From a virus: a DNA stretch of 45,323 nt. Each line of letters starts with the position of its first letter. Within the stretch, counting starts at the first letter, position 1. A model generated the notes under the pieces. The model was not told the origin of the DNA. It was given only the letters and a program-made list of their open reading frames with translations, and did no database searches. This document shows positions 1-45,323 of this stretch, in pieces. Location: the IMG/VR virus record IMGVR_UViG_3300037714_000078, positions 1 to 45,323 of that record. One strand, given 5' to 3'. The translations under genes and the position numbers were made by a program.

Positions 1-127
1 CAGCGCCTCGCGCTCGACCTCGGAGTAGGCCTGCTGAGCGTTCTTGATCGGGTCGTCGATGACGAGCACCTTGACCCGGCGGCCGGTCAGCGAGCCGCCA
101 ACGCCACGGGCCAGCAGCCCACCGCCG
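1..127. repeat. terminal direct repeat copy 1 (identical to 45197..45323); assembly overlap of a circular or permuted genome
   Basis: Bases 1-127 match the last 127 bases letter for letter. The repeat lies inside the terL reading frame. Confidence 0.95.
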
Positions 128-537
128 GCGGTCGTCTCCCACTCGGTGACCTGGCCCGAGTCAGGGGCCAGCTGCACGCCGACGTCCTCGGCCTCGCGTC
201 GAGCGTCGCGGCTGAACTTGGTGGCCAGGCTCAGCTCGGAGGAGACCACGGCGGCGTTCCACGTCGGGTGCTGGGCCAGCACGTAGAGCGGCAGAGCCAC
301 CGAGCAGGTCACCGACTTGCCCTGGCCTGGGGGCATGGAGACGACGATGAAGCGGGATTTGCCCCGGCGTACGTCCTCGACCGCGTCGGTCAGGAGCTTC
401 GTCAGGTCGTCGAGGTGGTATCGGTGGTGGTAGGCCCCACCAGTGACGTGCTGGACGATGCTGGGCATGCTCATCGCGTTGTTGGGCCCGCGTCTGGCCC
501 GCGCCGAGTCGACGAGTGCGCTCCAGTCGACGCTCAC
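1..537 (-). CDS. terL: terminase large subunit, N-terminal ATPase part (wraps the junction and continues at 45196->44279; about 484 aa in total)
   Basis: Hand translation gives VSVDWSALV...FIVVSMPPGQGKS (Walker A-like)...GRRVKVLVIDDP (Walker B-like). It is in frame with ORF 44279..45265 through the 127-bp overlap. The GTG start at 537 overlaps the upstream stop (GTGA). The ORF is absent from the track because it runs off the window. Confidence 0.9.
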   Translation of the reverse strand, partial: MSVDWSALVDSARARRGPNNAMSMPSIVQHVTGGAYHHRYHLDDLTKLLTDAVEDVRRGKSRFIVVSMPPGQGKSVTCSVALPLYVLAQHPTWNAAVVSSELSLATKFSRDARREAEDVGVQLAPDSGQVTEWETTAGGGLLARGVGGSLTGRRVKVLVIDDPIKNAQQAYSEVEREAL

Positions 538-704
538 TCGCCGTCACCCCCGTCCCAGACCACCGTGTAGGTCACACTCCCGTCATCGCTCGGAGGGGTC
601 GCGTTGACCACCCGGCCGCTCAGCACGATCCCGTCCTGGAAGGTGATCTCCAGTCGCTCCCCAGGCTTCAGCGGATGGTACGGGCCCGGCATCACGAACG
701 TCAT
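534..704 (-). CDS. hypothetical 56-aa protein translationally coupled between terS and terL
   Basis: Hand translation: MTFVMPGPYHPLKPGERLEITFQDGIVLSGRVVNATPPSDDGSVTYTVVWDGGDGE. The ATG overlaps the terS stop (TGATG) and the stop overlaps the terL GTG (GTGA). G/C-ending codons dominate. It is below the track size cut-off. Confidence 0.6.
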   Translation of the reverse strand: MTFVMPGPYHPLKPGERLEITFQDGIVLSGRVVNATPPSDDGSVTYTVVWDGGDGE

Positions 705-1180
705 CACACCAGCTCCCGCACGAGGAGTTCCTGCTCCAGCACGCCGAACGCCTCGATGCGTGTCTCGCCGTCCAGGTTCAGGTGATCGAAGACGGCCACC
801 ATCGCACCGACGAGGATCCGCTGCTTGGCTTCCTCGACGGCGACCATCCGCGCGCTGATCCGGTCGGCGTGGTCCAGGCCGAGCAGCTTGGAGGTGCGCT
901 CGATGAGCCGGGTCGCGGCCTCCACCGACTTCGGGTCGCCGGCCTGGAGCCCGACCTCGGTGGCCTTCAGGATCCGGTTGATCTGCGCCAGGGCCTCGGC
1001 CATGTGCTCGTCGTAGCTCCGTGTCAGGTTCGCCCGCCAGTGCGTTCGGGACTCGCTGAGGTAGTTGCTCACCGAGGCTTGGCTGATCTCCAGCCTCTCA
1101 GCGATCTCGACCTGGCTGTGCCCGGTCAGATGCAGATCCCCGACCCGTACGGCCAGCAGCGATCGTGTGTCTTCGGCCAT
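704..1180 (-). CDS. terS: terminase small subunit (HTH-containing)
   Basis: The gene sits just upstream of terL. It has the HTH-like segment LTGHSQVEIAERLEISQASVSNYL. The ATG at 1180 lies 9 nt downstream of a GGAGG; the track ORF extends to an alternative ATG at 1204. Confidence 0.75.
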   Translation of the reverse strand: MAEDTRSLLAVRVGDLHLTGHSQVEIAERLEISQASVSNYLSESRTHWRANLTRSYDEHMAEALAQINRILKATEVGLQAGDPKSVEAATRLIERTSKLLGLDHADRISARMVAVEEAKQRILVGAMVAVFDHLNLDGETRIEAFGVLEQELLVRELV

Positions 1181-1290
1181 GTCCGTCCGCCTCCCCTGCT
1201 TCATATCGTCAACCTAAGTTGTCTTTACCGAAATATCGAAGTACGCCTGAAATCTATCATCTCGCGCGTCCCCCGTCGCGAAAAGGGCCT

Positions 1291-1422
1291 CTGACCTGCG
1301 GAAACTCTAGGTGTTGACGCATGTTGACGTATTCCCCCTATGACTCTCTTCACGCACACGCGTAGGAAGTCAAGCGGAAGTACGTCAACATGCGTCAACA
1401 CTTCAGCGTTTCCGCAGGTCAG
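1291..1422. repeat. large imperfect inverted repeat (41/42-nt arms, 49-nt spacer) carrying four TTGACG hexamers
   Basis: The left arm is 1291-1331 (CTGACCTGCGGAAAC-tctag-GTGTTGACGCATGTTGACGTA). The right arm (1381-1422) is its reverse complement apart from a 5/6-nt bubble. The right arm contains the primase stop codon (1419-1421). On the minus strand CCCTTTTC follows shortly after the left arm. Confidence 0.9.
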
Positions 1423-3866
1423 GAGATTGGATCGAAGTCTGTCGATGTGAGGACACAGACCCCTTTACGCACCCTTTTTACCGATCCGTCCAGCCTCGCA
1501 GCCTTCACTGGGAACCCCCGACGATCGAGCTGCTGACCAAACGCCTTCTGGCTGATCGGGTCCACCCGGTTCACCCTCGCCCACCGGACCCACGCCTCGT
1601 ACAGCGGGGCGGTCTCCGACCTCACGTCGGATGCCACCTCGCAGCACTCGTCGATGAACTGGGTCATCACGTCCGAGTCGGCTCGGTACGACTCCGTACG
1701 CGCGACCACCTCAGCAGGCTCGTCGAGCCGGCCCAGCTCCTCGTAGGCCCGCCAGCCCTCCACGGCCCACGTGAGCACCGCGTCAGCCTCCAGCCGAAGC
1801 CGGTCGGGGAGATGTGCGTCCCGCTCCTCAGCCGGGATCACCACGTCGAACGGGACGACCCGCAGCCGCCGCCACACCGCCGGGTCATCACCGCTCACCC
1901 GGGGCAGGTGGTTGGTGACCAGCACGGCCAGGTGCGAGGGCTCGAACTCCACCCAGTCCTGGCGCATCCGCTTAGCGCTGATCTTGTCGCCACCGGTCAG
2001 CCGCTTCATGGTGGCCTCGGCCATCACACGCCCCTTGTCGGACTCCGAGATCACGGCCCAGCGCTTGCCCAGGAGAGCCATCTGCCCGGCCGCCTGACCC
2101 GCCGAGCCCCCGTCCCGTGACAGCAGTAGGTCGGGCTCGGCGATGAGCGAGTAGTCCCCCAGCGTGTGGTCCAGCACCCCGTAGAAGACGCCCTTGCCGT
2201 TCGAGCCCTCCCCGGTCAGGATCGGGAGCACGTGCTCCAGCACCTTGCCGACCAGGCCTAGCCCGGCCAGCCGCTGCAGGAACTCGCGTACGGGGGCCTC
2301 GGGGAGCACCTTCTCCAGGAAGGAGCCCCAGCCCGTCCCCGTCTCCCCAGCGTGGTAGGAGCCGACGGTGATCTTGGTGATCCGGTCGGCCGGCGAGTGG
2401 GGCCGCACCTTCAGGGTGTGCAGATCCAGCGTGCCCGCCGGGGTGTTGAGCAGATACGGGTCAGCATCCAGGTCGGCCACCACAGCGGCCATCGGCTTCA
2501 GCGCCCGAGCCAGCTCCAGGACCCCGCCCTTGGACGTGGCGCTCTCGCACTTGCCGGCGTCCTCCAGCAGCGCCTTGGCGGCCGCCTCCAGCTTCGTACC
2601 CCGGTCATCGCTGGCCCCTTGAGCCTGCTTCATCAGCTCGAAGCCCTCCCGCTTGGCGTCGCGTACCACCGAGAGCACCGCCCGGGTGGCCGCGCCGCTC
2701 TGGTCCTCCAGCCAGCGGGTGCCGGTCCAGGAGTACCACCCGACGCCGTGGACGTACATCAGCCGCCCGCCATACTTCTTGGCGACCCGGTAGGCCATCC
2801 GGGCCTGTCCCCGGTGCAGCGCGTCCATCGAGTCCCAGGCTGGGATCTGCGCCACCTCGGTGAGCACCGAGCCCGCCGGCTCCGGGTCCGCAGCAGCCTC
2901 CGTAGCTGGCGCGGGCAGCGGCTCGGCGAAGGCCACCACGGCCCCACACTCGTGGCAGGGCTCCGCCTCCACGGTGACGACTCGCGGGAGCATCTCGGCC
3001 CACTCCCCCGGCCTCTCACCGGTCGGTCGACGGCTCTCCAGCAGCTCGCCGACCTGGTCCAGCGCCGCCGAGCCCAGACAGCCTGCACGGACGCGCTTGG
3101 CCACGTCGCGGCCCTTCTTGTAGCCCGTCGGGTTCCGCTCCTCCGCACCGGCCAGCTCCCCGAGCCAGCGATCCAGCTCCTCCTTGCCCACGCAGCCGTC
3201 GCGGTGTGCGCTCTCGGCGTGCTCGGCGAGGAACTCCATGACCTCGGTAGACGTCGCCGTGGCGGTCTCCAGGTCGCGCCGCTTGACCTCCACCCCCTCC
3301 ATCCACCGCTCGACGTCCAGCGGGTCACCGGGGCACACCCACGACTCGTACAGGTCGGGGTCGGCGCAGCTCGGCCGCAGCATCAGCCGGCCGCCCTCGT
3401 GGGTGGACCGGTCGAAGTAGTCCGAGCCGATCGCCTCGATGACCACCCGGGCCAGAGCCTCGTACTCGAAGAAGGAGACCTCCCGGCTCAGCGGGATGAT
3501 CAGTCGGTAGCGGTAGGCCCCATCGTGGCTCTCGTCGACCACACGGTGGTTGAACGTGGAGTAGTAGGCGTACGCCATGCCCCGCAGGCCAAGGATCATC
3601 TCCACGACGTCGAGGAAGTTCTCATCGGCGTAGTCGGCGTCCAGCATCAGCGCCCAGCGGGAGAGCACGTTGACGTTGAGCCGGCGCGGCTTGCCGCTCT
3701 CGGGGTCCTTCGCCAGCTCGCCGGTGATGAAGGCCCCGCAGTTCTTCCGGTTTGCCGGATTCTCCACGTCGAGCCAGTCGACGAAGCTGTCCCAGTCGTC
3801 CACCCCCGGTGCCGCTGTCCACTCCCGCACATGCCCGCCCCGTGGTGCGGTGAACAGCGTGATCAT
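1419..3866 (-). CDS. bifunctional primase-polymerase / P4-D5-type SF3 helicase
   Basis: The N-terminus has AEP-like acidic motifs (ALMLDADY, STFNH). The central part is D5_N-like. The C-terminus has Walker A GEGSNGKG and Walker B AVISESD. The start is taken at ATG 3866, which overlaps the upstream stop (ATGA). The Arg-rich extension to 3941 was rejected. Confidence 0.85.
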   Translation of the reverse strand: MITLFTAPRGGHVREWTAAPGVDDWDSFVDWLDVENPANRKNCGAFITGELAKDPESGKPRRLNVNVLSRWALMLDADYADENFLDVVEMILGLRGMAYAYYSTFNHRVVDESHDGAYRYRLIIPLSREVSFFEYEALARVVIEAIGSDYFDRSTHEGGRLMLRPSCADPDLYESWVCPGDPLDVERWMEGVEVKRRDLETATATSTEVMEFLAEHAESAHRDGCVGKEELDRWLGELAGAEERNPTGYKKGRDVAKRVRAGCLGSAALDQVGELLESRRPTGERPGEWAEMLPRVVTVEAEPCHECGAVVAFAEPLPAPATEAAADPEPAGSVLTEVAQIPAWDSMDALHRGQARMAYRVAKKYGGRLMYVHGVGWYSWTGTRWLEDQSGAATRAVLSVVRDAKREGFELMKQAQGASDDRGTKLEAAAKALLEDAGKCESATSKGGVLELARALKPMAAVVADLDADPYLLNTPAGTLDLHTLKVRPHSPADRITKITVGSYHAGETGTGWGSFLEKVLPEAPVREFLQRLAGLGLVGKVLEHVLPILTGEGSNGKGVFYGVLDHTLGDYSLIAEPDLLLSRDGGSAGQAAGQMALLGKRWAVISESDKGRVMAEATMKRLTGGDKISAKRMRQDWVEFEPSHLAVLVTNHLPRVSGDDPAVWRRLRVVPFDVVIPAEERDAHLPDRLRLEADAVLTWAVEGWRAYEELGRLDEPAEVVARTESYRADSDVMTQFIDECCEVASDVRSETAPLYEAWVRWARVNRVDPISQKAFGQQLDRRGFPVKAARLDGSVKRVRKGVCVLTSTDFDPIS

Positions 3867-4087
3867 GCGCTCTCCTGCGAGGGCTCGCTGGTCTGTACCC
3901 CGGCCTCCATCAGTGCGTCGATCTCGTCGCGGTCGTACCATGTCCGTCGGGAGGTCCCGCCGAGCTTGTGGCGGTTCAGTGTCCCGTCTCGGCCCCAGCG
4001 GCGTACAGTGTCTGGTCCCACGCCCATGTACTGGGCGGTCTGCTTCTCACTCAGCCAACGCGGCTCGATCTTTACTTCTCTGGCCAT
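3863..4087 (-). CDS. excisionase/AlpA (MerR-like) family HTH DNA-binding protein
   Basis: 74 aa with LSEKQTAQYMGVGPDTVRRWGRDG, typical of Xis/AlpA-type winged HTH. It is the first gene of the leftward operon. Confidence 0.7.
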   Translation of the reverse strand: MAREVKIEPRWLSEKQTAQYMGVGPDTVRRWGRDGTLNRHKLGGTSRRTWYDRDEIDALMEAGVQTSEPSQESA

Positions 4088-4137
4088 GTGTGGAGACTAG
4101 CATACGACGGTGCGGTGTTCGTGGTACTGTCACCAGC
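4088..4137. promoter_or_regulatory. 50-bp divergent control region between the leftward HTH-primase operon and the rightward early operon
   Basis: Plus strand: extended -10 TGgTACTGT (4122-4130), 7 nt before ATG 4138, with no SD, so leaderless-type. Minus strand: TATGCT (4104..4099), 11 nt before ATG 4087. The -35 elements are weak. Confidence 0.4.
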
Positions 4138-4407
4138 ATGACTTACGACAAGAGCGTGGCCGTTCCGCTCGATCAGATCGCCGAGACGCTGCAGGGAATC
4201 CAGGAGACCTTGCAGGAGGTAAGCGTGGACTCCGGCTGGCACGCTGCGCCACACGGGACGTACATCCTGTCCGAGCATCACCGCGTGATCTCGATGCGTG
4301 TGGTCACTTCAGCCCCCGAGCCGGAGCTCCAGGTGATGACCTACCTGGGCGAGTTCTACGTGGTGAACTCGGAGCAGCCGCTATTCACCACGGGCCTGCC
4401 TCGGTGA
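4138..4407 (+). CDS. hypothetical protein (89 aa)
   Basis: Internal ATG of track ORF 3670..4407, with high GC3. It is the first rightward gene. Confidence 0.65.
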   Translation: MTYDKSVAVPLDQIAETLQGIQETLQEVSVDSGWHAAPHGTYILSEHHRVISMRVVTSAPEPELQVMTYLGEFYVVNSEQPLFTTGLPR

Positions 4408-4679
4408 GAGAGACCACCGTTGAGGAGCACCTGATCGACGGCGTACGCGCTCGGGGCGGGATGTGCATCAAGTGGACCGGATCGGCCGGCGTCCCGGATC
4501 GGCTCATAGTGCTGAGAGCCCGGATGCTCCCCGTTGAGACGAAGGCCCCTGGCGGCCGCCTGCGGCCCGACCAGATTGTGATGCACAAGCGCCTGGCCCA
4601 GCGCGGCGTTCCGGTGGCGGTGCTGTCCTCGACCGACGAGGTGGACGCCTGGCTTGACAGCCTTGACACAGCGTCATAA
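4404..4679 (+). CDS. VRR-NUC domain nuclease
   Basis: GVPDRLIVL...VETKAPGGRLRPDQ fits the PD-(D/E)xK core of the VRR-NUC family. The GTG start overlaps the upstream stop (GTGA). Confidence 0.7.
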   Translation: MRETTVEEHLIDGVRARGGMCIKWTGSAGVPDRLIVLRARMLPVETKAPGGRLRPDQIVMHKRLAQRGVPVAVLSSTDEVDAWLDSLDTAS

Positions 4680-4682
4680 GAT
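4654..4682 (+). promoter_or_regulatory. sigma70-like promoter (TTGACA-17-TAAGAT) with a second TTGACAcagcGTCA motif in the spacer
   Basis: -35 at 4654-4659 and -10 at 4677-4682. The second TTGACA is at 4663-4668. An AAGGAG RBS and ATG 4710 lie downstream. Confidence 0.55.
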
Positions 4683-4709
4683 GGGTCTACGACGACCAAG
4701 GAGAACACG

Positions 4710-4862
4710 ATGAACTACGACCTGTGCCCCACCTGTGACACTGTCCAGCGGATCGAGTCCGACGAGACCGAGCAGACGAAGGACGACCAGACCACCTGGC
4801 GCGTCATCACCCTGGCCTGCGGTCACTCCGTCTCCACCGCGCTGGTGGGTGTCGGAGCGTGA
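4710..4862 (+). CDS. hypothetical 50-aa zinc-ribbon-like protein
   Basis: Hand translation: MNYDLCPTCDTVQRIES...LACGHSV. An AAGGAG lies 7 nt upstream. It is below the track cut-off. Confidence 0.6.
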   Translation: MNYDLCPTCDTVQRIESDETEQTKDDQTTWRVITLACGHSVSTALVGVGA

Positions 4863-5053
4863 TCGTCAAGGTGAAGATGGCTGACGTCCAGCCCGGCGAC
4901 ATGGCCCTACGACGCGGCGGCGACCTTGATGCGCGCCCCGTCGAAGACGTGCTCGGCGGGAAGCCCTTTCTGATCACACTGAAGATCGGCACGATCACCA
5001 CCGACCCGATCCCCGCGCGTTGGTACACATTCACCCGGGAGGTGACAGCGTGA
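4859..5053 (+). CDS. hypothetical protein (64 aa)
   Basis: Track ORF. The GTG overlaps the upstream stop (GTGA). Confidence 0.6.
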   Translation: MIVKVKMADVQPGDMALRRGGDLDARPVEDVLGGKPFLITLKIGTITTDPIPARWYTFTREVTA

Positions 5054-5337
5054 TGAGCCTCCTCCGACGCAAGCTGACCGGCGTACGCCACGACTTCACC
5101 GACCAGCACTGGGGCCACGCCCTGCATCTGGACCGCGTCAAGAACGTGCGCAAGCGGATCCTGTTCGGTAGCCTGCACCACTTCAACCCGGTGCACCGAG
5201 GTGATGAGCTGATCTGGGTCGGCTCCGATGGCAAGCACCGGGTCATCGCCCGAGTGCTCCAGTCCGAACCCGCCGGAACCGTGCACGACATGTACTTCGT
5301 CACCGTCCGGATCACCTCCTGGGAACCGCTGTCATGA
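5053..5337 (+). CDS. hypothetical protein (94 aa)
   Basis: The ATG overlaps the upstream stop (TGATG). It lies within track ORF 5020..5337. Confidence 0.6.
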   Translation: MSLLRRKLTGVRHDFTDQHWGHALHLDRVKNVRKRILFGSLHHFNPVHRGDELIWVGSDGKHRVIARVLQSEPAGTVHDMYFVTVRITSWEPLS

Positions 5338-5672
5338 CCGCCCCGAGAAAGGGCGACCCGATCCACATCGCCGCCCGCTTCCTGCGCCCGCCCGCTGTGC
5401 CCAAGACGGCCGAGGCTTTCGTCCGGATCAACACGGCCTCCGGCTCGGTGGATGTGAAGATCCACCAGAGCGCGATCCTGCACACAGACGGCACACCCGT
5501 CGAGTGGTCGCCGCCGTGCACCTCGATGTTCCTCGTCGAGGGTGAAGGCTTCTACCTCCGGTGCGATTCGACGGACCACCCTGCTGGGGACAACAACCAC
5601 CTGGCCCAGTTCTCCCCGTCGGACGTGCATTGGACCGACGACCACCCCAACGCCGTGAGGATCCAGGGCTGA
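5334..5672 (+). CDS. hypothetical protein (112 aa)
   Basis: Track ORF with an ATGA overlap. Confidence 0.65.
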   Translation: MTAPRKGDPIHIAARFLRPPAVPKTAEAFVRINTASGSVDVKIHQSAILHTDGTPVEWSPPCTSMFLVEGEGFYLRCDSTDHPAGDNNHLAQFSPSDVHWTDDHPNAVRIQG

Positions 5673-6130
5673 TGAGCTTCCAGCAGGGTGACCGCGTGAT
5701 CTATCGCTCGACGTTCGACTGGTCGGAGAACCCCGGGCGAGCCGGGACCTTCGTCGCCGGTCCGGGCATCCATGAGACGGTACCCGGAGACAGCCTGGTG
5801 ATCGGCGATGAGTTCGCCGTGGTCCAGTTCGACGACGGGCCGCCCGGACAGGCCCAGGTGGTCCGGTTGGGCACACTGGCCCCGGAGACCTCCGGTCAGC
5901 GCGCAGAGTTTGAGGAGAAGCTCTTGGACCTCCTCATCGGCTACACCGGGTCGTGGTCTCAGGCGGACGACATCCTTCAGGGGCTGATGAACCAAGGCCC
6001 GCTCGGACGTGTGATCGCCCAGGTCGAGGAGTGGGAGACGCTGGCCGCCCGCCCGCTGAAGAACCCCGCGTGCGACTATGCGGCTACTCATGCCGCACAG
6101 ATCCGGGCCGCGCTGAAGGGCGAGCAGTGA
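5672..6130 (+). CDS. hypothetical protein (152 aa)
   Basis: ATG within track ORF 5561..6130, with a TGATG overlap. Confidence 0.65.
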   Translation: MSFQQGDRVIYRSTFDWSENPGRAGTFVAGPGIHETVPGDSLVIGDEFAVVQFDDGPPGQAQVVRLGTLAPETSGQRAEFEEKLLDLLIGYTGSWSQADDILQGLMNQGPLGRVIAQVEEWETLAARPLKNPACDYAATHAAQIRAALKGEQ

Positions 6131-7488
6131 CTGCCCTCGATAACCTCGACGCACTGCTGAGCCTGGACGAGCGCCTGCACGCCTACCAGGTCCAGGGGGT
6201 CGAGCACCTGTGGGCCAACCCTCGCGCTGGCCTCTGGTTCGAACCGGGGCTGGGGAAGACATCCACTGCGCTGCAGGCGCTGACCCCCGAACATCTCCCC
6301 GTCCTAGTCGTGGCCCCGAAGCGTGTGGCGCAGACGGTATGGCCAGCCGAGACCGAGAAGTGGCGGCCGGACCTGCGCACTGTCGCGGCCGTCGGCACGC
6401 TGAGGCAGCGGATGAAGGCGCTGGAGTCGGGAGCCGACATCGTCGTGATGTCGTGCGACTCACTCGGGGACCTGGCCGGCGGACACGACTTCCGTACGGT
6501 GATCATCGACGAGTCAAGCAAGTTCAAGACCCGGGGCACCAACCGGTGGAGGCACGGCCGCCGGGTGTGCCGTGAGGCCGCCTACGTCTGGGAGCTGACC
6601 GGCACCCCGAGCCCGAACGGGTACATGGACCTCTGGGCTCAGATCTACCTGCTCGACGCCGGAGAGCGCCTCTTCGACGGGATCGGCAAGTACCGCGCCC
6701 GCTGGTTCCGCCCCGGTCTCACCCTGCAGAACGGCACCGTGGCGCGCTACGACCTCGTGCCGGGGGCAAAGGAGGCCATCGAGGAGGCCATCGGTGACAT
6801 CTGCCTCTCCCAGCGCGCAATCAACCACCTGGACCTCCCGCCGGTCACCCACAACGAGATCCTGGTCCCGCTGCCCCCGGCGGCCGCAACGGCGTACGAG
6901 GAACTGCGCAAGGAGCTGACCACGACGGTGGAGGACCAGGACTTCCTGGCTGCCAACGCCGCTGTGGCTACCGCGAAGCTGAGCCAGCTCACCGCCGGGT
7001 TCCTCTACCCGGACAAGGACGACCCCGACGGCGAGACCGTCGACATGCACACCGCCAAGATTCAGGCGCTGAGCGACCTGGTCGACGAGTCCGGATCACC
7101 CGTGCTGGTCGCCTATCGGTTCCGGTGGGAGGTGGAGAAGATGCTGGCCGAGATCCCAGAGGCCGAGATCCTCGACAAGGACGCATCGGTCACGGTGAAG
7201 CGCTGGAACGCCGGGGAGATCCCGGTGCTGCTCGTCCACCCGGCCAGTGCCGGCCACGGCCTGAACCTCCAGGAGGGCGGACACACGATCGTCTGGACAA
7301 CGCCGACGTGGTCCAGCGAGGAGTTCGAGCAGCTCAACGCCCGGCTGGCCCGGCAGGGCCAGGAGCATCCGGTGATCATTCACCACCTGATCGCCGATGT
7401 ACCGAAGTCGGTGGATGCCGCAGCGCTGCGGGCCGTGCACAAGAAGGTGCGGGTCCAAGATGCGCTCAAAGACGTCCTGAAGCGATGA
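6127..7488 (+). CDS. SNF2/RAD54-family DEAD-like helicase
   Basis: Motifs EPGLGKT (I), IIDESSKF (II), LTGTPSPNG (III) and HPASAGHGLNLQ (helicase C). The GTG start overlaps the upstream stop. Confidence 0.88.
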   Translation: MTALDNLDALLSLDERLHAYQVQGVEHLWANPRAGLWFEPGLGKTSTALQALTPEHLPVLVVAPKRVAQTVWPAETEKWRPDLRTVAAVGTLRQRMKALESGADIVVMSCDSLGDLAGGHDFRTVIIDESSKFKTRGTNRWRHGRRVCREAAYVWELTGTPSPNGYMDLWAQIYLLDAGERLFDGIGKYRARWFRPGLTLQNGTVARYDLVPGAKEAIEEAIGDICLSQRAINHLDLPPVTHNEILVPLPPAAATAYEELRKELTTTVEDQDFLAANAAVATAKLSQLTAGFLYPDKDDPDGETVDMHTAKIQALSDLVDESGSPVLVAYRFRWEVEKMLAEIPEAEILDKDASVTVKRWNAGEIPVLLVHPASAGHGLNLQEGGHTIVWTTPTWSSEEFEQLNARLARQGQEHPVIIHHLIADVPKSVDAAALRAVHKKVRVQDALKDVLKR

Positions 7489-7598
7489 TCATCGCTGCGG
7501 TCATCTTCGGTGTGGACGCTGTCCTCACCGGGGTGCTGTGGTGGATGGTGCGCTCGGGATGGATGAGAGATGACCAGAGATACCGGAGGAAGAGATGA
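7485..7598 (+). CDS. small membrane protein (37 aa)
   Basis: MIIAAVIFGVDAVLTGVLWWMV... is one hydrophobic helix. ATGA overlap. Confidence 0.5.
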   Translation: MIIAAVIFGVDAVLTGVLWWMVRSGWMRDDQRYRRKR

Positions 7599-7711
7599 AG
7601 ACGCGATACAAGGTGGCGCACGCCGTCGCCAAGGGCGAGCTGTGCCTGCTGGGGCAGATCCTGCTCCTGCTGAGCCCCAGCCTGCTGCGGACCGTGTGGA
7701 GGCTGCGATGA
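7595..7711 (+). CDS. small hydrophobic protein (38 aa)
   Basis: MKTRYKVAHAVAKGELCLLGQILLLLSPSLLRTVWRLR. There are ATGA overlaps on both sides. Confidence 0.45.
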   Translation: MKTRYKVAHAVAKGELCLLGQILLLLSPSLLRTVWRLR

Positions 7712-8053
7712 CGGGCACCTTCATCACAGGCCAGACGATCAACGGGGACCAGGCGATCTTCGCGCATCAAGGAAGGTCACTTCCCGGACATCGGGTACCC
7801 CACCCATGACGAGTTCCTGTACTTCGTGGTCAACGTGATGCTGGATGGCGTGGCTCTGGTTGGCGAGCCGGCCATCTTGGTCAGCCTGACATCCGATCGT
7901 GAAGACGGGCGGCTGCGTAGTGCGATGCACTGGCCCCGGCTGGTGTGGCACCCCGAGGACCACGCCTACCACTCCGAGGCCATCGCCCCAGATGACGAGG
8001 AGAACCCCCGTCTTGAGCACATGTTCGTCTACTCGCTGGGAGCAGCCAGGTGA
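7708..8053 (+). CDS. hypothetical protein whose coding signal switches frame (+1) near 7762; either one frameshifted or indel-containing gene, or two ORFs (7708..7809 and 7826..8053)
   Basis: GC3 is high in the frame of ATG 7708 up to about 7762. It then collapses there and is high in the +1 frame (22 of 25 codons end in G/C over 7763-7837). That frame has no ATG, GTG or TTG before GTG 7826. Confidence 0.5.
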
Positions 8054-8063
8054 GCAGACAGGG

Positions 8064-8099
8064 AGAGAGGCCGCACTCACGGGTAAGCGCGGCCTCTCT
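8064..8099 (+). terminator. stem-loop downstream of 7826..8053
   Basis: AGAGAGGCCGC (8064-8074) pairs with GCGGCCTCTCT (8089-8099), giving a 14-nt loop. There is no U tail. Confidence 0.5.
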
Positions 8100-8216
8100 G
8101 GGGGGCAGGTATGGAACCAACCGCGTCGAGCGTACCACCTTCATGGTCCTCAAGGCCGTGAGCTGGGTCGCGTTCGTAGCGGTGTGTCTCGTCCCCGCTT
8201 TGGTCATCCTCTGGGG

Positions 8217-8246
8217 TTGACACAGTGTCATTACCACCGATATCCT
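8217..8246 (+). promoter_or_regulatory. sigma70-like promoter TTGACA-18-TATCCT with the TTGACAcagtGTCA motif
   Basis: -35 at 8217-8222 and -10 at 8241-8246. A 74-nt leader containing a 9-bp hairpin (8256-8264 / 8281-8289) precedes ATG 8321. Confidence 0.6.
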
Positions 8247-8320
8247 GGTGATCCCGGTGGCGAGCTGGATCCCAAGCAGTCTCGCCACCGGCCGCCATTC
8301 CGACGACAAAGGACCAACGA

Positions 8321-8842
8321 ATGCACATCCAGATCAACACCGAGCAGCCGCTCACCGAGATCGACCTCGCCGTGCTCCGCGCACTAGCCGGCACGACCGC
8401 CACTGAGGCCCTGCCCCGGGAGGTTATCGAGGAGGCCCCGAAGAAGCGGACCACCCGGAAGCCGAAGGTCGTCGAAGCTCCAGAGGAGCAGGAGGTGGCC
8501 AAGGTGAAGGCTTGGCCCGAGTTGAGTCGAGCGGAAGAGGCCAAGGCCAGGGCTGAAGCCGAGCAGCAGGACGCTGAGAAGATGGCCAAGCAGGCTGTCG
8601 AGGAGCCGCCGGCCAAGCTGGTCTCCGTTCCGGACCCCGAGCCCGTCGTCGAGCCGCTCCCCAGTCCGAAGGATCTGATCGAGGACGCCGCCACCCGGGC
8701 GACCCAGCTCATCCGCTCCGGCAAGCGTGACAAGGTCAAGGGCATCCTCGACGGCATGGGCCTGGAGAAGGTCACCGCGCTGAAGGACAACCCCGAGAAG
8801 GTCCAGGACTTCCTCGACCGGATCAGCGAGCTGGAGGGCTGA
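8321..8842 (+). CDS. hypothetical protein, Glu/Lys/Pro-rich (173 aa)
   Basis: Track ORF with an AAAGGA RBS. It is the first gene of the recombination/replication block. Confidence 0.7.
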   Translation: MHIQINTEQPLTEIDLAVLRALAGTTATEALPREVIEEAPKKRTTRKPKVVEAPEEQEVAKVKAWPELSRAEEAKARAEAEQQDAEKMAKQAVEEPPAKLVSVPDPEPVVEPLPSPKDLIEDAATRATQLIRSGKRDKVKGILDGMGLEKVTALKDNPEKVQDFLDRISELEG

Positions 8843-10038
8843 TGCACGCGGTCCTGTCACCCTCATCGGCCGAGAGGTGGGTGACCTGCCCCGGCTCGGT
8901 GAGGCTGATCAAGCAGGCCGAGGCTGACGGGCTCGCGGTCGACCGGGACAGCGTCTACGCCGCCGAGGGTACGCTGGCGCACACCGTCGCCGAGATCAAG
9001 GCCGGGCTGGCCTACGGTCTCCTCCCGCCGAAGGCCGCCGAGGTCCGCCTGGACGCGGCCCGTCGCGAGGCCGAGGCCCACGACTGGGACTTCGAGGAGA
9101 TGGTCCTCCACGCCGCCTCGTACGTCGCGCTGATCGACTCGCTGACCGAAGGTCGGGAGAATCCGCAGCTCCTCACCGAGCAGCGTGTCCAGACCGGGAT
9201 CACCGGCTGCTGGGGCACCGCCGACGCCTCGATCATCGGGCTGGACGGGATCCTCGACGTCATCGACTACAAGTACGGCGTCGGAGTCATCGTCGAGGCG
9301 GTGGAGAATCCGCAGGCCATGCTCTACGGGCTCGGCGTGATGGACATGATCGCCTACCTCGATGACATCGAGGTCGTGCGCCTGACCATCCACCAGCCCC
9401 GGGCAAAGACCGGCGACCCGGTCAGCACCTGGGTGGTCTCCGCACGAGACCTACGGGAGTGGCGTGAGGCGGTGGCACGGCCCTCGGCCGCGCTGGCCCT
9501 GTCAGACGACGGCTTCCTGCAGCCCTCGGAGAAGGGCTGTCGTTGGTGCCCCGTGGCCGGGACGTGCAAGGCGCGTATGGAGTTCGTGACCAAGCGCGCC
9601 TTCGGCTCCCCCGACCTGATGACCCCCGAGGAGATTGCCGAACAGCTCGACGAGGTGGACCACATCACCGACTGGGCCAAGGCGCTGAAGGACACCGCGC
9701 TGAAGCTCTCCTACGAGCGCGGCGTGGAGATCCCCCGGTGGAAGGTCGGCCGAGCGGCTGGCCGCCGTGCGGTGGCCGACATGGACCGCCTCGTCACCCG
9801 CCTGCGCCGCGCTGGCTTCGGCTCACGGCAGACCACGAAGAAGGCGCTTCTCACCCTCGGCGAGCTGGAGAAGCTCGTCGGCGGCCGCAAGGTCCTCGAC
9901 GACCTGGCCGGAGACGCCATCACCAAGGGTCAGGGCTCTTTGTCCCTCATCCCCGCAGACGACCCGCGAGACGGGTTGACCTCGACGCAAGAGGCGTCCG
10001 AGGTGTTCAGCACGATCGACACGAAGGAAACGAAATGA
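8842..10038 (+). CDS. Cas4/RecB-like PD-(D/E)xK exonuclease (DUF2800-type)
   Basis: N-terminal SPSSAERWVTCPGS, the core DVIDYKYG, and a C-terminal Cys cluster CRWCPVAGTC. It is followed by a DUF2815-like SSB gene. Confidence 0.75.
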   Translation: MHAVLSPSSAERWVTCPGSVRLIKQAEADGLAVDRDSVYAAEGTLAHTVAEIKAGLAYGLLPPKAAEVRLDAARREAEAHDWDFEEMVLHAASYVALIDSLTEGRENPQLLTEQRVQTGITGCWGTADASIIGLDGILDVIDYKYGVGVIVEAVENPQAMLYGLGVMDMIAYLDDIEVVRLTIHQPRAKTGDPVSTWVVSARDLREWREAVARPSAALALSDDGFLQPSEKGCRWCPVAGTCKARMEFVTKRAFGSPDLMTPEEIAEQLDEVDHITDWAKALKDTALKLSYERGVEIPRWKVGRAAGRRAVADMDRLVTRLRRAGFGSRQTTKKALLTLGELEKLVGGRKVLDDLAGDAITKGQGSLSLIPADDPRDGLTSTQEASEVFSTIDTKETK

Positions 10039-10568
10039 CCCAGGTAACCACCGGCAAGGTCCGGCTCTCCTACCCCCACCTCTTCGAGCCGAAGGCGCGC
10101 GACCCGAAGAAGCCGGACGAGAAGAAGTACAGCGCGATGCTGATGATCCCCAAGTCCGACACCGCGACCATGGATCGTATCTGGGCAGCCGAGGAAGCGG
10201 CCAAGCAGGAAGGCAAGTCGAGCAAGTGGGGCGGAAAGATCCCGGGCAACCTGAAGCCCTCGATCATCAAGGACGGCGACGACACGAGCGAGGACTACCC
10301 CGAGCGGGCTGGTCACTGGACGATGTCCGTCTCCTCGAACAACCAGCCTGGTGTGGTCGACCGTAACGTCCAGCCGATCATCAAGGAGTCGGACATCTAC
10401 GCCGGCTGCTACGTCCGGGCCGCGCTCAACGCCGCGCCGTACAACTTCGAGGGCAACAAGGGCGTGACGTTCTTCCTCAACCACATCCAGAAGTGGGAGG
10501 ACGGCGAGCCTCTGGGTGGTGTCACCCGGGCGGAGGACGTCTTCGAGGCCATCGAAGACCTCATCTGA
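10035..10568 (+). CDS. ssDNA-binding protein (DUF2815 / T7 gp2.5-like)
   Basis: MTQVTTGKVRLSYPHLFEP..., with an acidic C-terminus EDVFEAIEDLI. ATGA overlap with the exonuclease gene. Confidence 0.65.
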   Translation: MTQVTTGKVRLSYPHLFEPKARDPKKPDEKKYSAMLMIPKSDTATMDRIWAAEEAAKQEGKSSKWGGKIPGNLKPSIIKDGDDTSEDYPERAGHWTMSVSSNNQPGVVDRNVQPIIKESDIYAGCYVRAALNAAPYNFEGNKGVTFFLNHIQKWEDGEPLGGVTRAEDVFEAIEDLI

Positions 10569-10581
10569 TCCAACAGACGTG

Positions 10582-10624
10582 GGGCCGGACTCGTGCGATG
10601 GGGGCGAGTCCGGCCCTTCTTTCT
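10582..10624 (+). terminator. rho-independent terminator
   Basis: GGGCCGGACTCG (10582-10593) pairs with CGAGTCCGGCCC (10605-10616), followed by TTCTTTCT. Confidence 0.85.
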
Positions 10625-10635
10625 ACCCCAGATAC

Positions 10636-10664
10636 TTGACAACGTGTCACAGACGCGAGAGGAT
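10636..10664 (+). promoter_or_regulatory. promoter candidate TTGACAacgtGTCA ... GAGGAT
   Basis: -35 at 10636-10641. After a 17-nt spacer comes a weak -10, GAGGAT, 6 nt before ATG 10671. There is no SD. Confidence 0.45.
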
Positions 10665-10670
10665 CACCAC

Positions 10671-10958
10671 ATGAGCGACGAGACGCGACCACAGCCGGAC
10701 CCGAAAGCCGGAGTGCTGGTCTACGGGTGGAGCACCGCGATCAGGCCCGTCGGGTACGAACACCCGGAGGTTCGCAAGTCCACCGAGGACCTGTGTCACC
10801 TCGTGCTGAAGAGCAAGACGGGGCTTGACCACGTGTGGGGAGAGTGGCGGTTTGTTCCCGAGTCCGACTGCGAGGACGAGACCGGAGAGATCCGTACTCT
10901 GCCAGCGCTGTGGGTCTACACCTGCGAAGCTCCGGGGCCTGAAGGGCTCACATCATGA
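10671..10958 (+). CDS. hypothetical protein (95 aa)
   Basis: ATG within track ORF 10593..10958, directly after the promoter motif. Confidence 0.65.
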   Translation: MSDETRPQPDPKAGVLVYGWSTAIRPVGYEHPEVRKSTEDLCHLVLKSKTGLDHVWGEWRFVPESDCEDETGEIRTLPALWVYTCEAPGPEGLTS

Positions 10959-11299
10959 CCGTACGACGAATTCCGACGAAACGAGGAGACATGACCCAGT
11001 TCGTGAAAGTCGACCTGGACGGCAAGGCCTACACCTACAAGTGGACCGGCTCGGTACCGCTGGAGCCCGGCGACCAGGTCGAGGTCCCCGGCAACGTGGT
11101 GAACACCGAGCCGAGCGTACGCCGCGTCCTGCGGGTCCTGGCCAAGCCGGACTACGAGGTGGCCAAGATCGTGGCGATCCTGTCAAAGGTGGAGAGCCGT
11201 CCGGAGCCCCACGACTGGGACGACCTGATCGGCGACCTCGGGGACGACGATTGGGGCTGGCACTCACAAGACGACGGCCACGCGACAGGGCAAAGCTGA
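10955..11299 (+). CDS. hypothetical protein (114 aa)
   Basis: Track ORF with an ATGA overlap. Confidence 0.65.
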   Translation: MTVRRIPTKRGDMTQFVKVDLDGKAYTYKWTGSVPLEPGDQVEVPGNVVNTEPSVRRVLRVLAKPDYEVAKIVAILSKVESRPEPHDWDDLIGDLGDDDWGWHSQDDGHATGQS

Positions 11300-11757
11300 T
11301 GGCCACCGTCCTCAACTACACCACCAAGATCGCCGCCTCAAAGACGATCGGCGAGGTGCAGACGCTGCTGGCCAAGCATGGCGCATCCCGAATTGCCGTG
11401 GACTACGACGACGGACAGCCGAGCGGGCTGACCTTCGCGCTCGTCACGCCGCACGGGCCGAGGTTGTTCACGCTCCCGGTCAACGTAGATGCCATGCACC
11501 GCCTTCTGGTCGCCGAGCACAAGGCTAAGCGAACGGGGAGCATGTCGGCCGCTGTCGCCACCTCTCGGGAGCACGCCGAGCGGGTCGCGTGGCGAGTAAT
11601 CAAGGACTGGCTGGCGGCTCAGTTGGCGCTCGTGCAGACCGAGATGGCCGCGCTCGATCAGGTGATGCTGCCCTACCTCCACGTGGACGGTGAGCGCACG
11701 ATGTACGCCGCCTACCGCGACCGGGAGAACGTGCTGGCGCTGGAGGAAGGCCAATGA
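11299..11757 (+). CDS. hypothetical protein (152 aa)
   Basis: ATG within track ORF 10825..11757, with a TGATG overlap. Confidence 0.65.
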   Translation: MATVLNYTTKIAASKTIGEVQTLLAKHGASRIAVDYDDGQPSGLTFALVTPHGPRLFTLPVNVDAMHRLLVAEHKAKRTGSMSAAVATSREHAERVAWRVIKDWLAAQLALVQTEMAALDQVMLPYLHVDGERTMYAAYRDRENVLALEEGQ

Positions 11758-11990
11758 CCGGCCTCATCCCTGACAAAGAGGTCTTCAAGCACGCCTGCCC
11801 CCCTGACCGTGGATGTGGTGCTCTGCCGAAGAAGCCGTGTCAGCCGTCGCGGAACTTCGGCATGCACTTCGCCCGGTGGGAGGCGGCGTACGAGGCGCTG
11901 CACGGCCGGCCGCCGCGCGTCGGTGAGTGGTCCGCCGAGAGCCAGGGAGTGCAGACCTTCAACAACGCCACGTTCGGGAGGTCGGCGTGA
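11754..11990 (+). CDS. hypothetical protein (78 aa)
   Basis: Track ORF with an ATGA overlap. Confidence 0.6.
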   Translation: MTGLIPDKEVFKHACPPDRGCGALPKKPCQPSRNFGMHFARWEAAYEALHGRPPRVGEWSAESQGVQTFNNATFGRSA

Positions 11991-12361
11991 CCAGCCGCCG
12001 GAGCAGCTCCAACGGCAACGAGAGCGGCTCGGCCGAGGATCGCCGGCGGCGAAAGCTCTGGCTGCTGGACACCTTCCGGGCTGACACAGACGCCTGGGTG
12101 TTCCGGTTCAGCCCTGACTACGATCCCCCGCTCGTCACCGAGCCGCACACCTGGCCATCCGCGACCCTGCTCAGTCCGTACACCCTGACCAAAGACGTGA
12201 AGGCCTGCCGGTGCTACCGGTGCGGGGCTCTGCTCATCTTCTGCACCCTCACCGTGGACCGGATCATCCCCGGGCGGAAGGGTGGGACCTACCGCCGCAA
12301 TAACATCCGGCCCGCCTGCGGAACGTGCAACTACGGTCATAACAGGAAGGCCCCGTCGTGA
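11987..12361 (+). CDS. HNH endonuclease
   Basis: CYRCG...LTVDRIIP...YRRNNIRPACGTCN matches the HNH/zinc-finger signature. GTGA overlap start. Confidence 0.8.
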   Translation: MTSRRSSSNGNESGSAEDRRRRKLWLLDTFRADTDAWVFRFSPDYDPPLVTEPHTWPSATLLSPYTLTKDVKACRCYRCGALLIFCTLTVDRIIPGRKGGTYRRNNIRPACGTCNYGHNRKAPS

Positions 12362-12477
12362 CCGCCTACGACAACGTCCACTACCGGCTGAAGGTGACGC
12401 GTGGACGAGCCGCTGAGCATGCTTGCATCGGGTGTAACCAGAAGATCAGCGGACACGAGGGATATGAGAATGTCTAG
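12358..12477 (+). pseudogene. 39-codon ORF resembling only the N-terminus of a second HNH-type endonuclease (truncated remnant?)
   Basis: Hand translation: VTAYDNVHYRLKVTRGRAAEHACIGCNQKISGHEGYENV. It ends in an unusually AT-rich patch (about 12455-12500) that also holds the polymerase start. Confidence 0.35.
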
Positions 12478-14308
12478 TAACTTTCTATACTGTGACATCG
12501 AGACGTTCAGCGAGGCCGACCTGAAGAAAGTCGGCGTCTACGCCTACGCCGCTGACCCGTCCTTCGAGATCCTGTTCTGCTGGTGGACCACCGACGGGGT
12601 GGAGTATCACCTCGCGGTGGGTGCCGAGGAGATCAGCGAGATCCCCGGGTTGTGGGACGTCGGGGTCACCAAGGTGGCGCACAACGCCCCGTTCGAACGG
12701 GTCTGTTTCTCGGAGATGTCTGGCTATCTCGGTGTGGCCAGCTCGCTCTCACGCTCCACTGCGGGCTACCTCGACCCCGACACAGAGACCTGGCTGGACA
12801 CCGCTGGCTGGGCTGCCTCGCTCGGCCTGCCCCGCAGCCTGGACAAGCTCGCTGCCGCGCTCGGGGTCGAGCAGAAGGACAGCGCTGGCACCCGGCTGAT
12901 CAACACCTTCTGCAAGCTCGTGCGGGGCAAGCGGATCCGCCCGGAGGACAAGCCACTGGAGTGGATCGACTTCCTGGAGTACGGCCGCCAGGATGTTGTC
13001 ACGCTGTTCCAGGTCCACCAAGGACTGATCGCCGAGGGCGAGTGGACCGCCTCCGAGCGGGGGATCTACTACGTCGACCAGGTCATCAACGACCGAGGCG
13101 TGGCCGTCGACCTGGAGACCGCGAAGGCCGCTGTCGCCGCTGGCGCGGAGAACCAGGAGGCCGCCTCGGAGGAGCTGTGCGGGCTGCTGAACATCGCCAA
13201 CGCCAACAGCGTCCAGCAGCTCACTGCAGGTCTGGAGTACGCCGGCCTGGAGGTACCTGATCTCCGCGCTGAGACGGTGGAGACCCTGCTGCGACGTACG
13301 GACCTAGCCACCGACCAGCGTCGGGCGCTGGAGCTGCGCCAAGAGCTGGCGCTGTCCGCCGCGAAGAAGTTCCAGGTGATGGTGGACGCGACGGTGGACG
13401 GACGCCTGCGGGGCTCGTTCCGCTACCACGGGGCGCACACCGGTCGCTGGGCCGGCGCGCTGTGGCAGCCGCACAACCTCCCCCGGCACATGGCCGAGCA
13501 TCCCGAGGCGGTGATCACGGACCTGATGCTGGGGCTCGGTGCCTCGCCGATGGACCTGAAGGGGACCATCCGCTCGGTCATCCTGCTCGACGGCGTGGCC
13601 GTGGACTACTCCTCGATCGAGGCTCGGATCATCGGCTGGTACGCCGGGGAGACCTGGCTCCTCGACGCCTTCCGCGCCGGCAAGGACATCTACGTCGAAC
13701 AGGCCGCGCTGATGGGCCCGCAGTATGGCCGCACCGACGGGAAAGTGGCCACGCTGGCTCTCGGCTTCCAGGGGGCGGTGGGAGCGCTGCAGGTGATGGG
13801 CGCGACCGGCTCCGAGGAGGAGCTGCTGCGGCAGGTGAAGGCCTACCGGAAGTCCAACCCCAACATCGTGCAGTTCTGGTACGACCTCGACGACGCGTTC
13901 AAGCGCGGCGGGGAGGCGGGCCGGATCCACGTCGAGCGGTTCGGCGACCGACGCCAGCACCGTCAGGTGTTCCTGCCCTCTGGCCGTGCGCTGACCTACC
14001 GCTCGGTAGCGGTGAACAGCGAGGGGGAGATCTCCTTCACCGATCACCGTGGCGTACGCACCTACACCTACGGCGGACGGCTCGCGGAGAACGCCACCCA
14101 GGCCGGGGCCCGTGACATCCTCGCCGGCGCGCTGGTACGGCTGCACAACGCCGGCTACGAGATCGTCGGCCACGTCCACGATGAGGCGTGGGTCCAGAAC
14201 ACCGACGACGTCGAGACGATCAGCAAGATCATGTGCGATCTACCGGAGTGGGCCGACGGCCTGCCACTCGCCGCCGAGGGAGCCACGATGAGGAGATACC
14301 GGAAATGA
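12470..14308 (+). CDS. family A DNA polymerase (Pol I-like) with 3'-5' exonuclease domain
   Basis: Exo I YCDIETFS, motif A VAVDYSSIEARI, motif B GKVATLALGFQG and motif C VGHVHDEA. ATG 12470 lies 7 nt after GAGGGA; an alternative ATG is at 12464. Confidence 0.9.
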   Translation: MSSNFLYCDIETFSEADLKKVGVYAYAADPSFEILFCWWTTDGVEYHLAVGAEEISEIPGLWDVGVTKVAHNAPFERVCFSEMSGYLGVASSLSRSTAGYLDPDTETWLDTAGWAASLGLPRSLDKLAAALGVEQKDSAGTRLINTFCKLVRGKRIRPEDKPLEWIDFLEYGRQDVVTLFQVHQGLIAEGEWTASERGIYYVDQVINDRGVAVDLETAKAAVAAGAENQEAASEELCGLLNIANANSVQQLTAGLEYAGLEVPDLRAETVETLLRRTDLATDQRRALELRQELALSAAKKFQVMVDATVDGRLRGSFRYHGAHTGRWAGALWQPHNLPRHMAEHPEAVITDLMLGLGASPMDLKGTIRSVILLDGVAVDYSSIEARIIGWYAGETWLLDAFRAGKDIYVEQAALMGPQYGRTDGKVATLALGFQGAVGALQVMGATGSEEELLRQVKAYRKSNPNIVQFWYDLDDAFKRGGEAGRIHVERFGDRRQHRQVFLPSGRALTYRSVAVNSEGEISFTDHRGVRTYTYGGRLAENATQAGARDILAGALVRLHNAGYEIVGHVHDEAWVQNTDDVETISKIMCDLPEWADGLPLAAEGATMRRYRK

Positions 14309-14739
14309 GCGACCACAAGAAGAACTGCGTGTTCTGCGACATCGTCGCTGGAGACGCACCCGCAACCGTGGTGGCCGAATGGGAGGATGCGCTCGCGATC
14401 GTCCCTCTTGGCCCCGTCGTGGAGGGTCACGTCTTAGTCATCCCCAAGGCCCACGTGAAGGATCTGGCAGACGACCCTCAGGCGACGGCAGCGACGATGC
14501 TCCGTGCATCCTCCTACGCCGCCCGTCACGACTCGGCCAACATCATCACGAGCATGGGTCGGGCCGCGACGCAGTCGGTGTTCCACCTGCACATCCATGT
14601 CGTACCTCGCGCCGAAGATGACCAGCTCATGGTGCCATGGGGAACGGTCTTCGGTGATGACCCGCAGGCACCACACTGGTGTCGCGTGGCCGCTGCTGAG
14701 CGCGCTCGTGCTGATCGCATCCAGGTCAACCCGCAATGA
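14305..14739 (+). CDS. HIT (histidine triad) family nucleotide hydrolase/transferase
   Basis: CVFCDIVAG...GHVLVIPKAH...VFHLHIHVVPR is the canonical HxHxHxx triad. The ATGA overlap couples it to the polymerase gene. Confidence 0.88.
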   Translation: MSDHKKNCVFCDIVAGDAPATVVAEWEDALAIVPLGPVVEGHVLVIPKAHVKDLADDPQATAATMLRASSYAARHDSANIITSMGRAATQSVFHLHIHVVPRAEDDQLMVPWGTVFGDDPQAPHWCRVAAAERARADRIQVNPQ

Positions 14740-14888
14740 CCGAGGCCCAGCAGATGTTGATCGCGGTGGCGATTGGCCTGCCGTTCATGATCGCCTGTGC
14801 GACCCCGATCATCCACGAAGAGGTGCTCCAGTTCTTCGAGGAGCGCCGCCGCCCACCCGCTCACAACTGCCAGTGCAGGAGAAGTTGA
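14736..14888 (+). CDS. hypothetical 50-aa protein with one hydrophobic segment
   Basis: Hand translation MTEAQQMLIAVAIGLPFMIACATPII..., with an ATGA overlap. Confidence 0.45.
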   Translation: MTEAQQMLIAVAIGLPFMIACATPIIHEEVLQFFEERRRPPAHNCQCRRS

Positions 14889-15019
14889 TGTACGTACCCG
14901 TCGACCGCACGGAGAACGACCCCCTGACCTTCCGCGAGGTGCTGCGGGAGTTCGAGCAGGAGCGCCCGCGCGACGAGCACGGCCGTTTCACCAAGAAGGA
15001 GAAGCCCAATGCCCGATGA
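14888..15019 (+). CDS. hypothetical 43-aa protein
   Basis: MYVPVDRTENDPLTFREVLREFEQERPRDEHGRFTKKEKPNAR, with a TGATG overlap. Confidence 0.45.
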   Translation: MYVPVDRTENDPLTFREVLREFEQERPRDEHGRFTKKEKPNAR

Positions 15020-15242
15020 CACAACCCCCTTCGCTGGGTACGAAAGCGCGGGGCAACAGATCGCCGCTTACATGAACCACGATCAGCAAGGTGTGGCCGT
15101 GTTCCTCGGTAACGGCGAAGTCGCGATCTACCACGACGACGGCGTTGTCATGGGGAACGCTTCTGAGTTGTCCGTCGTCCAGCGCACGGTAACGGTTGCG
15201 CGCCTGCGTGCTGTCGCCGACATGATCGAGGCGGGGGCATGA
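15009..15242 (+). CDS. hypothetical protein (77 aa)
   Basis: Track ORF. Confidence 0.6.
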   Translation: MPDDTTPFAGYESAGQQIAAYMNHDQQGVAVFLGNGEVAIYHDDGVVMGNASELSVVQRTVTVARLRAVADMIEAGA

Positions 15243-15622
15243 TCACTCACCGGCCTGAGCCCACCCGCCACGGGATGCACTGCACCTGCCGTGTCTTCTG
15301 CGGGCGCGGCATCGAGTCGTGGCGAGCACACCGCGACGACCTGCTGATCCTGCACCCGGGAGCTGACACCCTGGAGCGTGAGCACACCGCGACGACTCGG
15401 ATGACCGAGGGGCTGAGGGCTGCCGCTGAGGCGTACGCCCGCGCTTTCAGGAACATGGGGCGTGTAATGGCGCAGTTCGATCAGGCGCTCGCCGCGAACC
15501 TTCGACGCGGCAACGAGGCCCGTGCCCGACAGGCCCGCATCGACGCTGCACTGTTCCTCAACCGACCCGTCATCACCCCACCCGACATCGCCGACAAGCT
15601 GAAGGGAGTCACCGATGCCTGA
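15239..15622 (+). CDS. hypothetical protein (127 aa)
   Basis: Track ORF with an ATGA overlap. Confidence 0.6.
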   Translation: MITHRPEPTRHGMHCTCRVFCGRGIESWRAHRDDLLILHPGADTLEREHTATTRMTEGLRAAAEAYARAFRNMGRVMAQFDQALAANLRRGNEARARQARIDAALFLNRPVITPPDIADKLKGVTDA

Positions 15623-15863
15623 CGTCCCCACCGATGCGCCGCTGTCGACCCAGGACGACGAGACGTACACCAACGCCATCACGACAGTGGCTGGCGAGGT
15701 CGGGTTCCACATCGACGCACAGACCCGGGTCATGCTCAAGGAGGCCTTCGAGGCGGGCGAGAAATACGGGCGGGACGACATCATGGCCCCCAGCTTCGAC
15801 GAGTGGCTCGACGGGTTCATTGAGCGGAAACTTGACATACCGTCACAGTCTGAGGGACACTAG
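15615..15863 (+). CDS. hypothetical acidic protein (82 aa)
   Basis: Track ORF. Confidence 0.6.
   Translation: MPDVPTDAPLSTQDDETYTNAITTVAGEVGFHIDAQTRVMLKEAFEAGEKYGRDDIMAPSFDEWLDGFIERKLDIPSQSEGH
15832..15861 (+). promoter_or_regulatory. promoter candidate TTGACAtaccGTCA ... GACACT embedded in the 3' end of the upstream gene
   Basis: -35 at 15832-15837. After an 18-nt spacer comes a weak -10, GACACT, 6 nt before ATG 15868. Confidence 0.45.
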
Positions 15864-15867
15864 TCCT

Positions 15868-16200
15868 ATGACCGAAGCGAGCACCCGAACCGAGCCGACC
15901 GCCACCGAGCGGAAGGCACTCCAGCAGCTGAAGCAGATGTACCTGACCGGCGACGCCGTCCATGGCTTCGTGCGCAACCCGACCACGGTCCGCCTGCTCT
16001 CTGCGGTGCAGACCGCCGACGTGGCCAGCGGCTACACCGACCGAGCCAAGGGTGTGGCCACTCAGGTCCACCAGGCCGCCGGCGAGCTGATGGCCAGCCT
16101 GGACGCCAAGCCCATCGAGATCCTCGCCCGCCGCCGTACGTTGCTGCGTCGCCTGCGCACCGTCGAGATCCTCCAGATGAAAGCGCAGTGGTTCAAGTGA
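15868..16200 (+). CDS. hypothetical protein (110 aa)
   Basis: ATG within track ORF 15634..16200. Confidence 0.6.
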   Translation: MTEASTRTEPTATERKALQQLKQMYLTGDAVHGFVRNPTTVRLLSAVQTADVASGYTDRAKGVATQVHQAAGELMASLDAKPIEILARRRTLLRRLRTVEILQMKAQWFK

Positions 16201-16655
16201 CGAAGATGCCAGGAGACTGGAAGGCCCGAGGCGGACCCCGGCGGATCGAGATCCACGACAAGGGCTACGAGACCATCGCGGTCCTGCTTCGTGGGTCCAG
16301 CCGTAACGCCAGCTGGTACATCATCGAGTGGGGTGGCAAGGCAACCGTCCACGACAAGAGGCCATTCGAGTCGCCCGAGGCCGCCGCTCAGTGGCTGTGG
16401 GACTGGTCCCACGGTCCGGTGGAGAAGCGCAAGAGCGTGCCTCACAATTGGGTGGCCGAGAAGACCGGCTACACCGAGTCGGGCGTGTGGCGGATGCGTC
16501 AGCCCGGCGACCGGGAGCCCACCTTGGAGCGGATGCGCAGGGTGGAGAAGGTCTTCGGCTGGGAACTGTGCGACCAGATCAACCTCGGCCCCGGCGAGTG
16601 GGTCGAAGGATTCGAGCGCGTAATCCAGGAGGCGTATGACAATGAGCAGCGTTGA
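16188..16655 (+). CDS. HTH DNA-binding protein (XRE-like C-terminal half)
   Basis: NWVAEKTGYTESGVWRMRQPGDREPTLERMRRVEKVFG resembles a Cro/C1-type HTH. The start is uncertain (GTG 16188 or ATG 16206). Confidence 0.5.
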   Translation: MVQVTKMPGDWKARGGPRRIEIHDKGYETIAVLLRGSSRNASWYIIEWGGKATVHDKRPFESPEAAAQWLWDWSHGPVEKRKSVPHNWVAEKTGYTESGVWRMRQPGDREPTLERMRRVEKVFGWELCDQINLGPGEWVEGFERVIQEAYDNEQR

Positions 16656-16809
16656 GCCAACCAAGCCCCTTCTGTGTGAGATGTGTCAGCACGCCGCACA
16701 TTCGGGCGGCGACTGTGAGGTGATCGTGGGGTATGACCACATGAATGGCGACCATGAATGCGGCTGTCCCGGACCCGACGAGGAGACCAGCAATGACGAC
16801 CGAGGCTGA
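16636..16809 (+). CDS. hypothetical 57-aa Cys/His-rich protein
   Basis: Hand translation MTMSSVEPTKPLLCEMCQHAAHSGGDCEV...HECGCPGP. A GGAGG lies upstream. Confidence 0.5.
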   Translation: MTMSSVEPTKPLLCEMCQHAAHSGGDCEVIVGYDHMNGDHECGCPGPDEETSNDDRG

Positions 16810-17101
16810 CATCTTCGAGCCATACTCGGCCTACGAGCGCGTGGTGGAGGTGCTCACCCACGAGGGGTGGGGCAACATCATCGCCGACCCGCTGACGTGG
16901 AAGCCGGAGCTCGTGCCGAAGGACGTCGGGCTGCAGTTCTCGGTCTCGGTCGACCAGAAGGCTCACCGGCTGAACGTGATCGCTCGCCGAGACGGCCGAC
17001 TGGCTGACACCTTCAGCCTGTCCACCAACACCGGGGTGACCGTCACCCTCTCGCTCATCACCGACATGATGCGCGCCGCCAAGACAGGAGAGATCGCCTG
17101 A
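16793..17101 (+). CDS. hypothetical protein (102 aa)
   Basis: ATG preceded by GAGGAG, within track ORF 16745..17101. Confidence 0.6.
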   Translation: MTTEADIFEPYSAYERVVEVLTHEGWGNIIADPLTWKPELVPKDVGLQFSVSVDQKAHRLNVIARRDGRLADTFSLSTNTGVTVTLSLITDMMRAAKTGEIA

Positions 17102-17262
17102 TGGACCCGAAGCTTCAGCCCTGGACGCCGTCGTACGCGCCACGTCGTGGCCGTGTGCAGCGTCGCCGGATCAACTGGAGGACGGTGGGCCTCTACCTGG
17201 CCACCGTCGTCTGTGTGGTCTACCTGATCGCCATGTGGTGGGTCGGGAGGAGCGGATCGTGA
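17101..17262 (+). CDS. small membrane protein (53 aa)
   Basis: ...WRTVGLYLATVVCVVYLIAMWWVG. TGATG overlap. Confidence 0.5.
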   Translation: MDPKLQPWTPSYAPRRGRVQRRRINWRTVGLYLATVVCVVYLIAMWWVGRSGS

Positions 17263-17591
17263 GCAAGTACATAGTCACTGGCCCAGTGGGCAGCGTGCTG
17301 AACGAAATCGCCGCTGAGCGTCTTCGGCAAGATGAGAAGTGGGGCGAGCAGAACCACCCAAACGGTACGGGCCCCACGATCTCTCGACTGAACGACGTTG
17401 ATCGGGCGCGTAAGAATTGCGACTACGCCAGACAGAGCGGCACGGCCACCTGGCGTCACATCCTCACCGAGGAGGTGGCCGAAGCGTATGTTGAGTCTGA
17501 CCGAGCAAAGCTCCGTGCTGAGCTGATCCAAGTGGCCGCCGTCGCTGTTGCCTGGGTTGAGTCCATCGACCGATCCGGGGAGCAGCGATGA
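17259..17591 (+). CDS. MazG-like nucleotide pyrophosphohydrolase (putative)
   Basis: ERLRQDEKWGEQ and ILTEEVAEAYVE resemble the EExxE-type all-alpha NTP-PPase fold. Confidence 0.5.
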   Translation: MSKYIVTGPVGSVLNEIAAERLRQDEKWGEQNHPNGTGPTISRLNDVDRARKNCDYARQSGTATWRHILTEEVAEAYVESDRAKLRAELIQVAAVAVAWVESIDRSGEQR

Positions 17592-18199
17592 CGACCCGAC
17601 TGGATGCCATCGGGCTACGGCACGGGACCGACAAGGCCAGCGACGGCCACGACTACCTGAAGATCTACCAGGGGATCATGCCGGTCCTGCGGCCGGTCAG
17701 GCTGCTGGAGATCGGCTGGTTCGACGGGGCCTCGATGAAGACGTGGCGTTCCTATCTCCACGAGGAATCCACGATCGTCGGGGTGGACATCGAGCCGAAG
17801 AAGTCGATCGGCGGCGTGCACTTCCGCCGAGCTGACGCGACGAGTCTTGAGATCGTCCCCATGGCCGAGGAGTTCGGTCCGTTCGACTTCATCATCGACG
17901 ACGGCTCCCACCTCTCGCCGGACGTGATCGCATCGTTCATCCTGCTGTGGTCCCACGTCGCGCCCGGTGGCTACTACATCGTGGAGGACCTGCACGTCTC
18001 CTACCATCCCGACTGGCAGGGGTTCGACCACCCGACCAAGCCAGGGCCGCATGGTGAGACCTCGATGCAGTTCCTGAAGCGGGTCGCCGATGACGTCCAC
18101 TTCGGTCACTCCGGAGCTGGCCCCGCCGGCCGACACTTCGCCGACGTCGCCTCGATTGCGTTCTACCCCGGCGTGGCGATCATCCGGAAGGCCGAGTGA
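17588..18199 (+). CDS. class I SAM-dependent methyltransferase (sugar/natural-product O-methyltransferase-like)
   Basis: HGTDKASDGHDYLKIY at the N-terminus, LLEIGWFDGAS (motif I-like) and FIIDDGSH. Confidence 0.6.
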   Translation: MTTRLDAIGLRHGTDKASDGHDYLKIYQGIMPVLRPVRLLEIGWFDGASMKTWRSYLHEESTIVGVDIEPKKSIGGVHFRRADATSLEIVPMAEEFGPFDFIIDDGSHLSPDVIASFILLWSHVAPGGYYIVEDLHVSYHPDWQGFDHPTKPGPHGETSMQFLKRVADDVHFGHSGAGPAGRHFADVASIAFYPGVAIIRKAE

Positions 18200-18402
18200 T
18201 GAGCCGCCGGACTATCGAGGAGATGGAGCAAGCAGCCTTCTACCAAGAGCACTATTCAGACTGGACCGTGCACGCCCTACGCCTGACGGTGTACGTGCCC
18301 CTGACAGAGGACAGCACCGAGGCAGACTCTCTTGCACTGGTCCGAGAGATCCTCGACGACGCTGCTTTCGATATCCGCGTGTCGGTAATCCAAGAGGACT
18401 GA
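18196..18402 (+). CDS. hypothetical protein (68 aa); last rightward gene
   Basis: Track ORF. Confidence 0.6.
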   Translation: MMSRRTIEEMEQAAFYQEHYSDWTVHALRLTVYVPLTEDSTEADSLALVREILDDAAFDIRVSVIQED

Positions 18403-18411
18403 TCCGGGGTT

Positions 18412-18440
18412 GAGCCGGCTGGATACTCTCCAGCCGGCTC
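18412..18440. terminator. bidirectional terminator between the convergent early and late/lysis arms
   Basis: GAGCCGGCTGG (18412-18422) pairs with CCAGCCGGCTC (18430-18440), followed by TCGCGTTTTC. Confidence 0.8.
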
Positions 18441-18448
18441 TCGCGTTT

Positions 18449-19822
18449 TCAGATCTCGTAGTCGAAGATTTTGAAGTAGTGCGTGTCGGATCCCTGCTTG
18501 CCCAGGTTGGCGGACCCCGTCTTCTTGAGGTCATCAGTGACGACCATGTCGGGGGCCTTGCCGTCGACCGTGGCACCAGTCGGGGTGCCGATCTTGGCCA
18601 CCACCTTGTCGAAGGACTGGTTGTAGTCGCCGCCCGCCAGCGCAGGGTACGGAGAGGTCTCGATCCAGTCCACGATCGCAGCGTTAAACTCGGCGACCGC
18701 CTCAGCCCCGAACGGGCCGTGCACGTCCAGCAGACGTACATCCTTGCCCTCGACCTCGATGGTGACCGTGATCGGGGCACGGGGATCGTGCAGAGCACCG
18801 ACCTTGGGGCCCTTCCACGTCTCCCCCAAGTCCAGCAGAGCCTTGAACTGCACCGCCACGTCGTTGCGCACCAGCACGGTGTTGCTAGACGTCTCGATGA
18901 CGTGGCCCTCGTGGATCCGCTTGGGGGCGAACTGGATCACCTGGTAGCCCGGGATAGCCCACTTGCCGTACATCTGCGCCGTCTCCTGGAGCAGTACGGC
19001 GTGAGGCCGGTGCTTGGCCAGCAGAGCGCTGTAGGTCTTGTTGACCTCGGCGATAGCCCGCTTGACGTAGACGTTGTGGGTAGCCACCCGGACCTTGACC
19101 TTGGCCGGGGGCTTGGGTGGTGCGGGGACCTCGAAGCGGTACATGATCTGCAGGCCGTCTCCACCGAGCGACTTCTCGTCCGGCGTGGTGAGCCGGCCTG
19201 TGCCTCCGTGCTTGGTCTCGTAGGCCTTCCACGCGGCGAGCGTCTTCGGACCTACGTAGCCATCCACAGGCAGGTTCGCGCCTGCCTTGACGTTGAGCGC
19301 GTTCTGGATGGCCGCGACGCCGTGGTAGCGCTTGGGCTCGCCAGCGCGAACACCGGCGGCCTTCTGGAACTCCTGCTGCACCAGTGCGAGGTTGGAGACC
19401 ACGTCCGGGTTCCACTGCCATACGCGCTTCTCCGGGGCGAGCCAACGACTGGTGTCGCGCCAGGCGGTGAGGTTCTCCTGCACGCTGACGTGGATGTGAC
19501 CGGTGTGCGGGTTGCCGGTGTACGCGCGAGCGCGCCAGCCGTAGGTCCGCGACCAGATGACGCCCTTGTGGATGACGTACCAGACCCGGTGATCACCGAT
19601 CACCGCGTCGAGCACCTGCCGAGCCAGGCTGCGGCCGGCGTCGTTGTCGTCGATGTCCAGGTCCAGCCCACGCACCGCACCGGAGTCGGTGGGGTTGTGG
19701 CTGGAGAACCGGGTGGCGTGGCTGTCGTCGCCGATCCACCCGTCGCTGGACTTGTCGCGCTTCGGGAATCGCGCGTTGACCTCGTTGCGCAGGGCAACGA
19801 GCGAGGGGACGAGGTAGGCCAT
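18449..19822 (-). CDS. endolysin: M15/VanY-like peptidase + PG_binding_1 + C-terminal endonuclease/exonuclease/phosphatase (EEP) domain
   Basis: SSHNPTDSGAVRGLDLD and HTGHIHVS indicate an M15-type Zn peptidase. VDGYVGPKTLAAWKAY indicates a peptidoglycan-binding repeat. VATHNVY, AVLLQE, GGDYN and GSDTH match the EEP motifs. Confidence 0.75.
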   Translation of the reverse strand: MAYLVPSLVALRNEVNARFPKRDKSSDGWIGDDSHATRFSSHNPTDSGAVRGLDLDIDDNDAGRSLARQVLDAVIGDHRVWYVIHKGVIWSRTYGWRARAYTGNPHTGHIHVSVQENLTAWRDTSRWLAPEKRVWQWNPDVVSNLALVQQEFQKAAGVRAGEPKRYHGVAAIQNALNVKAGANLPVDGYVGPKTLAAWKAYETKHGGTGRLTTPDEKSLGGDGLQIMYRFEVPAPPKPPAKVKVRVATHNVYVKRAIAEVNKTYSALLAKHRPHAVLLQETAQMYGKWAIPGYQVIQFAPKRIHEGHVIETSSNTVLVRNDVAVQFKALLDLGETWKGPKVGALHDPRAPITVTIEVEGKDVRLLDVHGPFGAEAVAEFNAAIVDWIETSPYPALAGGDYNQSFDKVVAKIGTPTGATVDGKAPDMVVTDDLKKTGSANLGKQGSDTHYFKIFDYEI

Positions 19823-19947
19823 TACTTGTCCTCTTCCGCGATCATCGGGTCATCGACGAAGTCGCCGACAGCCTCGTCCGGGTCCTCAGCGCCCTCCGGG
19901 ACGGCGATGACCTCAGGGATGTCCGGCTCTTCGGTGGGGTTGCTCAT
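19822..19947 (-). CDS. hypothetical 41-aa highly acidic protein
   Basis: Hand translation MSNPTEEPDIPEVIAVPEGAEDPDEAVGDFVDDPMIAEEDK. It overlaps both neighbours' start and stop codons. Confidence 0.5.
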   Translation of the reverse strand: MSNPTEEPDIPEVIAVPEGAEDPDEAVGDFVDDPMIAEEDK

Positions 19948-20201
19948 GATCCGTCAGCTCCTGTCGTGATCTTGTAACCCTCGGCGTCGGTGCCGGTGAC
20001 GTTGCCCTGCGCGGTGAGCCCGGTGTAGGTCCACAGCGCGGCGAGCGCAGCCACGGTGATGTTGAACCAGCCGGGGATGTCGTTGATGCCGTAGACCCCG
20101 ATCAGGACCGGGGTGGCCACGACGGTGGCACCAGTGGTGATCCACTGGCCCAGCAGGAATCCTTCGCGCACCCGGGGGTGCTTGTTCAGCGGGTTGTACA
20201 T
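19944..20201 (-). CDS. holin-like membrane protein (two predicted TM helices)
   Basis: Hydrophobic stretches FLLGQWITTGATVVATPVLIGVYGI and WFNITVAALAALWTYTGL. It is adjacent to the lysin. Confidence 0.6.
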   Translation of the reverse strand: MYNPLNKHPRVREGFLLGQWITTGATVVATPVLIGVYGINDIPGWFNITVAALAALWTYTGLTAQGNVTGTDAEGYKITTGADGS

Positions 20202-20202
20202 A

Positions 20203-21264
20203 TCATTGCCTTCCTGTCCACGCGCGAGCCCAGTCGGCCGCGCGGTCCTGCAGAATCCAGCCGTTGGCCCAGAGAGCAGCGGTCTGCTTCTCGACCTGCT
20301 CGGCTCGTGCCTCTGGATCGGCCAGCCGGTTGATGTGTCGGAGCCAGTCCTCCGGCGTCTCGGCGATCGCGATGGGGACCTCCATCCCGAACTCGATGTT
20401 CGCCGGGCTGGGGCTCGCGATCACCGCCGAGCCGGTGGCTGCCATCTCCAGCGCCTTCAGACTGGACTTCGCCCGGTTGAACTCCGCCGAGCTGCCCTCC
20501 AGCGAGAGCGGGACGAGCCCGATGTCCAGCTCGGCCAGCCGGCGGTAGTAGTCCATCCCGAGGTTGGCCGTCGGCAGGTTCTCCACCTTGGTCCTCCAGC
20601 GCTTGGAGACCTTGTACGCATCGCCGATGACCGCCGGGCGGATCGCGCCGGCTGCGGCGGCCTGTGCCACCGCTGAGCCGACCACAGCCGGATCGTGGGG
20701 GTGGGTCGCCATGAAGCCCGCCCAGCCCGCCAGCGGCGCTCCTGTGCGTACGGCGGCCGAGCGTGCATCCAGAGCCATGGCTGGGATCCGGTTGGGCAGC
20801 ACATCCACCCGTCCGTGGCCGCCGTAGTGCTCGGCGAGCGCCGGCGTCGTGACGGTGACGAAGTCGGCCATCTCGGCCACCTGGTCGCAGACCTTCCAGT
20901 GAGCCCGTCGGCCACCGAAGGCGGCCGGGGTGTTCCAGGATCCGTACGAGCTGTTGGCCGGATCCAGCGCCCACATCGCATCGTCCATGTCCATGACGAT
21001 CCGAGTGCCCTGTTCCTGCAGCCAGGTGAGCATCCGGGCCACGACCGGGAGCCCGACGCGCTGGGTCACCAGGACATCGAGGTCCTCGTGGTCGAGCCCG
21101 TGGATCCGGATCTCACCACGAGGCAGGGACTCGATCTTCACCCGGCGGGGGTCGTAGACCTTCACCGACCAGCCCGGGTGCAGCCGCCGGATCGCGTCGG
21201 CCGCCCAGATCAGTCGGTAGTGCCCGCAGGCCCCCGTGTCAGCTGGAAGGATCGCTATCTTCAC
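20203..21264 (-). CDS. glycosyltransferase (GT-B fold, GT4-like)
   Basis: 353 aa. The N-terminus KIAILPADTGACGHYR is typical of Rossmann-type GT-B enzymes. The C-terminus has a donor-binding-like SLKALEMAATGSAVIAS. GTG 21264 lies 5 nt after AGGAGA. Confidence 0.6.
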   Translation of the reverse strand: MKIAILPADTGACGHYRLIWAADAIRRLHPGWSVKVYDPRRVKIESLPRGEIRIHGLDHEDLDVLVTQRVGLPVVARMLTWLQEQGTRIVMDMDDAMWALDPANSSYGSWNTPAAFGGRRAHWKVCDQVAEMADFVTVTTPALAEHYGGHGRVDVLPNRIPAMALDARSAAVRTGAPLAGWAGFMATHPHDPAVVGSAVAQAAAAGAIRPAVIGDAYKVSKRWRTKVENLPTANLGMDYYRRLAELDIGLVPLSLEGSSAEFNRAKSSLKALEMAATGSAVIASPSPANIEFGMEVPIAIAETPEDWLRHINRLADPEARAEQVEKQTAALWANGWILQDRAADWARAWTGRQ

Positions 21265-21949
21265 CCGTGTCTCCTGTCGGTTTCTCTGAGCACTGTTCAA
21301 CCACGTCAGGTTTGGTCATCACGCATTCGTAGGTAGTCGAGGGCCAGATCGGGGGGTTCTCGGGAACCACGAAGGCAAACGTAAACGGGTAGGCACTCTG
21401 CCCACGCGGCCCCTCTACAGTGTCACCCTTCTCGCCCTTCAGCGACGCGAGCCACTCCCCGATCGTGCCCTGAAATCCGGTGCCCACCGCCAGCTCGTAC
21501 GCCGACAGGCCGTTCGCACCGTCTGCGCCGTCGACAGCTACGGCATCGGCCCCGTCCTTGCCGTCCTGTCCTGGCTTCCCGTCCTGGCCGTTTCGCCCAG
21601 GCTTGCCATCCTGGCCGTCCTTACCGTCACGGCCGTCGTCTCCAGCGATCACGACCGGAGGGACGACCGGGTCAGCTTCGACGTTCTTCTCGACGACCTT
21701 GGCCTTGTCGCAGATGCTGCCCGTGAACGCCCCGGAGTCGCACTCCGCCTGGACGTGCTCGGCGAGGTCCCGAGCATCGTCGTCCCGGGACTCCTGCCGG
21801 ATGAAGAGCAGCGCCACCAGCACGGCGAGAATCGCCAGCCCGACGAGCTGACCGACTCGCGTGATCTGGAGCCACCGATGGGTCTTCGGATCGCGGCTGT
21901 GGGCCACGGCGTGCTCCACCGCGTGCTGCTCGATCTCCTCGTCAGTCAC
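21239..21949 (-). CDS. membrane-anchored collagen-like repeat protein
   Basis: TM helix VGQLVGLAILAVLVALLFI. Gly-X-Y run GDDGRDGKDGQDGKPGRNGQDGKPGQDGKDG (DNA 21551-21643). This is followed by LSAYELAVGTGFQGTIGEWLASLKGEKGD, a motif common in phage fibre proteins. Confidence 0.7.
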   Translation of the reverse strand: MTDEEIEQHAVEHAVAHSRDPKTHRWLQITRVGQLVGLAILAVLVALLFIRQESRDDDARDLAEHVQAECDSGAFTGSICDKAKVVEKNVEADPVVPPVVIAGDDGRDGKDGQDGKPGRNGQDGKPGQDGKDGADAVAVDGADGANGLSAYELAVGTGFQGTIGEWLASLKGEKGDTVEGPRGQSAYPFTFAFVVPENPPIWPSTTYECVMTKPDVVEQCSEKPTGDTGEDSDPSS

Positions 21950-22187
21950 GATACCGCTCCTCCATGCAGGCCTCGTACCGAGACTTCCAGTAGACGATCT
22001 GCTCGTCCTTGAACTGTATCCGCTCCTCGTGAACCAGATGTTCCTTCTGGATCACCTGCTGGGCAGAGTCCTCTGCGGACTTGGCCTTCTCCCGGTTGGT
22101 GTTCATCCGGCCTACGAAGACGTTCCCGAGGGTGGCGACGGCGACTCCCGCAAACGAGGCTATGGCAGCGATTACGAGCGGGTCCAC
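21942..22187 (-). CDS. membrane protein with N-terminal TM helix and coiled-coil tail (lysis-associated?)
   Basis: MDPLVIAAIASFAGVAVATLGNVFVG, then a charged helical region. Confidence 0.55.
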   Translation of the reverse strand: MDPLVIAAIASFAGVAVATLGNVFVGRMNTNREKAKSAEDSAQQVIQKEHLVHEERIQFKDEQIVYWKSRYEACMEERYRD

Positions 22188-22211
22188 CGCTCACCTCCCC
22201 GGGGATCATGA

Positions 22212-22544
22212 CTACTCTGTGGCGGGCGGGTACGGCTGATAACGAAGGTTGAAGTTCTCGACTCCCTCCACCCAGAGCCGAATCACGGTGTTGTCTTTGC
22301 TGGCGAGGGCATAGCCCCCGAGGTCAGTGTCCACTGCGTAGTGGTCTGTGCCCGCGTCGGTGGTCACCGTGAATTTGAGCCACATGGTGTTTCCCACAAG
22401 CTCGATTCGGACGTTGGTGAACGACGTGTTGCCGGAGACAAGCTCGTTGTCCGTCAGCGCAGCCACCCAGGAGTCCGCGTCTTCCTGGGTGTTGATCTGC
22501 TGCGCTTCGAAGACAGGGACAGGTTTGTGGGTGCAGAGGACCAT
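22212..22544 (-). CDS. hypothetical protein (110 aa)
   Basis: ATG 22544 lies 9 nt after AGGAGA, within track ORF 22212..22577. Confidence 0.6.
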   Translation of the reverse strand: MVLCTHKPVPVFEAQQINTQEDADSWVAALTDNELVSGNTSFTNVRIELVGNTMWLKFTVTTDAGTDHYAVDTDLGGYALASKDNTVIRLWVEGVENFNLRYQPYPPATE

Positions 22545-22555
22545 GTGAATCTCTC

Positions 22556-22993
22556 CTAGTCGTTGAGGTAGGCGCACGCTACCGGAATGCTTGGTACGGC
22601 GTCCTCCGGCTGAACGATGATCTCCCCGGAGGTGTTAACCCAGAACCGGCCGCCTGAGTTGGTCCCATTCGACCCTGCCGCCGCGAACATGACCAGAGGA
22701 TTCGGACGAAATCCCGCAGGGATGTCAGCCACGGTGTACTGAGTGTTGGCTGCGAAGTCCGCAGAAGGGGTCCGGGCTACGCGACCTCGAATGTAGACCG
22801 CGTGACCGATCCGACGGTATCGCACGGACTCACCCGAGAAGGTGAATCCCGTGCGGAAGGTGACATCGATCCACCCGGAGTCGTAGTGCGGGCCGTTGAC
22901 ATCGGTGGTGCTGGCGTGTGCGTCCACCGTGCTGGTGATCGCGCTGTTGATCCCAGCCATGGATGGGACATCTGACGGCTGCAGCAAGGCCAT
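22556..22993 (-). CDS. minor tail protein (putative)
   Basis: Track ORF immediately downstream of the tail-tip gene, with a 1-nt overlap. Confidence 0.45.
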   Translation of the reverse strand: MALLQPSDVPSMAGINSAITSTVDAHASTTDVNGPHYDSGWIDVTFRTGFTFSGESVRYRRIGHAVYIRGRVARTPSADFAANTQYTVADIPAGFRPNPLVMFAAAGSNGTNSGGRFWVNTSGEIIVQPEDAVPSIPVACAYLND

Positions 22994-25362
22994 TACATAG
23001 CCTCCTCAATCTCGGCCACCGTGGTGGCGGTAGGTGTCTTGTCGAAGTCGACCCAGGTGTAGTCGTCCCAGAGCGCGTCGAACGTGGTCCAGGTGCTGCT
23101 GGGCAGGGCGTTGGCCCAGGCCTCGTCGAAGTCCTCCCACGTCGGGGGGATCAAGACGAGGTCCACCTTCTGCATGACCTGCCCAGGTTCGCCGGACAGG
23201 TCCACTTTGGCCACAAGCGCATTGGAGCGGACCCCGGTGCGAGTGTGCTGGATCTCGATCACGTCACCCAGGTCCAGCCGGTAGTCCGGCACCATCGTGA
23301 CCGTGTTGGCTCGCCAGCTCCGCTGGTTCACCCGGCCCCAGATGAAATCTGCCAGCGCGTTGGCGTCCTCTTCACTCTGAACGTAGTGACTCAGGTCGAT
23401 CTCGATAGCCGACTTAGCTTCGGTGGCCGGCACACCCCGCTCGATGGTCTCTTCTCGGGTCTGGTCGTAATACCAGGACGAGCGCAGCTTCAGCCAGGGT
23501 GCACCCGTGTTATCCACCATGTGGAAAGGGCTACCAGTCAGGTTGTTGATGATCACCTTCCAGGTGGAAGACGACACCCGGTCGATCCTCATGCTGATAT
23601 CGACGTTGGGGTCGATATGCGCCCCGGAACCGTTGTTATATCGGTAGGCGTCCCAGACGTGATAGAACCCGTTATCGAAGTCCTTGCGGTTGAACGGATT
23701 CAGCTTCAGATCGGCGGGGTAGATGTAGTCCAGATCGAAGAAGAACTCGTTGCGGCCGGGCCACACGATAAGGACGTCTCTGAACTCGTAGATGACGGGC
23801 AGCCCCGTCTGGCTGGGGCTGGCGATCACCTCTACAACCGGGCGATACCTCAGCACCAGCCGGTCAGCCTGATCGGACCAGTTCATGACCCAGGGCAGGT
23901 CCTCGAAGTTGAGGCCCACGTCTACGATGCGCTCCTGCTGCAGGTTGTTGAGGCCCACCAGTGTGTTTCGGTTGAGCACTCGCAGATCGCCGTAGACGTC
24001 CGTCATCAGGGCACCCTGCCAAGCCTCCACGATGGATTGCATCGTGGACCACACGCCCAGATCGGGATCCAGCCACGGGGACGTGATGGTACCCAGCAGA
24101 GGCTCCAGGTAGATGCGCCCCTGGTCCCCGCCGAGGGTGTTGAGCAGCGTGTCACGTACAGCCTGGGTGACGACGGAGTTGTCGACCACCGAGTAGTTAG
24201 AGAGGATCGCGTCACCGACAGTGACATTCCCGAAGACCTGCATCTCTATGCTGAATTCGTTGACCCGAGACATCTGATTTGGCATGGCGTGCACGTACGG
24301 CCCGAACCAGAACCCGTCCTGGCGACGCACCCGGACGGATGCGGAGTTGAATCCGGACGAACTAGCTACCCCCATCGTCACTTCGATCTGAATGCGGTTG
24401 GGGATGTCTGGATTCCGAGTGATATCCAGGTTGTTGACGGATGTATTGGTGTTGTTCACACCGCTGGACCCGGTGGAGTAGATGACAATATCTACATCAC
24501 TGTTTCCGGTCTCCGCCTTCAATTGGATGCCAAACCGACCGTTGTTAGTGACGTCATCCCACTCAAATCCGGCCCAGGCGTTATCGATGTCGAGGGTGAT
24601 GGTGAAGCCTGTCGGGACTAGCGAACCCACCTCGTAGAGCACATCGATGGTGTTGTCGAGTTCTGTACTCAGCCCAACGACCCCGTCAGACGAACCCCAA
24701 CTAATGGTGTCGGTGGTCTGAAAAGGAACGTTCACGGGCTCACGTGGGACCAGCGCCCCCTGGAGCGGAACGTCCAGGATCGGGTTGTATCCGTCTTGCC
24801 CAGGTGTGACGTTCGGTCCCGAGCGAAACCCCATCTGAGCGGCGAGTTCCGCCACCAACCAGACAGGATCCTTGACCTGAGCATTGATCTCTTCCTGGGT
24901 GATGTCGCTGGCCCACTGCTGGTCCAGCACTCCCGGAGTCTGGTCACGACCCTCGATGGTCTTCTCGTCCAATTCCACCTGCACGCCGACCGTAGTCAGC
25001 TCTCCCGAGATCTCAGCCACCTGGAACTGTCCGGTAGGAATCTCGGTGCTGTTGCGCGGGGCCAGCAGGATCTGTGCGTCTTGGCCGGTCAGCTCGTAGA
25101 CCAGTCCGTGCTTCCACGGGAAGTCCTCAGGCTGGCGCTTGACCAGGACCTTGCCCGTGCCGACGGAGAGACCCGTCCGGTGACGCACTTGACCTGGCAG
25201 CGCTGAGGACTTCATCTCCCGGGTGGATGACCAGCTGGCTACCTCCCAACGTGTAGGGACGGCACCGCTGGGTGCTTCGGAGTCAAGGGTCTCCAAGTGA
25301 CCCAAGACGCTATCCTCGGCCCAGGACCGGAGGGGCCAGTCATCGGGGAGCTCGACGGCCAT
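22993..25362 (-). CDS. tail tip (Tal-like) minor tail protein, 789 aa
   Basis: The call rests on size and position (third gene after the tape measure). The start at ATG 25362 overlaps the upstream stop (TGATG). The Arg/Gly-rich extension to 25902 was rejected. Confidence 0.6.
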   Translation of the reverse strand: MAVELPDDWPLRSWAEDSVLGHLETLDSEAPSGAVPTRWEVASWSSTREMKSSALPGQVRHRTGLSVGTGKVLVKRQPEDFPWKHGLVYELTGQDAQILLAPRNSTEIPTGQFQVAEISGELTTVGVQVELDEKTIEGRDQTPGVLDQQWASDITQEEINAQVKDPVWLVAELAAQMGFRSGPNVTPGQDGYNPILDVPLQGALVPREPVNVPFQTTDTISWGSSDGVVGLSTELDNTIDVLYEVGSLVPTGFTITLDIDNAWAGFEWDDVTNNGRFGIQLKAETGNSDVDIVIYSTGSSGVNNTNTSVNNLDITRNPDIPNRIQIEVTMGVASSSGFNSASVRVRRQDGFWFGPYVHAMPNQMSRVNEFSIEMQVFGNVTVGDAILSNYSVVDNSVVTQAVRDTLLNTLGGDQGRIYLEPLLGTITSPWLDPDLGVWSTMQSIVEAWQGALMTDVYGDLRVLNRNTLVGLNNLQQERIVDVGLNFEDLPWVMNWSDQADRLVLRYRPVVEVIASPSQTGLPVIYEFRDVLIVWPGRNEFFFDLDYIYPADLKLNPFNRKDFDNGFYHVWDAYRYNNGSGAHIDPNVDISMRIDRVSSSTWKVIINNLTGSPFHMVDNTGAPWLKLRSSWYYDQTREETIERGVPATEAKSAIEIDLSHYVQSEEDANALADFIWGRVNQRSWRANTVTMVPDYRLDLGDVIEIQHTRTGVRSNALVAKVDLSGEPGQVMQKVDLVLIPPTWEDFDEAWANALPSSTWTTFDALWDDYTWVDFDKTPTATTVAEIEEAM

Positions 25363-26237
25363 CAGGAGACCCCGACGTCCATCGGGGTGACGGCGTCCAT
25401 GCCGACTTCCTGGATGGTCCAGGCGGTGTGCTCCCGGGGTAGCTTGCACGGGTCGCAGTCGCGCCAGATGATGTTCGTCGTGGTCTTGGCGTCCTGGACC
25501 GCGACCGAGCAGGGCATGCGCCGGCCGGCCCGGTAGGAGGTGGGAGCACAGTCGCCCTCGTAGACCATGAGCCCTGCGGTGAAGCCGATCGTCACCGCCA
25601 CGGTGATTGTGCCATCGGCGACCGGGGTGAAGGTGGCGGTGGCCTGATGAGGGTTGGATACCGTGGACCCGTTGAGCCCGTTCGCGCTGGCCGTGGCGGC
25701 CCCCGAGATATCGATGGCCTCCTGTCCGGTTCCGAGCGTGGTCCAGACCGTGGCCGTGTACTCGACCCCGCCCCGGACCGGGATCTGGAGCGATCGAGTC
25801 GTGACAACCCCATCGCCATTGTAGGTGGGCAGCCACATGGGCAGCCCGTCCGGCTCCCCGACGTTGTAGACCAGCGGGCCCGACGTCGCTGGACCGGCCC
25901 ACTGGGACAGCAGGTCCGGAGGGACCATGTTGACCTTGGCTTCGTTGGTGTCGAGCAGCAAGGTCCGCATGTCGGGGTCATCGAAGTTGTAGTCGTAGGA
26001 CGCTGACTCCAACGCGGCGGTGGCCGCAGCGGTGGCGTAGCGGTAGTCCAGCTCCCACGATCGGGGGCCGGAGGGGGCGCGCTGCACGTAGCGGTGCCCG
26101 TCCACCGTGGTCAGCTCGCTGAACTGGCGCTGGCTGGTCTTGTCCACCACGGGCATGATGCCCTGCAGCTGAACCCAGTGGCCGTAGAGACGCATCCAGA
26201 ACGGGCTGGCGCTGTCGGGGACCTGTGGAGCCGTCAT
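25362..26237 (-). CDS. distal tail protein (Dit-like) minor tail protein
   Basis: It is the first gene after the tape measure. ATG 26237 overlaps the TMP stop (ATGA). Confidence 0.5.
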   Translation of the reverse strand: MTAPQVPDSASPFWMRLYGHWVQLQGIMPVVDKTSQRQFSELTTVDGHRYVQRAPSGPRSWELDYRYATAAATAALESASYDYNFDDPDMRTLLLDTNEAKVNMVPPDLLSQWAGPATSGPLVYNVGEPDGLPMWLPTYNGDGVVTTRSLQIPVRGGVEYTATVWTTLGTGQEAIDISGAATASANGLNGSTVSNPHQATATFTPVADGTITVAVTIGFTAGLMVYEGDCAPTSYRAGRRMPCSVAVQDAKTTTNIIWRDCDPCKLPREHTAWTIQEVGMDAVTPMDVGVS

Positions 26238-28450
26238 GAAAGTTCTCCTGCCAGTCGCTGGCCGTCGAGCCACCACTCGGCTGTCGTACGCCGGTCACGA
26301 CCCAGGGTGACGTTGAGCGCGATCCGGCCCATCAGCGCGGCCAGCGAGGATACGTCCACACCATTGTTGACGGTGGTTGTGCTCGTCGAGCTGGACGCCG
26401 GCCGGCCGCTCACCGACGGGATCGCCGAGGCGAACGGGTCGAGCGATGCCGCGACCTGCGGAGCCACAGCGTTGGCCGTGTCCTCCATCGACTTGGCGAA
26501 GTCCTTCATCAGGGCCTCGCCGGAATAGGTGGTGTAGCCCGACCCGGAGAACGGGCCTTCCTTGGCCGGGGAGAAGGGGAAGAAGTTCCGCACCGCAGAG
26601 ACCGCAGACTGAGCGGCCGAGACCGCATTGCCAATCCCCGCCCGGATGCCGTCGGCCAGCCCGGAGATCATGGAGAGCCCCGAGCTGAACAGCATTGAGC
26701 CCAGTCCGCCGAGCGCCCCCCGGATCCGCCCGGGCAGACCAGCCACCAGGCTGACCACCCGGCCGATGCCGGAGGAGACCGCCGATCGGATCGAACTCAT
26801 CGCGCTGGACACCACGGCACGCGCAGCAGCGAGCCCAGAGGAGAAGGCTGCGCGTACGGCTCCGAGCCCGGAGGCGACGATCCCGCGCACCCGAGCGATA
26901 GCACCTGTGACGGTGGCGCGTACCGAGGCCATCGCCCCGGCGACGATAGCGCGGGCGGAGGCCCACACGGATGAGAAGGTGGCGCGTACCGAGGAGAGAC
27001 CACGTGAGACTGCGCCACGTACGGCGGCGATCGCGCTGGAGATTACACCCCGGATCCGACCCCAGACGCTTGAGGTCACCGCAAGGGTGTTGCGCCAGGT
27101 GGCAGCGATCGCACCGCCGGCTGCGCGGAACAGACCGACCATCATGGTGACGGTGCGAACCACTGCGGTGATCGCGATCACCACCGCACCGACGAATGTG
27201 ATCGTCGACATCAGCCCGATCCTGAACAGGTTGAGACCGCTGACAGAGTCTCCGAAGAGGCTGGTCAGCGGCTCGAAGGCAGCCCTCAGGTCGGAGATCG
27301 CCGGGGCCAGCACCGTACCCACCAAGTCGCTGATGATCTGGAAGGTGCGGGCCAGGTCGGCGATCAGGTTGATGACCAGCGGCAGAATGCCGAGCAGCCC
27401 GACGAAGAGTGAGGCGAACAGCTCGGGATCGGACGCGATCACGTCGGAGAGGTTGGTCACCGAGTCGGAGATGTCAGTGAAGAACCCGTCGAGCCGGGGT
27501 CCGATCGAGTCAAGCAGATCGGTGAAGGCGTCGGTCAGCGGCTGGACCGCTGGAGTCAGATTCTGGAAGGCGTCGAAGAACTGGTCACTGAACCCGGTCA
27601 GCGACTGGGCTATCTGCTCGAAGGCGTCCTCGAAGGTGGGGGCCATGTTGTCGAAGGCCGAGGTGATGTCATCGGCCACCGAGACCAGCGTGCCCTCCAG
27701 CGGGGCCGCGATCTGCTTCATCTCCGTGACGATATGGTCAGCCATCTCGGAGAAGGCGGTCTTGACCCGTTCAGACTGGGCCGCTGCCAGGATGCCGACC
27801 CCGGCGATGATCCCGCCGAACCCGAGCACGAGCCCAGCGGCCGCCGCCGCGCCGATCACGGGGAAGGCCGCGAACGCCAAAGCCACCGCGCCGACCAGCA
27901 GAACGGCGTTCTTCGCGATCAGCTGGAACGCGCCAGAGAAGGCCTCGTGAACCGCCCCGGAGTTTCTGGTCGCCGACCTGACGAGAGTTTCAAATCCGTC
28001 GCCCTCGACCTCGACTTCGACCTTGGCGACGTGACGCCGCTCGACGGCCTTCAGGGCTCGATCCAGCGCGGCCAGCTCCTTGACCCCGTCGACCTCGACG
28101 TTGACCCCGGCACGGCGCAGCTCGGCGACGTCGTTCAGTGCCCGCTCCAGGGCCGCGACCTCAGCGCGCTGCTTGGTCAGGTCGAGCGACTCTCGCAGGG
28201 TGGCAAGCTCGCCCATCCCGTCGATGTCGATGTCAATGTCAGCGTTGCGGGTCCGGGTCGCCTCGGTGAGCAGTGCGTCGACTTCCTTGGCCGACTTGGA
28301 GACCTCTCGGGAGAACCCGTCGCCGAACGCGTCGCCCGCGTCGGCACCGGCATGGCCGGCCACAGCTTCGGCCTTCTTCAGGTCCTTCTCGACGGCCTCA
28401 GCCAGGCCTCCGCCTGTGACGTCGAGATCGATCGGTACGGTGACCGGCAC
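26234..28450 (-). CDS. tape measure protein
   Basis: 738 aa directly after the G/G-T chaperone pair. It has hydrophobic central segments and a long Ala/Ser/Val/Arg periodic region (…SSVRATFSSVWASARAIVAGAMASVRATV…). Confidence 0.85.
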   Translation of the reverse strand: MPVTVPIDLDVTGGGLAEAVEKDLKKAEAVAGHAGADAGDAFGDGFSREVSKSAKEVDALLTEATRTRNADIDIDIDGMGELATLRESLDLTKQRAEVAALERALNDVAELRRAGVNVEVDGVKELAALDRALKAVERRHVAKVEVEVEGDGFETLVRSATRNSGAVHEAFSGAFQLIAKNAVLLVGAVALAFAAFPVIGAAAAAGLVLGFGGIIAGVGILAAAQSERVKTAFSEMADHIVTEMKQIAAPLEGTLVSVADDITSAFDNMAPTFEDAFEQIAQSLTGFSDQFFDAFQNLTPAVQPLTDAFTDLLDSIGPRLDGFFTDISDSVTNLSDVIASDPELFASLFVGLLGILPLVINLIADLARTFQIISDLVGTVLAPAISDLRAAFEPLTSLFGDSVSGLNLFRIGLMSTITFVGAVVIAITAVVRTVTMMVGLFRAAGGAIAATWRNTLAVTSSVWGRIRGVISSAIAAVRGAVSRGLSSVRATFSSVWASARAIVAGAMASVRATVTGAIARVRGIVASGLGAVRAAFSSGLAAARAVVSSAMSSIRSAVSSGIGRVVSLVAGLPGRIRGALGGLGSMLFSSGLSMISGLADGIRAGIGNAVSAAQSAVSAVRNFFPFSPAKEGPFSGSGYTTYSGEALMKDFAKSMEDTANAVAPQVAASLDPFASAIPSVSGRPASSSTSTTTVNNGVDVSSLAALMGRIALNVTLGRDRRTTAEWWLDGQRLAGELS

Positions 28451-28462
28451 GGGGTTCTCCTC

Positions 28463-29052
28463 TCACTGGTTGTAGGTCTCTAGCACTGCATCTGGATCCC
28501 AGACTGTCCCCTTCAGGCTTCCTGTGTAGCCCTGCGGTGGCACCTCGAACCTTGCTCGTTGGGCGTCCCACTTCTTCGGGTCGGCGGACTCCTGCATCCA
28601 GTACAGGATCAGGTCGCAGCACTCTCTGAGGTAGAGGTCTCCGAGTCGGAAGCCTGACGAGAGCGCGCGGCCCTGGGCTTGCTCGCCGAGCGCGACCGCG
28701 AGGAACCGTTCGACGAGGTAGTAGGGCGGCCCCCGGACGCCGCCTTCAGCAGCAGCCGGAATGCCTGGGTGAGGTGTCCCTGCTCCAGGTTGTCGTCCTC
28801 GTCCTCCAGGCGGTCGGTGATCTCCTCCCAGACGTCCTCACCGAAGCCACGCTCCAGCCAGCTCATCTGCAGCTCGAAGTACTTCTCGCCCTTCTCCTCG
28901 TCCGTCTTGGACTCCTGACCCGCACGCCGAAGCCGGGAGAGCAGCGCCCCGACCTTGGGGAAGAAGAACTCATACTCCTCCCCGCCCGCGAGCCGGATCG
29001 TCTCCATCTCGGGGGCGTCGTCCTTCAGGTCGACTTCTACTTCGATCGCCAT
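28463..29052 (-). CDS. tail assembly chaperone G-T product via -1 frameshift (shift site probably near the G5 run at 28734..28730)
   Basis: The -1 frame is open through the 3' third of G. It reads …PPYYLVERFLAVALGEQAQGRALSSGFRLGDLYLRECCDLILYWMQESADPKKWDAQRARFEVPPQGYTGSLKGTVWDPDAVLETYNQ and stops at 28465..28463, 12 nt before the TMP start. Confidence 0.6.
28609..29052 (-). CDS. tail assembly chaperone (G)
   Basis: 147 aa, acidic, directly upstream of the TMP. AGGAGA RBS. Confidence 0.7.
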   Translation of the reverse strand: MAIEVEVDLKDDAPEMETIRLAGGEEYEFFFPKVGALLSRLRRAGQESKTDEEKGEKYFELQMSWLERGFGEDVWEEITDRLEDEDDNLEQGHLTQAFRLLLKAASGGRPTTSSNGSSRSRSASKPRAARSRQASDSETSTSESAAT

Positions 29053-29066
29053 GCCTTATCTCCTGT

Positions 29067-29444
29067 CTAGAGTGTGATGTTCCCGAGCGCGATCTGCTGG
29101 ACCTTGCGGGTCTCAGACTCGATCAGCGGCCCCAGGCCGGCACCGTTGACGCGGCGCGCGAAGACCACGCCACCGCCTCTCGGTACGAACCGGAGCGCCT
29201 TGGCGCGCACAGGGTAGATCGGCCCAGGACCGCCGCGCGGTCCCGAGACACGGGCGGACCACTGGTTGGTGCCCGTCGCTTTGAGAGCGGCCGTCGCTGG
29301 ATGGTTGACACGGCGACGTACCTTGCGGATCGCCTCTTCGGCTACTGCCTTGGAGACGTACGCGCTGAGCTTGGCGTCAAGGCCTCTCAGCCCGCTGGGT
29401 GTACCGAAGGAGAGTCGGTACTCAATTCCCGCCATCGGAATCAT
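29067..29444 (-). CDS. neck/tail-completion protein (HK97 gp10-like, putative)
   Basis: 125 aa in the position upstream of the chaperones. The family assignment is by general pattern only. Confidence 0.4.
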   Translation of the reverse strand: MIPMAGIEYRLSFGTPSGLRGLDAKLSAYVSKAVAEEAIRKVRRRVNHPATAALKATGTNQWSARVSGPRGGPGPIYPVRAKALRFVPRGGGVVFARRVNGAGLGPLIESETRKVQQIALGNITL

Positions 29445-29814
29445 CGCTGTCCTCGCCCGGCACGTCTTCCGGGGTTGCGCCTACCAGGTCGTCGAGGTCG
29501 TCATCGACGGTGGTGGCGGACAGCTGGTCATCATCAGTCTGGCTCATGAGCCGTTCGATCAGATCGTCCTTGGTGCCGTAGACCGGCAGGTCGTGTTCCT
29601 TGGCCAGCTCGACCAGCTCAGGCTTGGTCAGATCCTCCAAGGTCCGATCGGTGGAGTCCACCGGCGTCTGGGGGTCAATATCGAGCGGAACCGTCGCCTC
29701 GTCCTCGGGCACATGATCCGCCAGCCGGCGAGAGAGAAGGCTCACGGCCTCACGGTAGGGACGCGTCACGACCTCGCCCGTGTTCAGCTTGATGGTCATC
29801 GGTTCGTTCGTCAT
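29422..29814 (-). CDS. SAP/Rho-N (HeH) domain protein with acidic tail
   Basis: LEDLTKPELVELAKEHDLPVYGTKDDLIERLM is a SAP-type helix-extension-helix. ATG 29814 lies 5 nt after AGGGGG. Confidence 0.6.
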   Translation of the reverse strand: MTNEPMTIKLNTGEVVTRPYREAVSLLSRRLADHVPEDEATVPLDIDPQTPVDSTDRTLEDLTKPELVELAKEHDLPVYGTKDDLIERLMSQTDDDQLSATTVDDDLDDLVGATPEDVPGEDSDDSDGGN

Positions 29815-29828
29815 CGTGCCCCCTTCGC

Positions 29829-31754
29829 CTAGTCGCAGCACATGCTCAGCGCGCCGTTGATGGTCCAGATCCCCCCGACGCACCCGCCTTGGTTGTCGAC
29901 GGGCCGCCATGAGACTGGGATCAACTTATCACGCTCGTTGAGGTTCAGCGCGTCACAGCAGGTGATGGCCGAGAGGATCTGATCGGCGTCGAGAGCCTGC
30001 TTCCACGCGTCGGCGGCCACGGCGTCCACGCTGGGCGGCTCGCCGTTCTTGCCCATCGGCGCGGCGCACCGGGTGATCCCGATCTCGGCGGTGTAGCGGA
30101 TCACCTGGCACTTGCCTGTGGCCGAGTCGATGCTGATGGATGATGGCTGCAGGTTGGCCCAGAGCTGGCCCTCGCCGCCAGAGCAGGAGTCACCGCACGC
30201 GTCGAAGGCGACCTCGCCGCCAGGGTAGAGCGAGATCCGGCACGGCTCGATATCGAGCGGGCACCCGCCGGAGACCTCGGGTGTGGTGAGTACCTCCAGC
30301 ACGCGCTCCAGCGTGCCCAGGACCAGGACGAACGGTGTCATATTCGTAGCTCCCGAACTTGTTGGGGCCCCCATAACCGAGGTAATGACCGACACCGTGC
30401 CGGTCGCCGTATGCTGCTGACTGGTCGTGACGATGGGCGCGCCGATCGCATCCGTGACCACCGCAACCGTACCGGTGGCCAGTTGAGCACTGGTCGGTGC
30501 GCCGGCGGCACTCGTGGTGACGGCCGCCGTACCCATGGCCATCTGAACGCTGGCCGGGGTGCCTGCGGCGTCCGTGACCACCTCGGCGGTACCTGTGGCC
30601 GGGTGCGCGGCTATCGCGGCGTCGCTCGCTGTAGTCACCACGGGAACGGTCCCTGTGGCCGCGTGGAGTACGACGGCAGACCCCGAGGCCGCCGAGATGA
30701 CCTCGACCTCTCCGAAGGCGGAGTAGACCCCCGCCGCTCCCTGCACCGTGGGGCTTCCGAAGGCCTCGGTGATCACGTCCACCGAGCCGGAGGTCAGATG
30801 CACCGAGGTGGGTGCACCTTCCACGACGCTGGTCACCGAGATGGTCCCCGTCGCGCTCTGCTGCACGGACGGAGCGCCGGCGGCCGCACTCGTCACCGAG
30901 ATGGCTCCTGTCGCGCTCTGCTGAACGCTCGGTGCACCGGCGGCCTCGCTGGTCACCGGGATGGCTCCCGACGCGGCGAACAGAGACGAGGCGGCCCCGA
31001 GAGCGGCGGTTACCGCAACCGCAGCCCCGGCCGCCGTAGCACGGAGAGCCGCCGAGCCTACTGCGGCTGAGGTGACCGGGACAGCGCCCGTGGCCGCGTG
31101 CTGTGTCGCACCCGCAGGTACGTTGAACGCGAAGACCAGGCGCTCGATCGTCGGACTGCCAACCGTCGAGGTAGCGGCGCTGGAGAACGTCCCCGCCGCG
31201 CTGTCCTCGACATAGGCCAGCGAGTAGCCGTATCCGTCGGTGACGTCATCGGCGGCGGCCGTGTCAACCGCCTCGGTGCCGACCGACCAGGTGTAGGTCG
31301 GAGACGTCGCCGCGTTGATGTCCTGGCAGGCCACCGCACAGCGCAGCGTCGCCGTGGCGGTCAGACCGCTGAGAGAGGGGCCTGCACCACCTGAGGAGAC
31401 GTTGCCCTGCGCTGCCGAGCCGATGAAGGCGGTCCCGGCGGGGAACTCGTAGATGTCGAAGACAACCGGGTAGTTCGAGGCGTTGTGCGTCGTGGTGAAC
31501 GTGTCCCCGCCGGCGGCCGTCCGGTACCAGAGGTAGACGCCGGCGTTGTTGACCGCAAAGCCTCCGGTGGGCAGCGTCCAGCCGGTAGGCGTGGACGAGG
31601 TGACCGCCCCGCCTGCGATGCAGACGAGGACTCTCCCAGCAGTCGGGGTGAACGCTGCGCCCGCAACGACCACGCCAGACGAGGGATCGACGGTGTGTGT
31701 GGTGGAGCCGTTACGAGGCGCAGCGATGGTGACGTGGTTCAACCACTTGACCAT
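29829..31754 (-). CDS. 641-aa virion-module protein: N-terminal beta-rich domain + 12 x ~20-aa repeats + Cys-rich connector-like C-terminal domain
   Basis: Single open frame with a GGGAGG RBS before ATG 31754. An internal in-frame ATG at 30341 lies 8 nt after GGGAG. Confidence 0.75.
   Translation of the reverse strand: MVKWLNHVTIAAPRNGSTTHTVDPSSGVVVAGAAFTPTAGRVLVCIAGGAVTSSTPTGWTLPTGGFAVNNAGVYLWYRTAAGGDTFTTTHNASNYPVVFDIYEFPAGTAFIGSAAQGNVSSGGAGPSLSGLTATATLRCAVACQDINAATSPTYTWSVGTEAVDTAAADDVTDGYGYSLAYVEDSAAGTFSSAATSTVGSPTIERLVFAFNVPAGATQHAATGAVPVTSAAVGSAALRATAAGAAVAVTAALGAASSLFAASGAIPVTSEAAGAPSVQQSATGAISVTSAAAGAPSVQQSATGTISVTSVVEGAPTSVHLTSGSVDVITEAFGSPTVQGAAGVYSAFGEVEVISAASGSAVVLHAATGTVPVVTTASDAAIAAHPATGTAEVVTDAAGTPASVQMAMGTAAVTTSAAGAPTSAQLATGTVAVVTDAIGAPIVTTSQQHTATGTVSVITSVMGAPTSSGATNMTPFVLVLGTLERVLEVLTTPEVSGGCPLDIEPCRISLYPGGEVAFDACGDSCSGGEGQLWANLQPSSISIDSATGKCQVIRYTAEIGITRCAAPMGKNGEPPSVDAVAADAWKQALDADQILSAITCCDALNLNERDKLIPVSWRPVDNQGGCVGGIWTINGALSMCCD
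30350..31094 (-). repeat. coding tandem repeat array (~60-bp period, 12 degenerate copies)
   Basis: Protein repeats of the type ATGxxxVTSxAxGAPxSVQQS span residues about 220-469. The DNA units 30841-30900 and 30901-30960 align column for column. Confidence 0.85.
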
Positions 31755-31849
31755 GACTTACACCTCCCGTATCATTGACACCGCGTCGTGGTTGCGGGTT
31801 TCGAGTCCCGCCCGGCAAGCGCCGGTAGCTCAAGGCAGAGCGTCGACAG

Positions 31850-31896
31850 GCAGAGGCCTTACGGCGGGAGTCGCGTCCCGTGTCGGGGGCCTCTGC
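31850..31896 (-). terminator. long stem-loop in the 158-bp spacer between late genes (attenuator or terminator candidate)
   Basis: GCAGAGGCC (31850-31858) pairs with GGCCTCTGC (31888-31896). The inner stem is CGGGA/TCCCG. Confidence 0.45.
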
Positions 31897-31912
31897 TGTG
31901 TCTGGCTCATGC

Positions 31913-32284
31913 CTAGTCCAGCGTGATGTCAGCGGCCCCGATGGCCCAGACGATCGAGTCGCCGATGGCCAGCACCTTGGAGCCGTTGGTGAAGGCGGTC
32001 CAGTCCGTCTTCTGGTTGCCTGCGGCTGCGGCGTCGTAGACGGCCCAGTGAGACACAGTTCCGGCCCCCGTCGCGTCATCCGAGACCAGCTCGGTGTTGT
32101 TCTGCTTCACACTCGGCGTGGCACCGGTAGCGGCGTCCCAGCCGGCGGCACCGACAGCGGTCCGGGCGAGCCCAGAGAACTCCGTGGCCCCGTCGGTCGA
32201 GTAGGCGATGTGATCGGTGCTCGCGGCAACGGGGAAGACGTCGTCGAGCGCCTGCTGCTGATATGCGGTGGTGAGTCCGGTCAT
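31913..32284 (-). CDS. hypothetical structural-module protein (123 aa)
   Basis: Track ORF. Confidence 0.6.
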   Translation of the reverse strand: MTGLTTAYQQQALDDVFPVAASTDHIAYSTDGATEFSGLARTAVGAAGWDAATGATPSVKQNNTELVSDDATGAGTVSHWAVYDAAAAGNQKTDWTAFTNGSKVLAIGDSIVWAIGAADITLD

Positions 32285-32293
32285 GGGGTGCTC

Positions 32294-33094
32294 CTAGATC
32301 TGTTCTTGGATGGGCCAGGTCAGGCGTGCGGGCGGTGGTCGGTCCACCGATCCGATCGAGGGGCCGCCCCAGCGTGTGGAGCGCGCCGAGCTGATAAACG
32401 CGTCGATCTCGAAGATGCCGGTCAGCATGTCAGAGAGGCTCTCGAACTGGTCCTGGAAGCCGACCGTGACACCCTGACGAGTGATCACCTGAGTACGCTG
32501 CGGCAAGCGGCAGCCGTCCGAGCCCAGGCAGGCCTTGGCGAACTCGCAGGCCAGGATCCCTGCCGCGATCGCGCCGCCGGCAGGCACCGGAAGGCCCTGC
32601 TGCACGGTGATCGACCAGGTGCCGATCCCGTCGAGCTGGGCCAGATTCTGGCACGAGGGGAACTCCTCGCCGTCGATGCGTACGATCCGGTTGCGGTTGT
32701 AGACCGCCAGCGAGCCGGAGGGCTCCATGTCCACGCCGTCGATCCTGAGCGCGGTGACGGCGTTGACGCTAGGCAGGCGGATCTCCGAGAGCGCACCACC
32801 GCAGCCACACTCACCGGGGCAGGAGCGGCACGAGAGGTTGATCCAGTCGCCGTTGATCCGCCAGGGGATGAACGGAGTCCCCAGGCCGAAGCCGAAGGAT
32901 CCGTCGCAGTTGCGCCGGCAGGGCCGGTAGGTGTTCTCACACAGCCCGTACGCCTTGCCGGTGGCCCGCCACAGGTAGTCGGCCGCCCAGGCCTGCAGCG
33001 TCTCCCACGTCTCGGGGTCGAGCTGTTCGATCTCGTCGGTGCAGCAGTCGTCACACAGGGTGACCGGCCAGTCGCACGGTTCCAGCTCTGCCAT
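32294..33094 (-). CDS. head-to-tail adaptor/connector (putative), Cys-rich
   Basis: MAELEPCDWPVTLCDDCC...LWRATGKAYGLCENTYRPC. The call rests on position in the head-tail joining block. Confidence 0.4.
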   Translation of the reverse strand: MAELEPCDWPVTLCDDCCTDEIEQLDPETWETLQAWAADYLWRATGKAYGLCENTYRPCRRNCDGSFGFGLGTPFIPWRINGDWINLSCRSCPGECGCGGALSEIRLPSVNAVTALRIDGVDMEPSGSLAVYNRNRIVRIDGEEFPSCQNLAQLDGIGTWSITVQQGLPVPAGGAIAAGILACEFAKACLGSDGCRLPQRTQVITRQGVTVGFQDQFESLSDMLTGIFEIDAFISSARSTRWGGPSIGSVDRPPPARLTWPIQEQI

Positions 33095-33111
33095 GGGATC
33101 ATCCTATCCGC

Positions 33112-33762
33112 TCAGTGCGTCTCACAGCCGGATCCCGGCCAGCCAGGTACGAGGTTGACGGGCCGCTCCGGGACGACGCTCCCGAGCCAGGCCTCGGCCA
33201 TGTGGCGGTGCGCGTCGCTGGGCCGGTCGAGCCGGCGCAGGTGCTCGATCGAGGACCACCAGAAATTGCCGCCGTAGAACGGGATCTCGACCCGCTTGGG
33301 GTCGTCGGCCTTGGTCAGCCAGTGCGCGCCCACCGTCGAGGCTCCCCGGGAGAGCAGAGACAGCGCATGACGCCCCCGGCGTACGCACTGCCGGGTCATG
33401 CACTCGCGCCAGGGGGAGGAGACCCTGGAGGGGTGCGCCGAGCCTTTGGTATGGGCGTACAGCACGGGGCCGTCATAGCCCGCCTGCACGTCGTCGTGGA
33501 GCAGGTTCAGCGTGTGCTGCTCGAAGCCCTCGGAGTAGGAGACGATCCGGGTCTCCTCGGGGAGCTGGAGCGCCACTTCCCGAACATTCTCCTCCGTGCC
33601 GACGATCCCGAAGACCAGATCCCAGGTGATCCCGGAGTCCTTCAGCGCCCTCAGATGGTCATCGACGATGTGCTTCCAGTAGCCGTCGGCGTACACATGG
33701 TAGTAGTGCCTGACCCTCTCACGAGAGCCAGGCACTACGACCGGGGAAGCCGATCCGGTCAT
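33112..33762 (-). CDS. enzyme-like protein of unknown function (possible nucleotide-sugar transferase) embedded in the virion module
   Basis: 216 aa from ATG 33762, which overlaps the upstream stop. Motifs VLYAHTKGSAH, PWRECM and FYGGNFWWSSIEHL. It does not look like a structural protein. Confidence 0.55.
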   Translation of the reverse strand: MTGSASPVVVPGSRERVRHYYHVYADGYWKHIVDDHLRALKDSGITWDLVFGIVGTEENVREVALQLPEETRIVSYSEGFEQHTLNLLHDDVQAGYDGPVLYAHTKGSAHPSRVSSPWRECMTRQCVRRGRHALSLLSRGASTVGAHWLTKADDPKRVEIPFYGGNFWWSSIEHLRRLDRPSDAHRHMAEAWLGSVVPERPVNLVPGWPGSGCETH

Positions 33763-34478
33763 CAGGCCGCCGGAAGGATGTACCCGTTGTCGATCGTGGC
33801 CGGGACACAGCCCACGGTCACGGCCGGGGGCGGAACCTCGGTGGACATGATTCGAGCGTGCGCCCCGGTCTGCATCGCGTCGAGCAGCGGGCCGGCGGTG
33901 TCCGTCTCGTCGAGCTGGACGTCGTACGGGCCGGTACCCCACGCGTGGTTGCCGGAGGTGTTCGCGGTGAGCGTGATGGAGAAGAGGGTGTCGATCCCCG
34001 CCCACTCCAGCGACTCACCGAGCTGCCAACCGCTGACACACGGCAGGACGTTGTACCCGTAGCGAGCGCCCTCGCCACAGTCGATCCCGGCCACGCCCGA
34101 CCAGACCTCGATCGAGGTCTCGGCATCCGAGGTGCCCTCCATGACGTCGAAGCCGACCCCGTTGCCGTCGGCGTCTCGGACCACGGGCCAGCCGGTCAGC
34201 ATGGAGATGAACTCCGCACGGACCTGGCACAGGGTCATGGACACAGTCAGGTTCTGGAGCAGGTCCGGGTCCTTCTCGTTGATACAGACGTCACCGTTGG
34301 CCTTCCGCTCCAGCGCGGTCTCGCCCTCTTCCACGTTGGCCTCCAGGGAGACCGTGGTGAAAGCGTCGGTGACGTAGATGGCACACGCGGTGCCGGAGGC
34401 CGGCGGCGTGCAGCAGTCGTCGAGCTGTGTGGCTCGAATGGTTCGGCCCCTGAAGGGCCGGTATGCGACGTCAACCAT
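33762..34478 (-). CDS. major tail (tube) protein, putative
   Basis: 238 aa. AGGAGGG lies 6 nt before ATG 34478. The N-terminus FRGRTIRATQLDDCCTP resembles tail-tube families. No other tube candidate exists in the genome. Confidence 0.4.
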   Translation of the reverse strand: MVDVAYRPFRGRTIRATQLDDCCTPPASGTACAIYVTDAFTTVSLEANVEEGETALERKANGDVCINEKDPDLLQNLTVSMTLCQVRAEFISMLTGWPVVRDADGNGVGFDVMEGTSDAETSIEVWSGVAGIDCGEGARYGYNVLPCVSGWQLGESLEWAGIDTLFSITLTANTSGNHAWGTGPYDVQLDETDTAGPLLDAMQTGAHARIMSTEVPPPAVTVGCVPATIDNGYILPAA

Positions 34479-34489
34479 GTGATGCCCTC

Positions 34490-35311
34490 CTAGCAGGCGG
34501 TTGCGGTAGTGGATGCGGCCGCGAACACGGCGCACGTGCTGAAGGCGGCCAGGGCCACCTGTTCGGCGCGAGCCGCTGCGGTGTTGATGTCGCGGTTGAC
34601 GTCACCATAGGTGTCCGTCCGCCCGACACCCGCCCACACGGCCGTGGTCGCGTAGGCGTACAGCGGATCACTTGCAGCGGGCGGGACCAGGTCTCCCGGA
34701 CCCCGACCGTCGAAGCCGCCGGAGACGATGACGACGTTGCCCGTCACCGTGCGCCAGCGGGCACCATCGCGCCACATCACCCGTTCGGCGAGCGCCTGAG
34801 TGGCGAAGCCGATCGGTGCGAGGATGACCCCGCCACGACCTGCGTTCGCCTCAGCAAGCTGCGCCTCCAGACAGGCCAGCGCGTCAGCCACCGAGGCGAA
34901 GGCCGCACCGAGGTCGGTGGAGTCACCGACCAGGCTCGGATTCGGATCGATGCCAGCGGGCGTGTCCCGGACCGATGCCGCACCGGTGAGCAGCTCCCGC
35001 GCGAGCGCGAAGGATGCTGTCCGGGGCAGCTCGGACTCGGCGACCTCGCCCACGTTCAGCCCGCCGAGCGTGGTGCACTCGACGGCCTGGATGAGGCTGT
35101 AGGTCCGGAACTCGGCGGATTCGGCCCGCTGAGTGGGCTTCAGGTCCTCGCCAGTGGGGCACTGCCCCATGACAACCGGAAGCAGGCAGTTCGGGTCCAG
35201 GAATGCAACCCCGCCCCTCTCCCAACCTTCGGGGAGGGGAAGAGCCCCGTTCAGGAGCCCTTCCCCGCTGGGGGTGGGCTGCGCCATGGTGACCGGAATC
35301 GGTGATGGCAT
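34490..35311 (-). CDS. capsid-like structural protein (possible second HK97-fold subunit)
   Basis: 273 aa immediately after the major capsid gene. The pattern ...FALARELLTG...LACLEAQLA...GGVILAP...NRDINTAAARAEQ resembles delta-domain-less HK97-type capsid proteins. Confidence 0.4.
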   Translation of the reverse strand: MPSPIPVTMAQPTPSGEGLLNGALPLPEGWERGGVAFLDPNCLLPVVMGQCPTGEDLKPTQRAESAEFRTYSLIQAVECTTLGGLNVGEVAESELPRTASFALARELLTGAASVRDTPAGIDPNPSLVGDSTDLGAAFASVADALACLEAQLAEANAGRGGVILAPIGFATQALAERVMWRDGARWRTVTGNVVIVSGGFDGRGPGDLVPPAASDPLYAYATTAVWAGVGRTDTYGDVNRDINTAAARAEQVALAAFSTCAVFAAASTTATAC

Positions 35312-35342
35312 CTAGCCCTCCTCTCTATCCCTCAGGTCCGGA

Positions 35343-36956
35343 TCAGGGGGTCGGGCAGCCGCAGGCGATGTCCGTGACCAGCTCGAAGGCGTACGAGGAG
35401 CAGCCCCGGAAGGCGGTCTTTTCGAACGTTTCGGCGAAGGCCTGACGGTCGTTGGTCGCGTTGAGGCTGGAGTCCGTGATCTGGGTGCCCAGGTCGAGCG
35501 TGCCACCGTCGAGGAACATCCACGCGTCCTCGGGGTAGACGTAGACCGTCGCGGCGGCCAGCGGGAGGCCGACAGCGGTGGGGATGTTGTGGTCCCCGGT
35601 CTGCTCGTCCACCGTGCCGTCCACGGTCCAGACCGCGCGCACGTTGACGTCGGCGAGCCACCCGGCGATCATCGCGTCGGCGATCTGGATGGTCTCGGCG
35701 TTGTTGGCCACACCCATGTTGCGGATGACCTGGTTGCGGATCGCGTCCCGGACGTAGGAGTCGGTCAGCACGACGTACTGGCCGGTCAGGTTGCGCTGGA
35801 TGGCGCGGTCCTGGGCGACGATCGTGTTGATGTTCTCCAGGAAGTTGGCGATGACGTTGCCACCGTCGACCAGCGAGCCGGCCGCGATGAAGGTCGAGCC
35901 CTCGTGGATCTCGACGAGCGACTTCTGCTCCGCGACCCGGTCGTGCAGCGCGAGGAGCAGCTCCAGGCGCGAGGCCCACAGCTCGGGGCTGAAGGTCGCC
36001 TGGAAGTTGCCGATCGTGAGGCATCGGGTTACCGCGTCCACGGCGGCCGTCAACTCCTCGGGGCACTCGACCGGGGGACACGGCTTGACGCCGGAGGCCG
36101 GGGCCGCTGCGTCCATGGCCGGGGTCCAGATGGACACCGCGCCGTCCACGTCACCGAGGCCGGCGGCGGGGGAGTAGGTGACCTGGCCGCGCGCGGCGTT
36201 GAACTGCACGAGGCTGTCGCGAACCGGGCGACCCCGGTCAGCGCAGATCGGGTGGGAGAAGTCGACCTCACCGGGGCCACACAGGCCACCGGCCGCAGCC
36301 ACCGGGCGAGAGGTCTGGCCGTAGCCGAAGACGTCGGTGATCCGGCGGTTGTTGACCTCGACATTGAACCCGAGCTGACGGCTCTCGTCGAAGTCGCGGG
36401 TCAGGCGGAAGAGGCGGTCGGACTTGCCGATGCCCTGGACCGACTTGGCGTGGGTGGAGAACATCTTGCCGAGGTCGGCGAAGGTGCCGGTCCCGACGTC
36501 GTAGCCGGCGGCCGGACCGACTGCTGTGGTGCGTACGCCGCCCATGGTCTTCGGCTTCTCCTGCTCGGGTGCCTTGGTCGCGGCGTGACGCTTGAGCCGC
36601 TCGATGATGCCCGCCGCTGCGACGGGCTCCTTGATCTCGGCCTCGACAACCGGGGTCTCCTCGACGGGAGTCTCCTCGGCCGGGGTCTCCGGGGTGTCGT
36701 CGAAGATGCCCTCGCGGAGCTTCTTCGCCTCGGCGCGGCGCTCCTCGCGAGCGGACTCGCGGTCGTCGGCTGCCTTGGTGACGACCTGGAGCGCCTCGGC
36801 GAGGTCCTTCGCCAGGTCCAGCTCCGGCTCGTCGGCCTTGGTGGCGACGTCGAGTGCCTCGCGGATGTCCTTGGCCGCCGTCTCCAGCTCGGCGTCCGTG
36901 GGTGCGGGGCCGGTGTAGTCCTCGGCGAGCTTGGCAATGATGTCGAGCGGGTCCAT
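35343..36956 (-). CDS. major capsid protein with N-terminal coiled-coil (scaffold/delta-like) domain
   Basis: 537 aa from ATG 36956, which lies 7 nt after GGGAGGGG. The first ~150 aa are charged and helical. The C-terminal body ends ...SSLNATNDRQAFAETFEKTAFRG, which is HK97-family-like. The extension to 37094 was rejected. Confidence 0.7.
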   Translation of the reverse strand: MDPLDIIAKLAEDYTGPAPTDAELETAAKDIREALDVATKADEPELDLAKDLAEALQVVTKAADDRESAREERRAEAKKLREGIFDDTPETPAEETPVEETPVVEAEIKEPVAAAGIIERLKRHAATKAPEQEKPKTMGGVRTTAVGPAAGYDVGTGTFADLGKMFSTHAKSVQGIGKSDRLFRLTRDFDESRQLGFNVEVNNRRITDVFGYGQTSRPVAAAGGLCGPGEVDFSHPICADRGRPVRDSLVQFNAARGQVTYSPAAGLGDVDGAVSIWTPAMDAAAPASGVKPCPPVECPEELTAAVDAVTRCLTIGNFQATFSPELWASRLELLLALHDRVAEQKSLVEIHEGSTFIAAGSLVDGGNVIANFLENINTIVAQDRAIQRNLTGQYVVLTDSYVRDAIRNQVIRNMGVANNAETIQIADAMIAGWLADVNVRAVWTVDGTVDEQTGDHNIPTAVGLPLAAATVYVYPEDAWMFLDGGTLDLGTQITDSSLNATNDRQAFAETFEKTAFRGCSSYAFELVTDIACGCPTP

Positions 36957-37049
36957 CTGGACCCCTCCCTTCGGTTGCATGACTAGGAGGCGGTCCCTAT
37001 GGGACTGCGTTGACAGAAAGATAACACACGGCGAGCAGGGGCAAAGACC

Positions 37050-37079
37050 TTGACAGGGCGTCATGGCGGGGCGTAGAGT
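37050..37079 (+). promoter_or_regulatory. sigma70-like promoter TTGACAgggcGTCA-…-TAGAGT (cassette promoter 1)
   Basis: -35 at 37050-37055, an 18-nt spacer, and -10 at 37074-37079. An AGGAG RBS precedes ATG 37113. Confidence 0.65.
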
Positions 37080-37112
37080 CTCACTCATGACCACCTACGA
37101 CAGGAGCGCATC

Positions 37113-37310
37113 ATGATGGACATCTCCCAGATCGCGCACCAGGCCACCGACGACCTGGCCATGATCGAGCAGCTGGCCGCCAACACGCTGCTCACCAAGG
37201 CTGAGCGAATCGCCCGAATCACCACGGTGTGCGACGACTTTCGCCGGCTCTGCCAGGGCAGCAGCCATGACCCGTACCGCCCCCACCCCTACCGGACGGA
37301 TGGTGTGTGA
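37113..37310 (+). CDS. hypothetical protein (65 aa)
   Basis: Track ORF with high GC3 in the plus frame. Confidence 0.65.
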   Translation: MMDISQIAHQATDDLAMIEQLAANTLLTKAERIARITTVCDDFRRLCQGSSHDPYRPHPYRTDGV

Positions 37311-37462
37311 TGGTCGACGAGAGACGCGGAGTCTTCATCTGCCAACAGTGCTACGCGACATCGTTCGACACCGAGCCCGAAGCGGTGAAGCACGAAGACA
37401 CGCTCGACCACTCCACGGTGTGGTCACCCGCAAACCCGACGCCCCGAAGTGGAGACGAGTGA
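37310..37462 (+). CDS. hypothetical 50-aa protein with C-x2-C…H-x5-H pattern
   Basis: Hand translation MVDERRGVFICQQCYATSFDTEPEAVKHEDTLDHSTV…, with a TGATG overlap. Confidence 0.5.
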   Translation: MVDERRGVFICQQCYATSFDTEPEAVKHEDTLDHSTVWSPANPTPRSGDE

Positions 37463-37629
37463 TGGGCAAGGACCCGAACAAGCTCAACCCGCCACCGCGA
37501 GGCAAGAAGTCCTCGTCGATCGGGCCGGCCATCGCGTTCATCGTGGTACTGATCTTCGCGGCCAAGGGCTGCGACACCACCCCGCCGGACGTCACGCCGG
37601 TCCCACCGAGCCAGACGGAGCGACGATGA
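37462..37629 (+). CDS. small membrane or lipoprotein-like protein (55 aa)
   Basis: …SSSIGPAIAFIVVLIFAAKGCDTTPP… is a TM/signal-like helix followed by a Cys. TGATG overlap. Confidence 0.55.
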   Translation: MGKDPNKLNPPPRGKKSSSIGPAIAFIVVLIFAAKGCDTTPPDVTPVPPSQTERR

Positions 37630-37757
37630 AGTGGCTCGTGCTCCGGCCGAAGCCGCGCCCGGTCTGCACGCACGCCTGGGCGACACTGGATGGCCTGACG
37701 TGGTGCGTCCACTGCGGACTGGCCCCCAGACTTGACAGAGAGTCAAGAAAGGTGTAG
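37626..37757 (+). CDS. hypothetical 43-aa Cys/His protein
   Basis: MKWLVLRPKPRPVCTHAWATLDGLTWCVHCGLAP…, with an ATGA overlap. Confidence 0.45.
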   Translation: MKWLVLRPKPRPVCTHAWATLDGLTWCVHCGLAPRLDRESRKV

Positions 37758-37760
37758 AGT
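37732..37760 (+). promoter_or_regulatory. sigma70-like promoter TTGACAgagaGTCA-…-TAGAGT, leaderless (cassette promoter 2)
   Basis: -35 at 37732-37737, a 17-nt spacer, and -10 at 37755-37760. ATG 37768 lies 7 nt downstream with no SD. Confidence 0.7.
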
Positions 37761-37767
37761 TCCTCTC

Positions 37768-38154
37768 ATGACCTTCCGAGACCAGCTCGCCAACCTGATG
37801 CAGATCGCTCTCCTCGCCATCGTCTCCGTGCTCGCCACGTGGGGGCTGGCCAACCCGGTGGACGTCAAGTCCATCGACGGCAACGAGCCGCAGAATGCCC
37901 CGTCGTACGCCAGCGCGGTGCACCGTGAGGCCGCTGGCCTGATGTGCCAGGTCGAGACCGGCAGAGCCGGAATCATCCCGTCAGGCAACGACGTGGTCGC
38001 GGCGTACGTCGTCGTGGTCCGTCTGGACGGGGTCATGGAGCGCATGGACACCACCGAGGCGTGGGACCGCGCCAGGTCCAAGAAGGAGGCCGACAACGTC
38101 TGGGTCATCGGCGTGTGCCGAGCCGACGTGCAGAACCGGGCGGTGAAGGCGTGA
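37768..38154 (+). CDS. secreted or membrane protein (128 aa)
   Basis: N-terminal hydrophobic helix LMQIALLAIVSVLATWGLA. Internal ATG of track ORF 37732..38154. Confidence 0.65.
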   Translation: MTFRDQLANLMQIALLAIVSVLATWGLANPVDVKSIDGNEPQNAPSYASAVHREAAGLMCQVETGRAGIIPSGNDVVAAYVVVVRLDGVMERMDTTEAWDRARSKKEADNVWVIGVCRADVQNRAVKA

Positions 38155-38333
38155 TGGGCAAGGCACTGCTGATCATCGGCGCGACGTTCGCGGCGGCCGC
38201 CCTGGTGCTGGTGTTCTTCCTGGGGCTGTTCGTCCCCGAGCCTGAGCCGGCCTACACGCCCGACGAGTGCACGCTCGAGCCAGACGGCTTCTGTGCCACC
38301 TGGCATGACTACCACGACAATGACTGGGAGTAG
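38154..38333 (+). CDS. small membrane protein (59 aa)
   Basis: MGKALLIIGATFAAAALVLVFFLGLFV…, with a TGATG overlap. Confidence 0.6.
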   Translation: MGKALLIIGATFAAAALVLVFFLGLFVPEPEPAYTPDECTLEPDGFCATWHDYHDNDWE

Positions 38334-38336
38334 ACG

Positions 38337-38750
38337 ATGAACAACGTCACCGCAGCCACCATCGTTACCATCATAGACGTGATCCTGCTCATCGGGATTC
38401 TGCTCGACGTCGGCCCGTTCAAGCCGGTTCGGCCGGGCCTTGAGTTCTTCTGGCGGGCTCTCCGAGCATTCCTCCACGACTTGACCCACCGCCGGCCGGA
38501 TCCCCCACTGCACCGGGCTCTGTCCTCTGACCAGATCGAGGAACTGGAGATCGAGTGCTACATCGGGCCGTACGCCGAGCCGTTCCGGGCCGACTCGCTG
38601 AAGGCCCGCGAGGCTCTGCGGCGGAAGCGACACGCCGTACGCGTGGTCCCGCCCTGCGAACTGAGTGACGCCACGGAGCATCTCTTCGCAATGAACGGGC
38701 GCTGTGTCCTGTGCGGGGGCGGCCGTCGCGAGACGGAGGCCAATCGATGA
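38337..38750 (+). CDS. membrane protein (137 aa) with C-terminal CxxC
   Basis: N-terminus AATIVTIIDVILLIGILLDV and C-terminus NGRCVLCGGG. Track ORF. Confidence 0.65.
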   Translation: MNNVTAATIVTIIDVILLIGILLDVGPFKPVRPGLEFFWRALRAFLHDLTHRRPDPPLHRALSSDQIEELEIECYIGPYAEPFRADSLKAREALRRKRHAVRVVPPCELSDATEHLFAMNGRCVLCGGGRRETEANR

Positions 38751-38789
38751 CCAGAGCCCCCTGCCGACAGGATAGGCAGGGGGCTCTGG
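38751..38789. terminator. bidirectional terminator (perfect 15-bp stem) between the cassette and the convergent protease gene
   Basis: CCAGAGCCCCCTGCC (38751-38765) pairs with GGCAGGGGGCTCTGG (38775-38789), giving a 9-nt loop. Confidence 0.75.
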
Positions 38790-38843
38790 AGTCTTCAGCG
38801 TGGCGGGATCATCGGCAGCGCCTGACCTCCCCCGCCACCCCGT

Positions 38844-40004
38844 CTATTTGGTGATGGTGGGCCAGGCCGGGCTGACCACCGCGTGCGCTCCGCACAGCGT
38901 GAGGCCGGAGTATCCCGGCACCGGCCACTTCTCCACCGAGATCGGAGCGCCGGCGACCTTGGACAGCGTCAGCTCGTCCAGACCAGGCACGATCGAGCCA
39001 GAGGCGCACAGGCGGCCCTGCGAGTCCTCCCAGGCCACCACCCGAGCCCACACCGTGCTGGTGTTCTCGTGGTAGGCGCGCTGGCCGTCCAGGCTCAGCC
39101 CGGTGTCGGCGTGCAGGCTGGCACACGTCAGCGAGCCCACCCGGATCACCTCGCCGTTGTCGAGCGTGGCCGTGCCCACGTGGAAGTTGCGCAACTTCGG
39201 GTCAGCGTCGGCGGTGTACTTCTTGCACTGGGTGGTGTCGCCGTTGCGGAAGCAGCCGTCGCCGGCCATGTGTCCGAAGACCCGGCCGTCGGGGGTGACC
39301 TGGAACGGGACGATCTCGCGGGACTCGAAGCGAGCGAAGTGCTCGGCCGGGTAGGTGGCCACCCGGGCGGCGGCCGCGAGCGCCTCCATCGGGCCCAGGG
39401 CCGGACGGGAACCCGGCCACGCCGGGGTGTCGACGATCGCGAGATGACGGATACGCGCCTTGATAGTCCACGCCATCTGGTCGGAGACCTTGTATTGGAT
39501 CTTCACCGTGCCGTCGGGACCCTCGGTGTAGTCGGGCTCCTTCAGCTCGATCTCCACCTCTTCGTCGTCCATCATGACCGACCAGCCCAGGGCGTTCTCC
39601 GCGATCAGCTCGGCGACCCGGGCCACCGCTGCGGCCGCCTCGGGGTCGTCGGTGCCGAACAGGCGGGCGGACTGGACGTAGAGGCCAGAGTTGTCGGCCA
39701 TCCACTCGTCCACGACACCGAGCGTCATGCCGGTGTGGTCGCCGTCCTCGCGGTCCCAGATGATCGGGACCGACTGGCCCTCGGCCTCCCAGCTCAGCGC
39801 GCCCTTGCGTACGCCGCGACCGTCGCCGGTCGGAGTGTCGTAGGGCACCGCCTGGCCGTGGATCAGGATGTCCTTGCCGGCGGCGACGATGGCCGCAGCC
39901 TGCAGCTCCTGCTCGCACGGGAGGCAGTCGTCGTCTGCGCCCGGCTTGCGGAACATGCTCATGGTCCGCGCGGCCCTGAAGGACCGCAGTGTCATCTCAC
40001 TCAT
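38844..40004 (-). CDS. capsid maturation (prohead) protease, S78/HK97-like N-terminal domain
   Basis: IIWDREDGDHTGMTLGVVDEWMADNSGLYV and ALGWSVMM fit the His/Ser protease pattern. ATG 40004 overlaps the portal stop (ATGA) and follows a GAGGAG. Confidence 0.6.
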   Translation of the reverse strand: MSEMTLRSFRAARTMSMFRKPGADDDCLPCEQELQAAAIVAAGKDILIHGQAVPYDTPTGDGRGVRKGALSWEAEGQSVPIIWDREDGDHTGMTLGVVDEWMADNSGLYVQSARLFGTDDPEAAAAVARVAELIAENALGWSVMMDDEEVEIELKEPDYTEGPDGTVKIQYKVSDQMAWTIKARIRHLAIVDTPAWPGSRPALGPMEALAAAARVATYPAEHFARFESREIVPFQVTPDGRVFGHMAGDGCFRNGDTTQCKKYTADADPKLRNFHVGTATLDNGEVIRVGSLTCASLHADTGLSLDGQRAYHENTSTVWARVVAWEDSQGRLCASGSIVPGLDELTLSKVAGAPISVEKWPVPGYSGLTLCGAHAVVSPAWPTITK

Positions 40005-42013
40005 CGGTTTCTCCTCAGGACCGGTACCACAAGGCACTGACACCCGGCATGGTCGCCGGGGTAGAAGTTCGAGCCGCCCTCCAGGATGGTACCGCCGGGA
40101 CGCACCGAGCGGCCGGCGAGACTCAGGTGGACGGGGTGCGGGCTGGGCCCGCTGTAGGCGTGGTGCCAGATCCACTCATCGGCCACCAGACCGTAGTCGG
40201 CGTTCATGATCTCGATCGCCCGGATCCCGAGCGCGATACCGCGCGGAGCTGTCTGCACGCCGGAGGCCGAGACGATCGGCTGCACCTGCGGGTCGGGGTT
40301 GCCCCCGAGCAGGGCCATCACGCGCTTGGCCCCGAGCCAGGCCTCAGCCTTGCCGGGGGCTCCACCGCGTCGAGCAGCCACGACCTTGGCCACCTCGGCC
40401 TGGAACGCCGCGAACGCGTCGTTGACTTCAGAGGGGTGCGGGTCCAGCGCTAGCCCGGCCAGCTTGATCTTGCGGAAAGCCCGGGAGACGAAGCGCTCAA
40501 ACTGCGGCTCGAACTTCCGGGCCGTGTCTGCCACGTTCTCGTCCTGGTTCGGGATCTCCGGACCGTAGGCGATCGCCACATCCTGGTTCGGGATGTCAGG
40601 CAGCTCGATCTTGCCGCCTTGGGCCACCGAGCGCAGTCGTGCACCGAGACGCTCCAGCGCACGGTCCCCCGCGTCGGCGATCAGGTCCTGCATCGCCTCG
40701 GAGAACTCCACGTCCAGATCAGCCAGCCGCTCGACGTTGACCGAAGACGGCTTGGATGGTGCTGGGCTGGACTCGATCGCGACGGGCTCCGTCTGCGCAG
40801 CGGCTACCGCTGCGGGTTCCGCGCTGGCCGGAGCGGCGTCCGGGATCCTGCGAGCCTCAGCCTTGGCGGCCTGCATGGCCAGCAGGCCGGGGCCGGCGTT
40901 CTCCAGGGTGGCCCCGAGCTGCTCCAGCGCCCACTCCTCACCGGCGATGCCCAGCTCTGCGGCCTTCAGCGCGTCAGCGATGGTCGGACGGCGGCGCAGC
41001 AGGCCGGCCGGGTCCGGGGTGATCTCGATGTCCGTCTCGTTGTCGAGCGCCTGCTCCAGCGCCTGTGCGAAGCCCTCACCGATCGGGGAGGCCAGCGGCT
41101 CTACGTGGTTGAGCCAGTTGTCCTCCTGAACCAGCCACGCACCCCAGTGGTTGGTGTCGCCCATCCCGAGAAGGATCTCGATCGGGATGTCGAGGATGAC
41201 AGCGAGCTGACGGATCAGCCGGTCGATGCGCTCGTGGATCTTGTCGTCCAGCTCGCCGGTCAGGCTGATGGACTTGATCTGCTCGATGTACTCGGCGGGG
41301 AACCCGATCAGGTTGGGCACCACTGCGGAGGTGGACATCTCGTCGGCGAGCGGGGCCACCATCACGTCGATGAGGTCCTGCTCGAACTGCTTCGGGTCCT
41401 GGCCGGCTCCCTCGATCGGGTAGATCAACGTGTTGAGCTGCGCCGTACGTGAACGGGCCATGGCACGCGCCTGCCCCCGGGCGAGCAGCAGCTCCCGGGC
41501 GATGTCCAGCGCGGCGAGCACCGGTGAGTCCAGGCGGGCGTCCGGGTCGCGAGGGTCCTGGTTCTCCACCCGCACGATGACGTCGGCCCGGTCCAGCTTC
41601 TTCTTGGCCTTGGTGTCGAGCGGGTTGGGGAGGATCTCCCATTTTCCGGCAGGGCCTCCGACGCGGGCGAGGTAGTAGCCGCCTGGCACCTGGAGGTGGA
41701 TCGCGGCCTTGACCTGGAGGTCGCGGATCTCGGCCGGTGAGCCGAATGCGGCTCGGAAGATCTGGTCGGTGAGATTCTCATCGGGCTCGGAGCCGTTGAC
41801 CGACATGAACCACTTCAGCCGGCCGACGAGGCGGGCCTGCTGCTGGGTGGCGTAGTGGACCTCACCGACGAGGCGGTAGATGTCCCACGCCTCGGAGATG
41901 CGCCGGTCAGCGCGCCTGGTTTCGGAAGAGTCGAACTGGCCACGGGTGGAGGAGACGGCTGCGGCCGCTAGCCCCTTGGGCTGCGGCCGGAACAGGTCCT
42001 TAACCCACCCCAT
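40001..42013 (-). CDS. portal protein fused to a MuF/SPP1 gp7-like C-terminal domain
   Basis: 670 aa. The call rests on position between terL and the protease. The C-terminus …GGSNFYPGDHAGCQCLVVPV matches the MuF-type PxxHxxCxC signature. Confidence 0.7.
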   Translation of the reverse strand: MGWVKDLFRPQPKGLAAAAVSSTRGQFDSSETRRADRRISEAWDIYRLVGEVHYATQQQARLVGRLKWFMSVNGSEPDENLTDQIFRAAFGSPAEIRDLQVKAAIHLQVPGGYYLARVGGPAGKWEILPNPLDTKAKKKLDRADVIVRVENQDPRDPDARLDSPVLAALDIARELLLARGQARAMARSRTAQLNTLIYPIEGAGQDPKQFEQDLIDVMVAPLADEMSTSAVVPNLIGFPAEYIEQIKSISLTGELDDKIHERIDRLIRQLAVILDIPIEILLGMGDTNHWGAWLVQEDNWLNHVEPLASPIGEGFAQALEQALDNETDIEITPDPAGLLRRRPTIADALKAAELGIAGEEWALEQLGATLENAGPGLLAMQAAKAEARRIPDAAPASAEPAAVAAAQTEPVAIESSPAPSKPSSVNVERLADLDVEFSEAMQDLIADAGDRALERLGARLRSVAQGGKIELPDIPNQDVAIAYGPEIPNQDENVADTARKFEPQFERFVSRAFRKIKLAGLALDPHPSEVNDAFAAFQAEVAKVVAARRGGAPGKAEAWLGAKRVMALLGGNPDPQVQPIVSASGVQTAPRGIALGIRAIEIMNADYGLVADEWIWHHAYSGPSPHPVHLSLAGRSVRPGGTILEGGSNFYPGDHAGCQCLVVPVLRRNR

Positions 42014-42350
42014 TGGCGCTCACCGCTGGGGTCTGGTCGAGCGCTACGAGCTGTTCCTGAGTCCAGGTCTGCCACCGGCTGGAGCACCCACAGCCGGACC
42101 ACGTGAAGCCGTTGAACTTCGCGGCCTTGCTCCCGCGTCGATCGAAGACGGCGTCCTCGGCGATCTCGTAGGAGCTGACCGCGCGAACGGTCTTGCCCTT
42201 GTCACCCGACTCGGCGATGTAGAGGCGGCCTCCGTGGGTGAAGGCACGCGCGAACGTCACAACACGACTGGAGTTTGTCGACAGCGGGCCCCGAACGGTC
42301 AAGGGCCATTGGTCGAACGAAGGAGCCTCTGGCACGAGATCAGCGTACAC
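42000..42350 (-). CDS. hypothetical protein (116 aa)
   Basis: Track ORF with a GTG start. Confidence 0.55.
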   Translation of the reverse strand: MYADLVPEAPSFDQWPLTVRGPLSTNSSRVVTFARAFTHGGRLYIAESGDKGKTVRAVSSYEIAEDAVFDRRGSKAAKFNGFTWSGCGCSSRWQTWTQEQLVALDQTPAVSANGVG

Positions 42351-42354
42351 GACG

Positions 42355-43044
42355 TCACGGGGTGAAGAGACGCTCCACTGCTGTACGGCGGTTGTCCTTG
42401 ACGTCGACGGTCATCTTCACCTCGGCGCTCCACACCTCGCGCCAGTGATTCGGTGCGGCGTACTCCGAGACGAACACCATTGCTCCGGCCTCGGCCCAGG
42501 ACTCCGCGACCTTCCAGAACCGCTCGGAGTCGAAGCCGTCCACCGCGCCGTACGTGGTGGTGTTGGCGTAGGGTGGATCACAGTAGACAAGGGTTCCTTC
42601 GCCTGGCGACCACGCATCGTAGGAGACATGTTGAAACTCGGGGGTGGGGTGCATCGCTGCAACCTTCCGCAGAAGTCCACGCGCGGCCGTGTCGGCGTAG
42701 TTGTACTTACCGCGTGCGTATCCTGCGAACCACTTACCTCCGAACGAACACCCAAACCCGGCGAACGACCGTAGCGCTGAAGGCTCATCTTCTCGAAGGC
42801 CTTTCCACTCCTCATGGGTGAGCGTGCTTGGCGGCTGCCACCCTTCAGCGAGCGCCTGCCACAGCAGGATCAGATCCTGATTCGCGTCCGACCCGATCGC
42901 CGTCTCGAACCACGGAGAGACCTCCGCGAACACCGAGCCGCCGCCGATGAAGGGCTCCAGGTAGGTGTGACACCGAGCCCCGTCGGCGATGAGGTACGGC
43001 GCTATCCGCTTGGCGATGCGCGACTTGCCGCCCATGTACTGCAT
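42355..43044 (-). CDS. dam: DNA N6-adenine methyltransferase (Dam / D12 class)
   Basis: MQYMGGKSRI, EPFIGGGSVF (AdoMet motif) and VYCDPPY (catalytic DPPY). Confidence 0.9.
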   Translation of the reverse strand: MQYMGGKSRIAKRIAPYLIADGARCHTYLEPFIGGGSVFAEVSPWFETAIGSDANQDLILLWQALAEGWQPPSTLTHEEWKGLREDEPSALRSFAGFGCSFGGKWFAGYARGKYNYADTAARGLLRKVAAMHPTPEFQHVSYDAWSPGEGTLVYCDPPYANTTTYGAVDGFDSERFWKVAESWAEAGAMVFVSEYAAPNHWREVWSAEVKMTVDVKDNRRTAVERLFTP

Positions 43045-43241
43045 CAGTCGATGAACCTCTCATACTCGATGTCTTCGCCGTTCAGCAGTTGAACCGAGAC
43101 ACCTCCGTCGATGGGGTCCATGCGGTTGTACTTGTCGACAGTCGAGGAGTAGTGAGCGTTGGCGATGTACTCGCGGTCGCCATGATCGGTTGACTCCAGG
43201 ATCTCTCCCTCCCAAAGAACCCGGGTCTCGAACCGACTCAT
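43044..43241 (-). CDS. hypothetical protein (65 aa)
   Basis: Track ORF. It is slightly lower in GC than its neighbours. It has start/stop overlaps on both sides. Confidence 0.55.
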   Translation of the reverse strand: MSRFETRVLWEGEILESTDHGDREYIANAHYSSTVDKYNRMDPIDGGVSVQLLNGEDIEYERFID

Positions 43242-43414
43242 CCGAAGTACCTCGCGAACAGGTCCTCGGCGTCGTAGTCGGCCGGGTCGAAGTCGGCTTC
43301 CTGGGCCGCGTCCACGCCCTCGCAGTAGCCAGCGAACCGGGTAGACGAAGAGACGGCCCCAGCGATCGCGTCGGTGATGCCCTGGATGAAGTTGCTGAGC
43401 TTGTCGGTGTCCAT
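43238..43414 (-). CDS. hypothetical acidic protein (58 aa), leaderless
   Basis: ATG 43414 lies 7 nt downstream of the -10 TAAGGT. The longer TTG-initiated track ORF would start inside the -35. Confidence 0.55.
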   Translation of the reverse strand: MDTDKLSNFIQGITDAIAGAVSSSTRFAGYCEGVDAAQEADFDPADYDAEDLFARYFG

Positions 43415-43421
43415 GAGTAGA

Positions 43422-43450
43422 ACCTTACCCTGATCATGACACTCTGTCAA
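43422..43450 (-). promoter_or_regulatory. sigma70-like promoter TTGACAgagtGTCA-…-TAAGGT, leaderless
   Basis: -35 at 43450..43445, a 17-nt spacer, and -10 at 43427..43422. Confidence 0.6.
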
Positions 43451-43459
43451 GAATGAGAG

Positions 43460-43490
43460 CCGCCCACAGTGGTGAGTTCACTGTGGGCGG
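43460..43490 (-). terminator. terminator hairpin (perfect 12-bp stem)
   Basis: CCGCCCACAGTG (43460-43471) pairs with CACTGTGGGCGG (43479-43490). On the minus strand it is followed by CTCTCATTCTT. Confidence 0.7.
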
Positions 43491-43556
43491 TTCGGGGGAT
43501 CAGGTGCCCCAGCTGGAGTCTTCTCGCATAGCGTCCACCTCCTTGGTTCGAGATGG

Positions 43557-43585
43557 ACGCTACGCCTCGACTGACAGCGTGTCAA
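43557..43585 (-). promoter_or_regulatory. sigma70-like promoter TTGACAcgctGTCA-…-TAGCGT overlapping the stop of 43582..43896
   Basis: -35 at 43585..43580, a 17-nt spacer, and -10 at 43562..43557. Confidence 0.55.
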
Positions 43586-43896
43586 GAGTCATTCGGGTCG
43601 AACCAGCCGATCATCCCGACCAGCGCGGAGACCGCCGGCCACAGCAGCGCCAGCCAGCCCAGCGGCAGGCCGAAGGCGAGCAGCCAGCCGAGCGAAGCAG
43701 CTCCCGAGATCCAGAACCCGCTGCACCACGGGCAGGTGACCAGCGTCGAGAGCCACTCCCAGCCTCGGCCCTCACGGAAGATGAAGCGCGCCCGGATCGG
43801 CTCGGTGATCGAGTCGAGGGCGATCAGCCGCCACACCCGATAGCTCGCCAGCGTCAGCAGAGGCAGGGCCAGCAGGACGGCCAGAAGTTCGCGCAT
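43582..43896 (-). CDS. DUF1360-like integral membrane protein
   Basis: Several hydrophobic helices and the CPWCSGFW motif. Confidence 0.6.
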   Translation of the reverse strand: MRELLAVLLALPLLTLASYRVWRLIALDSITEPIRARFIFREGRGWEWLSTLVTCPWCSGFWISGAASLGWLLAFGLPLGWLALLWPAVSALVGMIGWFDPNDS

Positions 43897-43897
43897 G

Positions 43898-43981
43898 GTC
43901 TGAGACTAGCGCAGCAGAACCCCCGGCCTACACCTACGAGGCCGAGGGTTCTTCGCTGCAGCGGGCGAACACGTCTCAGAC
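43898..43981 (-). terminator. nested inverted repeats (outer 9-bp stem, inner ~17-bp interrupted stem)
   Basis: GTCTGAGAC (43898-43906) pairs with GTCTCAGAC (43973-43981). GCAGC-AGAACCC-c-CGGCC (43911-43928) pairs with GGCCG-a-GGGTTCT-tc-GCTGC (43940-43959). Confidence 0.5.
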
Positions 43982-43997
43982 AACGAGGCTCAGCGTA

Positions 43998-44240
43998 TCA
44001 GGCGTCCTTGCCGAAAGCGGCGTCACGCGCCTTGCGTGCAGCCCTGATGAGCCGGTTGGCGTCGTCGCGGTCCAGGAGCGCGATGCTCCACTCAGATGTG
44101 TCCTTCGAGCCGAACGGCTGGATGTAGACCTGGAGCCACTGGCCACCGTTGGACCAGCCGATGCTGAGTCCGTCGCGCGTCTCTTGGCCCGGCTCTGTCG
44201 GCTCGGGTCGGATAACTACTTCTCGGGGCATCACGCCCAC
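43998..44240 (-). CDS. hypothetical protein (80 aa)
   Basis: Track ORF downstream of terL. Confidence 0.55.
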   Translation of the reverse strand: MGVMPREVVIRPEPTEPGQETRDGLSIGWSNGGQWLQVYIQPFGSKDTSEWSIALLDRDDANRLIRAARKARDAAFGKDA

Positions 44241-44278
44241 CTTTCATCGGTCTCCCCTTCACGGGGCTGAGCAGCAGG

Positions 44279-45323
44279 CTACCGGCCGGGCAGCCGCGTG
44301 GCAACGGTGGTCTTGTTGACCTCGGCGGCCCGCGCTCGGTGGACCCGGAGCCAGTTCAGCGCCTGGGCGAAGCTGTCGAGCTGGTCGTCATGCGTGCCGT
44401 TCGGGGCCACGGCCATCTCAGCCACCAGAGCATCCAGCCAGGCCCCGCCCATGTGGTAGACCTTGTGCGCCTCCATCAGCGGCGTGCACGCCTGCCAGCG
44501 CTCTACCTTGCCCGCGCCGGCCACCTTGATCGGGGTCACTCCGGGGATCGACGGTACGCCGGGGGCATCCTTTCGCATCGTGTCGATGATCGCCGCGCCG
44601 TTGGCCGCCGCCTCGACGAGGTGACGCGAGCACTGCGGATAGCGCGCGATCGTACGCCGCATGGTCGAGAGCTGCTCGGTGAACTCCCACCGCCCGCGCA
44701 CCACGTCGTGCAGGATGTAGCGCCCGTCGGGTAGCGACTGCCACACGGTGCCCACGCTGTAGTCCGTCTTGGCCTTGCGCTTGCGGTCGGTGGTCCCGAA
44801 GCCCAGGTCCCAGGAGGTGACCCAGGTTCCCGCCTCCAGGTCGATCGGCTCCTCGACGGCCAGGAGGTCGTCGGTGTTGAAGATCGAGCCTCCAGCGGGC
44901 GCAGGGCGCTGCTGGTAGAGCCCTGCCCAGGTATGCTCACCGACCTCCTCGCGCTCCTTGGCCCAGCGCACCAGCGCCTCGGCGATCGTCTCCTCGGCCT
45001 GTGGGGTGAGCAGCGGCTCGCCCACAGCCCGGTCGATCGGGTCGTCGGTCTCGGCCAAGGCGGGCAGCCGGAACTCCTCCCAACCCGCCTTCAGCAGCTT
45101 GCCGGCCAGGTCGTCCTCGTGCCACCGGGTCATCACCAGCAGGGCCAGCGAGGCCGGTGCCAGACGCGTGCGGGCGACCTTCAGGTACCACTGCCACAGC
45201 GCCTCGCGCTCGACCTCGGAGTAGGCCTGCTGAGCGTTCTTGATCGGGTCGTCGATGACGAGCACCTTGACCCGGCGGCCGGTCAGCGAGCCGCCAACGC
45301 CACGGGCCAGCAGCCCACCGCCG
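44279..45323 (-). CDS. terL: terminase large subunit, C-terminal part (continues upstream into 537..1 across the circular junction)
   Basis: The frame stays open upstream of the track's GTG 45265 (…GGLLARGVGGSLTGRRVK-VLVIDDP…). The C-terminal half has the RNase H-like nuclease pattern (…TSWDLGFG…, …NGTHDDQLDSF…). Confidence 0.9.
   Translation of the reverse strand, partial: GGGLLARGVGGSLTGRRVKVLVIDDPIKNAQQAYSEVEREALWQWYLKVARTRLAPASLALLVMTRWHEDDLAGKLLKAGWEEFRLPALAETDDPIDRAVGEPLLTPQAEETIAEALVRWAKEREEVGEHTWAGLYQQRPAPAGGSIFNTDDLLAVEEPIDLEAGTWVTSWDLGFGTTDRKRKAKTDYSVGTVWQSLPDGRYILHDVVRGRWEFTEQLSTMRRTIARYPQCSRHLVEAAANGAAIIDTMRKDAPGVPSIPGVTPIKVAGAGKVERWQACTPLMEAHKVYHMGGAWLDALVAEMAVAPNGTHDDQLDSFAQALNWLRVHRARAAEVNKTTVATRLPGR
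45197..45323. repeat. terminal direct repeat copy 2 (identical to 1..127)
   Basis: See copy 1. Confidence 0.95.

Follow-up and report, generated by a model that had tools for sequence, protein, structure and literature searches.

A reverse-oriented block of small, exchangeable genes between the protease-like and major capsid genes of an actinophage-related virus, probably an accessory-gene region

T4 Imm, T4 Sp and T5 Llp are early superinfection-exclusion proteins of lytic phages. The 'morons' of lambdoid phages are single insertions, usually of atypical composition, which are found in one phage and not in its relatives and are expressed from the prophage; many of them are small membrane proteins that exclude superinfecting phages. 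They were reportedly described by Juhala and colleagues in 2000, an example being gp15 of HK97, said to have been studied by Cumby and co-workers in 2012. The hyperplastic regions of T4-type phages are clusters of small ORFans with promoter-early/stem-loop (PeSL) cassettes (Arbiol et al. 2010, PMC2839356). In the Arthrobacter phages of Cluster AL, non-structural genes break up the structural operon (Klyczek et al. 2017, PMC5513430). By analogy, the T4-type hyperplastic region is the closest counterpart of the locus described here.

The window is the whole stretch of DNA analysed, 45,323 nucleotides of the IMG/VR record IMGVR_UViG_3300037714_000078. Within it, seven chained plus-strand ORFs (37113-38750) separate a minus-strand protease-like gene from the minus-strand major capsid gene, the gap between these two being 1887 bp (36957-38843). 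A preliminary description made from the letters alone had a portal-protease pair ending at 38844, a capsid gene starting at 36956 and, in the 1.9 kb between, seven ORFs of the sizes given below. The ORF calls and the PHROG scan agree with this layout, with small corrections; g6 and g7, for instance, are separated by a 3-nt gap. TGATG junctions are found at g1/g2, g2/g3 and g5/g6 and an ATGA junction at g3/g4. The features of the locus are as follows.

35343-36956, minus strand: major capsid gene, left flank (ATG at 36956; SD GGGAGGGG)
36995-37003, minus strand: small palindrome CCCATAGGG in the presumed capsid 5' leader
37018-37026, minus strand: Pcap, candidate extended -10 of the capsid operon, TGtTATCTT, from conservation only
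37050-37079, plus strand: P1, predicted promoter TTGACA-18-TAGAGT, its -35 within the dyad TTGACAgggcGTCA (37050-37063)
37087-37116, plus strand: leaderless 9-codon ORF (MTTYDRSAS, then stop), ATG 7 nt past the P1 -10, TGA overlapping the g1 ATG
37113-37310, plus strand: g1, 65 aa, soluble, helical; conserved core gene of the block
37310-37462, plus strand: g2, 50 aa, C-x2-C-x13-H-x5-H (C2H2-like) finger; variable-slot gene
37462-37629, plus strand: g3, 55 aa, basic N-terminus, one TM segment (residues 19-37), Pro-rich tail
37626-37757, plus strand: g4, 43 aa, motif C-x-H-x10-C-x2-C
37732-37760, plus strand: P2, predicted promoter TTGACA-17-TAGAGT, dyad TTGACAgagaGTCA
37768-38154, plus strand: g5, 128 aa, leaderless start, N-terminal signal/anchor helix and ectodomain
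38154-38333, plus strand: g6, 59 aa, N-terminal TM segment, acidic tail with two Cys
38337-38750, plus strand: g7, 137 aa, variable N-terminal TM segment, conserved C-terminal Cys/His domain
38751-38789: perfect GC-rich hairpin (15-bp stem, 9-nt loop) where g7 and the protease gene converge
38844-40004, minus strand: protease-like head gene, right flank; phrog_859 (1.5e-28) and phrog_18402 head maturation protease (5e-13)
40004-42013, minus strand: portal gene, phrog_776

The capsid gene matched phrog_777 (major head protein, 5.4e-31) in the PHROG scan; its product is ∼30% identical to annotated actinophage major capsid proteins and the gene is 90-95% identical in two of the related loci, L003 and L004. 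The protease-like ORF is open over 38844-40175, and its translation probably begins at 40004, where start codon and portal stop overlap as ATGA. The ORF matched PHROG portal/prohead-protease families and gave no Pfam match, so the protease assignment is a PHROG assignment only. As in Cluster AL, the order terminase, portal, protease, (scaffold), capsid is broken by non-structural genes; the block in the window is reverse-oriented, whereas the orientation of the Cluster AL interruptions is not stated in PMC5513430. Composition and codon usage of the block are native, its GC content being 0.656 versus 0.662 for the whole window and its codon-frequency cosine 0.958 to the structural genes, and likewise to the replication genes.

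The block was compared with at least nine related metagenomic phage loci or architectures. A reverse-oriented block lies between the capsid and protease genes in every relative found (L003-L010, L012 and L014). The flanks of the window and L004 are 93-95% identical, and homology within the block is limited to P1, g1, g3C-g4, P2, g6 and the hairpin, with unrelated genes in L004 in place of g2, g5 and g7. Homology is lost at P1 with its ATG (37091), on either side of P2 (37728-37771) and at the hairpin (38746); the other breaks are at or near gene starts and stops, apart from one inside g3 (37501). Among the loci g5, g6 and g7 assort independently, and homing-endonuclease genes of the HNH and GIY-YIG/T5orf172 types are present in the block of L003 and L005-L007. 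The alignments show a conserved framework of P1, g1, g4, P2 and the terminal hairpin, on which genes are exchanged singly between phages that are otherwise nearly identical. A synteny comparison had been proposed in the preliminary description as a way of seeing whether the cassette is an indel; the block as a whole is not, and only individual genes come and go. Two annotated distant relatives that were inspected have all portal-to-capsid genes co-oriented; Forza and DSL-LC01, annotated distant relatives with ∼30% capsid identity, are too remote to judge the indel question.

The preliminary description took the genes to be accessory and not part of head assembly, and this view holds: the content differs in every relative, the genes are on the opposite strand, and no head-and-packaging PHROG was found among the cassette products. 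The earlier interpretation is partly supported; the comparison points to an accessory-gene hotspot of the phage that is neither a part of head assembly nor a foreign insertion. We consider it reasonably probable that the block serves as a conserved 'cargo bay' in which small accessory genes are carried, placed at the boundary of two head-module transcription units. Like the hyperplastic regions of T4-type phages, it is a cluster of small ORFans that differs between otherwise ∼95% identical phages, it has repeated strong sigma70-type promoters and a stem-loop terminator (predicted here), and its indel or replacement breakpoints coincide with regulatory sequences, suggesting that each swapped gene comes with or beside expression signals. 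It differs from the PeSL arrangement in that promoter and stem-loop are not fused in a repeated ∼100-bp unit, the only stem-loop being the one that closes the block. It differs from T4 further in lying within the head module and being read from the strand opposite to it, in its leaderless-type dyad promoters and in the actinophage-related lineage of the window.

The two promoters with the same -10 that had been proposed at 37050 and 37732, the second 7 nt before a leaderless ATG, are borne out by the sequence and are the sole two TTGACA-17/18-TAGAGT sites in the window, with none in 100 shuffles. Two features had been overlooked, namely that both -35 hexamers form one half of a TTGACA-N4-GTCA dyad and that P1 too is followed by a leaderless ATG, at 37087. 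The -35 and dyad of P2 are embedded in the last 9 codons of g4, and the g5 ATG (37768) lies 7 nt past the P2 -10. The 9-codon ORF after P1 has a 10-codon counterpart in L003, and in L004 the slot holds a 57-aa C2H2-like protein with identical first and last codons, suggesting that the ORF in the window is an in-frame 138-nt deletion or an empty slot.

P1 is kept in L003, L004, L007 and L009, where GTCA is invariant and the 4-nt spacer varies. In L004, P2 is a 44-nt island of 91% identity with unrelated genes on either side, and the P2 unit heads different genes in L003, L004, L007, L009 and L010. The hallmarks of this promoter class are the TTGACA-N4-GTCA dyad, a TAGAGT-type -10 and, often, a leaderless ATG 7 nt later; such an ATG follows P1, P2 and the minus-strand site at 43450, as well as the P1/P2 copies in L003, L004, L005-L007 and L010. 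Dyad-bearing promoters gave 14 matches in the window versus 1.8 expected, and promoters of the P1/P2 type recur at six sites besides P1 and P2. The class is found upstream of replication genes and also upstream of the portal gene, within the terminase-to-portal interval, so it is not strictly 'early'. The cassette had been called self-expressed. Its own predicted promoters and terminator are indeed kept in relatives, but the promoters are shared with replication and portal-side genes, so 'autonomous' is better read as co-regulated with the other host-type promoters of the phage.

The perfect 15-bp hairpin that had been said to close the cassette is well supported by folding, with an MFE of -39.4 kcal/mol on the plus strand and -38.0 kcal/mol on the minus strand (z -5.5 and -5.2). 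In an alignment of five loci 97% of cells pair and compensatory double changes occur at 3 of the 13 pairs, and slid registers of the same alignment pair at no more than 55%. No T-run lies beside the hairpin on either strand, and termination by hairpins lacking a U-tract is disputed for high-GC bacteria. The folding and covariation suggest that the element is probably a bidirectional terminator closing two converging units. A second perfect hairpin is present at the other convergent junction of the window (18412-18440).

The block could alternatively be a classical moron, that is a foreign, independently transcribed insertion expressed from the prophage for the lysogen, in superinfection exclusion or defence. 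It does place extra genes in the late/structural region bracketed by a promoter and terminator of their own (both predicted), some of these genes encode membrane proteins, and close relatives differ in which of the individual genes they have. Against this, the block is at the same site throughout the clade and never absent in nine architectures, it is made up of two operons, its GC content and codon usage are native, and the promoter class to which P1 and P2 belong is genome-wide. Among the window ORFs scanned no lysogeny gene was recognised, which makes prophage expression, the usual sense of 'moron', unlikely; the window encodes its own replication set (primase-helicase, helicase, exonuclease and DNA polymerase), and no cassette product has a PADLOC match. 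The 'moron-like' label given earlier therefore does not stand, and we regard a moron as an unlikely explanation of the block, an accessory-gene region of the phage itself being preferred.

The preliminary description had also asked whether the capsid gene is served by an unrecognised minus-strand promoter or by late transcription reading antisense through the cassette and its terminator. The evidence favours the former. In a five-locus alignment that includes the divergent L003 and L010 the invariant columns of Pcap are exactly T-G-n-T-A-n-n-n-T, the L010 version being TGcTAGGGT. A motif this short carries no significance by itself, and TGtTATCTT (37026-37018) is a plausible capsid promoter on the strength of this conservation. 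The palindrome CCCATAGGG is present in the window, L004, L007 and L009 and partially in L003 and L010, at a fixed 14 nt from the -10, and occurs once in the window. A capsid-upstream 15-mer was considered as a repeated late-promoter motif and was rejected as it is unique in the window.

P1 lies back-to-back with Pcap, and the start points predicted for the two are ∼76 bp apart. This layout admits a second alternative, in which the block is a regulatory device: the cassette would be silenced, and capsid transcription activated or timed, by the g1 product or by a protein sitting on the P1 dyad, while transcription converging on the hairpin would insulate the portal/protease unit. The sequence between P1 and the capsid gene is nearly the same in the window, L004, L007 and L009, g1 is near-universal and always first after P1, and the dyad is kept while its spacer varies, all of which would suit such a device. 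However, the capsid promoter block of L003 is set apart from P1 and its dyad by an intervening HNH gene of ∼0.5 kb, L010 and L014 lack g1, g1 has no recognisable DNA-binding domain, and nothing ties the dyad to any cassette product. A regulatory role of this kind is accordingly as improbable, in our estimate, as a moron. Its strongest form, a conserved head-module timing switch in place of a passive cargo bay, with a layout like lambda PR/PRM, the dyad regulator or g1 turning the cassette off and the capsid-to-tail genes on, and the converging transcripts with their shared hairpin insulating portal/protease from capsid expression, is slightly less probable again.

The products themselves were examined for hydrophobic segments, defined as a Kyte-Doolittle 19-residue mean (KD19) above 2.0, and for Cys/His pairs. 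KD19 values of 2.0-2.8 were found in g3 (maximum 2.02), g5, g6 (maximum 2.77) and g7, and these four of the seven products are predicted to be membrane or exported proteins. The four hydrophobic helices noted previously are thus present, although the segment of g3 lies at residues 19-37 and not at the very start; Cys/His pairs are present in three products, g2, g4 and g7, as previously noted. The description of the module as envelope-directed fits the P2 half, whereas the P1 half encodes small soluble proteins.

The g1 family comprises only 4 clusters among 5.8 billion proteins, with 78-100% identity, and is found in the window, L003-L009 and L012. Its retention at 78-87% identity in most relatives could mean an important, non-accessory function. 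An exhaustive profile search gave only three plausible remote relatives, which retain ERIARIT.VCD.FR..GS..DP(Y/F)R and lack C47, H52 and H58, and the idea of a zinc site in g1 was dropped on this ground. The g2 finger, absent in L003 and L004, shares 81% identity (E 6e-23) with the finger at the N-terminus of a 114-aa L007 protein. In L008 and L009 a PF24623 'putative DNA-binding phage zinc finger' replaces the g2-type finger on the same C-terminal domain, the finger of the 115-aa L008 protein scoring 31.9 bits against a 24-bit cut-off; g2 itself has no match to PF24623 at E ≤10 and the likeness is positional only. Homologues of g3 occur in L004 and L008. A lipoprotein was rejected for g3, as the Cys after the TM segment is not kept in L008 and the lipoprotein match was weak and sub-threshold. 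L003, L004, L007, L008 and L012 have g4 homologues that share its Cys/His pattern. The g6 gene has 90% nucleotide identity with its L004 homologue, the substitutions being mainly at third positions.

In the g5 family, which comprises 8 clusters, C60, C117 and MDTTEAWDR are invariant. The g5 ectodomain is modelled as an alpha+beta domain of ∼85 aa with two invariant Cys (AF2 pLDDT ∼80), and a Foldseek comparison of this model with PDB and BFVD gave nothing better than E 0.1. The gene follows the promoter in L008, L009, L010 and L014, is absent in L004 and in L011 lies in the early region beside the primase. The 129-aa protein of L003/L007 is not a detectable homologue of g5 (BLASTP E 0.75). The g7 family has 15 clusters in which C74, C107, H115, C123 and C126 are invariant; an AF2 model of the conserved domain was unusable (pLDDT ∼50). 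In L008, L009 and L012 g7 is the last gene of the block, and unrelated genes take its place in L004, L007 and L010.

Scans of Pfam, PHROG, PADLOC and NCBIfam gave no match above threshold for any of the seven products or for three L004 cargo proteins. The alignments of g1, g5 and g7, used as profiles against PDB sequences, gave no match, and neither did Rfam over the region or a megablast of it against 50,697 phage records. A tblastn search of those records showed that no deposited phage encodes g5 or g7, and a capsid-anchored IMG/VR scan found no relative. As no homologue of known function was found, the roles suggested for the products are guesses from architecture. Like T4 Imm and Sp and T5 Llp, several products are small, probably early and, by hydropathy only, membrane-anchored or exported, and g5, with its N-terminal anchor or signal and ∼85-aa ectodomain, matches the general architecture of T4 Sp. 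In contrast to likeness of layout, there is no sequence match to Imm, Sp, Llp, SieA or gp15 in PHROG, Pfam, PADLOC or NCBIfam and no fold match of g5 by Foldseek.

Four small products with single TM segments, and a 164-aa C-terminally anchored protein in the L004 block, might instead suggest a part in lysis or release, through holin-, antiholin- or spanin-like proteins encoded apart from the lysin. This is very unlikely: the lysin-like gene (18452-19822, minus strand) has small TM proteins of its own adjacent to it (19944-20201 and 21942-22187), the membrane genes of the block are not kept between relatives, no PHROG lysis match was obtained, and the promoters are of the class that precedes replication genes and not late genes.

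That the ORFs are chance open frames, or that the true gene is a minus-strand ORF of 312 codons (37743-38681, GC3 0.76), is almost certainly wrong even though long spurious ORFs arise on both strands in high-GC DNA, since the plus frames of the seven ORFs combine high GC3 (0.76-0.91) with low GC2 (0.42-0.55), the g1, g5 and g7 families are kept as proteins at 43-87% identity on many contigs, and 32 of 49 substitutions between the window and L004 (in g1, g3, g4 and g6) are at plus-frame third positions, which indicates purifying selection on the plus frames, and fall on first positions of the minus-strand frame, a shadow ORF.

Returning to the preferred reading of a conserved cargo bay for accessory genes, the host RNA polymerase would initiate at P1 and P2, with transcripts starting at or beside the ATGs 7 nt past each -10, so that the first cistrons would be leaderless, while downstream cistrons would be translated via TGATG/ATGA coupling. 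Both transcripts would stop at the hairpin, which would also end the converging portal/protease unit, and the capsid-to-tail genes would be driven by their own extended -10 promoter back-to-back with P1. As P1 and P2 share the dyad over the -35 with the replication genes, the block is probably switched together with them, probably by one dyad-binding regulator early in infection. The P1 products are small and soluble, two of them with Cys/His motifs, and their binding partners would probably be nucleic acid or host proteins. The P2 products, one exported and several membrane-anchored, would probably act at the cell envelope. Going only by architecture and gene turnover, the products most likely serve in host takeover and in excluding competing phages, not in head assembly.

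The locus does not overturn known phage genome organisation. It is a clean natural example of small genes being exchanged within a fixed expression framework, which here comprises two promoters and a terminator together with a few core genes, and its setting is unusual, being in an uncultured actinophage-related lineage, between protease and capsid genes and on the opposite strand. It offers portable parts, namely a leaderless promoter with an operator-like dyad, a covariation-supported terminator candidate and an extended -10 promoter, and the block would be a safe insertion site for engineering such phages. It also offers three uncharacterised families, g1, the exported g5 and the membrane-anchored Cys/His protein g7, for assays of exclusion, takeover or anti-defence.

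The window (GC content 66%) carries genes for a primase-helicase, a helicase, an exonuclease, a DNA polymerase, a methyltransferase, a lysin-like protein, a glycosyltransferase, a tape measure protein and a terminase, and no lysogeny genes were recognised among the ORFs scanned in it. The genes flanking the block were assigned as follows:
40004-42013, minus strand, portal (phrog_776)
38844-40004, minus strand, protease-like gene (phrog_859 and phrog_18402)
35343-36956, minus strand, major capsid gene (phrog_777)

The protease-like/capsid gap of 1887 bp holds seven plus-strand ORFs, g1 to g7, whose sizes agree exactly with those in the preliminary description. TGATG or ATGA overlaps link them, and their GC3 is 0.76-0.91 with low GC2. 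Both of the promoter-like sites reported for them, TTGACA-18-TAGAGT at 37050 (P1) and TTGACA-17-TAGAGT at 37732 (P2), are present and are the sole two in 45 kb; 100 shuffles gave no such site. The ATG of g5 does lie 7 nt past the P2 -10, and in the perfect hairpin at 38751-38789 a stem of 15 bp closes a loop of 9 nt (-39.4 kcal/mol, z -5.5). The original observation is confirmed, and two features had been missed: an ATG at 37087, 7 nt past the P1 -10, begins an ORF of 9 codons that ends in overlap with the g1 start, and the -35 hexamer of each promoter forms one half of a dyad, TTGACA-N4-GTCA.

Related metagenomic phage contigs (L003-L010, L012 and L014) were recovered from soil and other metagenomes using capsid, g1, g5 and g7 as anchors. 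Every one of them has a reverse-oriented block at the capsid/protease junction, with varying content.

Gene order of the block in the window and in related contigs
Window: P1, 9-codon ORF, g1, g2, g3, g4, P2, g5, g6, g7, hairpin
L004 (flanks 93-95% identical to the window): P1, 57-aa C2H2-like protein, g1, g3, g4, 164-aa C-terminally anchored protein, P2, 44-aa TM protein, g6, 111-aa soluble protein, hairpin
L003: HNH endonuclease, P1, 10-codon ORF, g1, g4, P2, 129-aa anchored protein, 57 aa, 84 aa, g7 remnant, hairpin
L007: 113 aa, g1, 114 aa (g2-type finger and C-terminal domain), g4, P2, 129 aa, GIY-YIG/T5orf172 protein
L008 and L009: 113 aa, g1, 115 aa (PF24623 finger, same C-terminal domain as the L007 114-aa protein), g3-like, g4, P2, divergent g5, 49-aa TM protein, g7 homologue, hairpin
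L012: g7 accompanied by the 129-aa protein in place of g5
L010 and L014 (more distant): promoter, g5 homologue, PF24623 protein, others; no g1

In blastn the homology between the window and L004 is patchy, running up to 37091, then g1, g3C-g4, 44 nt of P2, g6 and finally from 38746. At the level of sequence this patchiness shows that the framework has been kept and the cargo swapped gene by gene. The breakpoints mostly coincide with a promoter/ATG unit or with the hairpin, or fall on or close to start and stop codons; one is within g3 (37501). Genes of homing-endonuclease type are found in the block in L003 and L005-L007:
L003 2310-2861, minus strand, HNH_3 gene between the capsid promoter block and P1
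L007 2444-3214 and L005 2483-3184, GIY-YIG/T5orf172/MUG113 protein, the last block gene in L005-L007

A g5 homologue (5001-5372; 51% identity) also occurs outside the head module in L011, a 61-kb contig, where it sits in a long run of small plus-strand genes in an operon beside a Prim-Pol/D5_N primase. It overlaps the preceding gene by ATGA and lacks a separate promoter; another phage therefore uses the same gene in an early operon. A separate observation in the window is an exact 13-nt repeat, GTGATGGGCAAGG, at 37459-37471 (g2/g3 junction) and 38151-38163 (g5/g6 junction). The genes downstream of it, g3 and g6, both begin MGK, and the repeat is a possible microhomology for gene exchange.

The GenBank relatives of the portal and capsid are actinobacteriophages nearly throughout, at an identity of only 26-32%. 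No close match at the DNA level was found among deposited phages, nor was any of these found to encode g5 or g7. The phage group is an uncultured lineage. The 12.8-kb contig L003 (DASUXL010000001.1), phage-like throughout, was assigned to a 'Candidatus Limnocylindrales' (Chloroflexota) MAG. Its capsid and portal have only actinophages as annotated relatives; either it is mis-binned or the bin is a hint about the host. At 984 aa the product of the L008 portal gene (6800-9754) is longer than the 667-670 aa of the other portals. With a weak match to Intein_splicing as well, it probably contains an intein.

The dyad has 14 matches on both strands of the window against 1.8 expected. Besides P1 and P2, it was found at these promoter-like sites:
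4654-4682 (4654/4663), plus strand, upstream of replication genes
8217-8246, plus strand, upstream of replication genes
10636-10649, plus strand, upstream of replication genes
15832-15845, plus strand, upstream of replication genes
43585-43557, minus strand, in the terminase-to-portal interval
43450-43422, minus strand, in the terminase-to-portal interval

The 43450 site has an ATG 7 nt past its -10, as at P1 and P2. At 4654 the dyad is placed between the -35 and the -10 and not on the -35, which favours an operator. In the relatives' copies of P1 and P2 the 4-nt spacer varies but the GTCA never does. The dyad resembles an operator that a dimeric regulator would bind, candidate binders being an HTH_17 protein (3866-4087) and a sigma-70 region 4-like protein (707-1204, minus strand). 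Since P1 and P2 share it with further promoter-like sites of the genome, the cassette promoters are part of the general host-type promoter set of the phage and not a private imported signal. A promoter-like TTGACC-17-TATCAT with an adjoining near-dyad (TTGACAccgcGTCG) was also seen on the plus strand at 31747-31788, in a gap between genes of the tail region, which is read from the minus strand.

The terminase-to-portal interval forms another accessory island, running in the direction of the head genes, which also holds several small ORFs, a leaderless one (43414) among them:
42000-44240, minus strand, terminase-to-portal interval, non-structural genes with their own promoters
42355-43044, minus strand, Dam-like methyltransferase with a DPPY motif; relatives match PF02086
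43585-43896, minus strand, DUF1360 membrane protein

In five loci 97% of the pairing in the block hairpin is kept, with compensatory double changes at 3 of 13 pairs, and slid registers all gave 55% pairing or less. The hairpin folds equally well from either strand, lacks a T-run and is predicted to be a bidirectional terminator. The other convergent junction of the window (18412-18440), flanked by a plus-strand methyltransferase gene and a minus-strand lysin-like gene, has a perfect 12-bp hairpin (GAGCCGGCTGGA-5-TCCAGCCGGCTC) which is probably a second such terminator.

The preliminary description had left capsid transcription as a choice between a promoter in 36957-37112 and antisense reading through the cassette. 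The first is favoured by a five-locus alignment of the minus strand upstream of the capsid gene, in which the columns T-G-n-T-A-n-n-n-T are invariant:
37026-37018, minus strand, candidate capsid promoter, TGtTATCTT in the window and TGcTAGGGT in L010

A small palindrome lies a constant 14 nt from this motif. An extended -10 capsid promoter is plausible, the motif being too short for significance absent conservation. Taken with the hairpin and the block promoters, this candidate makes the head genes appear split into two transcription units with the block at the boundary between them. The capsid protein itself has a charged, coiled-coil-like N-terminal extension of about 125 aa (36580-36956, minus strand), to which the tblastn alignments with annotated capsids do not reach. 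This extension, probably a fused delta or scaffold domain, would account for there being no separate scaffold gene.

No functional match was found for the block products in any library searched. The soluble 65-aa g1 has only four clusters among 5.8 billion proteins; a zinc site in it is not supported because three remote relatives retain the helical motif and lose the Cys/His residues. The C2H2-like finger of g2 is interchangeable by position with PF24623, 'putative DNA-binding phage zinc finger', and is a positional counterpart of that family, not a member. All g4 homologues keep C-x-H-x10-C-x2-C. One TM segment each is present in g3, g6 and g7. A C, C, H, CxxC set is invariant in g7, and the domain that carries it gave no usable model. 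In g5 a signal or anchor helix is followed by an ectodomain with two invariant Cys, modelled at a pLDDT of about 80, for which no structural neighbour was found.

The best-supported reading of these sequences is that the block is a hotspot for accessory genes, built on an expression framework that stays fixed. The moron-like reading first proposed keeps its own promoter and terminator (both predicted), which the block has in common with lambdoid morons, and loses on presence/absence and composition. As the block is universal among the relatives recovered and native in composition, and no recognisable lysogeny genes turned up in the ORFs scanned, a classical moron expressed from a prophage is unlikely. 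A switch for head-gene timing is just as improbable, given that the HNH insertion of L003 separates the capsid promoter from P1 and that L010 and L014 do without g1. A lysis module is very doubtful. That the ORFs are spurious is refuted: between the window and L004, 32 of 49 substitutions in g1, g3, g4 and g6 are at third positions of the plus frame, and comparison of the sequences shows purifying selection on the block ORFs. The same substitutions fall at first positions in the minus-strand shadow frame, by which the long minus-strand ORF across g5-g7 was rejected as a gene.

The closest described system, by analogy, is the hyperplastic region of T4-type phages, where ORFans are flanked by sigma70-like promoter/stem-loop cassettes that mediate modular shuffling (PMC2839356). 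The present locus would work alike but lacks the fused, repeated promoter-stem-loop unit of that region. Non-structural genes have already been described as interrupting the structural operons of actinophages (PMC5513430), and the block, though real and neatly organised, belongs to a kind already known.

For the accessory-gene hotspot we infer promoter activity, timing and termination as follows. RNA synthesis would begin at two promoters of host type, probably leaderless, whose operator is common to the replication-gene promoters, and would stop at the hairpin, where the converging unit with the portal and protease genes would also end. From the P1 half would come small soluble regulators or inhibitors, and from the P2 half envelope-directed proteins. 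From architecture and turnover only, host takeover and exclusion of competing phages would be the most likely roles of the block.
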